64,000 bases of DNA from Deltaproteobacteria bacterium (lineage in GTDB: Bacteria; Desulfobacterota; Binatia; UBA9968; JAJDTQ01), in NCBI GenBank assembly GCA_028818755.1, contig JAPPNF010000108.1, positions 10,259-74,258 on the forward strand, read 5' to 3'. The notes beneath the pieces were generated by a model. That model was given only the letters and a program-made list of their open reading frames with translations. It ran no database searches and was not told the origin of the DNA. How positions within the stretch are numbered: position 1 is the first letter of the stretch; each line of letters opens with the position of its first letter. Both the position numbers and the translations under genes were made by a program. This document shows positions 1-64,000 of the stretch, one piece after another.

Positions 1-191
1 AACGCCAGGGCGTTGTCCCCAAGGGCGTTCACGGCCTCGGCCAGCAGGTAGCCGGAGTCGACGCCGCCGGAGAAACAGACCACCACGTGGCCCATTTCCC
101 GCAGCAGCGCCTGAAGCCCGGTTACCTTTTGCGCCAGTTCGGCGTCCTCGAAAGGGTGATGCCCTAGCTCCGCTCCGTGAGCCCCCCGCAC
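1..191 (-). CDS. PP-loop ATP-pyrophosphatase family protein (LarE/TIGR00268-like), N-terminal fragment; gene runs off the window start
   Basis: Minus-strand translation reads ...ELAQKVTGLQALLREMGHVVVCFSGGVDSGYLLAEAVNALGDNALA; SGGVDS is the PP-loop motif. Start unresolved (GTG at 191 or ATG at 95). Absent from ORF track because truncated. Confidence 0.45.
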   Translation of the reverse strand, partial: MRGAHGAELGHHPFEDAELAQKVTGLQALLREMGHVVVCFSGGVDSGYLLAEAVNALGDNALA

Positions 192-200
192 CCCTCCGTC

Positions 201-220
201 ATTCCCGCGAAAGCGGGAAT
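201..220. repeat. Perfect hairpin ATTCCCGC-GAAA-GCGGGAAT
   Basis: Read directly; lies between GST stop (277) and the PP-loop gene start; no T-tract, so not a classical terminator. Confidence 0.3.
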
Positions 221-276
221 CCAGGAAGGGTGGTGTGAAGGAGCCCTTCATCGACGTCAGGACCGATGTCCTCGCC

Positions 277-840
277 CTACGGCGTCGACTTCACCTTCGG
301 CCGCTCCAGCAGCGAGTCGCGCCAACGCTTGACGTTGGGCAGGTCCTCGGTGATGGACGTCCGGTAGGAGTCCTCACGGGTGAAGAACGGGATGTAGGTG
401 ATGTCCGCCAGCGAGTAGTCGTCGACGATGTAGTCGCGGCCGGCCATGCGTTTCTCCAGCGTCTCCAGGTGCTCCCGCAGGCGCCTCTTGTTCTTCTCGA
501 CCTCGTGGTCGTGGCGGATGTTGCCCGCCGCGGCCTGGAGCCGGGTGTTGCAGAAGTCGATCCAGATCCGCACCTCGGCGCGCTTGGCCAAGTCCTTCGG
601 CATCAGCGACACCTCGGGAAACTTCTCGTCCAGGTACTCGTTGATGACGGCCGACTCGTAGATCACGGTGTCGCCGTCCACCAGCACCGGCACCTTGCCG
701 TACGGGTTGAGCGTGACCAGCTCCTCCGATTTGTTCTTGAGATCGCACTCCACCAAGTCATAAGGGATGTCTTTCTCTGCCAGGACAAGCCTTGTCCTGT
801 GGGCGTACGGTCAAGGGCCGTAAGACAGTAGTCGCAGCAT
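277..840 (-). CDS. Glutathione S-transferase family protein with in-frame TGA (811-813) at the catalytic x-P-Y position; candidate selenocysteine-containing GST (alternatively a disrupted gene)
   Basis: ORF track gives only 277..756 (LNPYGKVPVL, ESAVINEYL GST motifs). The same frame upstream reads ATG(840) MLRLLSYGP-TGA-PYAHRTRLVLAEKDIPYDLVECDL, completing the thioredoxin-like N-domain; AAGGAGG lies 5 nt upstream of ATG 840. Confidence 0.6.
781..799 (-). other. SECIS-like stem-loop CAGGACAA-GGC-UUGUCCUG starting 11 nt downstream of the in-frame UGA
   Basis: Perfect 8-bp (or 7-bp with AGGCU loop) inverted repeat read directly; apical loop with G residues about 19 nt after UGA, which matches bacterial SECIS geometry. 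Confidence 0.45.
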
Positions 841-873
841 GTCGTCCTCCTTGAGTGTTTGCCTACGTGAATC

Positions 874-1260
874 CTACGCGATGATCGGCTGCCGGACCGG
901 AATGTGGCTTGGCCGCCTCGGCACCCGGGTGCGCGGCTTGCCGTCGACCTGCGAGTTGCCCGCGCCGAACAATATCAAGCGCCCCTCGCCCGTGTTACAG
1001 AGCTGATAGGGGTTGCCCGATTCCAGCAGGATCATGTCGTGGGGCTTCAGGACGTATTCGTTCTCCGGCGTCCGCACCGTGCATTCGCCCTCGAGGACCA
1101 TGAAGATGTGGTCGTCGTTCTCGTGGTAGTGCATGTCGTCCTGCATGTTCTCTTCGCAGTTGATGGTCCAGAAGTACGTCAGGTCCGTGCGCCACAACTT
1201 GAGGTGCCGGACGTCGGGGTTGGCCTTGGCCTCCTCGATGGGATTCTTCACCTCGTACAT
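874..1260 (-). CDS. Cupin domain protein
   Basis: 128 aa; HYHENDDHIFMVLEGE ... PHDMILLESGNPYQLCN resembles the two cupin motifs. Confidence 0.65.
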   Translation of the reverse strand: MYEVKNPIEEAKANPDVRHLKLWRTDLTYFWTINCEENMQDDMHYHENDDHIFMVLEGECTVRTPENEYVLKPHDMILLESGNPYQLCNTGEGRLILFGAGNSQVDGKPRTRVPRRPSHIPVRQPIIA

Positions 1261-1293
1261 GCGCCTGTTCTCCTTGTAACTTCCCCCTTGGGG

Positions 1294-1542
1294 CTACTTG
1301 GACGCCACCAGCTTTCCGTGGGTGCCGTCGCAATACGGCCGGGTTTTCGACCGCCAGCACGCGCAGATGGCCATGGTGCGCGGCTCGTCCACCGTGATCT
1401 CACGGGGCGTGATGGACGTCACCTTGTGCGACCCGTCGCAGAACGGAAAGTTCTGGGTGCGGCCGCACATGCAATAGAACCGGCTCCTGGATTCCTGCCG
1501 GACGATCACCGGCTCGATCAGATCATCATAAGCCAAGCCCAT
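1294..1542 (-). CDS. CDGSH iron-sulfur domain protein (two CDGSH motifs)
   Basis: 82 aa; CMCGRTQNFPFCDGSHK and CACWRSKTRPYCDGTHG motifs. Confidence 0.85.
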   Translation of the reverse strand: MGLAYDDLIEPVIVRQESRSRFYCMCGRTQNFPFCDGSHKVTSITPREITVDEPRTMAICACWRSKTRPYCDGTHGKLVASK

Positions 1543-1703
1543 CGAGGTCCTCCCTTGGTGCTCGCGCTTTCACCCGACCGGGCAGCCACCCGGTTCGCTG
1601 ACCATCGACGCTTCAAAGATATACTCCAGTTTGCCGTCTAGGGCCAGACGAAGGCCAGGCCCTTGCGTGTCGTCAGACAGTCCGTGGGCATGGCTTCGCA
1701 ATC

Positions 1704-3092
1704 CTACACCAGCAGCCCCATGACCGTACTCGCATCGACGACATGGAGACGGGACTCGGCGTCCTCGGGCGTCCGCTCCGGAACGAACAGCGCTTGGTGC
1801 AGTTCGATGTCCTCGGAGCCCGCGAGGTCCCCGACGTGGACGCGCGTGTCTGTGCCGGAGACCTTGACCGGCTGCGTCGTCCACTTGACCTCGCCCACCA
1901 GCAGTCGCTTCCTGTCCACCGAGCGTGCGACGATGTCGAGTTCCGGGGCGTTGCCGCGCCAGTAGCGTTGTGCGGGCTCCCACGGACCTAGGCGGCCCAG
2001 GGTCGTATCCGAACGGTGCAGCAGGGGCACGATGCCGCGGCACAGCTCTTCCCAGGCGACAGCCTCAAGACTGGTCCGGTAACGTCGCCAGTACGTGAGC
2101 CGCGTCTCCCGGGGTGCGGCCGCCAGGGCCGCCCGATGGGGAGCGACCACCCGGAACCACAGGCGCAGGAACGGATCGTCGATGCGATAGAGGCTGCGCT
2201 TGCCGGACTTGGGTTCGGTGCCGAACGGCGTGTCGCGGCGTACAAGCCCTATCTCCGCGAGCGACGCGAGTGGCCGCGACAGGCTGGAAGCGGGCTTGCC
2301 GAGACGGCCCGCGATCTCGCTGACCCGGTGCGCGCCGTTGCCGATGACGTCCAGCAAGGGCCGCAGCGCCGTGGCCGGAGGAGTCTCCTCTCGCAGCAGC
2401 CGTTCGGGTTCACCATGCAGCGGCCCTGCGGCGTCCAGAACCAGTGCATCCACCGCCGCCTCGATGTCGTTCCCGAAAGGTTCGGCAAGCTCCCAGTAGC
2501 GGGGTATGCCGCCCCACAGTGCATAGGCGCTGACCAGGTCGCGATGCTTGTCGAAGGGAAAGGCCTCGGCGAGGTGTCCCGGCGGCAGGGGACCGACCGC
2601 AAAGGCTTCGGCAGCCCGGCCGTAGAGCGGGGCAGCCCCGTCCAGTATTACGCCGTGCATCATGCGCTGGCTCGATCCGCACACTACAAGGCGAACCCGC
2701 CGCTCCGGTCGGTCCAGCCAGTTCTGCAAGACCCCGGGCAATGTGGGGTCCGCATCGATCAGATAGGGCAGCTCGTCGAGCACCCACGGACCCTCCCACC
2801 CGGAGCGATCGGCGTCCGCCGAAAGCCGCGTCAAAAACGAGCGCCAGTCCGGGTACTCGACGTCGGCGAAGCCGGGGAATCGTTCAGCGACCGCTTCCGC
2901 CAGGTAGCGCCGCTGCACGGGCGGCGCGGACTGATCCGCCACCGTGTACAGGCCGTCGTTACCCCGTGTCCACTCGATGAGCAGCCGCGACTTGCCGATC
3001 CTGCGGCGCCCCCAGATGACCCCAAACGCCCCGGGCCGCGACAGCACATTGTCCAGCCGCTCCATCTCGTGGCGGCGATCAAGGAATTGCAT
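1704..3092 (-). CDS. ATPase (archaeal-ATPase/DUF234 type) with C-terminal PD-(D/E)xK nuclease-like motif
   Basis: 462 aa; Walker A GRRRIGKS, Walker B-like WVLDELPYL, wHTH-like middle, C-terminal ELDIVARS...LLVGEVKWT motif typical of DUF234. Confidence 0.65.
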   Translation of the reverse strand: MQFLDRRHEMERLDNVLSRPGAFGVIWGRRRIGKSRLLIEWTRGNDGLYTVADQSAPPVQRRYLAEAVAERFPGFADVEYPDWRSFLTRLSADADRSGWEGPWVLDELPYLIDADPTLPGVLQNWLDRPERRVRLVVCGSSQRMMHGVILDGAAPLYGRAAEAFAVGPLPPGHLAEAFPFDKHRDLVSAYALWGGIPRYWELAEPFGNDIEAAVDALVLDAAGPLHGEPERLLREETPPATALRPLLDVIGNGAHRVSEIAGRLGKPASSLSRPLASLAEIGLVRRDTPFGTEPKSGKRSLYRIDDPFLRLWFRVVAPHRAALAAAPRETRLTYWRRYRTSLEAVAWEELCRGIVPLLHRSDTTLGRLGPWEPAQRYWRGNAPELDIVARSVDRKRLLVGEVKWTTQPVKVSGTDTRVHVGDLAGSEDIELHQALFVPERTPEDAESRLHVVDASTVMGLLV

Positions 3093-3206
3093 TCATTGAT
3101 TATGCATATTAACATTATGCATTTCAACATAATAAAGGGTTGAATTTATTGATCCAACATCACCGATTCCCTGAACTTCCGGGAACATGATAAGACGACG
3201 GCTGAA
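3093..3206. promoter_or_regulatory. AT-rich divergent control region with direct repeats ATTATGCAT (3099-3107, 3114-3122)
   Basis: Visibly AT-rich island in a GC-rich window, between the divergently oriented ATPase (start 3092) and the AbrB-like gene; each repeat contains the ATGCAT palindrome, 15 bp apart. Confidence 0.35.
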
Positions 3207-3230
3207 ATGCAGGATCGAAAGGACTTCCCC

Positions 3231-3461
3231 ATGGGTGAAACGGTGACCGTGTCCAGTCGCGGTCGAATCACGTTGCCATCGGCGCTGCGCAAGCGCCTCG
3301 ATCTAAAGGCTGGTGACATTCTGACCCTGGAGGATCGTGGCAGCGAGATCGTCCTCAAGCCCAACGTCGCCGGGCATTACAGCGACGAAGAGATCGCGGT
3401 GTGGGACAAGGCGGACAGATTGTCGGACCGTGAGCGCGCACGCATACTTGCAACGTTGTAG
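3231..3461 (+). CDS. AbrB/MazE/SpoVT-family DNA-binding protein (antitoxin-like)
   Basis: MGETVTVSSRGRITLPSALRKRLDLKAGDILTLEDRGSEIVLKP is a typical swapped-hairpin AbrB domain; alternative start ATG 3207. Confidence 0.7.
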   Translation: MGETVTVSSRGRITLPSALRKRLDLKAGDILTLEDRGSEIVLKPNVAGHYSDEEIAVWDKADRLSDRERARILATL

Positions 3462-3551
3462 TCTTGCCGCGCCACTGGAGAAACAACGGTGGCAGACTGC
3501 GCCTACCAAATTCGAGGCCGGCGAATGCCGAGGTGAGAATTGAGCCCACCC

Positions 3552-4763
3552 ATGACGACTGACACCGATCCCAGGACGATTACGCGCGTCGCCCTGCGCA
3601 ACTACAAGAGCATTGCGGCTTGTGACGTCGAGTTGACGCCACTGACTCTCCTCGTGGGTCCCAACGGCTCGGGGAAGAGCAATTTTGTTGATGCTCTGCG
3701 TTTTACCGCACAGGCCTTGCGCTTTACTCCGGATCACGCACTGCACGAGCGGGGCGGGATCAACGAGGTTCGCCGGCGGTCGCGCGGTCACCCCAACCAC
3801 TTCGGCATTCGTCTGGGGTTCCGGTTGGCCGATGCTGCCGGCTGGTACGCCTTTGAAATCGGCGCGCGGCCGAAGGGCCGCTACGTCGTGCGGCGTGAAG
3901 AATGCGTTGTCCTGTCCCATTCCGAAGGGCGGGCGTTTTTCCGGATAGATGACGGACGGCTGTTGTCCACCTCGATCCCGCACCCGCCGCCGACAGGCGG
4001 GAGTGACAGACTCTATCTCCTTCCCGCATCGGCGTATCGAGCGTTCAGGCCGATTTACGATACCCTGTCGGGGATGGGGTTCTACAACCTCAACCCGGAG
4101 CAGATCCGTGAGCTGCAGTCGCCCGACCCCGGGGATCTCCTGACCCATGACGGAAGCAACATCGCGAGTGTCCTCGCCAACCTCAAGTCGCGCTCGCCCG
4201 AGACGGCGGCGCGGGTCGGTCAATACCTCTCGAAGGTTGTGCCGGGAACAGTGGGCATGGAGTCAAAGACGGTGGGACCCAAGTTGACCTTGGAGTTTCG
4301 TCAGGAGGTGCGCGGCGACCCCCACCCGTGGCGATTCCTTGCCCATAATGTGTCGGACGGTACGCTAAGGGTGCTGGGCGTGCTCGTGGCACTCTACCAA
4401 GGTATCGACACGGAGTCGGTGAACGCGAAACTCGTCGGTATCGAGGAACCAGAAGGAGCTCTTCATCCCGCCGCTGCGGGAGTGCTGACGGATGTTCTTC
4501 GCGAGGCGAGTGAGCGTGTACAGGTCGTGGTCACGAGCCACAGCGCGGACTTGCTGGACCGGGATACGATTCCTTCGGATTCCATCTTGGCAGTCATTTC
4601 CGAGAACGGAGAGACGAAGATCGCACGGCTCGATGAAGCGGGCCGTACCGCGCTACGTGACGGGCTATTCACGGCTGGCGAGATGCTCCGCATGAACCAG
4701 CTTCTCCCGGACCCGGAGCAGGCGACACAGGTCCAGTTGGATCTCTTCCGCCAGGAGGAGTGA
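3552..4763 (+). CDS. ABC-type (AAA_15/AAA_21, OLD-N-terminal-like) ATPase
   Basis: LRNYKSIAACDVEL..LLVGPNGSGKSNFVDAL (Walker A), LVGIEEPEGALHP (Walker B), VVVTSHS (H-loop); alternative TTG start at 3540. Confidence 0.75.
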   Translation: MTTDTDPRTITRVALRNYKSIAACDVELTPLTLLVGPNGSGKSNFVDALRFTAQALRFTPDHALHERGGINEVRRRSRGHPNHFGIRLGFRLADAAGWYAFEIGARPKGRYVVRREECVVLSHSEGRAFFRIDDGRLLSTSIPHPPPTGGSDRLYLLPASAYRAFRPIYDTLSGMGFYNLNPEQIRELQSPDPGDLLTHDGSNIASVLANLKSRSPETAARVGQYLSKVVPGTVGMESKTVGPKLTLEFRQEVRGDPHPWRFLAHNVSDGTLRVLGVLVALYQGIDTESVNAKLVGIEEPEGALHPAAAGVLTDVLREASERVQVVVTSHSADLLDRDTIPSDSILAVISENGETKIARLDEAGRTALRDGLFTAGEMLRMNQLLPDPEQATQVQLDLFRQEE

Positions 4764-4766
4764 TCC

Positions 4767-5342
4767 GTGGCGAGAATCGTTTCCATCGTCGAAGGGGATG
4801 GCGAAGTGGAGGCCGTCCCCGCCTTGATCCGACGGATCGGCGAGGAGGTCTCCCCGCTCGATCCGCCCGACGTCTTGAGGCCGATTCGCGTTCGTCGGCA
4901 ACGTTTCGTCAAGCCGGACGAGGTCGAGCGCTATGTCAACTTGGCGGCGATCCGTGGTGATGCCGAGGGCCGCATACTCGTTCTGCTCGACGCGGACAGT
5001 GATTGCCCGGCGGAACTCGGACCGAACATCTTGCAGCGCGCCCGCACGGCGCGGTCCGACCGACGCATCGAAGTGGTTGTGGCGAACAGCGAGTACGAGT
5101 CGTGGTTCATCGCCGCGGTAGATTCCCTGCAAGGAACACGAGGGATTACGGCTGACGTGGCGGTCCCGAAAGACCCGGAATCGATCCGGGGAGCCAAGGC
5201 GTGGCTCCGAGACCGGATGAACGGCCCGTACAGTCCAACGGCCGACCAGGCAACATTCACGACTCGTTTCGACATGGCCTTGGCGCGCCGGCGATCACCG
5301 TCTTTCGACAAGATGTGGCGAGCGGTCAGCGCGCTGTTGTAG
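4767..5342 (+). CDS. DUF4276-like / TOPRIM-like protein, coupled to the upstream ATPase
   Basis: GTG start 3 nt after the ATPase stop, AGGAGGAG 7 nt upstream; IVEGDGEVEAV (acidic Glu), VLLDADSDCP (DxD), NSEYESWFIAA - pattern recalled for DUF4276/Toprim-like proteins. Confidence 0.55.
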   Translation: MARIVSIVEGDGEVEAVPALIRRIGEEVSPLDPPDVLRPIRVRRQRFVKPDEVERYVNLAAIRGDAEGRILVLLDADSDCPAELGPNILQRARTARSDRRIEVVVANSEYESWFIAAVDSLQGTRGITADVAVPKDPESIRGAKAWLRDRMNGPYSPTADQATFTTRFDMALARRRSPSFDKMWRAVSALL

Positions 5343-5596
5343 GAGAATTTGCCGTAGCGCAGGCAACGCAACCGGTTGACGCGTGGTCCGCCTTCGGGAG
5401 GGCCCCCTTGCCGCCACCACATTGATGCACTTCAGGACGTTGATCGAGAACAATCTGCTGCGACGCTTGCCAGCGTCATAGTGTGCATTTGCCCGGATTT
5501 CTCGCCCATTAGTTGACATCCCCTCAACCCGTATACTAGGCTTCGATTCCAGCCTCGGCATGACTTTCCTGAAAAAATTCTGCGTGGCGAAACATC

Positions 5597-5998
5597 ATGG
5601 GTAGCGAGACGCTCTGGCCGCTGGGCCTGTACTTTCTGATTGCTCTCGTGGTGGCCGGGAGCATGATCGGGCTGTCGTTCGTCCTTGGCGAACGGCATTC
5701 GGATCGTGCCACCGGGCAGCCGTACGAATCCGGCATCGTCTCCACCGGCTCGGCGCGGGTGCGCCTGTCCGTCAAGTTCTACATCGTCGCGATGCTGTTC
5801 GTGATCTTCGATCTCGAAGCGGTCTTCATCTTCGCCTACGCGGTGGCGTACGAGGAGGTGGGATGGCCCGGTTACGCGGGCCTGGTGGTGTTCGTGGTGA
5901 TACTGGTGGTGGCGCTGATCTACGAGTACCGCATGGGCGCGCTCGACTGGGAGCCGGTCCGGCTCAGGATGGCCAAGGCCGGTCGGGAGAAAGGATAG
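5597..5998 (+). CDS. nuoA: NADH-quinone oxidoreductase subunit A
   Basis: 133 aa, three TM helices, PYESG and FDLE motifs; first gene of the nuo operon. Confidence 0.9.
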
Positions 5999-6008
5999 AG
6001 GGACGCCC

Positions 6009-6638
6009 ATGCAATGGTCGTTGTCCAAGCCCAAGCCGGCCGAGCCTGAGAAGGGCGGCTTCGACGAAGCCATACGGAAGCTTCTGATGATGGCCCGCCT
6101 GGAGGACCTAGTCCGGTGGGGGCGTAAGAACTCCATGTGGCCGTTCCATTTCGGGCTGTCCTGCTGCTTCGTGGAGATGGCCACGAGCCTCACGAGCAAG
6201 TTCGACGTGGCCCGCTTCGGCGCCGAGGTCATACGCGGAACCCCCCGCGAGGCTGATGTCATCGTCATCGCGGGCACCCCCTTCATCAAGATGGCGCCCA
6301 TCGTACGGCGGCTCTACGAGCAGATGATGGAGCCCCGCTGGGTCATCTCCATGGGGGCCTGCGCCAACTCCGGGGGGATGTACGACATCTACAGCGTGGT
6401 TCAGGGTGTGGACAAGATCCTGCCGGTGGACGTTTACGTGCCGGGCTGCCCGCCCAGCCCCTGGGCCTTTCTGGAGGCGTTGACGCTGTTGCAGAAGGCC
6501 GTGGGCAACGAACGCCGGCCGCTGAGCTGGATGGTGGGTCCCCAGGGGGTGGAAAAGGTGCCGCTGCCCGCCATGCGCGACGTGAAGCGGCCCGACCGCA
6601 TTCACGCCACCAGCCTGCGTTCCCCGGATGAAGTCTAG
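6009..6638 (+). CDS. nuoB: NADH-quinone oxidoreductase subunit B
   Basis: [37 protein letters not shown] cluster-N2 motifs; collinear with E. coli NuoB including the C-terminal RSPDEV tail. Confidence 0.95.
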
Positions 6639-6736
6639 CCTGGCGTTCCGATGAACACGGTTCCATCGCTTCCCGACACGGATCACGGCCTCCATGCGGC
6701 GCCCGTTCGACAGCAACGGCGCAACGGGTGCGGCTC

Positions 6737-8485
6737 ATGAGTGATGCGCCCGCGGTGGTGACCGAGCTCGAAGGCCGTTTCGGCGCCGACGCCTTCACGG
6801 CGCAGGAGACCCGGTGCGGGTTCCCGACCCTGTGGACGTCGAGGGAACGCCTTGCCGCGGTCCTCAAGTTCCTCAAGACCGAAGTGGAGCGGCCTTTCGG
6901 CACGCTCTACGACCTCACCGCCATCGACGAACGCTTCCGCAGGCAGAGGGACGGGCAGCCCGACAACGATTTCACCGTCCTCTACCACCTGCTCTCCTAC
7001 GGGCGGAACGAGGACCTGTGCATCAAGGTGCCGGTGAGCGACGGCGACGCCTCCCTGCCCACGGCGACGGGCCTGTGGCCCTCGGCCAACTGGTACGAGC
7101 GCGAGGTCTGGGACATGTTCGGCGTCCGCTTCGACGGACACCCTTCGCTACGCCGCATCCTCATGCCGCTCACCTGGGAGGGACACCCTCTGCGCAAGGA
7201 GCACCCGGCCCGGGCCACCGAAATGGGTCCGTTCGAGCTTCCCGACGAGCGTCAGGATAGGGAGCAGGAGGCGCTTCGTTTCCGGCCCGAGGACTGGGGC
7301 ATGAAGCGCACCCACGAGGGCACCGATTTCATGTTCCTCAACGTCGGGCCCCAGCATCCCGGCACCCACGGCGTCATCCGCATCGTTCTGCAGCTCGACG
7401 GCGAGGAGATCGTCGACTGCCTGCCGGAGATCGGCTTCCACCACCGGGGCGCGGAGAAGATGGGGGAGCGGCAGTCCTGGCACTCCTTCATCCCCTACAC
7501 GGACCGCATCGACTACCTGGGCGGGGTCATGAACAACCTGGCCTACGTCCTGTCGGTGGAGCAGTTGGCCGGTATCGACGTCCCCGACCGCGCCCAGGTG
7601 ATCCGCGTGATGATGTCCGAGTTCTTCCGCATCGCCAGCCATCTCGTGTGGTACGGCACCTTCGCCCAGGACGTGGGCTCCCTATCGACGGTCTTCTACA
7701 CCTTCAACGACCGCGAGCGGATCTTCGACATCGTCCAGGCGGTTTGCGGCGGACGCATGCACCCGAGCTGGTTCCGCATCGGCGGGGTGGCCCAGGACCT
7801 GCCCAAGGGCTGGCAGGCCATGGTGCGGGACTTCATCGACTATCTCCCGGACCGGCTCGTGGAATACGACAAGATCGTGATGCAGAACCGCCTCTTCAAG
7901 GCGCGCACCCAGGGTATCGGCGCCTACACCGCGGAGGAGGCCATCGACTGGGGCGTCACCGGACCGGGGCTGCGGGCCTGCGGCTTCGACTGGGACTTCC
8001 GCAAGAAGCGGCCCTACTCGGGATACGACCAGTTCGACTTCGACATCCCCATCGCCCGGAAGGGCGACTGCTACGACCGCGCGGTGGTGCGCATCGAGGA
8101 GATCCGCCAGAGCCTTCGGATCATCGACCAGTGCCTCAAGAACATGCCCCCGGGGCACTACAAGTCGGATCATCCGCTGACGACGCCGCCGCGGAAGGAG
8201 CGCACGATGCACGACATCGAGACGCTCATCAACCACTTCCTGAGCGTGAGCTGGGGGCCGGTGATTCCCGCCGGGGAATCCTTCATGGGCATCGAGGCGA
8301 CCAAGGGAAACAACGGCTACCGGCTGGTGAGCGACGGCGGCACCATTCCCTACCGGGTGCGCATCCGGACCCCGTCCTTCGCCCATATGCAGATGATCCC
8401 GCTGATGAGCCGGGGCACGATGGTGCCGGACCTGCTGGCGATACTGGGGAGCATCGATTTCGTGCTGGCGGACATCGACCGTTGA
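6737..8485 (+). CDS. nuoCD: NADH-quinone oxidoreductase fused subunit C/D
   Basis: N-terminal NuoC ([13 protein letters not shown]) fused to NuoD ([10 protein letters not shown] ... RIRTPSFAH) in one frame; alternative GTG start 6728. Confidence 0.92.
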
Positions 8486-8515
8486 GGTGACGGCGCGGGC
8501 GATGACGAGGTTCCC

Positions 8516-8995
8516 ATGCTGACCGAACAGGAGCGCGAAAGAATCAGGGATGAGGCGGGCCACTACGACTACGCGCAGGCCGCGTGCGTGGAGGCGTTGA
8601 AGATCGTCCAGGAAGGCCACCGCTGGGTGTCGGACGAGCATCTCAAGGAGGTCGCCGAGCTCCTGGACATGAGCCCCGAGGCCCTGGACAGCGTGGCCAC
8701 GTTCTACAACCTCATCTTCCGCAAGCCGGTGGGGGAGAACGTCATTCTTCTGTGCGACAGCGTCAGTTGCTGGATCATGGGCTACGAGGACATCCGCGCC
8801 CACCTCAAGGAGCGGCTCGGGGTCGAGTTGGGCGAGACCACGGCCGACGGCAAGTTCACGCTGCTCCCCATGGCCTGCCTCGGCACCTGCGACCGCGCGC
8901 CGGCCATGATGGTGGGGGGCGACCTCCACCGCAATCTGGACAACGAGAAGGTGGATGAGATACTCGGCCGTTACCGGCAACCGCCGGAGATCTGA
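8516..8995 (+). CDS. nuoE: NADH-quinone oxidoreductase subunit E
   Basis: 159 aa; CDSVSC ... ACLGTCDRAP 2Fe-2S motif. Confidence 0.92.
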   Translation: MLTEQERERIRDEAGHYDYAQAACVEALKIVQEGHRWVSDEHLKEVAELLDMSPEALDSVATFYNLIFRKPVGENVILLCDSVSCWIMGYEDIRAHLKERLGVELGETTADGKFTLLPMACLGTCDRAPAMMVGGDLHRNLDNEKVDEILGRYRQPPEI

Positions 8996-9003
8996 GGCGG
9001 ACT

Positions 9004-10290
9004 ATGGCGAACGGAGCATCCATGGACAGGCCTCTCACCGGGGACCTGAGATCGGACGGCGGCGTGCTGGATCTGGCGGCCTACGAGAAGGTCGGCGGGT
9101 ACGAGGCGTTGCGCAAGGTCGTGAAGGAGATGACCCCGGCCGACGTCCTGCAGGAGGTGACCGATTCCAGGCTTCGGGGCCGTGGCGGCGCGGGCTTTCC
9201 CACGGGCCAGAAGTGGAGCTTCGTGCCCATGGGCGACGACGCGCCGAAGCCCAAGTTCCTCATCGCCAACGCCGACGAGATGGAGCCCGGGACCTTCAAG
9301 GACCGCATGATCCTGGAAGGAAACCCGCATCTCCTCATCGAGGGGATGATCCTGTCGGCGTACACGATCCAGGCCACCAACGGTTACATCTTCCTCCGCT
9401 GGGCCTACAAGGTCGCGGCCGAGCGCATCACCCGGGCGCTGGCCGAGGCGTATGACAAGGGTTACCTGGGGAAGAACATCCTGGGTTCGGACTACAGCTT
9501 CGAGCTGCACCTGCACACCAGCGCCGGCCGCTACATGTGCGGCGAGGAGACCGGGTTGCTCAACGCGCTCGAGGGCAAGCGCGCCAATCCCCGGGCCAAG
9601 CCGCCGTTTCCCCAGGTGAGCGGGTTGTGGGGCAAGCCCACCATCGTGCAGAACGTCGAGACCCTGTGCAACGTGCCGCCGATACTTCGCCACGGCGCGC
9701 AGTGGTATCTCGGGCTGAGCCGCAGCGAGGACGGCGGTACCAAGATCTACGGCGTGAGCGGCAAGGTGCGGCGTCCCGGAGCCTGGGAGCTGCCCCTGGG
9801 CACCACCATGCGGGAGATCCTCGAGCGCCGCGCCCGGGGCATGCGCGAGGGCTACCATTTCCGCGGCGTCCTCCCCGGCGGCGCCTCCACCGACTTCCTG
9901 GTGGAAGAGCACCTGGACACCAAGATGGACTACGGTTCGGTGCAGGCGGCGGGCAGCCGTCTCGGCACCGGCCTGATGATCGTCCTCGACGACAAGACCT
10001 CGGTGGTGGGCATGGTGCTCAACCTGGAGCGCTTCTTCGCCCAGGAGTCCTGCGGCTGGTGCACGCCCTGCCGTGACGGCCTTCCCTGGACGGCGCGGAT
10101 CCTCCAGGGACTGCTGGAGGGCCGGGGGCGGCCCGGCGACCTGGAGCGGCTGGAGATGCAGACCCGGATGATGGGGCCCGGCAATACATTCTGCGCGCTG
10201 GCGCCCGGCGCCATGGAGCCGTTGCAGAGCGCGCTCAAGTATTTTCGCGAGGACTTCGAGAAGCTCATTCCCAAGAGCGACGCAGCGTAA
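9004..10290 (+). CDS. nuoF: NADH-quinone oxidoreductase subunit F
   Basis: GRGGAGFPTG, YMCGEETGLLNALEG, ESCGWCTPCRDG motifs; closely collinear with E. coli NuoF. Confidence 0.95.
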   Translation: MANGASMDRPLTGDLRSDGGVLDLAAYEKVGGYEALRKVVKEMTPADVLQEVTDSRLRGRGGAGFPTGQKWSFVPMGDDAPKPKFLIANADEMEPGTFKDRMILEGNPHLLIEGMILSAYTIQATNGYIFLRWAYKVAAERITRALAEAYDKGYLGKNILGSDYSFELHLHTSAGRYMCGEETGLLNALEGKRANPRAKPPFPQVSGLWGKPTIVQNVETLCNVPPILRHGAQWYLGLSRSEDGGTKIYGVSGKVRRPGAWELPLGTTMREILERRARGMREGYHFRGVLPGGASTDFLVEEHLDTKMDYGSVQAAGSRLGTGLMIVLDDKTSVVGMVLNLERFFAQESCGWCTPCRDGLPWTARILQGLLEGRGRPGDLERLEMQTRMMGPGNTFCALAPGAMEPLQSALKYFREDFEKLIPKSDAA

Positions 10291-10295
10291 CGATC

Positions 10296-12980
10296 ATGGC
10301 TACCATCTACGTCGACGATCGCCCCTACGAGGTGGACCCCGGCAAGAACCTGCTGGAGGAATGCCTCTCGAAGGGTCTGGACCTGCCGTATTTCTGCTGG
10401 CATCCGGCGCTGGGGTCGGTGGGCGCCTGCCGCCAGTGCGCGGTCAAGCAGTACCGGGACGAGAACGACCAGCGCGGCCGCATCGTCATGGCATGCATGA
10501 CCCCGGCCATGGACGGCGCGCGCATTTCCATCAAGGACAAGGACGCGGCGCAGTTCCGCGCCGGCATCATCGAGCTCCTGATGAGCAACCATCCCCACGA
10601 CTGTCCGGTGTGCGACGAGGGCGGCGAGTGCCACCTCCAGGACATGACGGTGATGACCGGCCACAACTACCGCGGCTACCGCTTCGGCAAGCGCACCTTC
10701 CGGAACCAGGAGTTGGGTCCATTCATCAACCACGAGATGAACCGCTGCATCACCTGCTACCGCTGCGTACGGTTCTACCGGGACTATGCCGACGGCAAGG
10801 ACCTGGACGCCTTCGCGTCCCACAACCACGTCTATTTCGGCCGTCACGAGGACGGTGTCCTGGAGAACGAGTTCAGCGGCAACCTGGTGGAGGTCTGCCC
10901 CACCGGCGTCTTCACCGACAAGACGCTCAAGGGACACTACACGCGCAAGTGGGACCTGCAGACGGCGCCGTCGGTGTGCGCCCATTGCAGCCTCGGCTGC
11001 AACACCATCGCGGGCGAGCGTTACGGCCAGCTTCGCCGCATACTCAACCGCTACAACGCCGAGGTCAACGGCTACTTCCTGTGCGACCGGGGACGGTTCG
11101 GCTACGACTTCGTCAACGGCGACCGGCGCCTGCGCCAGCCGCTGTTGCACGGTCAGCCGACGGGCGCGCCGGAGGCGCTGCGCCGGGCGGCCTCGTTGCT
11201 CGGGCGGCAGTCCCGCATCATCGGCATCGGCTCGCCGAGGGCGTCGCTGGAGGCCAACTTCGCGCTCCGCACGCTGGTGGGGGCGAGGAATTTCTTCAGC
11301 GGCATGGCGGCCGGGGAAGACCACCTGGTGGCGCGCATGCTTCGCGCTCTGCGCAGCACCCGTGTGCGGACGCCGTCGTTGCGCGAGGTGGAGTCGGCGG
11401 ACGCGGTCTTCATCCTGGGAGAGGACGTGACCCAGACCGCCCCGCGTCTGGCGCTGGCGGTGCGCCAGGCCGCAAGACAGGCGCCCCGCGCCGAGGCCAT
11501 GCGGCTGCGCATTCCTCGCTGGGACGACGCGGCTCTGCGCGAGGTGATGCAGCAGAAGAAGGGTCCCCTGTACATCGCCACCACCGGCGCGACCAAGCTG
11601 GACGAGGTGGCGACGGCGAGCTGCCGCGGCGCGCCCGACGACGTCGCCCGGCTGGGGTTCGCAGTGGCCCGGGCGCTGGACGACTCCGCCCCGGAGGTGG
11701 AGGGGTTGGCGGACGGCGACCGCGCGCTGGCGGAGGCCGTCGCCGGCGCGTTGCGGGCGGCCGAGCGGCCGGTTGTCATTTCCGGGTCGGGCAGCGGCAG
11801 CGAGGCGGTCATCGACGCCGCCGCGCAGGTGGCGCGGGCCCTGGGGCGGGAACGTACCGCCGATCTCTGTTTCACGGCGCCCGAGTGCAACAGCTTCGGC
11901 CTCGGACTGCTGAACGCCATGAATACCTCGGAAGCTTTCCAGAGGGTCGCCGACGGCCATGTGGACGCGGTGGTGGTGCTCGAGAACGACCTCTATCGCC
12001 GGGCCCCGGGCGCGTTGGTGGACGCGATGCTGGAATCGGCTCAGGTGATCGCCATCGACCACTCCGCCCACAAGACCGCCGAGGGCGCCGCCGTGGCGTT
12101 GCCGGCAGGGTCGTTCGCCGAGACCGAGGGGACCCTGGTGAGCAACGAGGGCCGGGCCCAGCGTTTCTTTCAGGTCTTCGTTCCGGAAGGAGACGTGAAA
12201 CCCGGTTGGAGCTGGCTGATGGAGCTGGCGCAGGCGGCCGGGCGCAATGAGCTCGCGACCCTGGCGTCGCCGGACGATCTTCTGGCCGCCCTGGCCCGGG
12301 CGGTGCCGGTGTTCGCTCCGCTGCCGCAGAACCTGCCCACGGCGGGTTTCCGTGTCAACGGGGAGAAGGTGCCGCGCCAGTCGCCGCGCGCCAGCGGCCG
12401 GACGGCCGTGCAGGCCGACGTCACCGTCCACGAGCCCAAGCCGCCGGCGGACCCCGATTCCCCGCTGGCGTTCTCCATGGAGGGCTATCCCCAGCAGCCG
12501 CCCTCCGCGCTCATAACGCGGTTCTGGGCGCCTGGCTGGAACTCGGTACAGTCGCTGAACAAGTTCCAGTCCGAAGTGGGTGGTGCGCTGACCGGCGGCG
12601 ACCCGGGAATACGCCTCCTGGAGCCCGGCGCCAATGGCGACGCGGCCTACAGCGAGGACATACCAGCGCCCTTCGAGCGGCGCGGTGGCGAGTTCCTGGT
12701 GGTGCCGCTGTATCACATATACGGCTCGGAAGAATCGAGCGCGGCGGCGCCGGCGGTGGCCGAGCGGTGTCCCGAGCCCTACGCCGCGCTGAGCCCGGAA
12801 GACGCACGAACCCTGGAGGTGGAGGAGGGAGCGCTGGTGGAGATCGAGTTCGACCGCGCCCTGTACCGGCTGCCGGCGCGTTTGTCCGCGGGTATGGCCT
12901 CCGGCGTCATTGGGGTGCCGATGGGAATCGCGGTTCAGGGCGTCGACGTTCCGGCCTGGAGCCCGTGCCGCAAGGTTTGA
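10296..12980 (+). CDS. nuoG: NADH-quinone oxidoreductase subunit G (long, E. coli-type)
   Basis: 894 aa; N-terminal 2Fe-2S ([15 protein letters not shown]), [27 protein letters not shown] motifs. Confidence 0.93.
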
Positions 12981-12981
12981 C

Positions 12982-13938
12982 GTGAAGGACGTGGTCTTGC
13001 AGATCGTGGTGGTTCTGGGGGTCCTCAACGCGCCCCTGATCCTGGCCGCGCTGCTCATCTGGCTGGAGCGGCGGTTCCTGGCCCTCCTGCAGGACCGCTA
13101 CGGGCCCAACCGGGTGGGGCCGCTGGGACTCGGCATCGTGCTGGCCGATATGATCAAGATCTTCACCAAGGAGGACTGGATCCCGCCGTTCGCGGATCGG
13201 GCGGTGTTCATCCTGGCGCCGGCGGTCATCGTCGTCACCGGCCTCATGTCCGTGGCGGTGATACCCATCACCGAGACCATCGGCGTCACCGACCTCAACA
13301 TCGGACTGCTGTTCTTCCTCGCCATGTCGTCCATGGGCGTCTACAGCGTGGTGCTGGCGGGCTGGGCCTCCAACAACAAGTACGCCCTGCTGGGCGGACT
13401 GCGGGCGTCGGCGCAGATGGTCAGCTACGAGGTCTTCATGGGCCTCTCGCTCATGGGGGTGGTGCTGCTGGCGGGCTCCTTCAGCCTGCGGGAGATCGTC
13501 GAGGCGCAACGGAACGTGTGGTTCATCGTGCCGCAGTTCCTGGGCTTCGCCATCTTCTTCATCGCCGGGCTGGCCGAGACCCATCGCCTTCCTTTTGATC
13601 TTCCCGAGGCCGAGGCCGAGCTGGTGGCCGGTTTTCACTCCGAGTACTCGGGGATGAAGTTCGGCATGTTCTTCGTCGGCGAGTACGTCGGCGTGACGGT
13701 GATCTCGGCCATGATCGTGACGCTGTTCTTCGGGGGATGGATGGGGCCGGTGCTGCCGGGCATCGTGTGGTTCGGGCTTAAGCTGCTGTTCTTCATCCTG
13801 GTGTTCATCACGCTGCGGGCGGCGCTGCCCCGGCCGCGGTTCGACCAGTTGATGGCTTTCGGCTGGAAGGTGCTCTTGCCGCTGTCGCTGCTCAACCTGG
13901 TGGTGACGGCAGGAGTGTTGCTGCTGTTGAAGACGTGA
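12982..13938 (+). CDS. nuoH: NADH-quinone oxidoreductase subunit H
   Basis: [48 protein letters not shown]; GTG start chosen 1 nt after the nuoG stop (ORF track start 12910 overlaps nuoG). Confidence 0.9.
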
Positions 13939-13953
13939 GGAGTCGCTAATGTC

Positions 13954-13980
13954 GCGGGCGGGTTTTAAACCCGCCCCTAC
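13954..13980. repeat. GC-rich palindromic intergenic repeat (core GGGCGGGTTTnAAACCCGCCC), copy 1
   Basis: gcgggcgggttttaaacccgcccctac read directly, nuoH-nuoI spacer. Confidence 0.8.
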
Positions 13981-13996
13981 GGGAGTCGCCCATGTT

Positions 13997-14024
13997 GTAG
14001 GGGCGGGTTTTAAACCCGCCCGTG
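13997..14024. repeat. GC-rich palindromic intergenic repeat, copy 2
   Basis: gtaggggcgggttttaaacccgcccgtg read directly, nuoH-nuoI spacer. Confidence 0.8.
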
Positions 14025-14034
14025 GGAGTTGCCG

Positions 14035-14550
14035 ATGTTGAGCATGCTGAGGACCATCTGGACGGTGTTCGTGCACCTGTTCCGGCGGCCCGTGACCGTC
14101 CAGTATCCGGAAGAAAAGCCGTACCTGCCGCCCCGTTACCGGGGCCGCATCATACTGTCCCGGGACCCGGACGGCGACGAGCGCTGTGTGGGCTGCTATC
14201 TATGCTCCGCGGCCTGTCCGGTGGATTGCATCGCCCTCCAGGCGGGCGAGCGCGACGACGGCCGGCGCTACCCGGAATGGTTCCGCATCAATTTCTCGCG
14301 CTGCATCTTCTGCGGGCTGTGCGAGGAGGCGTGCCCCACCTACGCCATCCAGCTCACTCCCGATTTCGAGCTGTGCGACTTCGACCGCCAGAGCCTGGTC
14401 TACGAGAAGAAAGACCTGCTGATCGACGGCACCGGCAAGTACCCCGGGTACAATTTCTACCGGGTCGCCGGCCTGGCCATCAGCGGCAAGGACAAGGGGG
14501 CGTCGGAGAACGAGGACAAGCCCGTCGACGTGAAGAGCCTGCTCCCATGA
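14035..14550 (+). CDS. nuoI: NADH-quinone oxidoreductase subunit I
   Basis: Two 4Fe-4S ferredoxin motifs [12 protein letters not shown] and [12 protein letters not shown]; alternative TTG start 14029. Confidence 0.92.
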
Positions 14551-15062
14551 CCATTGTCTACTATCTTGCGGCAGCGATTGCGGTCATCTCGACGGCCATG
14601 GTCATCACCCGGACCAATGCCGTGCACGCGTTGCTGTACATGATCGTCTCGCTGCTGTCGCTGGCGTTGATCTTCTTTACCCTCGGGGCGCCCTTCGTGG
14701 CGGCGCTGGAGGTGATCATCTACGCCGGCGCCATCGTGGTCCTGTTCGTGTTCGTCATCATGATGCTCAATCTCGGCGCCGAGGCCACCGCCCGCGAACA
14801 GCAATGGCTGCAACCCAAGGCGTGGCGCGGCCCGGCGATTCTCTGCGCGATCCTGTTCGTCGAGTTCCTGGTGCTGCTGGTGGTCGAGCCCGGACAGGCG
14901 GGCGCGCCGGCGGCGGTGGGAGTCAAGCGCGTGGGCGCCGCCCTCTACGGTCCGTACGTGCTGGGGGTGGAGCTGGCCGCCATGCTGCTGCTGGCCGGGT
15001 TGGTGGGAGCCTTCCATCTCGGCCGGCGGGTGCCGTCGGACGGCGAGGAGGGTGAGTCCTGA
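14547..15062 (+). CDS. nuoJ: NADH-quinone oxidoreductase subunit J
   Basis: ATGA overlap with the nuoI stop; hydrophobic 171-aa product [32 protein letters not shown]. Confidence 0.88.
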
Positions 15063-15370
15063 TGGCCGCGGTCCCCATGGAGCACGGCCTCGTGCTGGCG
15101 GCGGTGCTGTTCGGGCTGGGCCTGACCGGCGTGCTGGTGCGCCGCAACATCATCTTCGTCCTCCTGTCCCTGGAAATCATGCTCAACGCCGCGGCCCTGG
15201 CCTTCGTCGTGGCCGGCGCGCACTGGGGTCAGGCGGACGGCCAGGTCATGTTCTTCTTCATCCTGGCCATGGCCGCGGCCGAGGTGGCGGTGGGTTTGGC
15301 GCTGGTGGTGCAGATCTACTACCGGTTCAACACCCTGGACGTTGATACCCTGAGCCACATGAGAGGATGA
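15062..15370 (+). CDS. nuoK: NADH-quinone oxidoreductase subunit K
   Basis: 102 aa, [11 protein letters not shown] motif; ATGA-type overlap with nuoJ. Confidence 0.92.
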
Positions 15371-15371
15371 C

Positions 15372-17279
15372 ATGCTCGAGCTGCTGTGGCTGATACCCGC
15401 GCTTCCTCTCCTGGGCTTTGTCGTCCTGATGTTGGCCGGCTCGCGCCTCTCGCGTACCGAGGTCGCCTTCGTCGGCTGCGGCTCGGTCGGCCTGTCCGCG
15501 GCGGTGACCCTGATCGTGGGGCTGAGCTTCATGGCCGCGCCGCCCGCGGGGGCCGCCTTTACCCAGACCCTGTGGGTATGGCTGGACGTGGACGGCTTCC
15601 GTCCCGCCTTCGCCTTCTACCTGGACGCCCTCTCGCTGACGATGATCTTCGTGGTCACCTTCGTGGGTTTCCTCATCCACCTCTACTCGGTCGAGTACAT
15701 GATGGAGGAGGAGGGCTACAGCCGCTTCTTCGCCTACATGAACCTGTTCGTCTGCGCCATGCTCACGCTGCTGCTGGCGGACAACCTGATGCTGCTGCTG
15801 CTCGGCTGGGAGGGCGTGGGACTGTGCAGCTACCTGCTCATCGGCTTCTTCTACAGGGACGAGGCCAACGGCGCGGCCGCGAGCAAGGCCTTCATCGTCA
15901 CCCGGGTGGGCGACACGGCGATGCTGATGGCGCTGTTCCTCCTTTTCGCGGAACTGGGAACGCTGGACATACAGGACCTGCTGCAGCGGGCCGGCGAGGA
16001 GTTCCAGCCGGGCTCGGGGCTGGCGGCGGTGGTGGCGCTGCTCCTGCTGGGAGGGGCCGTGGGCAAGTCGGCCCAGCTTCCGCTCCAGACCTGGCTGCCG
16101 GACGCTATGGCGGGCCCCACGCCGGTGAGCGCCCTCATCCACGCGGCCACCATGGTGACGGCGGGCGTCTATCTCATCGCGCGCACCCACGCGCTGTTCG
16201 TGCTGGCCCCGCAGGTGTTGACGCTGGTGGCGGTGATCGGGACGCTGACGCTGCTGATGGCGGGCTTCGCGGCGCTGGTGCAGACCGACATCAAGCGCGT
16301 GCTGGCCTATTCCACCATCAGCCAGATCGGCTACATGTTCCTGGCCCTGGGGGTGGGCGCGTGGTCGGCGGCGCTGTTCCACTTCATGATCCACGCCTTT
16401 TTCAAGGCGCTGCTGTTCCTGGGCGCGGGCGCGGTCATCATGTGCCTGCACCACCAGCAGGACATGTACCGCATGGGCGGCCTGCGCCGGCTGATGCCGT
16501 TCACCTTCTGGTGCTTCCTCATCGGCAGCGGCGCGCTGGCGGCCATCCCCGTGGTCACCGCGGGTTTCTACAGCAAGGACCTGATCATCTGGAACGCCTA
16601 CAACTCAGACATCGGCGGCGTGTGGCTGTGGGCCGGGGCCCTGGCGGGGGCGCTGCTCACTTCCATCTACACCTTCCGCATGGTGTTCCTGACCTTCTTC
16701 AGGGACGCCACCGAGTGGGTGAAGAAGCTACTGCCGATCCACCAGCCCGGTCCGTGCGTCCATATCCCGCTCGGTGTGCTGGCGGTCCTTTCGATCGCCG
16801 GCGGCTTCATCGAGCTGCCCCACACCATGGGCAAGCTCACCCTGTTTTCCGACTTCCTGAACACCGCGTTGCCCGAATTCCACGGCGCCCACGCGAGCTA
16901 CGGCACCGAGTTCCTGTTCGAGCTCATGGCCGCGGTCGCCTCCATCGGCGGCATCTACCTGGTGTGGGTCCTGGTGATGGGGCCTGCCCACCACATGCAG
17001 CGCATCGTCGCGCTGCCCTGGGCGCCCGCGCTGGAGCGCCTGTGGCTTTCCGGCTGGGGCTTCGACCGGCTCTATGACGTGGTCTTCGTGCAGCCCTACC
17101 TGTGGTGCGCACGGGTCAACAAGAGCGACTTCATCGATGCCTTCTATCGCGCCACGGCCTTCGTCACCGAGATGCTGCACTTCGTCGTCAGCCTGACCCA
17201 GACCGGCGCGGTGCGGTGGTATGCCACCGGCATCGCCGTGGGGGCGGTGGCGACCGTGGGACTGGTGATCCTGCTATGA
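15372..17279 (+). CDS. nuoL: NADH-quinone oxidoreductase subunit L
   Basis: 635 aa antiporter-like subunit; GWEGVGLCSYLLIGF, KSAQLPLQTWLPDAMAGPTPVSALIHAATMV. Confidence 0.93.
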   Translation: MLELLWLIPALPLLGFVVLMLAGSRLSRTEVAFVGCGSVGLSAAVTLIVGLSFMAAPPAGAAFTQTLWVWLDVDGFRPAFAFYLDALSLTMIFVVTFVGFLIHLYSVEYMMEEEGYSRFFAYMNLFVCAMLTLLLADNLMLLLLGWEGVGLCSYLLIGFFYRDEANGAAASKAFIVTRVGDTAMLMALFLLFAELGTLDIQDLLQRAGEEFQPGSGLAAVVALLLLGGAVGKSAQLPLQTWLPDAMAGPTPVSALIHAATMVTAGVYLIARTHALFVLAPQVLTLVAVIGTLTLLMAGFAALVQTDIKRVLAYSTISQIGYMFLALGVGAWSAALFHFMIHAFFKALLFLGAGAVIMCLHHQQDMYRMGGLRRLMPFTFWCFLIGSGALAAIPVVTAGFYSKDLIIWNAYNSDIGGVWLWAGALAGALLTSIYTFRMVFLTFFRDATEWVKKLLPIHQPGPCVHIPLGVLAVLSIAGGFIELPHTMGKLTLFSDFLNTALPEFHGAHASYGTEFLFELMAAVASIGGIYLVWVLVMGPAHHMQRIVALPWAPALERLWLSGWGFDRLYDVVFVQPYLWCARVNKSDFIDAFYRATAFVTEMLHFVVSLTQTGAVRWYATGIAVGAVATVGLVILL

Positions 17280-18844
17280 GTGTTGCCTGGATCCTGCTGA
17301 TGCCCCTGGCGGGCGGACTGGCGGCGTGGATCGCGGGTCGCTGGAGCGACCTGTGGCCGCGCTGGATCTCGCTCGGGACGGCGCTGCTGCACATGCTGCT
17401 GCTGCTGGCCACCTGGGGCGTTTTCTTCGCCGGCATCGAGACCGGGCAGGGCGGCTGGCTCGTGGTCTACAAGCAGCCGTGGATACCGCAGTTGGGGATC
17501 AGCTTCCACCTGGCGGTGGACGGGCTCAGCCTGCTGCTGTTGTTGCTGACGAGCTTCCTGACCGTGCTGGCGGTGCTGACCTCCTGGAAATCGGTCACGC
17601 ACTCGGTAGGGTTCTTCCACTTCAACCTGCTGCTCATCCTGACCGCCCTGTCGGGCGTCTTCATCGCCTTCGACCTGTTCCTCTTCTTCGCCTTCTGGGA
17701 GATCTCGCTGCTGCCGCTGTACTTCCTCATCGGCATCTGGGGCTACGAGAACCGGGTGTATGCCACCACCAAGTTCTTCATCATCACCCAGGGGAGCGGG
17801 CTGCTGATGCTGCTGGCGATTCTGGGGCTGGTGGTGGTGCACTGGCAGTCCACCGGCGTCATGACCTTCGACTACCTGGAGCTGGTGGGAACACCCATGT
17901 CCAAGGCCACCGCGTGGTGGCTCATGCTGGGCTTCTTCATCGCGTTCGCGGTCAAGCTCCCCGTGGTCCCGTTCCACACCTGGTTGCCGGACGCCCATAC
18001 GCAGGCGCCCACCGCCGGCAGCGTGGCGCTGGCGGGTCTGGTGCTGAAGATCGGCGCCTACGGCATGCTGCGGTTCGTGATGACGATCTTCCCCCAGGCG
18101 GCCGCGGACTTCGCGCTCATCGCCATGATCCTGGCGGTGGTCGGCATTCTCTACGGCGCCTTGCTGGCGCTGGGGCAGACCGACCTCAAGCGCATGGTGG
18201 CGTACACAAGCATCAGCCACATGGGGTTCGTCCTGCTGGGGATCTTCACGTGGAACGAGCTGGCCCTTCAGGGCGCGGTCATCATCATGCTCTCCCACGG
18301 CTTCAGCGCCGCCGCGCTGTTCATGCTGGTGGGCGACCTCCAGCACCGCACCCATACGCGTGAGATCGGCCGCTTCGGCGGCCTGTGGGCCGTCACGCCC
18401 CGGATGGGAGGCGTGGGGCTGTTCTTCGCCATGGCGTCCCTGGGACTGCCGGGGCTGGCGAGCTTCGTGGGCGAGTTCCTGGTGCTGCTGGGCGCCTTCC
18501 GGGTCAATGTCCCGCTCACGGTTCTCGCCTCGGTGGGCCTGGTGGCCGCCACCGTCTATTCGTTGTGGATGATGCAGAAGGTCTACTACGGCGCCAACAC
18601 CGGAGAGTGGAAGCTCGACGACACCAGCGGCCGGGAGATGGCGATCATGGCATCCCTCATCGGCGCGACCCTCTGGCTGGGTCTCTATCCGCAGCCGGTG
18701 CTGACGACGTCCGGCGACGCGCTGGCGCAGATGCGGCAGTTCGCCGACAAGGCCCGGGCTCCGGCGTCGCGCCCTCCGGTCAAGGAAGTCCAGGGACCGA
18801 AGGCCATGGCGTCGATACCGCCGGATGGAGGTAAGCGGCCGTGA
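17276..18844 (+). CDS. nuoM: NADH-quinone oxidoreductase subunit M
   Basis: ATGA overlap with nuoL; FFAFWEISLLPLYFLIGIWG, VKLPVVPFHTWLPDAHTQAPTAGS. Confidence 0.92.
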   Translation: MSVAWILLMPLAGGLAAWIAGRWSDLWPRWISLGTALLHMLLLLATWGVFFAGIETGQGGWLVVYKQPWIPQLGISFHLAVDGLSLLLLLLTSFLTVLAVLTSWKSVTHSVGFFHFNLLLILTALSGVFIAFDLFLFFAFWEISLLPLYFLIGIWGYENRVYATTKFFIITQGSGLLMLLAILGLVVVHWQSTGVMTFDYLELVGTPMSKATAWWLMLGFFIAFAVKLPVVPFHTWLPDAHTQAPTAGSVALAGLVLKIGAYGMLRFVMTIFPQAAADFALIAMILAVVGILYGALLALGQTDLKRMVAYTSISHMGFVLLGIFTWNELALQGAVIIMLSHGFSAAALFMLVGDLQHRTHTREIGRFGGLWAVTPRMGGVGLFFAMASLGLPGLASFVGEFLVLLGAFRVNVPLTVLASVGLVAATVYSLWMMQKVYYGANTGEWKLDDTSGREMAIMASLIGATLWLGLYPQPVLTTSGDALAQMRQFADKARAPASRPPVKEVQGPKAMASIPPDGGKRP

Positions 18845-20283
18845 ACGTGTTCGGCGCATTGACCCCCATCGTCCTGCTGGGCCTGACGCCGCTGGTGCTC
18901 ATGCTGGTGATCTCGTTCCGCCGCAGCCACGGGCTCGCGGTGGTGTTGTCGCTGGCCGGGTTGGGGTTGACCGTGGCGGTGCTGCCCGGAGTGGCCGCAA
19001 GCACGGCGCCGCCGGTGGCGCCGCTGCTGGCCATGGACGCGTTCGCGCTCTTCTACATTGGGCTCCTGTCGGCGGCCACCATGGTGGTGGTGGTGCTGTC
19101 GTACGGCTACCTGGAGCGCGCGCCCGGGAACCGCGAGGAGTTCTACCTGCTGCTGACGCTGGCAACGTTCGGCTGCGCCGTGCTCGCCGCCAGCAACCAC
19201 TTCGTGTCGTTCTTCCTCGGACTGGAAATCCTGAGCGTCTCCCTCTACGGCCTGGTGGCGTATCTCCGCACCACTCGCACGGCGCTGGAGTCCGGCGTCA
19301 AGTACCTGATCCTGGCTGCGGCGTCCGCAGCCTTCCTGCTATTCGGCATGGCGCTTATCTACGCGGACCTGGGCACCATGGATTTCACCGCCATGAACTC
19401 GGTGCTCGCGGGCAAGACGCGGGAGCCGACCCTGCTGCTGCTCGGGGGCTTCGGCATGGTGGTCATCGGCGCCGGCTTCAAGCTGGCGGTGGTGCCGTTC
19501 CACATGTGGGCGCCGGACGTCTACCAGGGCGCTCCCACGCCGGTGACCGCCTACCTGACCACGGTCTCCAAGGGCGCCATGGTGGCCCTGCTGCTCCGTT
19601 ACAGCCAATACGGCGGCCTGTTGGACTATGAATCGGTGGCCACCGTGCTGGCGATCATCGCCGTGCTGTCGATGTTTCTCGGCAACCTGCTCGCGCTGTT
19701 GCAGGAGAACGTCAAGCGCCTGCTGGCGTACTCGTCCATCGCCCACTTGGGCTACCTGCTGGTGGCGGTGATCGCGGCCTCCCGGGAGGGGTCCCACGCG
19801 GTGACCTACTACCTGGTGGCGTACTTCATCACCTCCCTGGGCATCTTCGGCATCATCGCGGCGCTCTCGGACGAGCGCAAGGAAGCCGACGAGGTCAGCG
19901 ACTACCGGGGCCTCTTCTGGCGCCGTCCGTGGGTGAGCGGCGCGCTGTCCGTGATGCTGTTCTCCCTGGCCGGGATCCCCCTCACCGCGGGGTTCGTGGG
20001 CAAGTTCTACGTCCTCACCGCCGGCGTGCTGTCCGACCTGTGGGCGCTGGTGATCCTGCTGGTGGTAAGCAGCGTCATCGGCCTCTACTACTACCTGCGC
20101 CTCATCATCACCATGTACCTGTCGGCTCCCGACGACCCCTCCTCGCCCCTGCCCGCCACCCGCCGGTTCTCCCTCCCGGAGGGACTCGTGCTCGCCGGCC
20201 TCACGGTGCTGCTGATCTGGTTCGGCGTGTATCCCGCGCCGCTGCTGGGTGCGATTCAGGCGGCCATCGGCAGTCTGACCTGA
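18841..20283 (+). CDS. nuoN: NADH-quinone oxidoreductase subunit N
   Basis: GTGA overlap with nuoM; FKLAVVPFHMWAPDVYQGAPTPVTAYL. Confidence 0.92.
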   Translation: MNVFGALTPIVLLGLTPLVLMLVISFRRSHGLAVVLSLAGLGLTVAVLPGVAASTAPPVAPLLAMDAFALFYIGLLSAATMVVVVLSYGYLERAPGNREEFYLLLTLATFGCAVLAASNHFVSFFLGLEILSVSLYGLVAYLRTTRTALESGVKYLILAAASAAFLLFGMALIYADLGTMDFTAMNSVLAGKTREPTLLLLGGFGMVVIGAGFKLAVVPFHMWAPDVYQGAPTPVTAYLTTVSKGAMVALLLRYSQYGGLLDYESVATVLAIIAVLSMFLGNLLALLQENVKRLLAYSSIAHLGYLLVAVIAASREGSHAVTYYLVAYFITSLGIFGIIAALSDERKEADEVSDYRGLFWRRPWVSGALSVMLFSLAGIPLTAGFVGKFYVLTAGVLSDLWALVILLVVSSVIGLYYYLRLIITMYLSAPDDPSSPLPATRRFSLPEGLVLAGLTVLLIWFGVYPAPLLGAIQAAIGSLT

Positions 20284-20289
20284 GGCGGA

Positions 20290-21084
20290 TCAGGGCAACA
20301 ACTCACCGCGCAGGACCGTTACCGCCTGACCCGACAGTATCACGCGCTCGTCGCGAACGGCGACCTTGACGAGACCGCGGCGCTCCGATACCTGCAGTGC
20401 GTTGAACGTGTCGCGGCCGAGGCGTGATTGCCAATAGGGTCCCAGGCAGCAATGGGCCGATCCGGTGACAGGGTCCTCGTCGATGCCGGTGCGTGGCGCG
20501 AAGAAGCGCGACACGAAATCCAGACCGTCCGATTCAGCCCCCGCCGTGACAATGATCCCGCGCGTGTCGATTCCCGCGAGACGCGTGAAGTCCGGAGCAA
20601 GACGCTCAACGGTCGACCGTGTGTCGACCTCGACAAGGTAGTCGAAGCGGTTCCGGCCGACGTATGCCGGCTCGGTGCCAAGGGCGGCGGCCAGTCCGTC
20701 CGGAGCAGGAGCCGGTTGGGCCGGTTCCGCCGGAAAGTCCATCTCGATCCACCCGCCGCGCAGTTCCGCCGACAACCGGCCGGAACGCGTGTGGAAAACG
20801 GCCGGCGCGTCTGGTGGCAGGTGTCCTTCCTCCCAAAGCACGTGAGCGCTTGCCAGAGTGGCGTGGCCGCAGAGGTCGACCTCGATCGCGGGCGTGAACC
20901 AGCGCAGGTCGAAGCCGCCAGCCTCGCGGCGCACGAGGAACGCGGTCTCCGACAGGTTCATCTCTCGCGCCACCCGCTGCATCCACGCGACGTCGGCTGG
21001 AGCGGGCAGCAGGCACACGGCGGCCGGGTTGCCTCCGAACGGCTCGCTGGTGAAAGCGTCAACTTGAGTGATGGTCAGGGACAT
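20290..21084 (-). CDS. PhzF-family isomerase
   Basis: MSLTITQVDAFTSEPFGGNPAAVC ... MNLSETAFL ... CGHATLAS ... DPVTGSAHCCLGPYW; start trimmed from ORF-track 21210 to ATG 21084. Confidence 0.85.
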   Translation of the reverse strand: MSLTITQVDAFTSEPFGGNPAAVCLLPAPADVAWMQRVAREMNLSETAFLVRREAGGFDLRWFTPAIEVDLCGHATLASAHVLWEEGHLPPDAPAVFHTRSGRLSAELRGGWIEMDFPAEPAQPAPAPDGLAAALGTEPAYVGRNRFDYLVEVDTRSTVERLAPDFTRLAGIDTRGIIVTAGAESDGLDFVSRFFAPRTGIDEDPVTGSAHCCLGPYWQSRLGRDTFNALQVSERRGLVKVAVRDERVILSGQAVTVLRGELLP

Positions 21085-21103
21085 CTTCGACCATTCATGA
21101 CAG

Positions 21104-21259
21104 TTACGGGATCCTGAGCAGTTCGTCGCCGAGGAGGGGCGGTTCGAATTCGACATCGGATCCCCCCAGCATCGCCAGTAGCTCGACGATGCTATCCTGT
21201 TTACTGGCATTGCTTACCTGTTGGCTGAATTCCTTGTGGTTGGTGTTCTTGGGGTCCAT
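21104..21259 (-). CDS. Hypothetical small protein (51 aa)
   Basis: Below the ORF-track cutoff; ATG 21259 preceded by GGAGGG about 8 nt upstream; MDPKNTNHKEFSQQVSNASKQDSIVELLAMLGGSDVEFEPPLLGDELLRIP; ends 20 nt before the PhzF start. Confidence 0.3.
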   Translation of the reverse strand: MDPKNTNHKEFSQQVSNASKQDSIVELLAMLGGSDVEFEPPLLGDELLRIP

Positions 21260-21316
21260 CCGTCAACCCTCCCTCACCGGTCGAATACTTTACCACAAAC
21301 CTGCGGGCAAGCCTGA

Positions 21317-21345
21317 TTGACAGACGTGACGGACAGGGATTAACT
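21317..21345 (+). promoter_or_regulatory. Possible sigma70-like promoter TTGACA-N17-TTAACT upstream of oxc
   Basis: Read directly; good -35, weak -10; 72 nt upstream of ATG 21418. Confidence 0.25.
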
Positions 21346-21417
21346 AACTGCATTTTGCCGGTTCAGCAGGAATGGGGCGAGGCGGCCGGCAAGTGCCTCC
21401 GCGAAGGAAACGCAACC

Positions 21418-23169
21418 ATGGCAAGGGTTTCGACCGACAAACGGACCTCCAGCACGGCCGAGGATACGCTGGCGCAAAAGAGCCGCGACGAGAGCGTCGT
21501 CTCCGGCGGCCATCTGGTGGCGGCCGCGCTCAAGAACGAAGGCGTGGACACCGTCTTCACCCTGTGCGGGGGCCATATCATCGACATCTACGACGGCTGC
21601 ATCGACCACGGCATCCGCGTCGTGGATGTGCGCCACGAGCAGGTGGCGGCCCACGCGGCCGACGGCTACGCCCGGCAGACGGGGCGGCTGGGCTGCGTAG
21701 TCACCACCGCGGGGCCGGGGTTCACCAACGCCCTGACCGGCATCGCCACGGCGTTCCGCTCGGAGAGCCCGGTCCTGCACATCGGCGGCCAGGGGGCTCT
21801 GACACAGCACAAGATGGGGTCGCTGCAGGATCTTCCCCACGTGGACGTCGCCGCGCCCATCACCAAGTTCTCGGCGAGCGTGCGTTCCACCGAACGCATC
21901 GCCGACATGGTGGCCATGGCGGCGCGCGAGTGCTTTGCCGGGGCGCCGGGGCCAAGCTACCTGGAAATACCCCGGGACGTGCTCGACCGCGAGGTCCCGG
22001 CGGACAAAGTGATCGTGCCGGAGGGCGGGCGCTACCGCGCTTCGACCCGCTCCATCGGCGACCCCGCGGATGTCGAGAAGTTGGCGGAATTGTTGGTGAA
22101 GTCCGAGCGGCCGGCGGTGCTGCTGGGCGCCCAGGTGTGGAGTTGCCGGGGACACGAGGCCGCTACCTCGTTGTTCAAGGCGCTCAACGTCCCCTGTTAC
22201 ATGAACGGCGCCGCCCGCGGCCTGCTGCCGCCCGGCGACCCTCACTACTTCAACCGCACACGTGGCGACGCCTTCAACGAGGCGGACGTCATCGTCATCG
22301 TCGGCACGCCCTTCGACTTCCGCATGGGCTACGGCCGCCGGCTGCGAGCGGACGCCGCCGTGGTCCACATCGACATGGACTACCGCACGGTGGCCAAGAA
22401 CCGCGACGTCTCACTGGGCCTCGTGGGTGATCCGGGAGCGATCCTCAAGGCGGTGCACGCGGCGGTCGGGGAACGCCCCGACAATGGCGCCGAGGGCCGA
22501 GCCCGCTGGCTCGAGCATCTCCGCGGCCTCGAGAACGAGCGGCTGGCGAAGCTCATGCCGCTGTTCACGTCGGACGCCAATCCCATTCACCCCTGGCGCG
22601 TCGCCTGGGAGCTCAACGAGTTCCTGACCGAGGACACCATCTACATCGGCGACGGCGGCGACGTCGTCACCATCAGCGCTCAGGCGGTGGAGCCCCGGGC
22701 ACCCGGCAACTGGATGGACCCGGGCGCCCTCGGCGCGCTGGGCGTCGGTACGGGTTTTGCGCTGGCTTCCAAGCTGGTGCACCCGGAGAAGGAAGTCCTG
22801 TGCTACTACGGCGACGGATCGTTCGGCATGACCGCGTTCGACATGGAGACCGCCAACCGGTTCGGCGCCCCCTACATCGCCGTTATCGGCAACAACTCGG
22901 CCATGAACCAGATCCGCTACGGCCAGCTCTCCAAGTACGGCGAGGAGCGTGGCAACGTCGGCAACCTGCTCGGCGACGTGCCGTTCTCGAAGTTCGCGGA
23001 GATGCTGGGCGGATACGGCGAGGAGGTCACCGACTGCCATGAGGTCGGGCCGGCGCTGCGGCGGGCGCGGGAGTCGGTGCGAACCTCCGGCAAGTCGGCT
23101 GTCGTCAACATCTGGGTGAACGCGGGCGAGTGGGCTCCCGGCACCAAGCGACAGACCATGTACAAGTAG
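21418..23169 (+). CDS. oxc: ThDP-dependent oxalyl-CoA decarboxylase (or 2-hydroxyacyl-CoA lyase-like)
   Basis: ALS/POX-family layout (RHEQVAAHAADGYAR, GPGFTNALTGIA, YYGDGSFGMT...GNNSAMN ThDP motif) immediately upstream of a clear frc. Confidence 0.7.
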   Translation: MARVSTDKRTSSTAEDTLAQKSRDESVVSGGHLVAAALKNEGVDTVFTLCGGHIIDIYDGCIDHGIRVVDVRHEQVAAHAADGYARQTGRLGCVVTTAGPGFTNALTGIATAFRSESPVLHIGGQGALTQHKMGSLQDLPHVDVAAPITKFSASVRSTERIADMVAMAARECFAGAPGPSYLEIPRDVLDREVPADKVIVPEGGRYRASTRSIGDPADVEKLAELLVKSERPAVLLGAQVWSCRGHEAATSLFKALNVPCYMNGAARGLLPPGDPHYFNRTRGDAFNEADVIVIVGTPFDFRMGYGRRLRADAAVVHIDMDYRTVAKNRDVSLGLVGDPGAILKAVHAAVGERPDNGAEGRARWLEHLRGLENERLAKLMPLFTSDANPIHPWRVAWELNEFLTEDTIYIGDGGDVVTISAQAVEPRAPGNWMDPGALGALGVGTGFALASKLVHPEKEVLCYYGDGSFGMTAFDMETANRFGAPYIAVIGNNSAMNQIRYGQLSKYGEERGNVGNLLGDVPFSKFAEMLGGYGEEVTDCHEVGPALRRARESVRTSGKSAVVNIWVNAGEWAPGTKRQTMYK

Positions 23170-23202
23170 AACAGGGCCACCTGCAGGCAACCGGGTAACG
23201 AA

Positions 23203-24441
23203 ATGGAAAAGGCACTCTCCGGCATCCGCATCCTGGACATGACCCACGTACAAGCGGGTCCCACCTCCAGCCAGCTCATGGGCTTTCTTGGCGCGGACGT
23301 GATCAAGCTCGAGTCGCCCGCGGGCGACGCCACGCGCAAGCAGCTTTGGGACATTCCCGACGCCGACAGCCTCTACTTCACCATGCTGAACTGCAACAAG
23401 CGCTCTATCACGGTGAACCTCAAGAACGAACGCGGCAAGGAAGTATTCACCCGGCTGGTCAAGGCGTGCGACGTGCTGCTGGAGAACTTCGGCCCGGGCG
23501 TGCTGGACCGCCTCGGGTTCGGCTGGGAAAAGGTGCACGAGCTGAACCCGCGGCTGATCATGGGTTCCATCAAGGGGTTCGGCAGCGAGGGGCCCTACGC
23601 CGCCTTCAAGGCCTACGAGAACGTGGCCCAGGCCATGGGCGGGGCCATGAGCACCAGCGGCATGTTCGACGGCCCACCGGTGGTGACCGGCGCCCAGATC
23701 GGCGACTCCGGCACCGGCGTTCACCTGCTGGCGGGAATCCTCGCGGCCCTGCTCCAGCGGGAACGCACCGGGCGCGGCCAGTACGTCGAGTGCGCCATGA
23801 TGGACTGCGTCATGAACCTCTGCCGCGTGAAGTTCCGCGACCACCAGCGCATCGAGCGCGGCCCCTTGGCAGAGTACTCGGTGCAGGAGTTCGAGGACTT
23901 CACGCCGCGGGCTGGCAACGACTCGGGGGGCGGGCAACTGGGTAACGCCGTTCCGTGCAAGCCCGGCGGGGCCAACGACTACCTCTACGTGGTGGTGCAG
24001 GAGCACGTGTGGACAGCCCTGGCCAAGCGCATCGGCGGCGAGGCGTTGGCCGACGACCCACGCTTCGACAACATCGACGTCCGGCGCGCCAACCAGGCGG
24101 AGATGTGGCGCCTGCTGGCGGAGTTCGCCCGGGACTACACCAAGTGGGAGCTGATGGAGATCCTGAACGATCTCGACGTCCCCTGCGGCCCGATCATGAG
24201 CACCAGGGACCTGGCCCACGACGAACACGTCCAGCTCCGGGAGATGATGGTGGAGGTCGATCATCCCGAGCGGGGCCCGTGGCACAACGTGGGCTGCCCC
24301 ATCAAGCTCTCGGACTCGCCGGTGGAGATCAAGCGCTCGCCCTTGCTGGGAGAGCATACCGACGAGGTGCTGAGCGAAGTCCTGGGCTACGGCGAGAAGG
24401 AGATCGCCGCGCTGAGAAGCGCTGGAGCGTTCACTCGGTAG
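23203..24441 (+). CDS. frc: Formyl-CoA:oxalate CoA-transferase (family III CoA-transferase)
   Basis: Collinear with E. coli/O. formigenes Frc as recalled: GIRILDMTHVQAGP, DVIKLE, LYFTMLNCNKRSI, KAYENVAQAMGGA, GDSGTGVHLLAGILAAL, PLLGEHTDEVL. Confidence 0.88.
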   Translation: MEKALSGIRILDMTHVQAGPTSSQLMGFLGADVIKLESPAGDATRKQLWDIPDADSLYFTMLNCNKRSITVNLKNERGKEVFTRLVKACDVLLENFGPGVLDRLGFGWEKVHELNPRLIMGSIKGFGSEGPYAAFKAYENVAQAMGGAMSTSGMFDGPPVVTGAQIGDSGTGVHLLAGILAALLQRERTGRGQYVECAMMDCVMNLCRVKFRDHQRIERGPLAEYSVQEFEDFTPRAGNDSGGGQLGNAVPCKPGGANDYLYVVVQEHVWTALAKRIGGEALADDPRFDNIDVRRANQAEMWRLLAEFARDYTKWELMEILNDLDVPCGPIMSTRDLAHDEHVQLREMMVEVDHPERGPWHNVGCPIKLSDSPVEIKRSPLLGEHTDEVLSEVLGYGEKEIAALRSAGAFTR

Positions 24442-24521
24442 ACTCTTCCGAATCGAGATCCGCCCGTCGCGCGTTCGGGGAAGCCGTCGGGTCCATCCTC
24501 CGGGGAGGGAGGCCGTACAAG

Positions 24522-26666
24522 ATGCAATCGGCAACTGATCGGCAGGAGCAGGTCCTCGCGGTCTTGCATGAAGCCAGGTCCGAGGGACGGACCACGTTGT
24601 CACCGTTGGAGTGCAGCGCCGTGCTGCGGGCCTATGGCGTTCCGCTGCCGCGGGAAGGCGTGGCCCAGTCGGCGGCGGCGGCCGCGGATCTGGCCGAGGA
24701 CATCGGCTTTCCGGTGGTGATGAAGATCGTCTCCGAGGACATCCTGCACAAGACCGAAGCCGGCGGCGTGCTGGTGGGGGTGGCGGACCGGGAGCAGGCG
24801 GAGCGCGCCTACCGGACCCTGTTGAGCAGTGCCCGAGCCTACAAGGCCGACGCCGCGCTGGCCGGGGTCCAGGTGCAGGAGCAGGTCTCCCGCAAGGGGG
24901 TGGAGGTCATCGTCGGCGCGGTTACCGACCCGAGCTTCGGCAAGGTGGTGGCCTTCGGGCTCGGCGGCGTGCTGGTGGAGGTGCTCCGCGACGTGACCTT
25001 CCGGCTGGCCCCCGCCACACGCGACGACGCCCTCTCCATGCTGGACGGCGTGGCCGCGGCGGAAGTCCTCAAGGGCGTCCGGGGCGGGCCGCCGGTGCAG
25101 CGGGAGGCCCTGGCGGACATCATCGTGAGTGTCTCGCAACTGGTAAGCGACTTCCCGGAGATCCGCGAGGTAGACCTCAACCCGGTGCTGGCGGACGCCG
25201 GTGGCGCCACCGCGGTGGACAGCGTGATGACCGTGGACTTCGCGGCGCAGCCCCAACCCTACCGGCCGTCCCGTGACGAGATCGTCTCGGCCATGCAGCG
25301 CATCATGAACCCCAGGGCGGTGGCGGTCATCGGCGCCTCGGACGGGGAAGGGAAGATCGGCAACTCGGTGATGAAGAACATCATCAACGGGGGCTACGCG
25401 GGCGAGCTCTACCCCATCAACCCCAGGGCCGACGAGATCCTGGGGAAGAAGTGCTTCAAGAGCGTCAAGGACATCCCCGGCGAGGTGGACGTGGCCATCT
25501 TCGCGGTGCCGGCCAAGTTCTGCGCCGCCGCCATGACCGAAGTGGGGGAGAAGGGCATCCCGGGGGCGGTGATGATCCCGTCGGGCTTCGCCGAGGTGGG
25601 CGAGAAGGAGATGCAGGCGGAGCTTCTGGCGGAGGCGCGAAAGTACAACGTGCGCGTCATGGGACCCAACATCTACGGCTTCTACTACACGCCCGCCAAC
25701 CTCTGCGCGACGTTTTGCACCCCCTACGACGTCAAGGGCCCGGTTGCGCTGTCGTCCCAGAGCGGCGGCGTGGGCATGTCCATCATCGGCTTCAGCCGCT
25801 CCACCCGGCTGGGGGTCTCCGCCATCGTCGGGCTGGGCAACAAGTCGGACCTGGACGAGGACGACCTGCTCACCTACTTCGAGCAGGACGACAATACCCA
25901 GGTGGTGGCCATGCACGCCGAGGACCTCAAGGACGGCCGCAGCTTCTACGAGGTGGCCAGCCGCGTGTCCAAGAAGAAGCCCGTGGTCATGCTCAAGGCC
26001 GGCCGCACCCAGCTCGGCGCCCGCGCCGCCGCCTCCCACACCGGCGCCCTGGCCGGCGACGACAAGGTCTATGACGACCTCCTGAAGGCCTGCGGCGTGG
26101 TGCGCGCCTATTCCCTCAACGACATGCTCCAGTTCGCCCGGGGCCTGTCGGTGCTGCCGACCCCCAAGGGCGAGGAGATCGTCATCATCACCGGCGCCGG
26201 CGGCTCCGGGGTGCTGCTGTCGGACGCGGTGGTGGCCAACGGCCTCTCGCTCATGAAGTTCCCCCAGGACCTGGACGAGGGCTTCAAGCAGTTCATCCCA
26301 CCCTTCGGCGCATCGGGCAACCCCGTGGACATCACCGGCGGCGAGCCTCCTACCACCTACGAGCGCACCATCCGGTTCGGCCTCGAGGACGACCGCATCC
26401 ACGCGCTCATCCTGGGCTACTGGCATACCATCATCACGCCGCCCATGGTGTTCGCCGAGTTGTGCGCCCGGGTGGTGCAGGAAGGGCGGGACAAGGGCAT
26501 CGAGAAGCCGGTGGTGGTGTCGCTGGTGGGCGACGTCCAGGTGGAGGAGGCCTCGGAGTACCTCTACGAACGGGGCATCGTTGCCTGTCCCTACACCACT
26601 GAACTACCGGTGGCGATCCTGGGCGCCAAGTACCGGTGGGCTCGGGGGGCGGGGCTGCTGGGATAA
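24522..26666 (+). CDS. ADP-forming acyl-CoA synthetase (NDP-forming ACD family), fused with ATP-grasp (beta) domain N-terminal to the CoA-binding/ligase (alpha) part
   Basis: N-terminal ATP-grasp (FPVVMKIVSEDILHKTEAGGV), then AVAVIGASDGEGKIGN CoA-binding, SSQSGG, AAASHTGALAG phospho-His loop; ATG 24522 with GGAGGGAGG upstream. Confidence 0.75.
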   Translation: MQSATDRQEQVLAVLHEARSEGRTTLSPLECSAVLRAYGVPLPREGVAQSAAAAADLAEDIGFPVVMKIVSEDILHKTEAGGVLVGVADREQAERAYRTLLSSARAYKADAALAGVQVQEQVSRKGVEVIVGAVTDPSFGKVVAFGLGGVLVEVLRDVTFRLAPATRDDALSMLDGVAAAEVLKGVRGGPPVQREALADIIVSVSQLVSDFPEIREVDLNPVLADAGGATAVDSVMTVDFAAQPQPYRPSRDEIVSAMQRIMNPRAVAVIGASDGEGKIGNSVMKNIINGGYAGELYPINPRADEILGKKCFKSVKDIPGEVDVAIFAVPAKFCAAAMTEVGEKGIPGAVMIPSGFAEVGEKEMQAELLAEARKYNVRVMGPNIYGFYYTPANLCATFCTPYDVKGPVALSSQSGGVGMSIIGFSRSTRLGVSAIVGLGNKSDLDEDDLLTYFEQDDNTQVVAMHAEDLKDGRSFYEVASRVSKKKPVVMLKAGRTQLGARAAASHTGALAGDDKVYDDLLKACGVVRAYSLNDMLQFARGLSVLPTPKGEEIVIITGAGGSGVLLSDAVVANGLSLMKFPQDLDEGFKQFIPPFGASGNPVDITGGEPPTTYERTIRFGLEDDRIHALILGYWHTIITPPMVFAELCARVVQEGRDKGIEKPVVVSLVGDVQVEEASEYLYERGIVACPYTTELPVAILGAKYRWARGAGLLG

Positions 26667-26701
26667 GGGCAACAACAAATATTTAGCATCGGAGGACAAC
26701 C

Positions 26702-27658
26702 ATGGAGCGACTTCCGCGTGGAGCGAACTTTCAGCGCAGCCTGATGCTGTGGCAAATCGGGTTGCACGTCGCCGGCGACCCGAACGAGCCGTACTACGGC
26801 AACCGGGACATGTGCATATCGGTAGGGAGCGGGTCGGCGGAGAACTTCCGGCCGTGGCTGCGCATGTCCACGGGCTCGCCCATCATCGCCCACGCGGTGG
26901 CCAAGGGGGACCTGGAGATGTCCATGGTGAACCCGTCGGCTTTCCTGACCCAGGCCTACCGGGGTGTCGGGCTCTTCGAGGAGCCGCTGCCGCTCCGTGT
27001 GGTAGCCTGCTACCCGTCCTGGGACCGCTTCGTGTTCATGATCCACCCGCGCACGGGAATTACCTCCCTGTCCCAGATCAAGGAGCGGAAGTATCCGCTG
27101 CGCCTCTCCATCCGCGAGGACGCCACCCACTCCACCCGGGTGCTGCTGGACCAGACCCTGGAGATCTACGGCTTCACGCTCGCGGACCTGGAATCCTGGG
27201 GCGGAAGCCTGCAGCTCAACGGCGGGCCGGGCGACGAGCGCCGCATGGCGGCGCTCAGGGACGAGACCATCGACGCGGTCTTCGACGAGGGTCTGGTGCT
27301 GTGGTTCGACGACGCCCTGTCGCGCGGCATGGAGCCCGTCACCCCGGACGATTTCGCCATGGAGCGACTCAACGCCCTGGGGTGGCGCACGGTGAACATA
27401 CCGGCGGAACGCTATCCTCACCTCAAGGCGGACCACACCTGCATCGACTACGGCGGCTGGCCTCTTTACACCCGGGAATCCCTGCCCGACGAGGACGTGT
27501 ACAAGGTGTGCGCGGCGCTGAAGGAGCGCCAGAGCGAGATCTACTGGGAGACGCTGACGGGCATCGACCAGTTGTGGAAGGATACCGACGCCACGCCCCT
27601 GGACGTGCCGCTCCACCCCGGCGCGGAGAAGTTCTGCAGGGAGCAGGGCTACCTGTAA
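26702..27658 (+). CDS. TAXI/NMT1-like periplasmic-binding-fold protein without recognisable signal peptide
   Basis: 318 aa; STGSPIIAHAVAKGDLEMSMVNPSAFLTQAYRG...LRVVACYP...ITSLSQIKERKYPLRLS resembles TAXI TRAP solute receptors; N-terminus not hydrophobic. Confidence 0.4.
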   Translation: MERLPRGANFQRSLMLWQIGLHVAGDPNEPYYGNRDMCISVGSGSAENFRPWLRMSTGSPIIAHAVAKGDLEMSMVNPSAFLTQAYRGVGLFEEPLPLRVVACYPSWDRFVFMIHPRTGITSLSQIKERKYPLRLSIREDATHSTRVLLDQTLEIYGFTLADLESWGGSLQLNGGPGDERRMAALRDETIDAVFDEGLVLWFDDALSRGMEPVTPDDFAMERLNALGWRTVNIPAERYPHLKADHTCIDYGGWPLYTRESLPDEDVYKVCAALKERQSEIYWETLTGIDQLWKDTDATPLDVPLHPGAEKFCREQGYL

Positions 27659-27722
27659 CGACTACCCGTAAGAGGCAGAGAGCCGTTGTCCTCGATATGG
27701 ACAAGGGACACTGCTGCCTGGG

Positions 27723-29183
27723 ATGGATGCTTCGATGGACACTCACGATCTGACCATCGCCGAGGCCGCGCACCGCATCGAGGCGCGGGAGGTCTCTCCG
27801 GTGGAGCTGACCCAGGCGTACCTGGATCGCATTGACCGGCTGGACCCCGAGATCAACACTTTCGTCACCCTGACCCGGGAGCGGGCCCTGGACGATGCCG
27901 CCCGGGCCGAGGCCGACATTGCCGCAGGGCGTTATCGCGGTGCGCTGCACGGCATTCCTGTTTCCATCAAGGACAGTCTCGCCACTGCCGGTGTCCGCAC
28001 CACCGCGGGCGCCAAGCACCTGTCCGACTGGATTCCGGACGAGGACGCCACCGTGGTGGCCCGCCTCAAGGAGGCCGGGGCGGTGATCCTGGGCAAGACC
28101 AACATGCACGAGTGGGCCGCCGGCTGCACCACCATCAATCCCTACTACGGCACCACCCGCAATCCATGGGACCGGAACCGCGTCTCGGGCGGTTCCAGCG
28201 GCGGCTCGGCGGCGTCCGTGGCCGCGGGTCTGGCCCTGGGGTCCATCGGCACCGACAACGCCGGCTCGGTGCGCAATCCGGCCTCCTTGTGCGGCGTCGT
28301 GGGCCTGAAGGCCACCTATGGTCGAGTGAGCCGCGTCGGCGGCGTCGCCGGCACCGGCGGCTACTCCACGGACCATTTCGGGGTGCTTACCCGCACGGTG
28401 CGGGACAGCGCGCTGATGCTTCAGGCCATCGCCGGCCCGGACCCGAAGGATCCCTTGTCGAGCGACGCCCCGGTGCCGGACTTCGGCGCACTTCTCGGCG
28501 AGGGCGTGGCGGGCCTCAAGGTCGGCATCATCCGAGACTACTTCGACGATTTGGCGGTGGACGAAGTCAAGGAGGTGGTGGCCGATGCGGTGAAGTTGCT
28601 GGAGTCCCTGGGCATGTCCGTGCAGGAGTTGCCGGTTCCGTACATGGAGCACGTCCCCATGGTACAGCTCGTGACCGCACGGGCCGAGAATCTGTCTCCG
28701 GCGGAGCCGTTCCTGCGCACCCGGCCGCGGGACTACAGCCCGGGGTTGATGAACCGGCAGATTCTCGCGCTGACGCTTCCCGCCCATGCATACGTCACCG
28801 CGCAACGGGTCCGCCGCCTCATCTGCGAAGCCTTCGACCGGGCCTTCGAGCAGGTGGACGTGATCGTGAGCCCGGCGGTGAGCATGCCGGCGGAGACCAT
28901 CGAGGAGTGCGAGCAAGGCTACGTGGAATCGGCCGGAGGGCGTATCCTGTTGTCCGACGCCCGCGGCACCCGCGGGACGCTCTGCACGATCCCGTTCAAC
29001 GTCACCGGCGCACCCGCGGTGAGCGTCCCCTGCGGCTTTTCCTCCCAGGGCCTCCCCATCGGGCTGCAGATCGCCGCGCCCCATTTCCAGGAACCGGCGC
29101 TGTTGCTGGTGGCCCACGCCTACGAGCAGGCGGCGGGATGGCATGGCCGTAGGCCGCCGGTAGGTTGGGAGCCGGCGCCGTAG
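27723..29183 (+). CDS. Amidase (amidase-signature family, GatA-like)
   Basis: 486 aa; GIPVSIKD, GGSSGGSAASVAAG signature. Confidence 0.85.
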   Translation: MDASMDTHDLTIAEAAHRIEAREVSPVELTQAYLDRIDRLDPEINTFVTLTRERALDDAARAEADIAAGRYRGALHGIPVSIKDSLATAGVRTTAGAKHLSDWIPDEDATVVARLKEAGAVILGKTNMHEWAAGCTTINPYYGTTRNPWDRNRVSGGSSGGSAASVAAGLALGSIGTDNAGSVRNPASLCGVVGLKATYGRVSRVGGVAGTGGYSTDHFGVLTRTVRDSALMLQAIAGPDPKDPLSSDAPVPDFGALLGEGVAGLKVGIIRDYFDDLAVDEVKEVVADAVKLLESLGMSVQELPVPYMEHVPMVQLVTARAENLSPAEPFLRTRPRDYSPGLMNRQILALTLPAHAYVTAQRVRRLICEAFDRAFEQVDVIVSPAVSMPAETIEECEQGYVESAGGRILLSDARGTRGTLCTIPFNVTGAPAVSVPCGFSSQGLPIGLQIAAPHFQEPALLLVAHAYEQAAGWHGRRPPVGWEPAP

Positions 29184-29211
29184 AAAGTTGCTGGAACCCG
29201 TCATTGTCCTG

Positions 29212-29248
29212 CCCCCTCTCCCTCTGGGAGAGGGTTGGGGTGAGGGTG
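29212..29248. repeat. Palindromic repeat CCCTCTCCC-TCT-GGGAGAGGG + GGTGAGGG tail
   Basis: Read directly; 9-bp perfect stem. Confidence 0.7.
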
Positions 29249-29308
29249 CCCGGCTCGAGCAGCCTGCGCTCAAGGGCGGGGAACAGGAGGGGCAGGGATT
29301 GTCGGGGC

Positions 29309-29353
29309 GCCCTCACCCGGCCTTCGGCCACCCTCTCCCAGAGGGAGAGGGGT
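29309..29353. repeat. Same palindromic repeat family, inverted orientation (CCCTCACCC ... CCCTCTCCC-AGA-GGGAGAGGG)
   Basis: The reverse complement matches the 29212 copy apart from a short insertion. Confidence 0.7.
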
Positions 29354-29392
29354 TGACGATACCGGGCCTGGAGAAGGTCGCTAGGAGGCCTT

Positions 29393-30466
29393 ATGAGACA
29401 CCGAGACGTAGGCGTGCTGGTTTACGACAGGGCCAAGGCGACGCCGGGCTACACGCTGATCGTACCGCAGTCGTCACGCAAGGCATACCTCATCGGGATG
29501 CGTGGCGAGGTGCTCCACGAGTGGTCTTTCCCGCTGTGTCCGGGGAACTACGCGTATCTCCTCCCTACAGGCAACCTGCTCTGGGCCGGCCGGGTGGAGG
29601 ACGCGGGGCCGCCGCTTTGGCGCGGCAAGGGCGGCCTTCTGCGGGAATACACCTGGGACGGAGAAGTGGTCTGGGAGTACTCCGACCCGGCTCAGCACCA
29701 CGACTTCCGCAGACGCCCCGATGGCAACACCATCTACATCGGCTGGGAACCGGTGCCGGCGGATGTCCAGCCGCGCATCAAGGGCGGCTATCCTGACAGC
29801 GAGCACGACGGCGTCACCTACGGCGACTATGTGCGCGAGGTGTCACCCTCGGGCGAGACGGTGTGGGAATGGCACGCATGGCGTGACCTGGACCTGGATC
29901 GATGGGAACTCTGCCATAGCTGCGGCCGCGACGAGTTTGCCCATGCCAACGCCTGTTTCCCGCTTGACGACGGCGGCGTGATGCTGAGCTTCAGGCGCCT
30001 CAACGCCATCATGATGATCGACCGCGAGACCTGCAGGGTGAAGTGGTCGCATCAGGACGCCACCTGGGGCCACCAGCACGACTGCACGGTGCTGCCCAAC
30101 GGCAACGTCCTGCTCTTTGCCAACGGCATTCACGGTCTGGACAACCCGTTCTCCCGGGTCATCGAGCTCGACCCCAAGTCGGGGGAAACCGTCTGGCACT
30201 ACCGGGGCTCGCCCATCTGGACGTTCTTCAGTCCCAACATCAGCGGCGCCCAGCGCTTCGCCAACGGCAACACCCTCATCTGCGAGGGGCAGATGGGACG
30301 AGCCTTCGAGGTCACCCAGGCGGGCGAGATCGTCTGGGAGTACGTCTGCCCGTTCTTCGCCGACTACCAGGGCCGCGGTCCGGCCAACAGCATGTTCCGG
30401 GTCTACCGCTACGCCGCCGACTCGCCGGAGATCGGCGGGCGGCTGGCGAGTCCGGTGGGATGGTAG
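29393..30466 (+). CDS. Arylsulfotransferase (ASST)-like beta-propeller protein
   Basis: 357 aa; repeated W-E-Y/W-H blades, HHDF, GHQHD motifs resembling Arylsulfotran_2 family; AGGAGG upstream. Confidence 0.5.
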   Translation: MRHRDVGVLVYDRAKATPGYTLIVPQSSRKAYLIGMRGEVLHEWSFPLCPGNYAYLLPTGNLLWAGRVEDAGPPLWRGKGGLLREYTWDGEVVWEYSDPAQHHDFRRRPDGNTIYIGWEPVPADVQPRIKGGYPDSEHDGVTYGDYVREVSPSGETVWEWHAWRDLDLDRWELCHSCGRDEFAHANACFPLDDGGVMLSFRRLNAIMMIDRETCRVKWSHQDATWGHQHDCTVLPNGNVLLFANGIHGLDNPFSRVIELDPKSGETVWHYRGSPIWTFFSPNISGAQRFANGNTLICEGQMGRAFEVTQAGEIVWEYVCPFFADYQGRGPANSMFRVYRYAADSPEIGGRLASPVGW

Positions 30467-30499
30467 GGGAGCGGCAAGGGAAGCATCAGGAGAACGACC

Positions 30500-31702
30500 G
30501 TGACCGCAATCCGAGTCCTCGTGGGCACCCGAAAAGGAGCCTTCGTCCTGACGGCCGACGGCGCGCGCCGGAACTGGTCCGTGGCGGGGCCGTATTTCGC
30601 CGGCTGGGAGATCTTCCACATGAAGGGCTCCCTGGCAGACCCCGACCGCATCTACACGTCGCAGAGCGGTGGTTGGTTCGGGCAGATCATTCAGCGCTCC
30701 AGCGACGGCGGCCTGACCTGGGAGCAGCCGGGATCGGACCCGCCGGAGCAGGATGTTTCACCCGGCGACGCCGCGAGCCCGCCGATGCCGCGGGGTGAAA
30801 GCAACAAGTTCGTCTACGACACTTCCGAGGAAACCGGCCGCCCGCTGACCACCCACCAGTGGTACGACGGCACACCGCACCCGTGGGAGTTCGCGCGGGT
30901 GTGGCACCTGGAGCCCTCGCTCACCGATCCCGATGTCGTCTACGCCGGCGTCGAGGACGCCGCGCTGTTCCGCACCACCGACGGCGGGGAGTCGTGGCAC
31001 GAGCTCGCGGGCCTCCGCGGCCACGATTCAGGTACGGCGTGGATGCCGGGGGCGGGCGGCATGTGCCTGCATACGATCCTGCTCGATCCGAAGCACCCGG
31101 AACGGATGTTCGTCGCCATCTCCGCGGCGGGTTCGTTCCGTACCGAGGACGGCGGCCGCACCTGGCACCCCATCAACCGCGGCCTGCACTCGCAGTTCAT
31201 GCCCGATCCCACCGCCGAGATCGGCCACTGCGTGCACCGCCTGGCGTTGCATCCGTCGAATCCCGACACCCTGTTCATGCAGAAGCATTGGGACGTGATG
31301 CGCAGCGATGACGCCGGCGCCAACTGGCACGAGGTCAGCGGCAACCTGCCGAGCGACTTCGGCTTTCCCATCCAAGTTCATGCGCACGAGCCCGAGACCG
31401 TGTACGTCGTGCCCATCAAGAGCGACTCGGAGCACTTTCCGCCCGAGGGGAAGCTGCGCGTCTACCGGAGCCGTACCGGCGGCAACGAATGGGAGGCGCT
31501 GACGGACGGACTGCCCCAGAAGGACTGCTACGTAAACGTGCTGCGGGACGCCATGACCGTCGATTCGCTCGATCCTTGCGGCATCTATTTCGGCACTACG
31601 GGCGGGCAGGTGTACGTATCGCCGGACGGCGGCGATCACTGGTCGGCCATCGTCCGGGACCTGCCGAGCATCCTTTCCGTGGAGGTGCAGACCCTGCCGT
31701 GA
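30500..31702 (+). CDS. BNR/sialidase-like (WD40/YVTN/BNR repeat) beta-propeller protein
   Basis: 400 aa; repeated S-x-D-x-G-x-T-W type motifs ([45 protein letters not shown]). Confidence 0.7.
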
Positions 31703-31995
31703 TCCGCGTCGTGCTACCCTATCACTTGCAAACGCTCGCCGGCATCCGCTCCGAGGTGACGCTGGCGGTGGTCGGGCCGGTGACGCGGGACAGCGTGCTG
31801 GACGCCCTCGAAGCGCGCTACCCGATGCTCCGAGGCACGATCCGTGATCACGTGACGCGAAGGCGGCGGCCGATGGTACGGTTCTTCGCCTGCAAGGAGG
31901 ACGTGACCCACGAGGCGCCGGACGCACCGCTGCCGGATGCCGTGGCATCGGGCGCGGAGCCCCTGCTCATCGTAGGAGCTATCGCCGGAGGGTAG
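31699..31995 (+). CDS. MoaD/ThiS-like ubiquitin-fold (beta-grasp) protein ending in Gly-Gly
   Basis: 98 aa; GTG overlaps the upstream TGA (GTGA); [15 protein letters not shown]...[12 protein letters not shown] matches the MoaD/ThiS pattern with terminal GG. Confidence 0.6.
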
Positions 31996-32061
31996 GGCTA
32001 CCCCGAGAATTCGGCGCCTGTCCCCGGATCCTCCGGGTACACGCCGCGCCTTGGAACTCTC

Positions 32062-32940
32062 TCACGCCTTCCGGACATGCAGGATTCCCCACTGCAGGTA
32101 GCCGCGTTCCCCGCCGTCTACCCAGTGCCGCAGGCCGGTCTTGACGCGTTGGACATGATCGGCGCCGCACTGCTTCGACAGCTCCTGCTCATTGGCGAGC
32201 AGTCCCTCGAGGATCCGCCCGTAGTGGGTGGCCAGGTGCGGCGTGAGGTCGACGAACTCCAGTTCCTCGAAACCCAGCTCCGACAGCATGGCCCGGTATT
32301 CCCGAAGGGATCCCAGGGAATCCAGGTGGACGCGGTCGAGGATGGGTTGCAGGGCTTCGGGAGGGCAGGATTCACCCACCATGGGATCGGTGAAGATGAA
32401 CTGTCCGCCCTTGCGCAGCACCCGGCCGACTTCGGCGAAGACCTGCTTTCGCCGGGTGCTGTGCAGGATGGCGTCCTGGGACCACACCACATCGAAGCTC
32501 CCATCCGTCACGGGGATGTCTTCGAAGCTCCCGTCCACCACGTTGATGGCCAGGGAGCACCTGTCCCTGGCATTGAGGTCCCGGTTGCGCGCGTTCTGGG
32601 CGTCGCTCAGGTTGAGGCATGCCACGTGGCAGCCGAATCGGCGGAACAGGTAACGGGCCGACCCGCCATGGCCCGCGCCGATGTCCAGCACACGGGTGCG
32701 GGGGCTCAGTCCGTGGACCATGGAGGCGATTCTCTCCACGGTCCGCAGGCCGGCTTCGTCGACCGTATCCCGGTCGCTCTCGTAGATGCCCAGATGAAGG
32801 TGCTCGTCGCCGTACGAAGTATCGTAGATGCGGCGCACGTCACCGCTGTTGTAGTAGCACCTGACCGCCTCAACGGCCTCGGAATAGGGGCCCGCCACGG
32901 GCCCCCCACCGGGCCGGGCGGACCCGCCTGTCCCATCCAT
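32062..32940 (-). CDS. Sarcosine/dimethylglycine N-methyltransferase
   Basis: 292 aa; collinear with halophile SDMT as recalled (YYNS.D..., VLDIGAGHGGSARYL, CLNLSDAQNARNR, VVWSQDAILHS, FTDPM, LDSLGS, GLRHWV). Confidence 0.8.
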   Translation of the reverse strand: MDGTGGSARPGGGPVAGPYSEAVEAVRCYYNSGDVRRIYDTSYGDEHLHLGIYESDRDTVDEAGLRTVERIASMVHGLSPRTRVLDIGAGHGGSARYLFRRFGCHVACLNLSDAQNARNRDLNARDRCSLAINVVDGSFEDIPVTDGSFDVVWSQDAILHSTRRKQVFAEVGRVLRKGGQFIFTDPMVGESCPPEALQPILDRVHLDSLGSLREYRAMLSELGFEELEFVDLTPHLATHYGRILEGLLANEQELSKQCGADHVQRVKTGLRHWVDGGERGYLQWGILHVRKA

Positions 32941-32952
32941 CCGTCAATTCCT

Positions 32953-34605
32953 TCAAACCTTCCGGAAATGGAGAATGCCCCACTGGAGATGGCCTTTGTT
33001 GCCGCCGTCCACCCAGTGCTGCAGGCCGGCCTTCATCCGGTCGATGTACTCGGCGCTGCACACTTTCAGCAGATCCCAGTGATTGGCCTGCACCTCGTCC
33101 AGGACCCGCGCGTAGTGGGTGGCGAGTTGTGGCGTAAGGTCGACGAACTCCAGCTCCTCGAAGCCCAGTTCCGCCAGCATCGTCCGATAGCGCGGAACCG
33201 ACCCCAGGGAATCGAGATGGATACGGTCCAGGATGGGCTGCAGCACGTCCGGCGGACAATCCGAGTGTTGCATGGGATCGGTGAAGATGAACTGTCCGCC
33301 CTGGGCGAGGACCCGGTCCACTTCGTTGAACACCTGCCGCCGATCGTCGCTGTGCAGGATGGCGTCCTGGGACCACACCACGTCGACGCTGTCGTCCGGC
33401 AAGGGTATCTGCTCGAAGCTCCCGTCCACGACGTTGATTGCCAGAGAACACTTTCTCCGGGCGTTGAGGTCGCGATTGCGCGCGTTCTGGACCTCGCTCA
33501 GGTTCAGGCATCCGACCTGGCAGCCGTAATTGTCGACCAGGTAACGGGCCGACCCGCCGTACCCGGAGCCGATGTCCAGCACGCGAGTGGTGGGCTCCAG
33601 CCCCTCGATCATGGACGCCATCCTCCGCACCGTCCTGCGGCTGGCGTCGAAGATGGTGTCGCCCTCGCCCTCGTAGAGGCCGACGTGGATGTCCTCGCCG
33701 CCCCACACGGTGGCGTAGAAGCGGTCGGCGTCGTTGCTGTTGTAGTAGTCCCGCGCCGTCTCCACCGTTTGGGAATACGTGGCTCCCACCGCCACTCTGG
33801 CGGGCCGTTCCTCGTTCTTGTAGATCTTCTCCGCCACGTGGATGAAGAAGTCCGGGTCCTCCACCCGGTGGGTTTCCTGGAAGTCGGCGAAGGTCTTCAC
33901 CTGCTGGAAGCCGACCTCGCCCATGAGCTTTCGGACGTAGTCCTTGCGCAGCGGGAACATGTTCAGGTGAAACACCGAGTTGTCGGGGAACTCGTAGCGG
34001 AACCGGGCCAGTCCCTCGTCCACGTACTCGGGCTCGGCGCTGACGTTGTCGCCACAGTAGTAGTAGACGTGCTTGGAAGTGAACCCATCGTCTAGGATGC
34101 CGTCATAGTTGCGTTGGTCCAGGACCAGGACGCCGTCGTGCTGCAGCACCGAGTAGAACTCGGCGAGGGCCTTCCGGCGATCCTGCTCCGAGAACAGATG
34201 GGTCAGCGAGTTCCCCAGGCAGATGACCGCGTCGTACTGGGTGTGAACGTCCCGGCTCAGCCAACGCCAGTCGGCGTGAAGGGTCTTCATGATGAAGCCG
34301 TGCTCCTTGGCGTTGTCGAAGGCTTGAGCGAGCATCTCCGGACTGCCGTCCGCGCTGGTGACGTCGAACCCGGCCTCCAGGAGCCGGATGGAGTGGAAAC
34401 CGGTCCCGGTGGCCACGTCCAGCACGCGCTCGACACCGCGTTCCTTGAGAATGTTGATGAAGAAATCCCCTTCGCTGGCGGCCCGGGCGTCCCAGTCGAT
34501 GAGCTCGTCCCACTTCCGGACGAAGTCGTGCACGTATTCACGCTTGTACTGGTCGGTCTTCCGCTGGGCGATGGGGTTGTCGCCATATAACTGTTCCTCG
34601 GCCAC
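32953..34605 (-). CDS. Fused glycine/sarcosine N-methyltransferase - sarcosine/dimethylglycine N-methyltransferase
   Basis: N-half matches GSMT (FVRKWDELIDWDARAASEGDFF, VLDVATGTGFHSIRLLEAGFDVTSADGS, NMFPLRKDY, DPDFFIHVAEK), C-half matches SDMT; GTG 34605 with GAGGAGG upstream (ORF track start 34698). Confidence 0.8.
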   Translation of the reverse strand: MAEEQLYGDNPIAQRKTDQYKREYVHDFVRKWDELIDWDARAASEGDFFINILKERGVERVLDVATGTGFHSIRLLEAGFDVTSADGSPEMLAQAFDNAKEHGFIMKTLHADWRWLSRDVHTQYDAVICLGNSLTHLFSEQDRRKALAEFYSVLQHDGVLVLDQRNYDGILDDGFTSKHVYYYCGDNVSAEPEYVDEGLARFRYEFPDNSVFHLNMFPLRKDYVRKLMGEVGFQQVKTFADFQETHRVEDPDFFIHVAEKIYKNEERPARVAVGATYSQTVETARDYYNSNDADRFYATVWGGEDIHVGLYEGEGDTIFDASRRTVRRMASMIEGLEPTTRVLDIGSGYGGSARYLVDNYGCQVGCLNLSEVQNARNRDLNARRKCSLAINVVDGSFEQIPLPDDSVDVVWSQDAILHSDDRRQVFNEVDRVLAQGGQFIFTDPMQHSDCPPDVLQPILDRIHLDSLGSVPRYRTMLAELGFEELEFVDLTPQLATHYARVLDEVQANHWDLLKVCSAEYIDRMKAGLQHWVDGGNKGHLQWGILHFRKV

Positions 34606-34722
34606 GGTACACCTCCTCGGTTGTGGGCCTGACAGCGCCGTTCGCGCCTGCAACGACTCTTTGAGCGCGACCTTGGCAAGACCAGTGGCCCGTAACATGC
34701 GGTCGATTTCAGGCCACCAAAG

Positions 34723-34747
34723 GTTGGGAAGACACTAGTCTCCCAAC
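34723..34747. promoter_or_regulatory. Imperfect palindrome GTTGGGAAGAC-ACTA-GTCTCCCAAC upstream of the betaine methyltransferase operon
   Basis: Read directly; 7+3 bp stem with one bulge; in the divergent intergenic region 34606-34909. Confidence 0.2.
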
Positions 34748-34909
34748 ATTGACCCAACAAAGTCAACCCATCCAGAATCGCCCGGGCGTACAGGCGTATG
34801 GTCAAAGCCTGGCCGCGTTGTGTCTGGATGACGGGAATGCTATAAGGCGCGCACGAATCCGCGGGCGCCCGCTCGCGCAGATCTCAGCCACACAGAGAGG
34901 ACCTTCAAT

Positions 34910-36502
34910 ATGGCGATTTTCGATACCGTGCTTCACGGCGGGGCCATCATCGACGGCGCCGGCAACCCCTGGTACTACGGCGACCTGGCCATCAAGGACG
35001 GCCGCATCGCTGCCATGGGCCGGCTGGACCCGGGCTCGGGGACGCGCTCCATCGACGTCCGGGGCAAGATGGTGACCCCCGGCTACATCGACATGCACAC
35101 CCACAGCGACCAACCGCTGATCAAGGACGGCAACGGCGAGAGCAAAATCCGCCAGGGCGTGACCCTGGACATCATCGGCGAGAGCCAGACCGTGGCGCCG
35201 CTGGTGGGGTCGGTGTTCGAGGAGTACGTGGCCGAGCACCGGCACCGGAGCGGCATCGAGACGGACTGGACGACCTTCAGCGAGTACTTCGACCGGCTCG
35301 CGGCGGGCGGCATCTCCATGAACGTGGCCTCGGGCGTGTCGCCGCAGCAGGTCAAGCGCGTGGTGGTGGGGTTCAAGGAACGTCCGGCCAACGAGGCCGA
35401 GCAGGAGCGGATGAACGCGTACGTGGCTCAGGCCATGGAGCAGGGCGCCCTGGGGCTCACCGCGGCCTGGCACGCCAAGGGGCCGGAGTACCCTGACGAG
35501 GTGGTGTCCATGGCGCGGGTGGCGCGCAGGTACGGCGGCTACTACGGCGTGCACCTGGGGAGCGAGGGCTTCGACATCATGGAGGAGCTGGAGAAGGCGC
35601 TCAAGGTGGGCCGGGAAGCCGACATCCCCATCCACGTGTACCATCTCAAGATGCGCTCCAAGGAGAACTGGGGGCGGGTGATGGAGGTGGTGGAACAGAT
35701 CGAGGAGGCCCGGAGCGAGGGTCTGGACGTCACCGCCAACCAGTATCCCTACACCGCCATGCAGCACCCGTGGCGGCGGCTGTTCCCGCGCTGGGTGCAG
35801 GACGCGCCCGTGCAGGAGACCATCGGCGAGTTCATGAGCCCGTCCTTCCGCCAGCGGGTCATGGACGATCCCGAGTTCACCCAGTACGTGAGCGAGCACG
35901 GCGGCTGGGAAGGCATCGTGGCGGCTCGCCTGGACAAGCCCGAGCACCACGCGTGGGAAGGCAAGACCATCCAGCAGATCGCCGAGATCCGCGGGCAGGA
36001 CCCCGCCAGCACCTGCTTCGACCTGATCTACGGCGAGGGCATCTTCATCCACGGCATCCACCACACCATGCGCGAGCAGGACGTGCAGGACGTCATGCGG
36101 GTGCCCTGGATTTCGGTGTCCTCCGACGGCAGCGCCCTCAACCTCGAGTCCCCCGGCCGGCCGCATCCGCGCAGCTTCGGCACCAACGTGCGCGTGCTCG
36201 GCCGCTACGTGCGCGACGAGAAGGTGCTGACCCTCCCTGACGCGATCCGCAAGATGACCTCGCTGCCGGCCCAGGTGCTGGGGCTCAAGGACCGGGGGCT
36301 GCTCCGGGAAGGGTACTGGGCGGACGTCGTGGTGTTCGACCCCGACACGGTGGCGGACACGGCCACCTTCGATGAGCCCAAGCAGTATCCCAGGGGCGTC
36401 GAGTACGTGTTCGTGAACGGGCAGATGGTGATCGAGAACGGCGACCATACCGGCGCCCGGCCCGGTCGGGTCGTGTACGGCCCGGGTAAGAAGGAGGGGT
36501 GA
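34910..36502 (+). CDS. D-aminoacylase-like (N-acyl-D-amino-acid deacylase family) amidohydrolase
   Basis: 530 aa; DTVLHGGAIIDG...DLAIKDGRIAAMG...VTPGYIDMHTHSD. Confidence 0.75.
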   Translation: MAIFDTVLHGGAIIDGAGNPWYYGDLAIKDGRIAAMGRLDPGSGTRSIDVRGKMVTPGYIDMHTHSDQPLIKDGNGESKIRQGVTLDIIGESQTVAPLVGSVFEEYVAEHRHRSGIETDWTTFSEYFDRLAAGGISMNVASGVSPQQVKRVVVGFKERPANEAEQERMNAYVAQAMEQGALGLTAAWHAKGPEYPDEVVSMARVARRYGGYYGVHLGSEGFDIMEELEKALKVGREADIPIHVYHLKMRSKENWGRVMEVVEQIEEARSEGLDVTANQYPYTAMQHPWRRLFPRWVQDAPVQETIGEFMSPSFRQRVMDDPEFTQYVSEHGGWEGIVAARLDKPEHHAWEGKTIQQIAEIRGQDPASTCFDLIYGEGIFIHGIHHTMREQDVQDVMRVPWISVSSDGSALNLESPGRPHPRSFGTNVRVLGRYVRDEKVLTLPDAIRKMTSLPAQVLGLKDRGLLREGYWADVVVFDPDTVADTATFDEPKQYPRGVEYVFVNGQMVIENGDHTGARPGRVVYGPGKKEG

Positions 36503-36504
36503 GG

Positions 36505-38175
36505 ATGGCGCTGCCGGAGAGTCTCTACGCCGACACGATCCTCGTCAACGGCAATGTGATCACGGTAGACGACGCCCGTCCCACCGCCGAGGCCGTGGCC
36601 CTCAAGGGCGACCGGATCCTTTACGTGGGAAGCAACGACGACGTGCGGCAATGCGCCGGCCGGAACACACGGGTCATCGACTGCGGCGGCAAGACGGTGC
36701 TCCCCGGGTTCATCGAGCCCCACACCCACTTCATGTCCTTCGGCGTCCGGCTGGGGATGGTGAACGTGCGGACTCCGCCCAACAACTCCATCGAGGACGT
36801 GCTGGCGCGTATCCGCGAGCGCGCGGCCGTCACCCCCAGGGGGCAGTGGATCGAGGCCCAGGGCTACGAGCATACCGCCGTGGCGGAGAAGCGCTGGCCC
36901 ACCCTGGCCGAGCTCGACAGCGCGGCGCCGGACAATCCGCTGGTCATGACCTACCGCTCGTCCCACGTGTGGATGGCCAACAGCGCGGCGCTCAAGCTCG
37001 CCGGCATCGACGACGACACGCCGCAGCCCGAGGGCGGCCACATGGACCGGGATCCGCAAACCGGCAAGCTTACCGGGGTGCTCAGGGAGAAGGCCGCCGC
37101 TCGGCCGGTGAACAACCTGGTGCCGCATCCGACCCTGCAGCAGCTCAAGGACGGCGTGGAGCTGGCGGGCCGCGAGTACAACTCGGTGGGCATCACCTCC
37201 ACCCACGACGCCGGCACCGGCGACACCCCGGACCACTACCGGGCGTACCAGGAGACCATCGACGAGGGCCGCCTCAAGGTGCGGGTCTACCTGATGATCC
37301 ACGACCTCCCCTACAAGCGCTTCTACCTGGAGCGGGACCTGGGGCTCCGCACCGGCTTCGGCTCGGACTGGTTGCGGCTGGGCGCGGTCAAGACCTGCAG
37401 CGACGGTTCCATCCAGGTGCACACCTGCGCCTTCTACGACCCCTACATCACCAGCGATACCGACGACCCCACCAAGGACCCGCGCGGCGTGCTCCAGTAC
37501 TCGCCCGAGGAGCAGAAGAAGCTCGTGTCCGAAGCCCACGGCAAGGGCTACCAGGTGGCTATCCACGCCCAGGGCGACCGTGGCGTGGACGTGGCGCTGG
37601 ATGCCGTGGAGAACGCCATGAACGAGGTGCCGCGGCCCGACCCGCGCCACCGCATCGAGCACTGCCAGGGGGTCACCCGGGACGCGTTGGCGCGGATGAG
37701 TCGCCTGGGAGTCATCGCGTCGTTCTATCCCCATCACGTCTGGTACTGGGGCGACCGCCACATCCATGACTTCCTGGGCATGGAGCGGGCGCAACGGCTG
37801 GACCCCATGCGCACGGCCATTGACCTGGGCGTGGTCACCGTAGCCCACTCCGATACGCCCATCGCGCTGCCCAAGGACCCGCTCTTCGCCACCGATCCGC
37901 TCTTCGGCATCTGGTGCGCGGTGAACCGCAAGACCCGGGCGGGGGTGGTGCTCGGCGAGGACGAGCGCATCACGCCCATGGAGGGTATCCGGGCCTACAC
38001 CATCAACGCTGCCTACGCAGCCTTCGAGGAAGGCATCAAGGGCTCCATCACCGCGGGCAAGCTAGCCGACCTGGTGGTGCTGGGGGACAATCCGCTGACC
38101 GTGGACCCGTGGGAGATACGCAACGTCCCGGTGGAGCGGACCATCGTGGGGGGAGAGGTGGTGTACGAGGCGTGA
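36505..38175 (+). CDS. Amidohydrolase_3 (YtcJ-like) family metallohydrolase
   Basis: ATG 36505 directly after upstream stop, AAGGAGGGG upstream; ILVNGNVITVD...VLPGFIEPHTHF...AIHAQGD...HSD. Confidence 0.75.
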   Translation: MALPESLYADTILVNGNVITVDDARPTAEAVALKGDRILYVGSNDDVRQCAGRNTRVIDCGGKTVLPGFIEPHTHFMSFGVRLGMVNVRTPPNNSIEDVLARIRERAAVTPRGQWIEAQGYEHTAVAEKRWPTLAELDSAAPDNPLVMTYRSSHVWMANSAALKLAGIDDDTPQPEGGHMDRDPQTGKLTGVLREKAAARPVNNLVPHPTLQQLKDGVELAGREYNSVGITSTHDAGTGDTPDHYRAYQETIDEGRLKVRVYLMIHDLPYKRFYLERDLGLRTGFGSDWLRLGAVKTCSDGSIQVHTCAFYDPYITSDTDDPTKDPRGVLQYSPEEQKKLVSEAHGKGYQVAIHAQGDRGVDVALDAVENAMNEVPRPDPRHRIEHCQGVTRDALARMSRLGVIASFYPHHVWYWGDRHIHDFLGMERAQRLDPMRTAIDLGVVTVAHSDTPIALPKDPLFATDPLFGIWCAVNRKTRAGVVLGEDERITPMEGIRAYTINAAYAAFEEGIKGSITAGKLADLVVLGDNPLTVDPWEIRNVPVERTIVGGEVVYEA

Positions 38176-38199
38176 CGGGTGGCGGCTGCGAGCGTGAAT

Positions 38200-38233
38200 A
38201 AAAAGCCGCGCCGGTTTCCCGGCGCGGCTTTTT
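38200..38233. terminator. Bidirectional rho-independent terminator AAAAAGCCGCGCCGG-TTTC-CCGGCGCGGCTTTTT
   Basis: Perfect 10-bp GC stem flanked by an A-tract and a T-tract, between convergent genes ending at 38175 (+) and 38253 (-). Confidence 0.85.
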
Positions 38234-38252
38234 GTTCGCTGAAGTTTGGCGA

Positions 38253-39794
38253 TCAGGCTTTGACGTCCATCTCCTCCAGCATGATCTTCTCGTCCGGGCG
38301 CGGCGTCCACACGAGGTTACGGGCCGCTCCGTACTGGTCGAAGAGCTGGTACAACGGGATCATCGGCGCTTCCTCCATGATGACCGCGTTCATCTCCTGG
38401 AGGATCTTCAACCGCTTGGCGTCGTCCGATTCCGCCTGCTCGGCGTCCACGAGCGCGTCGAAAGCCGCGTTGCTGAAGTTGGTGCGCTTGGAGCCGCCGG
38501 TGCGGAAGTACTGGTAGAGCGGCGTGTCGGTGTCCAGCACGCTGCCCCGGCCGATGTAGTAGAACGGACTCTTGCCGCCGTTGACGCCGTCGCGGCCCCA
38601 GAAAACCACCCATTCCTGCGGTACGATCTCGACCCGGAAGCCGCCCTTGGACATCTGGCTGGCTACCACCTGCACCAACTCGGTGTCGTTCGCGTACTTG
38701 CCCGGCGAGTAGTGCAGCTTGACGTCCACGCCGTTGGGATATCCGGCCTTGGCCAGCAACTCTTTTGCCTTCTTGGGGTCGTAGGGGTAGCGCTTTAGGT
38801 TGGGGTTGTACCCGTAAACGCGGGGTCCCACCGGTCCCTGAAGCACCTCGCCGTTGCCGTCGAAGATGTTCTTGACGATGGAGTCGGCGTCCACGCAGTA
38901 GTTGGCGGCCTGCCGAACCAGCTTGTTGTCCCAGGGCTTGAAGTTGACGTTCAACGCGAAGAAGTAAATCCGCAGACCCGGCACGCTGCGCACCGAGACC
39001 CGGGGGTGGCGGTTGATCCGCTCCACCTCATGCACCGGCACCCGGTCCATGACGTCGCACTGTCCCGCCTGGAGGCCGGCCATGCGTGAGTTGACCTCCA
39101 CGACCTTGCGCCACACCAGCTCCTTGATGGCCGGTTTCTTGCCCCAGTAGTCGTCGTTGCGCGTCAGCACCAAGTCGCCGTCACGTTTGAAGCTGACGAA
39201 CCTGTAGGGGCCCGTGCCGGTGGGGTGCTTGTCCACGTCCTTGCCGTACTTGTCGGCCACGGTCTTGCTCATGATGAAGCGGTTGCGGACGCCGCGGGAC
39301 AGGAACGTGACCGAGGGTTTCTTGGTGATGACGACGACCGTGTGGTCGTCGGGTGTCTGAACCTCCTGTACGTTCCGGAACGAACGCCGTTGCAGGCTCC
39401 TCTTGTCGTTCTTCATCCGGTCGATGGAGAAGGCCACGTCCGCGGAGGTGAGGGGGCTGCCGTCGTGGAACTTGACGCCCTTGCGCAGCTTGAACTCCCA
39501 CTCCTTGCCCCGGAACTCCCACGACTCCGCCAGCCTTCCCACGAACTTGGCCTGTTCGTAGTCGAACTCCACCAGCGGTTCCATCATGTGCTGCCACTGG
39601 CCGTATATGGCGCCGCTGCTGTGGTCGTAGGGGTGAAGGTTGTCCATGTTGCTGGCGTTGTACACGATCACGCGGTCCTTGGACGCCGCGTACGCGAACT
39701 GCCCCAGCGAAGGATTTATCAGGGCCGCCGCCCCCAGGGCGGCCCCGCCCTTCAGCACGTCCCGCCGGCTGATCCGTCTTCTGCCGTCGCTCAT
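38253..39794 (-). CDS. ABC transporter substrate-binding protein, family 5 (peptide/opine/nickel type), Tat signal
   Basis: MSDGRRRISRRDVLKGGAALGAAAL twin-arginine leader; start trimmed to ATG 39794 (AAGGAG upstream); SBP_bac_5-like body. Confidence 0.8.
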   Translation of the reverse strand: MSDGRRRISRRDVLKGGAALGAAALINPSLGQFAYAASKDRVIVYNASNMDNLHPYDHSSGAIYGQWQHMMEPLVEFDYEQAKFVGRLAESWEFRGKEWEFKLRKGVKFHDGSPLTSADVAFSIDRMKNDKRSLQRRSFRNVQEVQTPDDHTVVVITKKPSVTFLSRGVRNRFIMSKTVADKYGKDVDKHPTGTGPYRFVSFKRDGDLVLTRNDDYWGKKPAIKELVWRKVVEVNSRMAGLQAGQCDVMDRVPVHEVERINRHPRVSVRSVPGLRIYFFALNVNFKPWDNKLVRQAANYCVDADSIVKNIFDGNGEVLQGPVGPRVYGYNPNLKRYPYDPKKAKELLAKAGYPNGVDVKLHYSPGKYANDTELVQVVASQMSKGGFRVEIVPQEWVVFWGRDGVNGGKSPFYYIGRGSVLDTDTPLYQYFRTGGSKRTNFSNAAFDALVDAEQAESDDAKRLKILQEMNAVIMEEAPMIPLYQLFDQYGAARNLVWTPRPDEKIMLEEMDVKA

Positions 39795-39841
39795 ATCGCA
39801 ACTCCTTTCCGTTCGGGTCCTTGGTTCTTCGGCCGTTCTTC

Positions 39842-40678
39842 CTAGTCCATGGGGTGACGCTTCAGAAACTCGAGGAAGTGCGCGTTGGCCACGTCCGGCA
39901 TCTGGCGAAGGTAGCCGTGATTGCCGTCCTCCACGAGCTTGAACTCGGCGCCGGCGATGCCCTCGGCCAGCACCTTGGACGACTCCACGTGGCTGCCGGT
40001 GGCTTCGTCCACCGTGTCTCCGGCGCCGCAGATCACCAGCGTCGGGCACTGGATGCGGTCCAGCAGGTGGCGGGTCTCGTGCTCCTGGCGGGCCACGACG
40101 TGCCGGAGATAGGGCCGCAGCGGGGTGAAGTAGGTCCTGTTCACCTCGCGGAACTTTTCGACCTTGTCCGGGTGGTCGCGCACGAATTCCGGCGGGAACA
40201 TGAAGGCGCCACCCAAGATGTCTTCCATGTAGTGCTCGTGGCCCTTCTCGGCCATTGCCACGGCGGTGGAGTAGGGGACGCCGCGCTCGTAATACTGGTC
40301 ATCGTAGGAGGAACCCGGCCCGGAGCCGGAGAGGATCACGCTGTGAACCACCTCGGGATGGTCGATGGCGATCCACTGGCAGACGCGTCCGCCCATGGAG
40401 TGACCCAGGAAATGCGCGCGGCCGATGCCAAGCGCCTCCACCAGGTTGACGCAGTCATCGGCGAACATCCGCGTGGAGTAGTGGACGTCAGGCTTGTCGC
40501 TCCGTCCCGTGCCCCGGTGGTCCCAGGTCAGCACCCGGTAGTGTTGCGCCAGCTCGGGGACCTGGAAGATCTTCCAGTGGTCGCCGGACATCCCGGTGCC
40601 GCTCACCAGCACCAGCGGCTCGCCGCTGCCGTGGAACTCGTAGTGGAAGTTCAGGCCGCTGACGTTGGCGATGGGCAT
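39842..40678 (-). CDS. Alpha/beta hydrolase
   Basis: 278 aa; HGSGEPLVLVSG, nucleophile elbow GHSMGG. Confidence 0.8.
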   Translation of the reverse strand: MPIANVSGLNFHYEFHGSGEPLVLVSGTGMSGDHWKIFQVPELAQHYRVLTWDHRGTGRSDKPDVHYSTRMFADDCVNLVEALGIGRAHFLGHSMGGRVCQWIAIDHPEVVHSVILSGSGPGSSYDDQYYERGVPYSTAVAMAEKGHEHYMEDILGGAFMFPPEFVRDHPDKVEKFREVNRTYFTPLRPYLRHVVARQEHETRHLLDRIQCPTLVICGAGDTVDEATGSHVESSKVLAEGIAGAEFKLVEDGNHGYLRQMPDVANAHFLEFLKRHPMD

Positions 40679-40745
40679 GATTCCCTCGCGATGGAGTTGA
40701 CTCGTGGGGTGTGTCGCATGTGAAACTCAGAACACCGCCATGCCC

Positions 40746-41834
40746 TCAGAACACCACCACGCCCCGGGCCGCCTCTCCCTGCTTGAGCCGCTCGACCCCC
40801 TCGTTGATGTCGTCGATCTTGTAGCGGTGCGACACCAGCCGGTCCAGGTCGAGCCGGCCGGCCTTGTAGTGCTCCACCATCCTGGGGATGTCGATGAGTT
40901 GCCGGGCGTTGCCGTAGCCCGTGCCGGTGAGGGTCTTCTGCTCCCTGACGAAGCGCAGGGGATTGATGGACGCCGTGTGGTCCATGGGCGCCATCCCCAC
41001 CACCACGACGGTGCCGCCCACCCGGGCGCACTCGAGCGCCTGCTCCACCGTGGGGCCGAGGCCGATGGCCTCGAAGACGTAGTCCACGCCGCCGCCGGTG
41101 ATCTCGCGGACGCGCTTGGCCGCGTCCTCGCGCGAGCTGTTGATCTTGTGGGTGGCGCCGAACTCCTGGGCGTATTCGAGCTTCCCGTCGAGGATGTCGA
41201 TGGCGATGATCGTGCTGGCGCCCACCAGGCGGGCGCCCTGGATGCAGTTGAGCCCCACGCCGCCGCAGCCGATGACCGCCACGGTGTCTCCGGCCTCCAC
41301 CCGCGCGGCGTTGGTGACGGAGCATACGCCGGTGGTGACGCAGCAGCCGATGAGGGCGGCCACCTCGGGCGGTATGTCGCCGGGGACGGGGACAGCCTGC
41401 TCTGCCGGGCACACTACCTGCTCGGCCCAGGTGCCGAGCCGCGCGGAGATAAAAAGCGGCTGCCCCTTGAGGCTCACCCGGGCCGTGCCGTCGTGCATCA
41501 TCTGGCGCGGGGAGTCGTGGCCGTTGCAGAGAACCGGGATGCCGCGGGCGCAGTTCTCGCAACGGCCGCAGTTGGCACGGAAGGAAAGGATGACGTTGTC
41601 GCCCGGCTTGACGTGGTCCACGCCCTCGCCCACGGCTTCCACCACGCCGGCGCCCTCGTGGCCGAGGATCACGGGCGTCCGGTTGTCCCACTCGCCCTTG
41701 ATGTTGTGCAGGTCGCTGTGGCAGATGCCGGTGGCGCCGATGCGGACCTGCACCTCCTGCGCCCTGGGACCCTCGAGGTCCACGTCCTCCACCACGAGAG
41801 GGGTGTTCTGCTCCAGCAGCACCGCGGCCTTCAT
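40746..41834 (-). CDS. Zinc-dependent alcohol dehydrogenase family protein
   Basis: 362 aa; GICHSDLH, GHEGAGVVEAVGEGV, CGRCENCARG, VIGCGGVGL. Confidence 0.85.
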   Translation of the reverse strand: MKAAVLLEQNTPLVVEDVDLEGPRAQEVQVRIGATGICHSDLHNIKGEWDNRTPVILGHEGAGVVEAVGEGVDHVKPGDNVILSFRANCGRCENCARGIPVLCNGHDSPRQMMHDGTARVSLKGQPLFISARLGTWAEQVVCPAEQAVPVPGDIPPEVAALIGCCVTTGVCSVTNAARVEAGDTVAVIGCGGVGLNCIQGARLVGASTIIAIDILDGKLEYAQEFGATHKINSSREDAAKRVREITGGGVDYVFEAIGLGPTVEQALECARVGGTVVVVGMAPMDHTASINPLRFVREQKTLTGTGYGNARQLIDIPRMVEHYKAGRLDLDRLVSHRYKIDDINEGVERLKQGEAARGVVVF

Positions 41835-41864
41835 GCCTGCATCTCCATGACCAGCCTTGTGGCG

Positions 41865-41890
41865 AGGGGCGGGCTTGAAACCCGCCCCTG
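41865..41890. repeat. GC-rich palindromic intergenic repeat, copy 3
   Basis: gaggggcgggcttgaaacccgcccctg between the SBP stop (41905) and the ADH start (41834). Confidence 0.75.
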
Positions 41891-41904
41891 TTCGAAAGCC
41901 GCCT

Positions 41905-43443
41905 CTACTTGACCGCCATCTCCCAGGTGCGGATTCTCTCGTCGGACCGCGGGTCCCACTCGATGTTGCTGGCGAACCCGTAAATGTCCGCCAGGTTCCA
42001 CAGCGGCACCCACGGGGAATCCTCTTTCAGGATACGGCCGATCTCGTGCAGAATCTTGGCGCGCTTCTCGGGATCGGCTTCCGCCATCTCCGCTTCGATG
42101 AGCTTGTCGAGCGCGGGGTTGCTGTAGTCGATTCGTGGACTGGCGCCGGTCTTGAAGTACTGCTCGACATGCGTGTGGACGTCGATGACGCTGCCCCGGC
42201 CGATGTAGTAGAAGGGCATCTTGCCCCCGTTGACCCCGGATCTGCCCCAGAACACAACCCACTCCTGAGAGATGAGCTCGACGTTGAATCCACCCTTTTT
42301 CATCTGGGCGGCGAAGGCCTGGAGGACCTCGCTATCCTTGGGATAACGTCCCTGGGAGTAGTAGAGCTTCACCGAGACGCCGTCAGGGTAGCCGGCCTTG
42401 GCCAGCAGCTCGCGCGACTTCTTCGGGTCGTAGGGATAACGCTTGGCGTTCGGATCATGGCCGATGTACGTCTTCGCGCCGGCACCCTGCACCACGAAAC
42501 CCAGGCCGTCGAAGATGTTCTTGACGATGGAGTCGGCGTCTATCGAATAGTTGGCCGCCTGCCGCACCAGCTTGTTGTCCCAAGGCTTGAACCCCGGGTT
42601 GATGGCCAGGAAGTAGATGCGCGATCCGGGAACGGACTTGATGGTGATCCTGGGGTTCTGCTTCAGGCGCTCCACTTCGTGGGGCGGCACGGCGTTGATG
42701 ACGTCCACCTGCCCGGCCTCCAGGGCCGCGACCCGCGCCGCTTCCTCCGTCACCTTGCGCCACACCATCGTCTTGACCTGCGGCTTCGGCGAGCCCCAGT
42801 AGTCGTCGTTGCGCTCCAGCACCAGGTCGCCGTCGCGCTTGAAGCTCTTGAACTTGTAGGGACCGGTGCCGATGGGGTGCTTGTCCACGTCCTCGCCGTG
42901 CTTCTCGGCGGCCGCCTTGCTCATGACGAAGCGGCTCTGAAGCTTGTCGAGGAAGACGACGTTGGGCGTGTCGGTCACCAGGACGATGGTGTGGTCGTCA
43001 ACCACGCGCATCTCCGTCAGCTCTCTCAGTTGCCGCCGCTGCAGGCTCTTCTTGTCGGTCTTGATGCGGTTGAACGAAAACTCCACGTCGTGCGCGGTCA
43101 AGGGCGAGCCGTCGTGGAACTTGATGCCCTTCTTCAGCTTGAAGACCCACTCCTTGCCCTTGAATTCCCAGGACTCGGCGAGCTTGGGAACGTACTTGTT
43201 GGCCTTCTGGTCCACCTGCACCAGCGGCTCCATGATGTGCTCCCAGATGCCGTAGGCCGGGCTCAGGCTGTGGTTGTAGGGGTGGAGCGAGTCGATGCCG
43301 CCCGCGTGGTAGATCACCACCCGGTCCTTGGAGGCGGCCATGGCGGAGCCGGCGACGAGCACGCCCAGGAGGAGCGCCGCGCCCGCGACCAGTGTCCCTG
43401 TCCGCTTCCACAAACTTCCACGAATACGTGTGTCGGGTTTCAT
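41905..43443 (-). CDS. ABC transporter substrate-binding protein, family 5, Sec signal
   Basis: 512 aa; leader LVAGAALLLGVLVAGSAMA; paralogue of 43502..45034. Confidence 0.8.
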   Translation of the reverse strand: MKPDTRIRGSLWKRTGTLVAGAALLLGVLVAGSAMAASKDRVVIYHAGGIDSLHPYNHSLSPAYGIWEHIMEPLVQVDQKANKYVPKLAESWEFKGKEWVFKLKKGIKFHDGSPLTAHDVEFSFNRIKTDKKSLQRRQLRELTEMRVVDDHTIVLVTDTPNVVFLDKLQSRFVMSKAAAEKHGEDVDKHPIGTGPYKFKSFKRDGDLVLERNDDYWGSPKPQVKTMVWRKVTEEAARVAALEAGQVDVINAVPPHEVERLKQNPRITIKSVPGSRIYFLAINPGFKPWDNKLVRQAANYSIDADSIVKNIFDGLGFVVQGAGAKTYIGHDPNAKRYPYDPKKSRELLAKAGYPDGVSVKLYYSQGRYPKDSEVLQAFAAQMKKGGFNVELISQEWVVFWGRSGVNGGKMPFYYIGRGSVIDVHTHVEQYFKTGASPRIDYSNPALDKLIEAEMAEADPEKRAKILHEIGRILKEDSPWVPLWNLADIYGFASNIEWDPRSDERIRTWEMAVK

Positions 43444-43501
43444 TGAGCCATCCCCCTTTTGGAATGCGGGCCTCTCCCCACCGTGGAGGAGGACTTGGTT
43501 G

Positions 43502-45034
43502 CTACTTGATACTCATCTCCCAGGCGCGGATCCTCTCGTCGGAACGAGGTTTCCACTCGATGTTGCTGGCGGCGCCGTAGATGTCCGCCAGAACCCACAA
43601 CGGCACCCACGGCGAGTCCTCCTTCACGATCCGGCCCAACTGGTGCAGCAGCTTGAGACGCTTCTCGGGATCGGTCTCCGCCTGTTCCAGTGCCATGATC
43701 CTGTCGAACTCGGGATTGCTGTAGTCGACACGGACGCTCGCGCCGGTCTTGAAGTACTGCTCAAGGTGCGTGTGCGCGTCGACGACGCTGCCCCGGCTGA
43801 TGTAGTAGAAGGGCATCTTGCCGCCGTTGACCCCGGTCTTGCCCCAGAACACCACCCATTCCTGGCTGATCAGCTCGATGTTGAAACCGCCCTTCTTCAT
43901 CTGGGCCGCGATGGCCTGCACCACCTCGGTGTCCTTGGGATACCGTCCCGCGGAATAGTACATCTTTACGTTGACGCCGTCCGGGTATCCCGCCTTGGCC
44001 AGAAGCTCACGGGCCTTCTTGGGGTCGTAGGGATAGCGCTTGGCGTTGGGGTCGTAGCCGATGTGTTGCTTCGCGGCGGCGCCCTCCACCACGAAACCGA
44101 GGCCGTCGAAGATGTTCTTCACGATGGGGTAGGCGTCCACCGCATAGTTGGCCGCCTGCCGCACGAGCTTGTTGTCCCAGGGCTTGTACGCCGGGTTGAG
44201 GGCCAGGAAGTAGATGCGCCCCCCGGGCACCGTCTTGATGTTGATCCTGGGGTTCCTCTTCAGGCGCTCCACCTCGTGGGCGGGCACCGCGTTGACCACG
44301 TCAGCCTGTCCGGCCTCCAGGGCCGCGACCCGGGCGGCCTCCTCGGTGACCTTGCGCCACACCATGGTCTTGATCTGCGGCTTCGGGGAGCCCCAGTAGG
44401 CGTCGTTGTGCTCCAGGACAAGGTCGCCGTCGCGCTTGAAGCTCTTGAACTTGTAGGGTCCGGTGCCGATGGGGTGCTTGTCCACGTCCTTGCCGTACTT
44501 CTCCGCGGCAGCCTTGCTCATGACGAAGCGGGTCTTGATCTTGTCGAGGAACACCACGTTGCGCGTGTCCGTCACCAGGACGATGGTGTGGTCGTCCACG
44601 ACCCGCATCTCCACCAGCTCTCTCAGTTGCCGCCGCTGCAGGCTGTTCTTGTCCGTCTTGATGCGGTTGAACGAAAACTCGACGTCGTGCGCCGTGAGCG
44701 GCGTGCCGTCGTGGAACTTGATTCCCTTGCGCAGCTTGAACGTCCACTCCTTGCCCTTCAACTCCCAGGACTCCGCCAGCTTGGGCACGTATGCTCCACG
44801 CTCCTCGTCCACCTGCACCAGCGGCTCCATGATGTGCTCCCAGATGGAGTAGGCCGGGCCCAGGCTGTGGTTGTAGGGGTGGAGTGAATCGATGCTGCCG
44901 GCGTTGTAGATCACCACCCGGTCCTTGGAGGCCGCCCAGGCGGAGCCGGAGACGAGCAAGCCGAGGAGGAGTGCCGCCCCTGCGACAAGCGCTCCAGCCT
45001 GCTTCCACAGATTTCCACGTGTTTCCAGTCTCAT
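43502..45034 (-). CDS. ABC transporter substrate-binding protein, family 5, Sec signal
   Basis: Start trimmed to ATG 45034 (AAGGAGGAAGG upstream); leader LVAGAALLLGLLVSGSAWA; strongly similar along its whole length to 41905..43443. Confidence 0.8.
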   Translation of the reverse strand: MRLETRGNLWKQAGALVAGAALLLGLLVSGSAWAASKDRVVIYNAGSIDSLHPYNHSLGPAYSIWEHIMEPLVQVDEERGAYVPKLAESWELKGKEWTFKLRKGIKFHDGTPLTAHDVEFSFNRIKTDKNSLQRRQLRELVEMRVVDDHTIVLVTDTRNVVFLDKIKTRFVMSKAAAEKYGKDVDKHPIGTGPYKFKSFKRDGDLVLEHNDAYWGSPKPQIKTMVWRKVTEEAARVAALEAGQADVVNAVPAHEVERLKRNPRINIKTVPGGRIYFLALNPAYKPWDNKLVRQAANYAVDAYPIVKNIFDGLGFVVEGAAAKQHIGYDPNAKRYPYDPKKARELLAKAGYPDGVNVKMYYSAGRYPKDTEVVQAIAAQMKKGGFNIELISQEWVVFWGKTGVNGGKMPFYYISRGSVVDAHTHLEQYFKTGASVRVDYSNPEFDRIMALEQAETDPEKRLKLLHQLGRIVKEDSPWVPLWVLADIYGAASNIEWKPRSDERIRAWEMSIK

Positions 45035-45214
45035 TGAGCCTTCCTCCTTTCGGAATGCGGACCCAGTGCGGTCCGTGTCCCGCGATACATATGAAATTGT
45101 CGTGTCGGAAGTCAACCCTGAGCGCCTCCTGATTGACGTTGCACCGGCGCGGCTATATTCATGGATCTGCGCCGCCGACAACGGCATCCCGGCAACTACT
45201 TGCGGAGGTTCTCA

Positions 45215-46858
45215 ATGGCTGGAAGTCGCTTGCCCTATCCCGACACTGTGTTCTTCAACGGAAAGGTACGCACGTTCGCCCCCGGAACGCCCGTGGCTCA
45301 GGCGGTGGCCTGCTCCGGAGGCCGGATCGTCGCCGTGGGCGCCTCCGACGACGTCCGGCGGCTCGGCGGCGCCGACACCCGGGAGGTGGACCTCAGGGGC
45401 CTTACCGTGATCCCCGGGCTGACCGACGCCCACGTGCACCTGGCGGACAAGGGGCTGGCGGACATGCAGTTGGTGGACGTCCGCGACTTCTACGGTCCGG
45501 TGAACAACATCGACACCGTGCTCACGCGCCTGTCGAAGAAAGCCGCGGAGACTCCCACGGGCGACTGGGTGGTGGCGCAGGGAAGCCCGATGCAGGACTT
45601 CCGCATGAAGGACAAGCGCTTCCCGGACCGCGTCGACCTCGATGCCGCCGTCCCCGAGCACCCCACGTCCGTCTCCTTCGGCGCCCACGTCACCGTGGCC
45701 AATTCGAGAGGCCTGGGGCTCGCCGGCATCGACCGGGAAACGCCGGATCCGGCCGGCGGCGCCATCGAGCGGGACTCCGACACCGGAGAGCCCACCGGCA
45801 TCCTGCACGAGCGCGCCCAGCACATCGTGACGGGCGTGATCCCCGAGTTCGATGCCACGGCGCGCAAGCTGGGCATCGCCTTCGCCGTGCAGCAGGCCCT
45901 CGAACGGGGAGTGACCACCATCCACGACATCGTCAAGGACCCGTCCGCGGTGCGCGCCTACCAGGAGCTCAGGGCGGAGGGGGGCCTGCACATGCGCTCG
46001 AGCCTCCTGCTGCGCGTCATCGAGTCCGAGATGAGCACGGACAGCGTGCTGGAGACCGGCCTCCAGACCGGCTTCGGCGACGAGTGGCTGCGGGTGGGTG
46101 GCGCGAAGATGAGCATCGACGGCGGCATCACCGGCCGCAACGCGCTGTTCTACGAACCCTACCTCGACACGCCGGACTACAGCGGGCTCATCCGCATCCA
46201 GCAGGACGAGCTGGACGACACCGTGCTGCGCTGCCACACCGCCGGCCTCCGCTGCTGCGTGCACGCCATCGGCGACCGCGCCTTCGACATGTCGCTGGAG
46301 GCCTACGAGAAGGCGCTGGCCGAATTGCCGCGCGAAGACCACCGCCACCGCATCGAGCACATGGGCAACTGGCTGATGACCCCCGAGCGCATCGAGCGTC
46401 TCGTGCGCAATGGCATCGTCGCCATTCCCAACATCTCCTTGGGTTACTTCGTCGGCGATTCCATCCGCGCCGCCATCGGCGCCAAGCGCATGGAGCGGGC
46501 GTTCCCGCTCAAGACGCTCCTGGAGGCGGGCGTCAAGATGGCCGGCGGCTCCGACGCCCCCGGCTACTGGCCGGTGGATCCGCTGCGCGACATCGGCGCC
46601 TACGTCTCCCGCCGGATGCTGTGGGACGAAACCCTGGCGCCGGAGGAAGCCTTGAGCGTCCAGGATGCTTTCGAGCTCCACACCACCCATGCCTCCTTCG
46701 CCGGCTTCGAGGAGGATATCAAGGGAACCCTGGAGGTCGGCAAGCTGGCGGACATGGCGGTATTGGCGGACGACCCCTTCGAGATTCCCGCGGAACGCAT
46801 CAAGGACCTGAAGGTGGAGATGACGGTGGTGGGGGGCGAGATCAAGTACCAGGCCTGA
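45215..46858 (+). CDS. Amidohydrolase_3 (YtcJ-like) family metallohydrolase
   Basis: ATG 45215 with GGAGG upstream; VFFNGKVRTF...VIPGLTDAHVHL...CVHAIGD...GSDAP. Confidence 0.75.
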   Translation: MAGSRLPYPDTVFFNGKVRTFAPGTPVAQAVACSGGRIVAVGASDDVRRLGGADTREVDLRGLTVIPGLTDAHVHLADKGLADMQLVDVRDFYGPVNNIDTVLTRLSKKAAETPTGDWVVAQGSPMQDFRMKDKRFPDRVDLDAAVPEHPTSVSFGAHVTVANSRGLGLAGIDRETPDPAGGAIERDSDTGEPTGILHERAQHIVTGVIPEFDATARKLGIAFAVQQALERGVTTIHDIVKDPSAVRAYQELRAEGGLHMRSSLLLRVIESEMSTDSVLETGLQTGFGDEWLRVGGAKMSIDGGITGRNALFYEPYLDTPDYSGLIRIQQDELDDTVLRCHTAGLRCCVHAIGDRAFDMSLEAYEKALAELPREDHRHRIEHMGNWLMTPERIERLVRNGIVAIPNISLGYFVGDSIRAAIGAKRMERAFPLKTLLEAGVKMAGGSDAPGYWPVDPLRDIGAYVSRRMLWDETLAPEEALSVQDAFELHTTHASFAGFEEDIKGTLEVGKLADMAVLADDPFEIPAERIKDLKVEMTVVGGEIKYQA

Positions 46859-46878
46859 ACTGCGCGCGAGGCACGGGC

Positions 46879-46905
46879 GCGGGCGGTTTTGAAACCCGCC
46901 CCTAC
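46879..46905. repeat. GC-rich palindromic intergenic repeat, copy 4
   Basis: gcgggcggttttgaaacccgcccctac between convergent genes ending at 46858 (+) and 46928 (-). Confidence 0.75.
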
Positions 46906-46927
46906 GCATCTCGTTGGTTGATTCCGC

Positions 46928-49330
46928 CTACGACTGTCCCTGGTTCAGGCGGATCTCCGTATCGCCCGCGGCAAGCTCGTGCCGCGTGCCCTGCACCACC
47001 ACGCCCAGTGTCGCCGGCGACTCCCCGTCCAGTGAGATGCGCGCGCGCTCGCGCGTCAGGTCCAGTCCCACCCGCCGCCCGCGGTAGAGGATCACAAGGC
47101 GCAGGGCGGGCAGCTCTTCGGGTAGACAAGGGTCAATGCACAGGGTCTCGCCCATGGTGTCGACGCCGGCGTAGCGGGTGAGCAGGAGTTCGTCAAGGCC
47201 GCCCAGGGCGCCCATGTGCAAGCCCTCGGGGGTGGTGCCGCCCTGGATGTCGGCGACGTCGCTTTGCAGCGCCTCGGTGAAATAGCGCCACGAGGTGCCC
47301 GGGTCGGTGCGCGCCTATATCGCGGCGTGCACCACGCGGCTCAGGGTCGAGCCGTGGGACGTCCGGGCGGTGTAGTAGTCCACGGTCTTGCGTATGGTTT
47401 CGTCGTCGAGCTTGTACCCGAGCTGCAGGAACAGGGCGCGGAGCTCGTCGGTTCCCAGCAGGTAGAACAGCATCAGCACGTCCGCCTGTTTCGACACCTT
47501 GTAGCGGTTGGGGGTGTCGCCTTCGGCTTCGAGGATGCGGTCCAGCCGCTCGATGTTGCCGTACTTCTCGCGGTATCCGTCCCAGTCGAACTCCTCCAGC
47601 GCCCCGTATCCTTCGAACTGGCTGATGACGCCTTCGCCGTGAAACGGCACGGTCATCCTGCGGCTCATGTCACGCCATTTCTGCTCTTCCTCCGGCGCTA
47701 GACCGATCTCTTCGGTGAGTTCCGCCCGCCGGCTCTGGCCCAGCAGGTCCAGCACCTCGAAGGCCCGCTCCAGCAGCCACACCACCATCACATTCGTGTA
47801 GGCGTTGTTCCGCAGGCCGCCGGTTTCGGCGTCGGGGTACATGTCGTGGTACTCGTCCGGGCCCATGACGCCGTGGATCTCGTAGCGTCCGGTGGTCTCG
47901 TTCCGCTCCGCGAGACTGGACCAGAAGCGCGCGATCTCCAGGATCATCTCGGCGCCGTAGCGGGACAGGAATTCCCGGTCGCCGGTGGTCTTGTAGTAGC
48001 GCCAGACGTTGTAGACGATGGCGATGTTGACGTGCCGCTGCCGGTGGCTGTTGTCGTCCAGCCAGCGGCCGGAGTTGGGGTTCAGGTGCAGCTTCTGGGT
48101 CTCCTCGGTGCCGTCGCTGCCGCTCTGCCAGGGATACATGGCGCCCTTATAGCCATCCTCCCGGGCGGCCCTGCGCGCGGCATCCAGCCGGTGGTAGCGG
48201 TACAACAGCAGCGACCGGGCGATCTCCGGTATCCGGGCGATGTAGAAGAACAGGAAGTACAGCTCGTCCCAGAAAATGTGGCCGCGGTAGGCCTCGCCGT
48301 GGAGTCCCCGGGCGGCCACCGCGGCGTCCAGGTCCACCGAGTTCGGGGACGCGGTCTGGAGCAGGTGGAAGGCGTGCAGGCGCAGGACCTTCTCCTCTTC
48401 CGGGCATGAAGGGAGCTCCACGTCGCAACGGCGCCACAGGGATTGCCACGCGCTTGCATGGGAATCCAGCAACTCCACGAACCGGCCGGCCGTCGCTGCC
48501 GCGGACCGGGCGGCTTGGCCGCTTTCCGAGATGGCCCGGTCACGGGACGAGTACAGGGCCACCGTCTTCTCCAGCGTCACCACCTGCTTCTTCCCTACCG
48601 GGACGACGAACTCCTGCGTTATCGCTTCCGCTTCCTCTATGGTGCGGGGCGCGACTTCCTCGTATTCCTCCTGCCGGAAGAGCCGGGTGCGTGCCGCCAG
48701 CGCCAGCCGGATGCGCGACTGGTTGGTCTGGACCACGAGGTACATGCCGTCTTCGCCCGTGCGGCCCTTCTCCAGGGTTTCCAGGTGCTTGGAATTGAGC
48801 TGGCGATAGCGCGGGACCCCGGCGTTGATGACCGACCCGTCCAGCGAGGATCGAATGGTGACGTTTCCCGACCAGTCCTCCGCCAGCAGCGTCCAGCGCA
48901 GGACCGCTAGGTGCGGATGCCGCATGTGCACCAGCCGCCGGCTGCGAATGAAGCTGGTGCGACCTTCGGGATCACGGAACCGCAGCCTTCGCGTCAGCAA
49001 ACCGTTCTTGAGGTCCAGCTCCTGCTGGTAGGCCAGCACCTCGACCGCCGACAGCTCGAACCACGGCCCGTCTTCCAGGCGGAACCGCAGTCGGAGCCAG
49101 TTGGGCAGGTTGACCAAGTCCTCGTTGACTACCACGCGGTCGCCGACCGTAGTCTCCAGGCGGTTGTAGCAACCGGCGAGATAGGTGCCGGGGTAGTGCA
49201 CGTCGCCGGCCTCGGCCCCTTCCGCGGCGCCGCGGGTGGCGAAGTAGCCGTTGCCGAGGGTGCAGAGGGCTTCACGCAAGCCTTGCTTGGCCGGGTCGAA
49301 GCCGTCGTAGCGGAAGATCCATTCGCTCAT
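46928..49330 (-). pseudogene. GH65 glycoside (kojibiose/trehalose/maltose-type) phosphorylase interrupted by a single in-frame TAG at 47315-47317
   Basis: ORFs 47315..49330 and 46928..47221 are in the same frame. Reading through gives ...[52 protein letters not shown]..., a continuous GH65 of about 800 codons (LGNGYFATRG, YPWQSGSDGTEETQ motifs). Confidence 0.6.
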
Positions 49331-49336
49331 GGCTAC

Positions 49337-50458
49337 CTACAGCACCCCGGCGCGGATGGTGTGGCGAGCGACGATGCGTTGCCCGTGTGTGCGGCGGTTG
49401 CCGACGCTGTCCTCCAGGGTCGCCTCCTCGTCCACCACCTCCAGCACCGCCACGTCTGCCTCCCTGCCCACTTCGAGGACGCCGAGGCGGTCTTCCCATC
49501 CGATGGCGCGGGCGGCGTTGATGGTGCAGCCGGCGACGATCTCATCGAGGTCCAGTCCCAGCATCAGGAACTTGGTCAGGGTGGTGGGCAGGTCCACCAC
49601 GGGGCCGGAGCCGCTCATCCTGTGCAGGTCGGTGCTGATGATGTCCGGGCGCAGTCCCTGGTCCATGGCCCGGGCCACCAGGTCGAAGTCGAAGTGCCCG
49701 TTGGCGTGGGCGACGTCGAAGACGACCCCGCGTTTCTGCGCCTCCAGAACGGCAGGCCGCAGACGGCCGTCCGGGTCCACGATGGCCGGCTGTTTCGGCG
49801 TGTAGCAGTGGGTGACGATGTCGCCCGGACGCAGCGTCTCGACGATCTCCTCCATGGGTATGCCGGTGTCTCCCACGTGCACCATCACCGGAGAATTGCT
49901 GGCGTCTCCGGCTCCCACCGCCATCCCGAGGGCCTCGCGGCCGTTGTCTCCCACCGACTTGACGTGCAGGCGGATCTTGATGCCCACGGCGACGTCCGGG
50001 TTCTCCCGCACCGTGCGCGCGGCGTTGTCGGGGTCGGCGAAGCCGATGTTCTCGAGCTCTCCGGGCGCGTTGAGGACTCCGTGCTGCGCCACCGCGACAA
50101 AGGCCAGCATGCGCGTGCGGGACCGTTCGTACACCAGGTGCCGGAACCCCGTGAAGTTCACCGGCCCGGCCGAGCCCGCGTCCGCGGTGGTGGTGACGCC
50201 GCTGGCGCCGCACACGGCGTCGAGGTCGGTGCCGTAGGGGTTGACGCCCCAGTAGCTGTGCACGTGGAAGTCGATGAGCCCCGGGGTGACGAAGCAGCCG
50301 CCGACGTCGAGGATCTGCCCGGCGCCGTCCCGCGCGAGACCCTTCTCCATGGCTGCGATGCGGCCGCCGGCGATGCCCACGTCAAGCTCCCGCCGCGGTC
50401 CGGCCCCCGGGTTGATCACGGTTCCGTTTACGAGAAGCAGCTCGAATGCGTCGCTCAC
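49337..50458 (-). CDS. Amidohydrolase/deacetylase (dihydroorotase-like) family metallohydrolase
   Basis: 373 aa, GTG start with AGGGAGA upstream; LLLVNGTVINP...VTPGLIDFHVHSY. Confidence 0.7.
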   Translation of the reverse strand: MSDAFELLLVNGTVINPGAGPRRELDVGIAGGRIAAMEKGLARDGAGQILDVGGCFVTPGLIDFHVHSYWGVNPYGTDLDAVCGASGVTTTADAGSAGPVNFTGFRHLVYERSRTRMLAFVAVAQHGVLNAPGELENIGFADPDNAARTVRENPDVAVGIKIRLHVKSVGDNGREALGMAVGAGDASNSPVMVHVGDTGIPMEEIVETLRPGDIVTHCYTPKQPAIVDPDGRLRPAVLEAQKRGVVFDVAHANGHFDFDLVARAMDQGLRPDIISTDLHRMSGSGPVVDLPTTLTKFLMLGLDLDEIVAGCTINAARAIGWEDRLGVLEVGREADVAVLEVVDEEATLEDSVGNRRTHGQRIVARHTIRAGVL

Positions 50459-50474
50459 GGCTGGTCTCCCTCTA

Positions 50475-50589
50475 GATGGAGTTCTTCGACTTCGCTCCGC
50501 TACGCTCAGGATGAACGGGGTGAGGCTTCCATAACCGTTCGTCCTGAGCGTAGCGGAGCGTAAGCGAAGCGAAGTCGAAGGACTCCATC
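50475..50589. repeat. Long (about 115 bp) palindromic MITE-like intergenic element
   Basis: GATGGAGTTCTTCGACTTCGCTCCGCTACGCTCAGGATGAACGG ... CCGTTCGTCCTGAGCGTAGCGGAGCG..GAAGTCGAAGGACTCCATC; arms are reverse complements, read directly. Confidence 0.8.
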
Positions 50590-50594
50590 TCTCC

Positions 50595-51626
50595 CTATTC
50601 TTCCGACAGCCCGTAGAACCGCGTGGGGTTCTCGTGCAGGATCTTGTCGATGACGTGGGGTGCTACCTCACCCTTTTCCCGCAGGCCCTTGAGCGCCAGC
50701 AGCTCGCTGGCGTTGTCCGCGTGGCCGTAGTCCGACCCGATCATGATCATGTCTTCGCCCGCGTGCTGGAGCACGTAGGGCAGGTCGTCGTCGGTCTGGC
50801 ACGCGACGTAGAGCCGGTTGGCCGCGAGCAGGTCCTCGTCGGGCTTCACGCCGGCCTTGCGTTGCCGCAGCGTGATGTCCCGGACCACGTGTGGCACCCA
50901 CTGGGCCGCCACCTCGATGGCGCCGATGCGCAGGCCGGGGAACCGCTCCGGAATGCCGCGCATGACCATCGCGTGGACCGCGCCGATGACCGTGAGTTTG
51001 GCGGTGCGGAACGGGTCGTTGCCGAAGGCCTCCGAGACGGCGGCGTTACCGATGCCCGAGTGGATGCCGATGGGCACGTCGAGACGGGCGGCTTCCTCGT
51101 AGAGCGGGAAGAAGTAGGGGTGGTGGAGAGGGTGATGGGTCTCCAGGCCCCGCATGAAAACCGCACAGGCGCCGCGCTCCGTGGCCCAACGCAGTTCGTC
51201 CAGGGCCTCTTCCATGCTCAAGAGCGGTAGCTGCACGGCCCAGCGGAGCCGCCCCTTGCCCGCCGCCCAGATGTCCGCCAGCCAGCGGTTGTAGGAACGG
51301 CAGAGCGCGAGTTCCACGTCCGAGCGGTCGGTTACGGGGCGCAGGAAGAGGGTCGGATAGAGCACCTGCACGTCGGTGCCGATCTCGTCCATGTGCTTCA
51401 GGCGCGCGTCGATGTCGGCCATGTCCCGGGACTCCTTGGGGGTGTCCAGGCCGATGTTGTCACGGCCGCCGATGAGCTTCCCGTTGATGACCCAGAAGTT
51501 GCGCGTGCCGCCCTCGGGCATGTCCAGCGTAACGGGCACCGGACGGAAGCGCTTGTCCCGGCCCTCCAGGTAGTCCCAGGTGTGCTCCGTCTCGATGACG
51601 TGGGCGTCGGCGTCGATGGCCAGCAT
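50595..51626 (-). CDS. Amidohydrolase_2 (PF04909-like, ACMSD/LigW/LigI superfamily) protein
   Basis: 343 aa; MLAIDADAHVIETEHTWDYLEG ... paralogous to 51763..52797. Confidence 0.75.
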   Translation of the reverse strand: MLAIDADAHVIETEHTWDYLEGRDKRFRPVPVTLDMPEGGTRNFWVINGKLIGGRDNIGLDTPKESRDMADIDARLKHMDEIGTDVQVLYPTLFLRPVTDRSDVELALCRSYNRWLADIWAAGKGRLRWAVQLPLLSMEEALDELRWATERGACAVFMRGLETHHPLHHPYFFPLYEEAARLDVPIGIHSGIGNAAVSEAFGNDPFRTAKLTVIGAVHAMVMRGIPERFPGLRIGAIEVAAQWVPHVVRDITLRQRKAGVKPDEDLLAANRLYVACQTDDDLPYVLQHAGEDMIMIGSDYGHADNASELLALKGLREKGEVAPHVIDKILHENPTRFYGLSEE

Positions 51627-51638
51627 GTTCTCCTCCGA

Positions 51639-51762
51639 ATGGCGTCCTTCGACTTCGCTTCGCTATGCTCAGGACGAACGGTTGTGGAGCCCTACCCCGT
51701 TCATCCTGAGCCCTTCGGCAAGCTCAGGACAGGCGTAGCGAAGCGAAGTCGAAGGACGCCAT
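51639..51762. repeat. Long (about 124 bp) palindromic MITE-like intergenic element, same family as 50475
   Basis: ATGGCGTCCTTCGACTTCGCTTCGCTATGCTCAGGACGAACGG ... GCGTAGCGAAGCGAAGTCGAAGGACGCCAT; fills the spacer between two paralogous genes. Confidence 0.8.
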
Positions 51763-52797
51763 CTAGTCTTCCGCCAGTCCGTAGAAGCGCGCCGGGTTGT
51801 GGGCGAGGATCTTGTCGATCACCTCGGCGGCGATCTCGCCCTTGTCGCGGATCCCGCGGAGCGCCAGCAACTCGCTGGCGTTGTCGGCGTGGCCGTAGTC
51901 CGAGCCCACCATGAGGTTGTCTTCCGTGCCGTAGCCGAGCACGTAGGGCAGGTCGTCGTCGGTCTGGCATGCCACGAACAGCCGCTGGGTCCTGAGCAGG
52001 TCGTCATCCAGGCGCCGGCCCGCCTTCTTGAAGCGCAGGCGCAGGTCGTGCAGCACGTAGGGAAGCCACTGGGCGGTGACCTCGATGGCGCCGATGCGCA
52101 GTTGCGGAAACCGCTGCGGGATCCCGTGCAGCACCAGCGCGTGGAACGCCCCCACCACCGTCAGCTTGGAGGTGGTAAAGGTGTTGTCCGTGCCGAACGT
52201 GTCCAACACCGCGAAGCTGCCCTGGCCGGCGTGGATGCCGATGGCAAGGTCCAGCCGCTGGGCTTCCTCGTAGATCGGGAAGAAATAGGGGTTGTGGAGC
52301 GGCTGATGGGTCTCCACGCCGCGCAGCGACACCGCGCAGGCGCCGTTCTCCCTTGCCCAGATCATCTCTTCCAGCGACGCCTCCATGCTCAGCACCGGGA
52401 GTTGCACCGCCCAGCGCAGTCGCTCCGGCGCCTTTCTCCAGATGTCGGCGAGCCAGCGGTTGTAAGCGCGGCACAGGGCCAGCTCCACGTCCGGCCGCTC
52501 GGTGAAGGGCCGCAGGAGCACTGTGGGATAGAGCACCTGGACGCCGGTGCCGATCTCGTCCATGTGGCGAAGCCGCCGGTCGATGTCGGTCATCTCCCGC
52601 GCTTCCGGCGGCGTGTCCGCGCCGACGTTGTCGCGGCCGCCGATAAGCCGCCCGTCGATGATCCAGAAGTTCCCGCGGTTGCCCGAGGGCATGTCCGCGG
52701 ACACCGGAACGGGCCGGAAACGCCGGTCCGCGCCCTCCAGGTAGTCCCACGTGGCCTCGTTCTCGATCACGTGGGCATCGGCGTCGATCGTAAGCAT
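51763..52797 (-). CDS. Amidohydrolase_2 family protein
   Basis: Start trimmed to ATG 52797; MLTIDADAHVIENEATWDYLEG... Confidence 0.75.
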   Translation of the reverse strand: MLTIDADAHVIENEATWDYLEGADRRFRPVPVSADMPSGNRGNFWIIDGRLIGGRDNVGADTPPEAREMTDIDRRLRHMDEIGTGVQVLYPTVLLRPFTERPDVELALCRAYNRWLADIWRKAPERLRWAVQLPVLSMEASLEEMIWARENGACAVSLRGVETHQPLHNPYFFPIYEEAQRLDLAIGIHAGQGSFAVLDTFGTDNTFTTSKLTVVGAFHALVLHGIPQRFPQLRIGAIEVTAQWLPYVLHDLRLRFKKAGRRLDDDLLRTQRLFVACQTDDDLPYVLGYGTEDNLMVGSDYGHADNASELLALRGIRDKGEIAAEVIDKILAHNPARFYGLAED

Positions 52798-52808
52798 GGC
52801 GTTCTCCG

Positions 52809-53936
52809 TCACGCCCCCAACTGTTTCGCGAACCAGTCGACGATGAAGCTCCGCCGGTCGAAACGCTTCTCGCCGTGGCCGACGCCGTCCAGCAGTTCCC
52901 GCGGCGCGTTGACGGCGTTTTCGTACAGCCGGACGGCGCCGCGCGGGTCCATGACCCGGTCGTCGTGGTTGTAGCCCACCAGCAACGGGCACTCGATCTT
53001 TTGCGCCCGCCCCACCAGGGTGAACTCCTTGATGCGCTCCCGGGCGTCGGCCAGGTCCTCGGCGCCCATGAGCCAGCGCAGCCGCTCCTGGATGGGCGGG
53101 TAGAAGTCGAAGATGTCGTCAACCAGGTTGTAGGCCCCGCTCCACACCGCCACGGCCTTGATGCGCTTCTCCTCGGTGGCGCAACGGGGTCCCGAATATC
53201 CGCCCATGCTGGAGCCGTGGAGGGCGATGCGGTCCGGGTCCACGTCCGGGCGCGTCACCAGGTAGTCGATGACCGCCTTGGCCACCCGTTCCGAGTCGGG
53301 CGGCGCGTAGAGCTTCTTCTCCCGCAGCGTGGCGCCGTGGCCGGGGCCGTCCACGTCGATGAAGCTCATGCCCCGGCGCACGTACTGGGCGGCGTCGCCC
53401 TCGAGCCCGCGCAGCAGGATGCCGTCGGCGCCGCCGTAGTTGTACACCACGGGGAAGCGCGTTTCGGCCTTGCCCCGGGCCGGATAGAACAGCGCGTCCA
53501 GCAGGTGCCCCTCGTAGGGGATCTCGACGCGTTCGAAGGGCGGCGGCACCAGACCCCAGGCCTTGTCGAAGGTCTCCTTGAGCTTGTAGTGGCTCTGCAT
53601 CATGCGCGGGTCGGCTTCCGGCATGTACACGAGCGCGCGCCGGTGGAACTCCGCCGCCCGCCGGTAGAAGTCGTGGGCGGTGACGTTGCGCCCCTCGTCG
53701 TCGAACCCCGCGGCCAGGGCCTCGTTCTTCTCGGCCATGCGGGTCCACTCCGTGTGCCAACTGTCGATGTTGTAGGGCTTGCAGCGGCGCGCCACCTCCC
53801 GGACATCGGGGTCCGGGTGCAGCGGCGACACCTCCACGCGCACGTCGAGCTGCCCGCCGCCGGGCAGGCCGGGTCCCGGAAAGAGGCGCTTCTCCAACTC
53901 GTCGCCAGCCAGCGGCTTGTCCGGGGATTCCTTCAT
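52809..53936 (-). CDS. Alpha/beta hydrolase (dienelactone/DHPON-hydrolase-like)
   Basis: 375 aa; nucleophile elbow HGSSMGG; AAGGAG upstream of the ATG. Confidence 0.65.
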   Translation of the reverse strand: MKESPDKPLAGDELEKRLFPGPGLPGGGQLDVRVEVSPLHPDPDVREVARRCKPYNIDSWHTEWTRMAEKNEALAAGFDDEGRNVTAHDFYRRAAEFHRRALVYMPEADPRMMQSHYKLKETFDKAWGLVPPPFERVEIPYEGHLLDALFYPARGKAETRFPVVYNYGGADGILLRGLEGDAAQYVRRGMSFIDVDGPGHGATLREKKLYAPPDSERVAKAVIDYLVTRPDVDPDRIALHGSSMGGYSGPRCATEEKRIKAVAVWSGAYNLVDDIFDFYPPIQERLRWLMGAEDLADARERIKEFTLVGRAQKIECPLLVGYNHDDRVMDPRGAVRLYENAVNAPRELLDGVGHGEKRFDRRSFIVDWFAKQLGA

Positions 53937-53970
53937 CCGATCTCCTTTGCGCCGGCTTTCCGTGAAGTGG

Positions 53971-55062
53971 TCAGATGCCGTAGAAGGCGCTGGGGTTGTC
54001 CTGGGTGATCTTCTTCACGGCGTCGTGGGAGATGTCTCCGTTGTCGGCCCGCTGCTTGAGGAGGCCCAGGAAATCCATCTCCTGGGCGGAGTCGTTGTGG
54101 GTGTAGTCCGAGCCCACCAGGAGGTTGTCGTCGCCGGTGTGCTGGAGGACGTAGTCCAGGTCCTCGTCCACCTGAAACGACACGTACATGCGGTTCCGCC
54201 GCAGGATGTCCTCCGGCATCTCCTCGATCTCCATGGTGGAGCGCAGCACGCTGGTGGGTCTCTCGAGGTTCTTCTCGATCCGGCGGCGGATCTCGTAGAG
54301 CACGAACGGCACCCAGGAGGCGGTGGCCTCGATGAAGCCGAAGCGCAGCTCGGGGAACCGGTCGGGCACGCCGTGCACGATCAGGGACTGGAACGCGTGC
54401 ACCACCGGCAGCAGGATGCGGTAGAAGCGGCTGAAGGTGAACTCCCGCGCGGGCGTGAAGTCGGGTACGCCCGAGCCGGTGTGGAAGCAGATGGGCATGC
54501 CGAGCTTCTGGGCTTCCTCGTAGAGCGGGAAGAAGTAGGGGTCGTTGGCCCACACGCCGGCTTCCCGGTCGCCCTTCTTGAGCACGCCGCAGGCGCCGTG
54601 CTCCTTGGCGAAGCGCATCTCCTCCAGGGCCGCGTCGATGTTCTGGGTAGGCGGCAGCATGACGTAGCGCAGCCGCCCCTCGGACTGGGCCCAGCGCTCG
54701 GCCATCCAGCGGTTGTAGCTGCGCCTGAGCGCCAGCTCGACCTCCGGTTTGTCGGTGAACTCCACCAGGAACAGAGTCGGGTACATCACCTGGAAGTCCA
54801 CGCCCATGCGGTCCATGTCCTCCAGGCGCTGCTTCACGTCCTTGAGCTCGCGCGCCCCTTCGGTGGTGTGGGTCTCTTCGTCCCGGCGCACGAAGCGGAT
54901 CTGCCGCCTGCCGTCGATCATCCAGTAGCGCATCGTGGCGTTGCTGGCGTCCTGGTCTCTGGGATAGGCGGTGGTGGGCCGCAACCCCTCGTCGCCGTCG
55001 CGCAGGAAGGCCCAGGTATCCTCGGTCTCGTCCACGTGGGTATCGGCATCGATGACTGCCAT
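53971..55062 (-). CDS. Amidohydrolase_2 family protein
   Basis: 363 aa; MAVIDADTHVDETEDTWAFL...; GGAGGA upstream. Confidence 0.75.
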   Translation of the reverse strand: MAVIDADTHVDETEDTWAFLRDGDEGLRPTTAYPRDQDASNATMRYWMIDGRRQIRFVRRDEETHTTEGARELKDVKQRLEDMDRMGVDFQVMYPTLFLVEFTDKPEVELALRRSYNRWMAERWAQSEGRLRYVMLPPTQNIDAALEEMRFAKEHGACGVLKKGDREAGVWANDPYFFPLYEEAQKLGMPICFHTGSGVPDFTPAREFTFSRFYRILLPVVHAFQSLIVHGVPDRFPELRFGFIEATASWVPFVLYEIRRRIEKNLERPTSVLRSTMEIEEMPEDILRRNRMYVSFQVDEDLDYVLQHTGDDNLLVGSDYTHNDSAQEMDFLGLLKQRADNGDISHDAVKKITQDNPSAFYGI

Positions 55063-55191
55063 GGCGTCCTCCGGATTGAGGGATAATAGCTGTGGATTAG
55101 CAAAACCGGGCTGGCTTGCCTAGCACGCAAGGGTAGGGGAGAGGGCCGCCCCGGCCGGGCAGGGAAATCAGGGCCGACCGGCCGGTTGCTC

Positions 55192-55623
55192 CTATGAGCA
55201 GGGCTTGAACTTGGGCAGGCTGATGTCGTCGCTGACGGGATCGAACACCACCTCCACCTTCATGCCGATCTCCACGTCGTCCACCGGGCACTCGACGATG
55301 TTGGTGTAGAAACGCGGACCTTCCTCCAGGTCCACCCAGGCGATGACGTAGGGGATGTCCTTCTCGAAGGCGCGGGCGCCGCGGCCCGCCAACTGGCGGA
55401 TGACGGTGAAGGTGTATACGGTGCCGCGTCCGCTGAGCTGCTCCCATTCAAGGTCTTCGCTGCCGCACTCCACGCACGACGGGCGCGGGCACCAGGTCAG
55501 CGCGCCGCAGGCGCGGCAGCGCTGCATCACGAGTCGCCCCTCTTTCGTGGCCTGCCAGAAAGGCGCGGTCAGCTCGGTGATCTCCGGGAGGGGGCGTTGT
55601 GGTTCGGTTCGTGCTTCAGCCAT
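55192..55623 (-). CDS. Zn-ribbon/OB-fold DUF35 protein
   Basis: 143 aa; FWQATKEGRLVMQRCRACGALTWCPRPSCVECGS...GTVYTFTV. Confidence 0.8.
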   Translation of the reverse strand: MAEARTEPQRPLPEITELTAPFWQATKEGRLVMQRCRACGALTWCPRPSCVECGSEDLEWEQLSGRGTVYTFTVIRQLAGRGARAFEKDIPYVIAWVDLEEGPRFYTNIVECPVDDVEIGMKVEVVFDPVSDDISLPKFKPCS

Positions 55624-55627
55624 GGGG

Positions 55628-56821
55628 TCATCCGTTGTCGTTGCTGAGAATCGCCACGGCGGTGGAGCCGAGGTTCTTGCCGTAGGGGAGGCCGCCGAGG
55701 CCGGTGCAGAGCCCGGTGCGCGCGCCCGCCACCTGCCGCTCGCCGCCGTCGCCGCGCAGTTGCGTGACCGACTCCAGGATGTGGATCATGCCGCCGCAGG
55801 TGGACGGCTGCCCGCAGTTGATCATGCCGCCGCCGGTCTGGATGGGAAGGGTCCCCTTGAAAGAGAAGTCGGTGGACTCGAAGTACTTCGTGTCGCCCTT
55901 CTCGCAGAACCCCAGGTCCTCGATCTGCATCAGCTCGATGACCACGTAGTCGTCGTAGACCTGGGCGAAGTCCATGTCGTAGGCGGTGACGCCGGCCATG
56001 GCGAAGGCGCGAGCGCCGGCGTCCCTGATCCCCATGATCGTCGCGTCGGAGTGGGTGCGGGGGCCGTAGCTGGGGTTGTCCTGCTCGCCGAAGCCCATGA
56101 GGTAGACCGGCTTCCGCGGCATGTCGGCGGCCCTTTCCGCGGAGGTGAGGATGAACGCCTTGCCGCCGTTGGCGGGCATGACGCAGTCCAGCAGGCGCAC
56201 CGGGTCGGCCACCAGCCGCGAGGTCTTGTAGTCCTCCAGCGTCATGGGCTTCTTGAGATAGGCGTTGGGGTTGAGCGACGCGTGGTAGCGGGCGGTGACC
56301 GCGATATTCCCCAAAGCGTCCAGGGTGGTGCCGTACTCGTGCATGTGCCGGCGCATCACCAGGGCGATGCCGCTGTTGGCGCCCATCAGGCCGTAAGGCA
56401 CCTCGAAATCCCGTACTTCGCGCGGCTCCACCCCGTTGTGATTCTCCACGAACGTGCATGAGGCGGCCACGCACAGGACCCGCTCTACCAAGCCGGCCTG
56501 GATGGCCGCGGCCGCCTGCCCCAGCGTCGACACCGTGGCGGCGCCGCCGTTGGCGTTGGCCAGGGACAGGGCCGGCGCGATGCCGAGGATGGACGCGGTT
56601 TCCTCCGGCCAGAAGGGTTGCAGGTAGGTGGTGGTGTAGATGGCCGCGAGCCCCTGCCCGTCGAAGTCCTTGCGCGTGAGTCCGGCGTCTTCCATGGCCA
56701 GCCGCGCCGCCCAGGTCAGGTACTCCGGGATGGTCCGGCGCCGCTCGCCCGGGCGCCGGCCCAGACGGTCCACCGGGGTCTCGCCGATGCCGACGATTGC
56801 CGTGTTGCCGCGTATGCTCAT
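55628..56821 (-). CDS. Thiolase-like (SCP-x/nonspecific lipid-transfer type) protein
   Basis: Start trimmed to ATG 56821; [10 protein letters not shown]...; adjacent to DUF35 partner (4-nt spacer). Confidence 0.75.
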
Positions 56822-56886
56822 ACGAGAAAGTGCTCCTCCGCGCCGGGCGCGTCCTCCAACCACAAGTGGCTTTGCGTTGTCGTCAG

Positions 56887-56918
56887 GGGTTTGGGTATAT
56901 CAAGGGTTTGGGTATAAT
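56887..56918 (+). promoter_or_regulatory. Direct repeat GGGTTTGGGTATA x2 (17-bp period) overlapping a TTGGGT-N16-TATAAT promoter-like site
   Basis: Read directly; perfect TATAAT at 56913-56918, 96 nt upstream of the fumarase ATG; within the divergent spacer 56822-57014. Confidence 0.35.
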
Positions 56919-57014
56919 TTCCACCACGTGGACGCGCCGTTGACGAGACGAACACGGTCCGCATCACACTTCCTAGTTGCGCGTCCGGCCAAACAGTCAA
57001 GGAGAGACCGGTTC

Positions 57015-58628
57015 ATGTCGGAGTTCAAGTTCCAGCCCATCTTCGAGCTTGGTAAGGATACCACCGAGTACCGCAGCCTAGGGAAGGAGGGAGTGTCGGA
57101 GATCGTGGTCGACGGCCGCTCGATCCTGAAGATCGACCCCGCGGCGCTGCGCAAGCTTACCGCAGAGGCCATCCGCGACATCTCCCATCTCTTCCGGCCC
57201 ACGCACCTCGCCAAGCTGCGGGCGATCCTCGACGACCCCGAGGCCTCGAAGAACGACCGCTTCGTGGCCATCCAACAACTCAAGAACGCCAACATCTCGG
57301 CGGGCGGCGTGCTACCCGCGTGCCAGGACACCGGCACGGCCATCGTCATCGGCAAGAAGGGCGAGAACGTCTTCACCGGCGCCAACGACGAGGAAGCCTT
57401 CTCCGCAGGCGTCTACGACGTCTTCACCGGCACGAACCTGCGCTACTCGCAGCTCGCGCCGCTGACCTTGTACGAGGAGAAGAACACCCGTACCAACCTG
57501 CCGGCCCAGGTGGAGATCTATGCGACGCCCGGTGACGCCTACGAGCTGCTGTTCATCACCAAGGGCGGCGGCTCCGCCAACAAGTCGGTCCTCTACCAGC
57601 AGACGCCTGCGCTCCTGAACGAGGCGTCGATGCTGGAGTTTTTGGAGAAGCAGCTCAAGACCATCGGCACCGCGGCCTGCCCGCCCTACTACCTGGTCAT
57701 CGTGGTGGGCGGCATGTCCGCGGAATTCAACCTCAAGACCGTCAAGCTGGCGAGCACACGCTACCTCGACAGCCTGCCGACCACCGGCAATGACTACGGC
57801 CGGGCGTTCCGCGACCTCGACCTGGAGGCCAGGGTCCAGGAGATCAGCCACAAGATGGGCGTGGGCGCGCAGTTCGGGGGCAAGTACTTCACCCACGAGG
57901 TGAGGGTGATCCGTTTGCCGAGGCACGGCGCTTCCTGTCCCGTCGGAATCGGCGTCTCGTGCTCGGCCGACCGCCAGGCCAAGGCCAGGATCACCCGGGA
58001 CGGAGTGTTTCTCGAACGGCTGGAGACGGACCCCGCGAAGTACCTGCCGGACTTCGTCGAGGAGGATGACGCCGACGCCGTGGTGAGCATTGACCTCAGC
58101 CGCCCCATGGATGAGATCCGCGCCACCCTGTCGAAGCATCCGGTCAAGACCCGGCTGTCGCTGAACGGCACCATCGTGGTGGCCCGGGACTTGGCCCACG
58201 CCAGGATCAAGGAGCGGCTGGACGCGGGAGAGCCCTTGCCGGACTACTTCAAGGACCACGTCGTCTACTACGCCGGCCCGGCCAAGACCCCGGAGGGCTA
58301 CGCCTCGGGCTCCTTCGGCCCCACCACGGCGGGACGCATGGATTCCTACGTGGACCTGTTCCAGTCCCACGGCGGCAGCCTGATCTCCCTGGCCAAGGGC
58401 AACCGGTCGCGGCAGGTGACCGACGCCTGCAAGAAGCACGGCGGGTTCTACCTGGGCTCCATCGGCGGACCGGCGGCCATACTGGCCAAGGACAACATCA
58501 AGCAGGTGGAGGTGCTCGATTACCCCGAGCTGGGCATGGAAGCGGTGTGGAAGATCGACGTGGAGAACTTCCCGGCCTTCATTATCGTCGATGACAAAGG
58601 CAACGACTTTTTCGCCGAGTTGCAGTAA
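57015..58628 (+). CDS. Class I (Fe-S) fumarate hydratase
   Basis: 537 aa from ATG 57015 (AAGGAGAG upstream); [22 protein letters not shown]-terminal beta-domain GPTTAGRMD. Confidence 0.85.
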
Positions 58629-58682
58629 AAGGAAAGAAGCGAACGCCTGCAAGGATCCGTTACCGAAGGGTCTGTCCAACTC

Positions 58683-58710
58683 GTAGGGGCGGGTTTCAAA
58701 ACCGCCCGTG
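58683..58710. repeat. GC-rich palindromic intergenic repeat, copy 5
   Basis: gtaggggcgggtttcaaaaccgcccgtg. Confidence 0.75.
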
Positions 58711-58752
58711 GCCGTAACAGGCCAGGAGCAGACTGATAAAGAGGAGCGCGCC

Positions 58753-59859
58753 ATGAGCGGAGATACCAACGGAATGCCATTGATCGTGGATTCGGACGCC
58801 CACGTGGTGGAGTGCGACCGCACTTGGGACTATCTGGAGGGGTCGGAGAAGCAGTTCCGCCCGGTGCCGCTGGCGTCCCCGGAGGAGAATGGCGCCGCGC
58901 TCCAGTTCTGGCTGGTGGACGGCAAGGTACGGGGTTTCCGCTTCCCGGCGTTCTCCGAGGAAGAGCTGCAGCGGCGCCAGGAGCAGGTGGGGCGCAAGTT
59001 CGCCGAGGCCAAGGAAGCGCGGGAACTGGGCAACGTGGGGCTTCGCCTGGAGCACATGGACGCCACCGGGGTGGACGTGCAGGTTCTGCACAACACCATG
59101 TTCATCGAACAGGTGACCGAGCGCCCGCCGGTGGAGGTGGCGCTGTGCGGGAGCTGGAACCGATGGCTCGCGGACATCTGGTCCCAGTCCGGCGGACGGT
59201 TGCGCTGGTCGTGCATGGCGCCCACCCTGAGCATGCCGGACGCCTTGGACCAGATCCGCTTCTCCAGGGAGCACGGCGCCTGCGCGGTGCTGATGCGGCC
59301 GTTCGACGCCAACCGGATGCTGGTGGACCCGTACTTCTATCCCATCTACGACGAGGCCAGCCGTCTGGACATGCCCATCGCCGTGCACATCGCCAACGGC
59401 AGCGGCTGGCTCAACGATCTCTACACCCATCCGGTCCGGCTCGGATCCACCTTCCACCGCTTCCGCATCCCCACGGTGGGCGGCTTCGCTGACGTTCTGT
59501 TCAGCGAGGTTCCGGAGGTGTTCCCGAAGCTCCGCTGGGGGTTCATCGAAGCCAGCGCCCAGTGGCTGCCGTGGATCCTCCACGAGGTCGAGAACCGCTA
59601 CCGGGTCATGGGCCGGGAGTGGCCGGACAACCCCATGGAAGCGTTCCGGATGTTCGTGACCTGCGAGAACACCGACGACCTGCCGTACATCGTGCAGCAG
59701 ACCGGCGAGGACGGCCTGGTCATCGGCACCGACTACGGCCACACGGACACCTCCAGCGACGTGGATGCGATCGGCGTGTTCCGGGAACGCACCGATCTGG
59801 GCGAGGACGTCAAGCGCAAGATCCTGAGCGATAACGCGCGCCGGCTCTACGCGCTGTAG
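58753..59859 (+). CDS. Amidohydrolase_2 family protein, tandem paralogue A
   Basis: 368 aa from ATG 58753 (AGAGGAG upstream); MSGDTNGMPLIVDSDAHVVECDRTWDYLEG... Confidence 0.78.
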   Translation: MSGDTNGMPLIVDSDAHVVECDRTWDYLEGSEKQFRPVPLASPEENGAALQFWLVDGKVRGFRFPAFSEEELQRRQEQVGRKFAEAKEARELGNVGLRLEHMDATGVDVQVLHNTMFIEQVTERPPVEVALCGSWNRWLADIWSQSGGRLRWSCMAPTLSMPDALDQIRFSREHGACAVLMRPFDANRMLVDPYFYPIYDEASRLDMPIAVHIANGSGWLNDLYTHPVRLGSTFHRFRIPTVGGFADVLFSEVPEVFPKLRWGFIEASAQWLPWILHEVENRYRVMGREWPDNPMEAFRMFVTCENTDDLPYIVQQTGEDGLVIGTDYGHTDTSSDVDAIGVFRERTDLGEDVKRKILSDNARRLYAL

Positions 59860-59880
59860 GGCGGGTTCAGACCCGCCCGC
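59856..59880. repeat. GC-rich palindromic intergenic repeat, copy 6 (contains the TAG stop of paralogue A)
   Basis: gtagggcgggttcagacccgcccgc. Confidence 0.7.
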
Positions 59881-59931
59881 GCTTGGGGGGTCACCGCCGC
59901 GCTCGGGACCGGGCCGAAGGAGCACGACGCC

Positions 59932-61038
59932 ATGAGCGGCGACGCCAATGGGAAGCCCTTGATTGTCGACGCGGACGCCCACGTGCTGGAAACCGAACGC
60001 ACTTGGGACTACCTCGAACCCTCGGAGCGGCAGTACCGCCCGGTGCCGCTGGCGGCGCCGGAGGAGAGGGGCGTCACGCTGCGGTTCTGGCTGGTGGACG
60101 GCAGGGTGCGGGGCAACCGCTTCCCGTTATTCTCCGAGGAGGAGATGCGGCGACGCCAGGCGCTGGTGGGCCGCAGGTTCGTTGAGGCCAGAGAGGCGCG
60201 GGAGCTGGACGACGTGGGGCTCCGGCTGGAGCACATGGACGCCACCGGCGTCGACGTGCAGGTGCTGCACAACACCATGTTCATCGAGCGGGTGACCGAC
60301 CGGGCGCCGGTGGAGGTGGCGCTGTGCGGGAGTTGGAACCGGTGGCTGGCGGACATTTGGGCGCAGTCGGACGGACGGCTGCGCTGGTCGTGCCTGGCGC
60401 CCACCCTGAGCATTTCGGACGCCCTGGATCAGATCCGCTTCTCCAGGGAGCATGGTGCCTGCGCGGTGCTGATGCGGCCCGTCGAAGGCGACCGTCTGCT
60501 GGTGGACTCCTACTTCTACCCCATCTACGAGGAGGCCAGCCGCCTGGACATGGCCATCGCCGTGCACATCGCCAACGGCAGCGCCTGGCTCGACGAGCTC
60601 TACCGCCACCCCGTGACGCTGGGGGCCTTCTTCCACCGTTTCCGCATCCCCACCGTGGGGGGCTTCGCCTACGTGCTCTTCAGCGAGCTTCCCGACCTGT
60701 TCCCGAAGCTGCGCTGGGGTTTCATCGAGGCCAGCGCGCAGTGGGTGCCCTGGATACTTCATGAGGCCCGCAACCGGTTCAGGACCCGCGGCCTGGAGTG
60801 GCCCGACAACCCCATGGAAGCGTTCCGGCTGTTCGTCACCTGCGAGAACACCGACGACCTGCCGTACATCGTGCGGGAGGCCGGCGAGGACGGCCTGGTC
60901 ATCGGCACCGACTACGGCCACACGGACACGTCCAGCGACGTGGACGCCATTACGGTCTTCAGGGAACGCAGCGATCTCAGCGAGGACGTGAAGCGCAAGA
61001 TTCTGAGCGATAACGCTCGCCGGCTCTACGGACTGTAG
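59932..61038 (+). CDS. Amidohydrolase_2 family protein, tandem paralogue B
   Basis: 368 aa; MSGDANGKPLIVDADAHVLETERTWDYLEP... Confidence 0.78.
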   Translation: MSGDANGKPLIVDADAHVLETERTWDYLEPSERQYRPVPLAAPEERGVTLRFWLVDGRVRGNRFPLFSEEEMRRRQALVGRRFVEAREARELDDVGLRLEHMDATGVDVQVLHNTMFIERVTDRAPVEVALCGSWNRWLADIWAQSDGRLRWSCLAPTLSISDALDQIRFSREHGACAVLMRPVEGDRLLVDSYFYPIYEEASRLDMAIAVHIANGSAWLDELYRHPVTLGAFFHRFRIPTVGGFAYVLFSELPDLFPKLRWGFIEASAQWVPWILHEARNRFRTRGLEWPDNPMEAFRLFVTCENTDDLPYIVREAGEDGLVIGTDYGHTDTSSDVDAITVFRERSDLSEDVKRKILSDNARRLYGL

Positions 61039-61060
61039 CGCCGGGTTCAAACCCGCCCGG
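61035..61060. repeat. GC-rich palindromic intergenic repeat, copy 7 (contains the TAG stop of paralogue B)
   Basis: gtagcgccgggttcaaacccgcccgg. Confidence 0.65.
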
Positions 61061-61105
61061 GCCCCGAACGGCTGTCCGGGGAAGTCGAGCAAAAGGAGCA
61101 AGACC

Positions 61106-62212
61106 ATGAGCGGAGACGGTAACGGAAAGGCCTTGATCGTTGACGCGGACGCCCACGTGGTGGAGTGCGACCGCACCTGGGACTACCTGGAGGGGTCGGA
61201 GAAGCAGTTCCGCCCGGTGCCGCTGGCATCGCCCGAGGAGTCGGGCGTCAAGCAGCAGTTCTGGGTGGTGGACGGCAAGGTGAAGGGGTTCCGCTTCCCG
61301 GCGTTCTCGGAGGAAGCGCTTCGGCAGCGGGAGCAGCGGGTGGGCCGCAAGTTCGCCGACGCCGACGAGTCCATGGAGCTGGGCAACGTGGGGCTCCGGC
61401 TGGAGCACATGGACGCCACCGGCGTGGACGTCCAGGTGCTGCACAACACCATGTTCATCACGCAGGTGACGGACCGCGCCCCGGTGGAGGTGGCGCTGTG
61501 CGGGAGCTGGAACCGGTGGCTGGCGGACATCTGGTCCCAATCGGACGGACGGCTGCGGTGGTCGTGCATGGCGCCTACCCTCAGCCTGTCCGATGCCCTG
61601 GACCAGGTCCGCTTCGGCAAGGAGCACGGCGCCTGCGCCGTGCTGATGCGGCCGTACGAAGGCAACCGGCTCCTGGTGGACCCGTATTTCTACCCCATCT
61701 ACGAGGAAGCCGTACGCCTCGACATGGCCATCGCCATCCACATCGCCAACGGCAGCCCCTGGTTCAACGACCTGTGCAGCCATCCGGTGTCCAATGCGGC
61801 CAACTTCCATCGTTTCCGGGTGCCCACCGTGGGCGCCTTCAGCGACATTCTGCTGAGCGAGATCCCGCGGGTGTTTCCGGACCTGCGCTGGAGTTTCATC
61901 GAGGCCAGCGCCCAGTGGGTGCCCTGGATGCTTCGCGAGGTCGAGAAACGTTGCCAGGTACTGGGACTGGAGTGGCCGGACAACCCCATGAAGGAGTTCG
62001 GCATGTTCGTTACCTGCGAGAACAGCGACGATCTTGCCTACATCGTGCAGGAGAGCGGCGAGGACGGCTTGGTCATCGGCACCGACTACGGGCACACCGA
62101 CGTTTCCAGCGACGTGGACGCCATCAGGGTGTTCCGGGAGCGCACAGACATCTCCGAGGACGTCAAGCTCAAGATCCTGAGCGACAACGCACGCCGGCTC
62201 TACGGGCTGTAG
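61106..62212 (+). CDS. Amidohydrolase_2 family protein, tandem paralogue C
   Basis: 368 aa; MSGDGNGKALIVDADAHVVECDRTWDYLEG... Confidence 0.78.
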   Translation: MSGDGNGKALIVDADAHVVECDRTWDYLEGSEKQFRPVPLASPEESGVKQQFWVVDGKVKGFRFPAFSEEALRQREQRVGRKFADADESMELGNVGLRLEHMDATGVDVQVLHNTMFITQVTDRAPVEVALCGSWNRWLADIWSQSDGRLRWSCMAPTLSLSDALDQVRFGKEHGACAVLMRPYEGNRLLVDPYFYPIYEEAVRLDMAIAIHIANGSPWFNDLCSHPVSNAANFHRFRVPTVGAFSDILLSEIPRVFPDLRWSFIEASAQWVPWMLREVEKRCQVLGLEWPDNPMKEFGMFVTCENSDDLAYIVQESGEDGLVIGTDYGHTDVSSDVDAIRVFRERTDISEDVKLKILSDNARRLYGL

Positions 62213-62237
62213 AGATCACAGCAGGGGAGGGACGAAC

Positions 62238-63341
62238 ATGGCCTGGAATCGGATGGACGTCATCGACGGCGACGGGCACGTGATGGAGGACTGGGAAGCG
62301 CTGCTGGAGTACATGCCGGCGGCGTACCATGACCGTTTCCGTGGCAAGGGGAGGCTCTTCCCGCCGCTCGACCACCTTCACAGCGCGACCTTGTACGAAC
62401 TGGTTCCGGGCGCTTTCCGGCAGGTGGGCCCGCCGGGCTGGCTCGAGTTCATGGAAGACGTGGGCATCGACCGCGCCGTTCTGTACCCGACGGGCGGGCT
62501 GGCGGTGGGCAAGGTAATCAACGGCGATTTCGCCATCGAAATCTGCCAAGCCTACAACAACTGGTTCCACGACACCTACCTGAAGGTGAGCGACAAGTTC
62601 CAGGGGCTCGGCCTGATCCCCATGCAGGAACCGCAGGAAGCGGTGAAGGAGCTGCGCCGCATCGTCGAAGAGCTGGGCTTCTGCGGCGCCATGCTGCCCT
62701 CCATGGGCCTCAAGGGCCATCTGGGCGGCAAGGAATACTGGCCGGTCTACGCCGAGGCCGACCGGCTGGGCTGCTGCCTTGGAGTCCACGGGGGCGCTCA
62801 CGAGGGCCTGGGCATGGACTACCTGACGCCCTATGCGCCCATCAACGGGCTCGGCCATCCTTTCGGCCAGATGGTGGGCTTCGCCGGCTTCGTGTTCAAC
62901 GGGCTGTTCGACCGCTACCCCAACATGCGCGTGGGCTTCATGGAAGGAGGCGTGGCCTGGATCCACACCTGCCTCGAACGCTTCGACCGCGGCTGGGAAA
63001 CCCATGTCCAGTACGACCCTCGCTGCGAGTTCATCCAGCTCAAGCCCGGCGAAGCGGTGAGCGAATACATCCGCCGCCACGCCGAGGATGGGCGCATCTT
63101 CGTCGGCTGCGAGGGCACCGAGCCCACCCTGCACCACGCCATCGAGGCGCTGGGAAACAAGCCCTTCATGTTTTCCAGCGACTTCCCCCACGAGGTCAAC
63201 AACGACTACTGCAAGCACGAGATCCGCGAGATCGTCGAGAACGACCGCCTCACCGACGACGACAAGCACGGCGTGCTGCACAGGAACGCGGAGCAGTTCT
63301 ATGGTCTGGCCGTCGAGGGGGAGCGAAGAGTCGCGCTCTGA
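62238..63341 (+). CDS. Amidohydrolase_2 family protein (divergent)
   Basis: 367 aa; MDVIDGDGHVMEDWEALLEYMP ... FSSDFPHE. Confidence 0.7.
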   Translation: MAWNRMDVIDGDGHVMEDWEALLEYMPAAYHDRFRGKGRLFPPLDHLHSATLYELVPGAFRQVGPPGWLEFMEDVGIDRAVLYPTGGLAVGKVINGDFAIEICQAYNNWFHDTYLKVSDKFQGLGLIPMQEPQEAVKELRRIVEELGFCGAMLPSMGLKGHLGGKEYWPVYAEADRLGCCLGVHGGAHEGLGMDYLTPYAPINGLGHPFGQMVGFAGFVFNGLFDRYPNMRVGFMEGGVAWIHTCLERFDRGWETHVQYDPRCEFIQLKPGEAVSEYIRRHAEDGRIFVGCEGTEPTLHHAIEALGNKPFMFSSDFPHEVNNDYCKHEIREIVENDRLTDDDKHGVLHRNAEQFYGLAVEGERRVAL

Positions 63342-63377
63342 CCCGCGCCTCGTGGCGTCAACGCTGCTGACGGAAAG

Positions 63378-63695
63378 ATGCGAGTGAAGGTGACCGGATT
63401 GCTGGCGAAAGCGGCAGTGCCGGTGATGTGTGGCGTATTGTCGCTCACCGCGTGCCACAGGATAGGTATCAGCAGCTTTACGAAACCGAACGTGCTCCCC
63501 GCGCAAAAGACCCGAGACATGGCGGAGTGCAGCCGCGAGGCTGTCAGGGTAAGATCGGGCGGGGGTCACGGATACGGAGGGTCGAGTCACAGCGCATCCG
63601 ATATGCGGGACCGAGAAAGGCGACGAGCGAAGGCGTACTATGATGCCGTCGCGCTATGTCTGCGGAGCAAAGGCTACAGGGTAAAGAGGCTGTGA
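63378..63695 (+). CDS. Putative lipoprotein
   Basis: 105 aa; signal peptide with lipobox LSLTAC. Confidence 0.45.
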   Translation: MRVKVTGLLAKAAVPVMCGVLSLTACHRIGISSFTKPNVLPAQKTRDMAECSREAVRVRSGGGHGYGGSSHSASDMRDRERRRAKAYYDAVALCLRSKGYRVKRL

Positions 63696-63903
63696 CCACG
63701 CTGAACGAATCACTTGTCTCCGAGCGGGAGTGGCAGGCCGTCGAACGCGTCCTGGGCCTGGCGCCCGTGCCACACCCAATGCGGTCGCGGCGCGCCTCCA
63801 TTTGCTTGCCTTCGTCCCGGATCTGATCGGGTGGTCGACGACGCTAGCCGGACGGTCGGGAAAGGAACTCTCGGACCGCGTTCGGCACTTTGACGAACCG
63901 TCT

Positions 63904-63924
63904 GGGAAAGGGTTCAAACCCAGC
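63904..63924. repeat. Degenerate copy of the GC-rich palindromic repeat
   Basis: gggaaagggttcaaacccagc shares only the GGTTCAAACC core. Confidence 0.25.
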
Positions 63925-63942
63925 ACGAATTCGGGGACCTGC

Positions 63943-64000
63943 CTACTTCAGGCCGCCGCCGAAGCCCCTCGTCAGCCCCTTCTGGACGAACCCCACCAGG
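63943..64000 (-). CDS. 3' end of an unidentified minus-strand gene (...LVGFVQKGLTRGFGGGLK*)
   Basis: Open frame from the window edge to TAG at 63943-63945; too short to classify. Confidence 0.2.
   Translation of the reverse strand, partial: LVGFVQKGLTRGFGGGLK

Follow-up and report, generated by a model that had tools for sequence, protein, structure and literature searches.

A gene on the minus strand of a Binatia contig, at 840..277 of the window (the whole 64-kb stretch of DNA analysed), very probably encodes, to judge from its sequence and those of its orthologues, a 187-residue cytosolic-type glutathione transferase (GST) with a catalytic selenocysteine (Sec) in a U-P-Y motif. The predicted Sec codon is an in-frame TGA, conserved throughout a large set of orthologues and followed by a hairpin that is under selection at the nucleotide level and decays in alleles where a Cys codon replaces the TGA. 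The original prediction had read this locus as a candidate selenoprotein GST; this reading is supported, since three of the four tests that had been named as capable of refuting it were run and none of them does so. The GST selenoprotein family is already known, and what is added here is a large, Sec-dominant branch in Binatia whose members are annotated as fragments.

The start codon of the gene is an ATG (840-838, minus strand), separated by a 5-nt spacer from a Shine-Dalgarno sequence AAGGAGG (852-846, minus strand). The nine codons that precede the TGA (814..840, minus strand) read MLRLLSYGP and correspond to strand beta-1 of the fold. The TGA itself (811..813, minus strand) is codon 10 and falls on the catalytic position, after which the frame continues by translation of the minus strand as PYAHRTRLVLAEKDIPYDLVECDL... 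up to a TAG at 279-277, so that the complete coding sequence (277..840) comprises 187 codons plus the stop. Direct reading bears out the coordinates first proposed for the Shine-Dalgarno sequence, the start, the TGA, the stop and the hairpin (799-781). As had also been remarked, the ORF listing gives 277..756 only; there the start is an internal TTG (754..756, minus strand), the wrong start chosen by ORF finders and public gene callers, and no comparable Shine-Dalgarno sequence precedes it. The conceptual protein matches the Pfam domains GST_N, GST_N_2 (80 bits), GST_N_3 (73 bits) and GST_C (42 bits), all above the respective cut-offs. Moreover, TGA is the ordinary stop codon of about 20 other genes of the window, including all three that the original prediction had cited for this purpose, and a global recoding of the codon is therefore excluded.

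The conservation of the UGA was evaluated on a set of 113 orthologues having about 55-98% protein identity, namely 34 sequences derived from genomes (the window included) and 79 from metagenome contigs. TGA occupies the codon in all of them (34/34 and 79/79, i.e., 113/113). The frames are intact over 186-187 codons, with one 192-codon variant among the 34 genome-derived sequences; the start codon lies 7-9 codons before the UGA in every orthologue, and in most of them it is preceded by a GGAGG-type Shine-Dalgarno sequence at a similar spacing. Both flanks of the UGA are translated. In fact, the seven codons on its 5' side have a pS of 0.63 and a pN of 0.25 over the 113 sequences and are thus both translated and subject to purifying selection, and the three codons on its 3' side, encoding P-Y-A, have a pS of 0.57 and a pN of only 0.003. 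A different regime applies to the seven codons that form the hairpin, where pS falls to 0.079 as compared with 0.57-0.76 in the flanks (113 sequences) and the third-position entropy is 0.10, the lowest of any real 7-codon stretch, the median of the gene being 0.92. Furthermore, the codons used in the hairpin are rare in the genome and window (AGG accounts for 6.8% of Arg codons, ACA for 2.6% of Thr and CTT for 4.7% of Leu). The hairpin codons are held fixed at synonymous sites, a pattern that points to selection acting on the nucleotides themselves.

The hairpin (781..799, minus strand; 5' arm 799-792, loop GGC 791-789, 3' arm 788-781) starts exactly 11 nt after the UGA, in agreement with the original prediction, and the spacer (800..810, minus strand) reads CCGTACGCCCA. 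Its sequence, CAGGACAA-GGC-TTGTCCTG, makes a perfect stem of 8 bp closed by a 3-nt loop, with a folding energy of -9.2 kcal/mol when folded alone; the conserved core consists of the inner 6-7 bp. An extra lower stem (GCC with GGC), suggested by single-sequence folds, was rejected on the ground that its columns vary without compensation. The published criteria for bacterial SECIS (bSECIS) elements call for a loop of 3-9 nt, a stem of 4-16 bp and a position 16-37 nt from the UGA, together with G at loop positions 1 and 2 and a minimum free energy of <= -7.5 kcal/mol (PMC13188914); with its GGC loop, 8 bp, 19 nt between UGA and loop, and energy, the predicted element conforms to the model on all four counts. 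Like the SECIS of the E. coli fdhF type, it is placed in the coding region right after the UGA and has a small loop opening with G-G; it differs from the E. coli elements in having no sequence similarity to them and a perfect stem with no bulged U. The distance of 11 nt from the UGA to the base of the hairpin is what we take to be the spacing of the minimal E. coli SECIS; a literature search for an '11 nucleotides' rule of this minimal element yielded just one use of the phrase, an unrelated one.

Taken as a single sequence, the hairpin is unremarkable: 7 of the 1459 TGA trinucleotides of the window (0.5%) are followed by a stem with bSECIS geometry whose 8 or more base pairs are all Watson-Crick, and shuffled versions of the 66-nt stretch fold at least as well as the original (z = +0.45). 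Only comparison with other sequences raises the feature far above chance, by virtue of the TGA present in all orthologues and of the nucleotide-level selection on the hairpin. Rfam searches of the whole window at the gathering score, and of positions 600-950 at E <= 10, gave no matches, a result which means just that the curated families do not fit and which does not amount to a rejection.

Structural support for the hairpin comes mostly from conservation and less from covariation, given that five of the eight stem pairs are invariant inside the clade. Among the variable ones, pair 21-27 is seen as A-U, U-A and G-C inside the clade; the loop GG is invariant across 115 sequences, and RNAalifold independently predicts the same helix. 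Stem pairing amounts to 97-98.7%, the higher value referring to the cells of the alignment to which two Sargasso Sea sequences were added. With these two sequences, which were picked for their common register (in the remaining two Sargasso genes the fold is a different one), compensatory changes are found in three of six pairs, and the observed score is reached by none of 500 shuffles. A further line of evidence is the coupling between the hairpin and the UGA within a single protein cluster at 90% identity. Here the two TGA alleles (L168, L169) retain the hairpin at -14.1 kcal/mol, while in the three alleles with TGC (L165-L167), which are single uninterrupted genes of 186 codons, it is eroded by synonymous changes to between -2.8 and -6.6 kcal/mol. 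This amounts to a natural experiment within 90% protein identity, with UGA alleles bearing the hairpin and UGC alleles devoid of it. The SECIS-model test suggested at the outset thus turns out in favour of the prediction: the published bSECIS model is matched, covariation is present, and the hairpin decays where UGA becomes UGC. Also the expectation that homologues would hold Cys at the UGA column proved right. Besides the TGC of L165-L167, a TGT is found there in L035, and in ungapped alignment the column coincides with the catalytic Cys32 of human GSTO2 (CPYSHRTRLVL) and with the CPF-motif Cys of 4qq7.

According to the mechanism that we propose, translation would begin at ATG 840, downstream of the strong Shine-Dalgarno sequence; once the UGA at 813-811 enters the ribosomal A site, the hairpin at 799-781, with its GGC loop, would act as a bacterial SECIS and recruit SelB-GTP-Sec-tRNA(Sec), leading to the insertion of Sec with no termination. 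That the inserted residue is Sec, and that the organism possesses SelA, SelB, SelC and SelD, is what we infer from the features described above. No tRNA-Sec was detected by ARAGORN in the 64-kb window or in all related loci, tblastn searches of the window and of 834 kb of related loci produced no matches to the E. coli proteins SelA, SelB and SelD, no Sec machinery emerged from the Pfam annotation of 40 window genes, and no sel genes occur in the 10-kb neighbourhoods of the GST gene in two further genomes. The fact that sel genes are missing from the window says little. A split-ORF scan of the window for a second selenoprotein found none, the upstream halves of the candidates at 29354 and 56902 being junk, and the remaining sites of the window that combine a TGA with a hairpin are terminators or off-frame. 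When conserved in-frame TGAs were sought by an all-against-all comparison of the window and 160 related loci, the GST cluster alone survived. In the literature searched, no relevant paper on Binatia or Binatota together with selenocysteine was found.

An unlikely alternative is that the UGA is read through as Trp, Cys or Gly by near-cognate or suppressor decoding, with the hairpin as a generic stimulator of read-through. The failure to find Sec machinery of the lineage in the window and the 834 kb of related loci counts in its favour, as does the C following the UGA, which is a leaky stop context. Gene callers at JGI do place a Trp at the codon in P0027, P0154 and P0156, but this is regarded as artefactual and put down to an alternative translation table, as judged from the TGA found in 113/113 fetched orthologues and not from the DNA of those entries. 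A generic stimulator would also sit uneasily with the specific bSECIS geometry of the hairpin and its unvarying loop GG, and the position of the UGA is a textbook site of Sec/Cys exchange, at which the published GST selenoproteins have U. From a chemical perspective, Trp or Gly in place of an omega-like catalytic Cys would destroy the thiol chemistry at a site that is strongly constrained, and for a Cys product a TGC would suffice without any hairpin, as the Cys alleles show.

Less probable still, and indeed very improbable, is the possibility that the locus yields two products, i.e., a 9-residue leader ending at the UGA and a truncated GST re-initiated at the internal TTG/GTG, with the hairpin having a regulatory or coupling role. 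Such an arrangement would match the output of all gene callers: the public copies seen are all truncated, measuring 158-159 aa with Prodigal-type callers and 108 aa in the NCBI version, termed 'glutathione binding-like protein'. However, the 18 codons that separate the UGA from the internal start belong to the best-conserved part of the protein and yet vary synonymously, and must therefore be translated in frame; the internal start has no Shine-Dalgarno sequence, the truncated form would be deprived of its catalytic residue together with strand beta-1 and helix alpha-1, and the Cys alleles encode the same protein as one uninterrupted gene. A pseudogene or a sequencing or assembly error, the usual reading of a lone in-frame stop found in a single assembly, has a negligible probability and is already refuted by the comparative data, the identical TGA recurring in 113 assemblies that are independent and stem from many projects, long-read complete chromosomes among them, with intact frames and purifying selection on both sides of the codon.

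As for the selenoenzyme itself, the predicted Sec is surrounded by almost the same residues as the active-site Cys of omega-class GSTs (human GSTO1 and GSTO2; PDB 3q18, 1eem), the stretch reading U-P-Y-A-H-R-T-R-L-V-L instead of C-P-Y-S-H-R-T-R-L-V-L, with U10 aligned ungapped on Cys32 and an overall E of about 1e-20. In view of what is established for the omega class, this points to thiol-transferase/reductase chemistry that would pass through a mixed (seleno)disulfide with GSH. On the basis of this similarity, the most likely activity for the window protein would be a glutathione-dependent thiol-transferase/reductase chemistry, rather than classical conjugation, proceeding via a selenenyl-sulfide intermediate with GSH. 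There are differences as well: the window protein is bacterial, 187 residues long and has a predicted Sec, whereas omega GSTs have about 240 residues and Cys; the N-terminal extension typical of the omega class, proline-rich and about 20 residues long, is missing here, query residue 2 aligning on chain residue 24, and nine residues precede the Sec. The best full-length matches in both sequence and fold are SspA-like GSTs (E of about 6e-30; top Foldseek matches) bearing the CPF motif, such as those of Burkholderia (4qq7, 6v91) and the Neisseria RegF (4hoj), in which the Cys is aligned on the U. Assignment to SspA proper was rejected, since the protein scores 99.7 bits on the NCBIfam equivalog, whose cut-off is 314 bits, and nothing suggests an RNA-polymerase-binding role for the window protein. 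An AlphaFold model of the Cys homologue P0037 has a strand at E2-5 followed by a helix at H10-21; with a pLDDT of 79 (moderate confidence) and a TM of about 0.5 to GSTs, this model confirms just the predicted fold and the strand-then-helix placement of the residue.

GST-like selenoproteins have been on record since 2005, when they were described by Zhang, Fomenko and Gladyshev from the Sargasso Sea (PMC1088965), and in the GOS data 12 Sec members were counted versus 1,036 with Cys, so that the family is mostly Cys (PMC2398784); the original prediction was right in referring to such reports from marine surveys, and the family also appears in reviews (PMC9312934, PMC13188914). The window gene shares with the Sargasso proteins the GST fold, and in all four of these, as in the window protein, helix alpha-1 starts at U-P-[WY]; two of them (AACY01575427 and AACY01615117) also have a hairpin in the codon register of the window gene, with GGC or GGA as its loop. 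Identity is just 34% over 131 residues or 44% over 50 residues, on account of which the window GST is classified, at the sequence level, in a different subfamily. The stem of the window gene is different in sequence and longer than the Sargasso stems, and the Binatia branch comes from soil, sediment and sponge MAGs, the Sargasso/GOS family from marine plankton. Moreover, the Binatia branch is Sec-dominant, with TGA in all 113 fetched loci, as against the prevalence of Cys in GOS. NCBIfam contains no specific model for this Sec-GST branch, and about 119 of the best 120 database clusters look truncated; the enzyme family therefore appears to be missing its catalytic half in public annotation.

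The gene is located in a conserved neighbourhood. Directly upstream lies a Cupin_2 gene (874..1260, minus strand), preceded by the first gene of the cluster, which encodes a CDGSH iron-sulfur protein (1294..1542, minus strand; Pfam zf-CDGSH, with the motif in duplicate); both were assigned by Pfam and the arrangement is conserved in loci L001-L021. Downstream, the start of a gene for a LarE-type PP-loop sulfur transferase (1..125, minus strand) extends beyond the window; the assignment is based on a tblastn match to a 267-aa neighbour in L164, which itself scores 328 bits on TIGR00268 LarE, and a LarE-type gene is found at the equivalent position in 26 related loci. The neighbourhood made up of CDGSH, cupin, Sec-GST and LarE genes could represent a dedicated selenium-dependent module for redox reactions or sulfur transfer.

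The same-register hairpin in distant marine relatives points to an old origin of the SECIS in this GST clade, the register being common to two of the four Sargasso genes and orthology with the published members being gauged at the 34% and 44% identity given above. From this common register Sec may be regarded as ancestral, in which case the rare Cys forms would be recent Sec-to-Cys reversions with a decaying SECIS. A joint reading, in which Binatota decode Sec, their omega-like GSTs are Sec-dominant and mainly terrestrial, Sec is the ancestral state and the neighbourhood constitutes a selenium module, is put forward tentatively, as we consider its chances to be somewhat below even. A natural omega-GST active site with Sec would make it possible to compare Sec directly with Cys in thiol-transferase reactions. 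With regard to the organisms, the gene would imply that a selenocysteine pathway operates in Binatia-type bacteria, a group abundant in soils, sediments and sponges, and it is perhaps the first evidence of UGA being decoded as selenocysteine in the candidate phylum Binatota.

On the minus strand, a Shine-Dalgarno sequence AAGGAGG (852-846) is followed by ACGAC up to an ATG (840-838), and the codons CTG CGA CTA CTG TCT TAC GGC CCT lead from there to an in-frame TGA (813-811). These elements were read directly; beyond the TGA the sequence runs CCG TAC GCC CAC AGG ACA AGG CTT GTC CTG, and translation of the frame ends at a TAG (279-277). The conceptual product is a glutathione S-transferase (GST) of 187 residues, MLRLLSYGP-U-PYAHRTRLVLAEKDIPYDLVECDL..., with selenocysteine (Sec) as residue 10. 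When re-read on the minus strand, the Shine-Dalgarno sequence, ATG, TGA, hairpin and TAG of the original prediction proved correct in every coordinate and sequence statement. The mechanical ORF list does hold, as had been noted, only a shortened gene (277..756), starting at an internal TTG. Since some 20 further genes of the window also end in TGA, the genetic code is standard and global recoding is excluded, as proposed. The conserved UGA, its translated flanks and a hairpin under selection and coupled to it support the selenoprotein interpretation, and the gene is very probably a genuine Sec-encoding GST gene.

The comparison comprised 113 sequences, namely 33 orthologous loci from the genome collection (nearly all from "Candidatus Binatia" or "delta proteobacterium" MAGs, with many closed chromosomes), 79 further usable orthologous loci from the metagenome collection, and the window. 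TGA occupies the same codon in 113/113, with a start codon 7-9 codons upstream in every sequence and a GGAGG-type Shine-Dalgarno sequence in most. Apart from the TGA, nothing interrupts the frame in any of the 34 genome-derived sequences (186-187 codons, one variant 192).

The hairpin CAGGACAA-GGC-TTGTCCTG (799-781, minus strand) begins exactly 11 nt past the TGA and folds in isolation at -9.2 kcal/mol. By itself it is weak evidence for recoding, because the 66-nt stretch that contains it is no more stable than shuffled sequence (z = +0.45) and an equally good hairpin in permitted geometry follows 7 of the 1459 TGA trinucleotides of the window (66% G+C). The SECIS geometry claimed for it is nonetheless present: the hairpin fits the bacterial SECIS (bSECIS) model in every constraint, namely a loop of 3-9 nt with G at its first two positions, a stem of 4-16 bp, a distance of 16-37 nt from the UGA and an MFE <= -7.5 kcal/mol (PMC13188914). 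Across the alignment, codons 14-20 (CAC AGG ACA AGG CTT/ATT GTC CTG) are nearly invariant at synonymous sites, with a third-position entropy of 0.10 bits vs a gene median of 0.92 and a synonymous divergence (pS) of 0.079 vs 0.57-0.76 in the flanks. The codons so retained are seldom used elsewhere in this sequence (AGG accounts for 6.8% of Arg codons in the window, ACA 2.6% of Thr, CTT 4.7% of Leu).

Covariation within the clade is limited: five of the eight stem pairs are invariant, the two outermost are broken in some members, and one alternates between A-U, U-A (L152) and G-C (L159) and is a U.U mismatch four times. Four GST selenoproteins from the Sargasso Sea (2005 paper supplement, PMC1088965) all carry U-P-[WY] at the same position, and in two of them, AACY01575427 and AACY01615117, a hairpin occupies the codon register seen in the window GST, with loops GGC and GGA and with different stems (GAGCUA/UAGCUC and GUGCCA/UGGCAC). 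When these two were added, having been picked because they fit while the remaining two Sargasso genes have different folds, compensatory changes appeared in 3/6 core pairs, with 98.7% of cells paired. The covariation score was reached by 0/500 shuffles, slid controls all dropped to 33-51% pairing, and RNAalifold gave the same helix unaided.

Protein cluster 6 (>=90% identity) holds both TGA and TGC alleles. The three full-length Cys alleles (TGC; loci L165, L166 and L167) read AGA ACA CGG/CGA ATC GTT/GTC CTA/CTC, lack the hairpin (-2.8 to -6.6 kcal/mol) and differ mutually at synonymous sites; the truncated-looking TGA alleles (L168 and L169) read AGG ACA AGG ATT GTC CTG, with a folding energy of -14.1 kcal/mol. 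In this cluster the hairpin is thus retained only where the codon is UGA, as a SECIS predicts. Such coupling argues against a general constraint on mRNA structure or on the encoded protein, and these sequence comparisons show the hairpin to be an RNA element that is under selection and coupled to the UGA.

Translation would begin at ATG 840. Once the UGA occupied the A site, the hairpin would stand where the mRNA enters the ribosome, with its base 11 nt beyond the UGA, the spacing reported for the minimal Escherichia coli fdhF element; the G-G loop would be offered to SelB with Sec-tRNA(Sec), and Sec would be inserted at position 10. Read-through of the UGA independent of SelB is very improbable beside this. 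Neither Sec machinery nor another selenoprotein gene turned up in the window and 160 related loci: the window has neither a tRNA nor an Rfam match and no selA, selB or selD, and the loci no tRNA-Sec, selA, selB or selD. For the machinery this says little, as window and loci make up only a minute fraction of their genomes. Set against it is the loss of the hairpin in the Cys alleles.

Over the seven codons that precede the TGA, pS is 0.63 and the nonsynonymous divergence (pN) 0.25; over the three that follow it, pS is 0.57 and pN 0.003. Both flanks are therefore translated in the GST frame under purifying selection, which rejects a pseudogene, a sequencing error at the TGA (the two outcomes that the original prediction named as fatal to it) and a leader peptide followed by a truncated GST.

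Read with C in place of U, the product scores above the cut-offs of Pfam GST_N, GST_N_2, GST_N_3 and GST_C and far under all NCBIfam equivalog cut-offs; the top one, SspA, is rejected as its identity (99.7 bits vs 314). Among solved structures the best relatives are SspA-like GSTs of bacteria that carry a CPF motif (4qq7, 6v91, 4hoj; E ~1e-27 to 1e-30); plant tau and human omega GSTs come next. For the N-terminal 56 residues human GSTO2 is the best match, ungapped, with C-P-Y-S-H-R-T-R-L-V-L vs U-P-Y-A-H-R-T-R-L-V-L in the window GST; residue 10 falls on Cys32, which, together with the TGC of L165-L167, places the UGA at a catalytic Cys column and provides the expected Cys homologues. A canonical omega GST is rejected, as the omega-class N-terminal extension is missing. 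In the AlphaFold model of P0037, the closest Cys homologue (pLDDT 79), the UGA-aligned residue lies between strand E2-5 and helix H10-21, and all Foldseek matches of this model are GSTs. As the active site copies the omega class, GSH-dependent thiol transfer or reduction is likely by analogy, and would pass through an enzyme-Se-S-G intermediate.

Some public calls (P0027, P0154-P0156, P0164; JGI, ENA) have Trp at the Sec position (…YGPWPYAHRTR…), presumably from an alternative translation table used on short contigs, and P0049 is a frame-shifted assembly variant. The genome carrying Sec-GST L015 has a second partial copy (L034; OZ220710.1, 4198598-4204911; residues 72-176, 80% identity), and in other Binatia MAGs (L036/L037) a paralogue of 38% identity has Ser (S-P-N) as its catalytic-position residue. 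The E. coli K-12 gene yibF (L161; NC_000913.3, 3761347-3761955), which is GST-like, directly adjoins selA-selB, perhaps by coincidence; its product is 22% identical to the window GST, and the aligned residue is Ser instead of Cys.

The GST is the third gene of a minus-strand cluster, after a CDGSH iron-sulfur protein (1542-1294) and a cupin (1260-874), that is kept in L001-L021. Downstream starts a LarE-type ATP-dependent sacrificial sulfur transferase gene (~125-1, minus), conserved in 26 Binatia-type loci (in L164, 10498-11301: TIGR00268, 328 bits). Other neighbours surround more distant Sec-GST lineages, and the CDGSH-cupin-GST cluster characterizes the closer Binatia clade rather than the family as a whole. 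An 8-bp inverted repeat, ATTCCCGC-TTTC-GCGGGAAT (201-220, minus), lies ~60 nt past the GST stop, before the LarE-like gene; no T-run follows it, hence its absence from the terminator scan. A variable island (1704-5342), present in only some related genomes, separates the cluster from the nuo operon and holds an ATPase_2/DUF234/HTH protein (1704-3092, minus) and, at 3540-5342 (plus), an AbiEii-like ATPase (AAA_21/AAA_15) with a DUF4276 protein after it; it may be a defence-type gene pair.

Elsewhere in the window, the complete nuo (complex I) operon (5597-20283) has a NuoCD that fuses the 30-kDa and 49-kDa subunits (6728-8485). The top TGA-plus-hairpin match, a perfect 13-15-bp hairpin (38175-38253), sits after genuine stops, between a convergent amidohydrolase (36499-38175, plus) and SBP_bac_5 gene (38253-40049, minus), and resembles a bidirectional terminator. 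At least six Amidohydro_2 paralogues lie inside 13 kb (50595-63341; a seventh ORF there, 61106-62212, was left out of the scan), and between them are thiolase-like genes, ChsH2-type OB-fold genes and a class I fumarate hydratase. Between 34910 and 50458 there are more amidohydrolase genes, of the Amidohydro_1 and Amidohydro_3 types, as well as three SBP_bac_5 binding proteins.

Lists of prokaryotic selenoprotein families have included "glutathione S-transferase" since 2005, with four Sargasso Sea sequences (PMC1088965). The GOS survey counted 12 Sec vs 1,036 Cys GST sequences (PMC2398784), and the family appears in selenoprotein reviews of 2022 and 2026, according to which nearly all bioinformatically identified selenoproteins of this sort are largely uncharacterized in function (PMC9312934, PMC13188914). 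GST-like selenoproteins are therefore already known as a kind, to which the window gene adds a member. It shares the fold and the Sec position with that family, and the SECIS register with two of its members, but its identity to those two is only 34-44%, its phylum is a different and mainly terrestrial one, and in its branch Sec forms far outnumber Cys forms.

Public records systematically shorten the Sec-GST: nearly all close relatives in the protein database (down to ~60% identity) have 158-159 residues, cover 84-85% of the query and begin at the same internal start as the window ORF call, and NCBI 108-residue fragments are named "glutathione binding-like protein" or "GST family protein". 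The pairs of UGA alleles with the hairpin and UGC alleles lacking it are an unusually clean illustration of SECIS-UGA coupling. A literature search combining Binatia/Binatota with selenocysteine found no report; the gene implies Sec decoding in Binatota.

Follow-up and report, generated by a model that had tools for sequence, protein, structure and literature searches.

The window analysed here, a stretch of 64,000 nucleotides from a Deltaproteobacteria bacterium of the Binatia, contains a group of accessory genes lying between two well conserved flanks. On the left stands a CDGSH iron-sulfur gene (1294..1542, minus strand), whose syntenic genes in loci L002 and L009 match PF09360 and whose protein keeps 90-99% amino acid identity across Binatia loci; the conserved DNA of this flank reaches position ~1654, where homology stops in the locus comparison. 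On the right, nuoA (5597..5998, plus strand; PF00507 in the syntenic genes) opens the NADH dehydrogenase operon, and its product is 90-100% identical across 24 Binatia loci. Between them lie a minus-strand gene for an ATPase with a DUF234 domain, an AT-rich intergenic region, and three plus-strand genes whose products are, in order, an AbrB-type protein, an ATPase of the ABC type and a DUF4276 protein; these three ORFs and the motifs noted in them at first reading are all present at the positions given then. They are followed by a spacer (5343..5506) which is unique to the window and found no match in any locus compared, the homology of the conserved flank restarting at ~5507.

The minus-strand gene (1704..3092) matches the Pfam families ATPase_2 (3.2e-10), DUF234 (4.9e-8) and, in its winged-HTH part, HTH_IclR (1.8e-6). 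Furthermore, its residues 2-422 align with positions 5-434 of the 484 in PDLC04985, the PADLOC profile of the candidate system PDC-S27 (E 5.7e-25), a system that gave no protection when assayed in a cold-seep study. It occupies this slot alone in L012 and L015 and is accompanied by other remnants in L028 and L033; with its surroundings (~1655-3161) it forms a separate accessory module. The adjoining AT-rich region (3093..3230, 39% GC vs 66% for the window) carries a tandem 15-nt repeat at 3099-3128 (D18), and the sole sigma-70-like promoter match runs from 3127 to 3099 on the minus strand, pointing leftward. In L012, where the DUF234 gene is alone, homology to the window stops at 3161, and in two loci with an AbrB gene and a PIN-like partner (L024 and L031) it starts at 3162-3165. 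Judged from these boundaries, the AT-rich region is part of the DUF234 module up to ~3161 and, from ~3162 on, the upstream region of the AbrB gene. The first-pass annotation had seen in this tract a control region placed ahead of the three plus-strand genes: an AT-rich tract is certainly there, but the tract, the repeat and the promoter travel with the DUF234 gene in the relatives, and not with the plus-strand genes.

The first of the plus-strand genes (3231..3461) encodes an orphan, 3′-truncated antitoxin of the AbrB/SpoVT (VapB-like) type, with matches to MazE_antitoxin/SpoVT-AbrB (PF04014, 8.4e-12) and TIGR01439 (1.1e-13). Alignment with homologues beginning MNETL... sets its start at the ATG at 3231 and not at 3207, and shows that the N-terminal DNA-binding domain is intact, that three codons have been deleted internally and that the C-terminus has been replaced, homology to the relatives running out at ~3448. 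Homologues 63-73% identical to it exist in five Binatia genomes (L017, L018, L021, L024 and L031) whose slot is devoid of the ATPase-DUF4276 pair; in all five, the AbrB gene overlaps (ATGA) an ORF of 136-139 aa that resembles PIN proteins, although its match to PIN_3 (E 1.8e-4, 22.8 bits) stays below the gathering score of 27. No remnant of this partner was detected in the window by tblastn (E > 1). By comparison with these five genomes, the AbrB gene of the window is a leftover of a VapBC-like AbrB-PIN pair native to the slot in relatives, and not a partner of the ATPase-DUF4276 pair.

The spacer that separates it from the ATPase gene (3462..3551, plus strand) is itself composite, since its last ~40 nt (~3511-3551) travel with the ATPase gene. 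Indeed, window positions 3511-3560 match, over 51 nt, the DNA that precedes the ATPase gene of L010, a copy embedded in a DISARM island, and the motif GAATTGAGMCCAYCCATG is common to the window spacer and to L001, L007, L091 and L043.

The second plus-strand gene (3552..4763) encodes a protein of 403 aa with the layout of ABC-type ATPases of the AAA_15/AAA_21 kind, the presumed sensor or motor subunit of the pair. This layout, already proposed from the sequence at first reading, is borne out by Pfam (AAA_21 1.3e-24, AAA_15 4.4e-19) and by the positions of the Walker A (GPNGSGKS, 36-43), Walker B (IEEPE, 297-301) and H-loop (SHS, 329-331) motifs; in a family alignment of 25 sequences the key residues of Walker A, a signature-like motif, Walker B, the D-loop and the H-loop are invariant. 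The third gene (4767..5342) encodes a protein of 191 aa; its GTG start lies 3 nt past the ATPase stop and is preceded by AGGAGG. Translational coupling to the ATPase gene is probable.

Both proteins find full-length counterparts in the PADLOC collection, in the profiles HEC-01A and HEC-01B: residues 6-402 of the ATPase cover positions 5-397 of the 399 in PDLC04178 (E 2.7e-158), and residues 1-190 of the DUF4276 protein cover positions 1-191 of the 197 in PDLC04196 (E 4.1e-77). On these profile matches, the two genes together are a clear member of HEC-01, a catalogued candidate anti-phage system. HEC-01, or Hma-embedded candidate 01, was proposed by guilt-by-embedding, and its discoverers saw it protect Escherichia coli from none of the phages they tried (Payne et al., bioRxiv 10.1101/2024.01.29.577857); in the cold-seep study, one representative protected, as the cluster alone, against at least one of T4, T5 and T7. 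As the test results are mixed, a defence function of HEC-01 is not firmly established, and that of the Binatia copy is a candidate one. The earlier statement that the DUF4276 version of such systems had not been functionally characterised is thus out of date, HEC-01 having been published and tested twice, and DUF4276 being moreover the Mad4 component of MADS, the methylation-associated defence system.

The biochemical identity of the DUF4276 protein, the presumed metal-dependent (TOPRIM-like) nuclease effector, deserves separate attention. The acidic E...DxD...E pattern that had been read in it is well conserved: its elements are IVEGDGE (7-13), LLDADSD (73-79) and EYESW (109-113), with E9, E13, E109 and E111 invariant and D75 and D79 present in at least 90% of close homologues, and, among 127 diverse representatives, with D75 invariant and E9 present in at least 90%. 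Their placement is the one expected in the Toprim superfamily, where a conserved Glu closes strand 1 and a DxD-type acidic motif follows strand 3: E9 closes a predicted strand (3-9) and D75-A-D77-S-D79 lies at the end of another (68-75). Assignment to DUF4276 is secure, PF14103 being matched with 46.1 bits (gathering cut-off 30.2) by residues 8-186 over positions 1-190 of 192. The TOPRIM part of the proposal did not reappear in fold or profile comparisons. The AlphaFold model is confident (pLDDT 89), and Foldseek searches of the full-length model against PDB and BFVD, as well as of a core model (residues 1-122, pLDDT 82.5) against PDB, returned no match with E ≤ 1e-3 and no Toprim or OLD chain in the top 50; the matches were to generic flavodoxin-like three-layer alpha/beta folds such as lumazine synthase, the PIWI MID domain, PurE and small GTPases. 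A profile search of PDB sequences with DUF4276 found no relative. hhalign against a mini-alignment of the P2 Old TOPRIM domain placed IVEGDGE on the LLVEGKTE of Old with a non-significant E of 0.14, a search for a deeper OLD-TOPRIM alignment having yielded only five fragments. Neither PF20469 (OLD-like_TOPRIM), for which P2 Old itself scores 1.2e-17, nor DUF4435/AriB is matched by 4767-5342. Weak recurrent Pfam matches among the 127 members point to RloB (8), DUF3226 (7), OLD-like_TOPRIM (2) and Toprim (1), and DUF4276 has been placed in the Toprim superfamily (PMC12065111). The TOPRIM assignment rests on motif placement, on these recurrent matches and on two publications, that of Payne et al. 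and PMC12065111.

The ATPase and DUF4276 genes behave as a unit. In each of the 52 informative metagenome loci, the DUF4276 gene is directly preceded by an ATPase gene of the same orientation, the 3-nt gap is kept in six loci (L001, L002, L005, L007, L009 and L010), and a natural single-chain fusion of the two proteins exists (P0294). Moreover, both genes are under purifying selection, with dN/dS of 0.04-0.10 for the ATPase and 0.08-0.16 for DUF4276, comparisons with stand-alone copies included. The view of a conserved pair belonging among OLD/PARIS-like systems of an ABC ATPase and a nuclease is sustained by the 52 loci and by the HEC-01 match.

The same cannot be said of the three-gene unit of the first-pass annotation, in which the AbrB protein would be a dedicated regulator or antitoxin-like partner within a single split-OLD defence operon. 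In favour of such a unit, the three genes share an orientation and lie near one another, and the interval from the AbrB gene to the ATPase gene yielded no sigma-70-like promoter, which makes read-through from the AbrB promoter plausible; the DNA-binding domain of AbrB is, moreover, not obviously decaying (dN/dS 0.14-0.27). Furthermore, in a second locus, L013, an AbrB gene also adjoins the 5′ side of the ATPase gene. Nevertheless, the link disappears as soon as other copies of the pair are considered: AbrB was found at none of 80 metagenome loci by tblastn, upstream of the ATPase at none of 46 other informative loci by HMM, and at none of the DISARM-embedded or stand-alone copies examined (L001, L002, L005, L006, L007, L009, L010 and L022). 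The existence of AbrB-PIN without the pair in the same slot of five genomes and the loss of the native C-terminus in the window speak in the same direction. As for L013, its breakpoints differ from those of the window and its AbrB is 63% identical vs 93% for the ATPases, which argues that the adjacency arose by juxtaposition and not by co-inheritance. A three-gene operon is thus very unlikely, and AbrB would contribute at most upstream transcription or regulation of the pair by accident of position.

The slot itself is highly variable. Across the 24 Binatia loci its content may be AbrB-PIN, the DUF234 ATPase (PDC-S27), the pair, or a whole class 1 DISARM island that includes the pair, and it is empty in L019, L023, L032 and L011, the latter being the closest relative (NuoA 100% and CDGSH 99% identical). 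Judged from these loci, Candidatus Binatia have a variable chromosomal hotspot in the interval from the CDGSH gene to nuoA, and the accessory nature previously ascribed to the locus, wedged between the CDGSH gene and the nuo operon, agrees with its absence from the closest relative and its variation across Binatia. Around 1655-5506 neither flanking direct repeats, target-site duplications nor an integrase were seen, and viral contigs, scanned with the DUF4276 alignment, yielded no relative that would indicate carriage by phages or satellites. The possibility that the pair is a core gene set was also considered on grounds of synteny, since L025 and L009 carry the pair in this slot too, but the presence/absence polymorphism and the discordant dS (1.07-1.6 for the pair vs 0.30-0.43 for nuoA/B) rule out simple vertical core inheritance.

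The slot also contains decaying copies. In L013 an internal deletion joins the ATPase to the final 48 bp of DUF4276, in L043 the ATPase has an in-frame stop and DUF4276 has been lost, and in L014 the ATPase is interrupted by an internal stop. Such same-slot decay raises the question of whether the pair of the window could itself be a relic, stranded not long ago, without function and about to follow the same path. Both of its ORFs are full length, with all conserved motifs, an intact Shine-Dalgarno sequence and the 3-nt coupling preserved, and with neither frameshifts nor stops, so that we consider this explanation very unlikely, bearing in mind that dN/dS integrates a long history and is blind to very recent loss.

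The origin of the pair is illuminated by its nearest relatives. The closest of them (88-95% amino acid identity) lie inside class 1 DISARM islands, with drmMI on one side and drmA on the other, and one such relative occupies the same slot in a related Binatia genome. PADLOC recognised DrmD, DrmMI, DrmA and DrmB in L007 and L014, and their homologues were identified in L022, L016 and L030; DISARM genes surround the pair in L007, L022 and L091, and fragments of DrmD and DrmB remain in L028, L015 and L033. The ATPase and DUF4276 proteins of the window are 95% and 88% identical to those of L001 and L010, vs 84-85% and 77% for the syntenic L025 and L009. A tblastn search of the whole window found no remnants of DrmD, DrmMI, DrmA or DrmB. 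With its nearest relatives inside DISARM islands, the window copy is most likely a survivor of such an island or a cassette escaped from one, an origin suggested by the relatives only.

This embedding brings up a further explanation, namely that the pair would be a non-autonomous sub-module of methylation-based systems (DISARM, Hma, MADS), inert or residually active when alone. The location of the nearest relatives between drmMI and drmA, the lack of defence by HEC-01 alone reported by Payne et al. (bioRxiv 10.1101/2024.01.29.577857) and the analogous ATPase and DUF4276 pair within MADS are all compatible with it. Intact lone pairs persist, however, in L025 and L009, and likewise in L005 and L006, where the context is unrelated, most of the 52 metagenome loci have no match to DISARM query proteins within flanks limited to 6 kb, strong purifying selection holds also against stand-alone copies, and the cold-seep study reports protection from the cluster alone. 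We regard such dependence as unlikely.

Altogether, the explanation that we favour, with good though not complete confidence, is that three accessory modules, independent of one another, make up 1655-5506 as a mosaic stacked in a Binatia hotspot. The first would be the DUF234 ATPase gene (PDC-S27) with its own AT-rich promoter; the second, the orphan, 3′-truncated VapB-like AbrB gene, incidental to the others after deletion of its PIN-like toxin partner; and the third, an intact two-gene HEC-01, derived from DISARM and working in an OLD/PARIS-like manner. According to this proposal, the ATPase and DUF4276 proteins would form a complex in which the ABC ATPase would act as a sensor or ATP-driven switch, and DUF4276 as a metal-dependent nuclease using E9, D75/D77/D79 and E109/E111; on the model of OLD, Gabija and PARIS, infection would activate or release it. 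In a variant of the mosaic, an autonomous HEC-01 would have been kept as DISARM eroded, and the orphan AbrB co-opted as its transcriptional regulator in this lineage. This idea comes from the fact that the window and L013 both retain AbrB directly upstream of the ATPase after PIN loss, and we consider it improbable; if true, it would exemplify how the regulation of a defence system can be built, within a chromosomal hotspot, out of toxin-antitoxin debris.

As a defence locus, this one adds little to what is known, the pair being a textbook case of a candidate system that is already catalogued. Its value, a modest one, is that of a natural experiment: a single nuo-adjacent slot in one class displays all the stages of turnover, from full DISARM with HEC-01 to the lone pair, the decayed stubs and the empty site, from which it can be argued that an embedded pair is able to persist after its host system is gone. 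Another lesson is that leftovers lying side by side, in this case the orphan antitoxin gene and an ATPase gene next to it, can pass for an operon of several genes to the reader of one isolated sequence.

Finally, the modules can be set against the systems they resemble. With type II VapBC toxin-antitoxin pairs, the window AbrB shares the SpoVT/AbrB-MazE fold and orthology to the antitoxin genes of five relatives, but it lacks a toxin gene and has a truncated and replaced C-terminus. Class 1 DISARM differs in its drmD, drmMI, drmA and drmB, all absent from the window. HEC-01 is matched in its two-gene order, in which the gene for an ABC ATPase comes just before that for a TOPRIM-like DUF4276 protein, in the same orientation; it was defined, however, from Hma-embedded copies, whereas the pair of the window is alone between housekeeping genes and has its nearest relatives in class 1 DISARM. 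In MADS, Mad3 and Mad4 likewise combine an AAA_15/21 ABC ATPase with DUF4276, and the window pair is weakly similar to them (PADLOC mad3 4e-25, mad4 0.0075); nevertheless, its ATPase reaches only 85 bits against the cut-off of 420 of the MAD3 equivalog NF047739, which places it in a different subfamily, and no methyltransferase, helicase homologue or other mad genes were found in the window. PARIS, in which sensing of Ocr is the trigger and tRNA cleavage the target, offers the same split between an ABC ATPase and a separate small nuclease, and an ATPase of the same AAA_15/21 radiation; the effector of the window is nonetheless a DUF4276 protein and not the DUF4435 of AriB, and the match of its ATPase to AriA (3.6e-24) is far weaker than that to HEC-01A. 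The ATPase resembles, in turn, Old (PADLOC 1.4e-20) and GajA (7e-15), but the single polypeptide of P2 Old (class 1) and GajA (class 2) corresponds here to two ORFs devoid of PF20469.

Three co-oriented reading frames occupy the window as the first-pass annotation had described them: an AbrB gene (3231-3461; 76 aa, SpoVT/AbrB-MazE fold, PF04014 8.4e-12, TIGR01439 1.1e-13), an ABC-type ATPase gene (3552-4763; 403 aa, AAA_21 1.3e-24, AAA_15 4.4e-19) and a DUF4276 gene (4767-5342; 191 aa, score 46.1 bits, cut-off 30.2), which begins with GTG 3 nt past the ATPase stop and is preceded by AGGAGG. The ATPase carries the motifs that had been read in it, namely Walker A GPNGSGKS (residues 36-43), Walker B IEEPE (297-301) and the H-loop SHS (329-331), and these, together with a signature-like SDGTL and the D-loop, are invariant or nearly so in an alignment of 25 sequences. 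The acidic residues that had been singled out in the DUF4276 protein are the conserved ones: among 34 close homologues E9, E13, E109 and E111 never vary and at least 90% keep D75 and D79, and among 127 wider representatives (40-57% identity) D75, within the consensus LLDADDDCP, is invariant and E9, E109 and E111 are kept in at least 90%. In PADLOC-DB both proteins match end to end the two components of HEC-01, HEC-01A (PDLC04178, E 2.7e-158) and HEC-01B (PDLC04196, E 4.1e-77), with far weaker matches to mad3 (4e-25), AriA (3.6e-24), Old (1.4e-20) and GajA (7e-15). The pair belongs to this known, catalogued candidate system; the initial observation is confirmed and its interpretation partly supported.

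The DUF4276 family comprises 2,395 clusters at 50% identity (E <= 1e-3). From 80 metagenome loci, the 52 with at least 1.2 kb of upstream sequence could be scored, and the neighbourhood proved conserved, with an ATPase gene immediately upstream on the same strand in 52/52. The 3-nt gap recurs in L001, L002, L005, L007, L009 and L010, and dN/dS values of 0.04-0.10 for the ATPase gene and 0.08-0.16 for DUF4276 show purifying selection on each; a scan of viral contigs with the DUF4276 alignment yielded no relative. The two genes constitute a tight unit, conserved, co-inherited and selectively constrained; the ABC-ATPase motifs are intact and the acidic cluster is invariant.

The AbrB gene, which had been counted as the third member of the module, is not a partner of the pair. 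It is absent from the independent pair-carrying loci L001, L002/L025, L005, L006, L007, L009, L010 and L022, a tblastn search over the 80 metagenome loci gave no match, and in the 46 loci usable for a search with a small AbrB HMM, the 600 bp before the ATPase gave no match better than E 0.03, on an evidently spurious ORF. The window comes from a Candidatus Binatia bacterium. In five related genomes (L017, L018, L021, L024, L031), from whose loci the ATPase pair is absent, an AbrB gene 63-73% identical lies in the same slot and shares an ATGA stop-start overlap with a following 136-139-aa ORF (MRLFLDANVLF...), arranged as in a VapBC-type toxin-antitoxin pair. This ORF matches PIN_3 at E 1.8e-4, under the gathering score, and its assignment as a PIN protein is therefore tentative. 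The AbrB gene of the window is homologous to these antitoxin genes only as far as about 3448; ATL-stop stands in place of the native C-terminal residues, three codons are deleted internally and no PIN remnant is left. In L013 a full AbrB gene and about 8 PIN codons are followed by unrelated sequence and then by the ATPase, so that its breakpoint differs from that of the window. Deletions spreading from an adjacent island could take the toxin gene, but not the antitoxin alone, and would leave orphan AbrB genes beside whatever comes next. Since the DNA-binding domain is intact (dN/dS 0.14-0.27), the AbrB protein may still have an incidental regulatory role. The apparent three-gene module is an artefact, produced by genes that came to lie side by side in a variable hotspot.

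This hotspot is the slot between the CDGSH gene (1294-1542, reverse strand) and nuoA (5597-5998, forward strand), whose conserved flanks, from DNA comparison of 24 Binatia loci, lie at or below 1654 and from 5507 onwards. The accessory location that had been proposed is borne out by its varying contents: L011, the closest relative (NuoA 100%, CDGSH 99%), has an empty slot, as have L019, L023 and L032; L012 and L015 have only the DUF234 ATPase, five loci AbrB-PIN, and L025 (= L002) and L009 only the HEC-01 pair; other loci show mixtures or debris. Decay is visible in relatives: in L013 the ATPase is joined, at window position 4599, to the final 48 bp of DUF4276; in L043 it has an in-frame stop and DUF4276 is lost; and of the DUF234 gene L032 and L043 retain a 3' stub.

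Several further features of the slot were recorded. ParD-like antitoxin (PF03693, 1.7e-23) and ParE-like toxin (PF05016, 8e-8) ORFs, a second toxin-antitoxin type, occur in L028:8561-8887 and L033:8649-9208. L028 (chromosome OZ243916.1) and L030 (contig CBDCAF010000018.1) are attributed to one MAG isolate, 2cc28cda-..., the former with DUF234 and debris upstream of nuoA and the latter with a DISARM island, which suggests within-population polymorphism or strain mixing. A palindromic repeat of about 40-50 bp, reading ...IPAKAGIQ... in spurious ORFs, lies near the slot borders in both orientations in several Binatia genomes (window:173-235; L017:9833-9880; L028:9720-9830; L033:9814-9850; L002:3063-3101; L009:5278-5317); it looks REP/MITE-like and may promote rearrangements. 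The 164 bp that separate the end of the DUF4276 gene from conserved sequence upstream of nuoA (5343-5506) match none of the loci compared. Downstream, NuoC and NuoD are fused in a 585-aa ORF (6728-8485; Complex1_30kDa and Complex1_49kDa, in syntenic genes), a fusion conserved over the Binatia loci.

The pair is found embedded in or adjoining defence systems. HEC-01 was originally described as a candidate embedded in Hma systems (Payne et al., bioRxiv 10.1101/2024.01.29.577857). In L022 (positions 1-9730), L014, L016 and L030 a large island lies upstream of nuoA, and in L001, L007, L010 and L091 the pair follows a helicase and a large methyltransferase. PADLOC calls the island proteins class 1 DISARM (DrmD 2.5e-114, DrmMI E = 0, DrmA 3e-274, DrmB 2.5e-82), with the pair between drmMI and drmA, a host that may go past the original description. 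A PDC-M50/ThsB-TIR pair (PDC-M50A) stands next to it in L007 as further embedded cargo. DISARM fragments persist in other slots (DrmD in L028, 1e-55; DrmB in L015, 4e-35, and L033, 7e-7). In several Binatia genomes, class 1 DISARM islands end immediately beside nuoA. Two DISARM-embedded ATPase homologues (L014:2637-3848 and L030:1735-2928; 73-78% identical) have no detectable DUF4276 partner, and the L014 copy carries an internal stop; they are apparently degraded HEC-01 inside otherwise intact-looking islands.

For the window ATPase/DUF4276 proteins, identity is 95%/88% with the DISARM-embedded copies of L001 and L010 and 91%/89% with those of L022, against only 84-85%/77% with the syntenic stand-alone pairs of L025 and L009. 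Relative to the latter two, dS is 1.07-1.6 for the pair and 0.30-0.43 for the adjacent nuoA and nuoB; this discordance rules out simple vertical descent as the reason for the shared slot. About 40 nt before the window ATPase start match the equivalent L010 region. As no DISARM remnant was found in the window, it is from the relatives that we infer derivation of the pair from a DISARM island.

The AT-rich tract (39% GC), which had been taken as the operon's control region, travels instead with the neighbouring DUF234 gene (1704-3092, reverse strand; ATPase_2, winged-HTH and DUF234): homology to the DUF234-only locus L012 extends to 3161, covering part of the tract. The tract carries a leftward sigma-70-like promoter and, at 3099-3128, a tandem 15-nt repeat (ATTATGCATATTAAC / ATTATGCATTTCAAC, with ATGCAT palindromes) that overlaps this promoter-like site and makes a candidate operator for the HTH domain of the DUF234 gene itself.

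Regarding the TOPRIM-like nature claimed for the DUF4276 protein, confident AlphaFold models (full length pLDDT 89.1, pTM 0.87; core domain pLDDT 82.5) predict alternating beta-alpha units, in which E9 closes strand 1, D75-x-D77 closes strand 3 and E109/E111 follow strand 4, a placement of acidic residues as expected for Toprim. In structure and profile comparisons, Foldseek against PDB and BFVD gave no significant match, and its top 50 contained neither Toprim nor OLD chains for the full-length and the core model alike; a profile search of PDB sequences gave none; and hhalign, run with P2 Old TOPRIM as a thin alignment (E 0.14), paired only IVEGDGEVEAVPALIRRI with LLVEGKTETNVLYALYKKI. When 127 diverse members were scanned permissively with Pfam, only weak secondary matches appeared, to RloB (8), DUF3226 (7), OLD-like_TOPRIM (2) and Toprim (1). 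Support for the Toprim fold comes from the literature, where DUF4276 has been named a new member of the superfamily (Menshen study, PMC12065111) and MADS3-4 (ATPase and DUF4276) is counted among ABC-ATPase/TOPRIM systems (PARIS structure paper, PMC11464382). HEC-01 itself has been presented as an ABC ATPase paired with a TOPRIM-domain protein, its metal-binding site conserved by comparison with B. pseudomallei OLD, and in E. coli it protected against none of the phages tested (Payne et al., bioRxiv 10.1101/2024.01.29.577857). A cold-seep metagenome study reports protection of E. coli B by one HEC-01 cluster against at least one of T4, T5 and T7, and none by PDC-S27, the PADLOC candidate to which the DUF234 gene corresponds. 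The view of the DUF4276 version as uncharacterised is therefore out of date, the system being published and experimentally assayed and the domain assigned to the Toprim superfamily.

By analogy with OLD, Gabija and PARIS, the ATPase and DUF4276 proteins would form a complex in which the ATPase would sense an infection cue and then license DUF4276 as a metal-dependent nuclease. The window ATPase differs from that of MADS, the NCBIfam MAD3 equivalog giving it 85 bits against a cut-off of 420. In P0294, a DUF4276 search representative of 609 aa, a HEC-01A-like ATPase 43% identical to that of the window and a C-terminal DUF4276 domain are naturally fused in a single chain, an OLD-like one-polypeptide form of the system.
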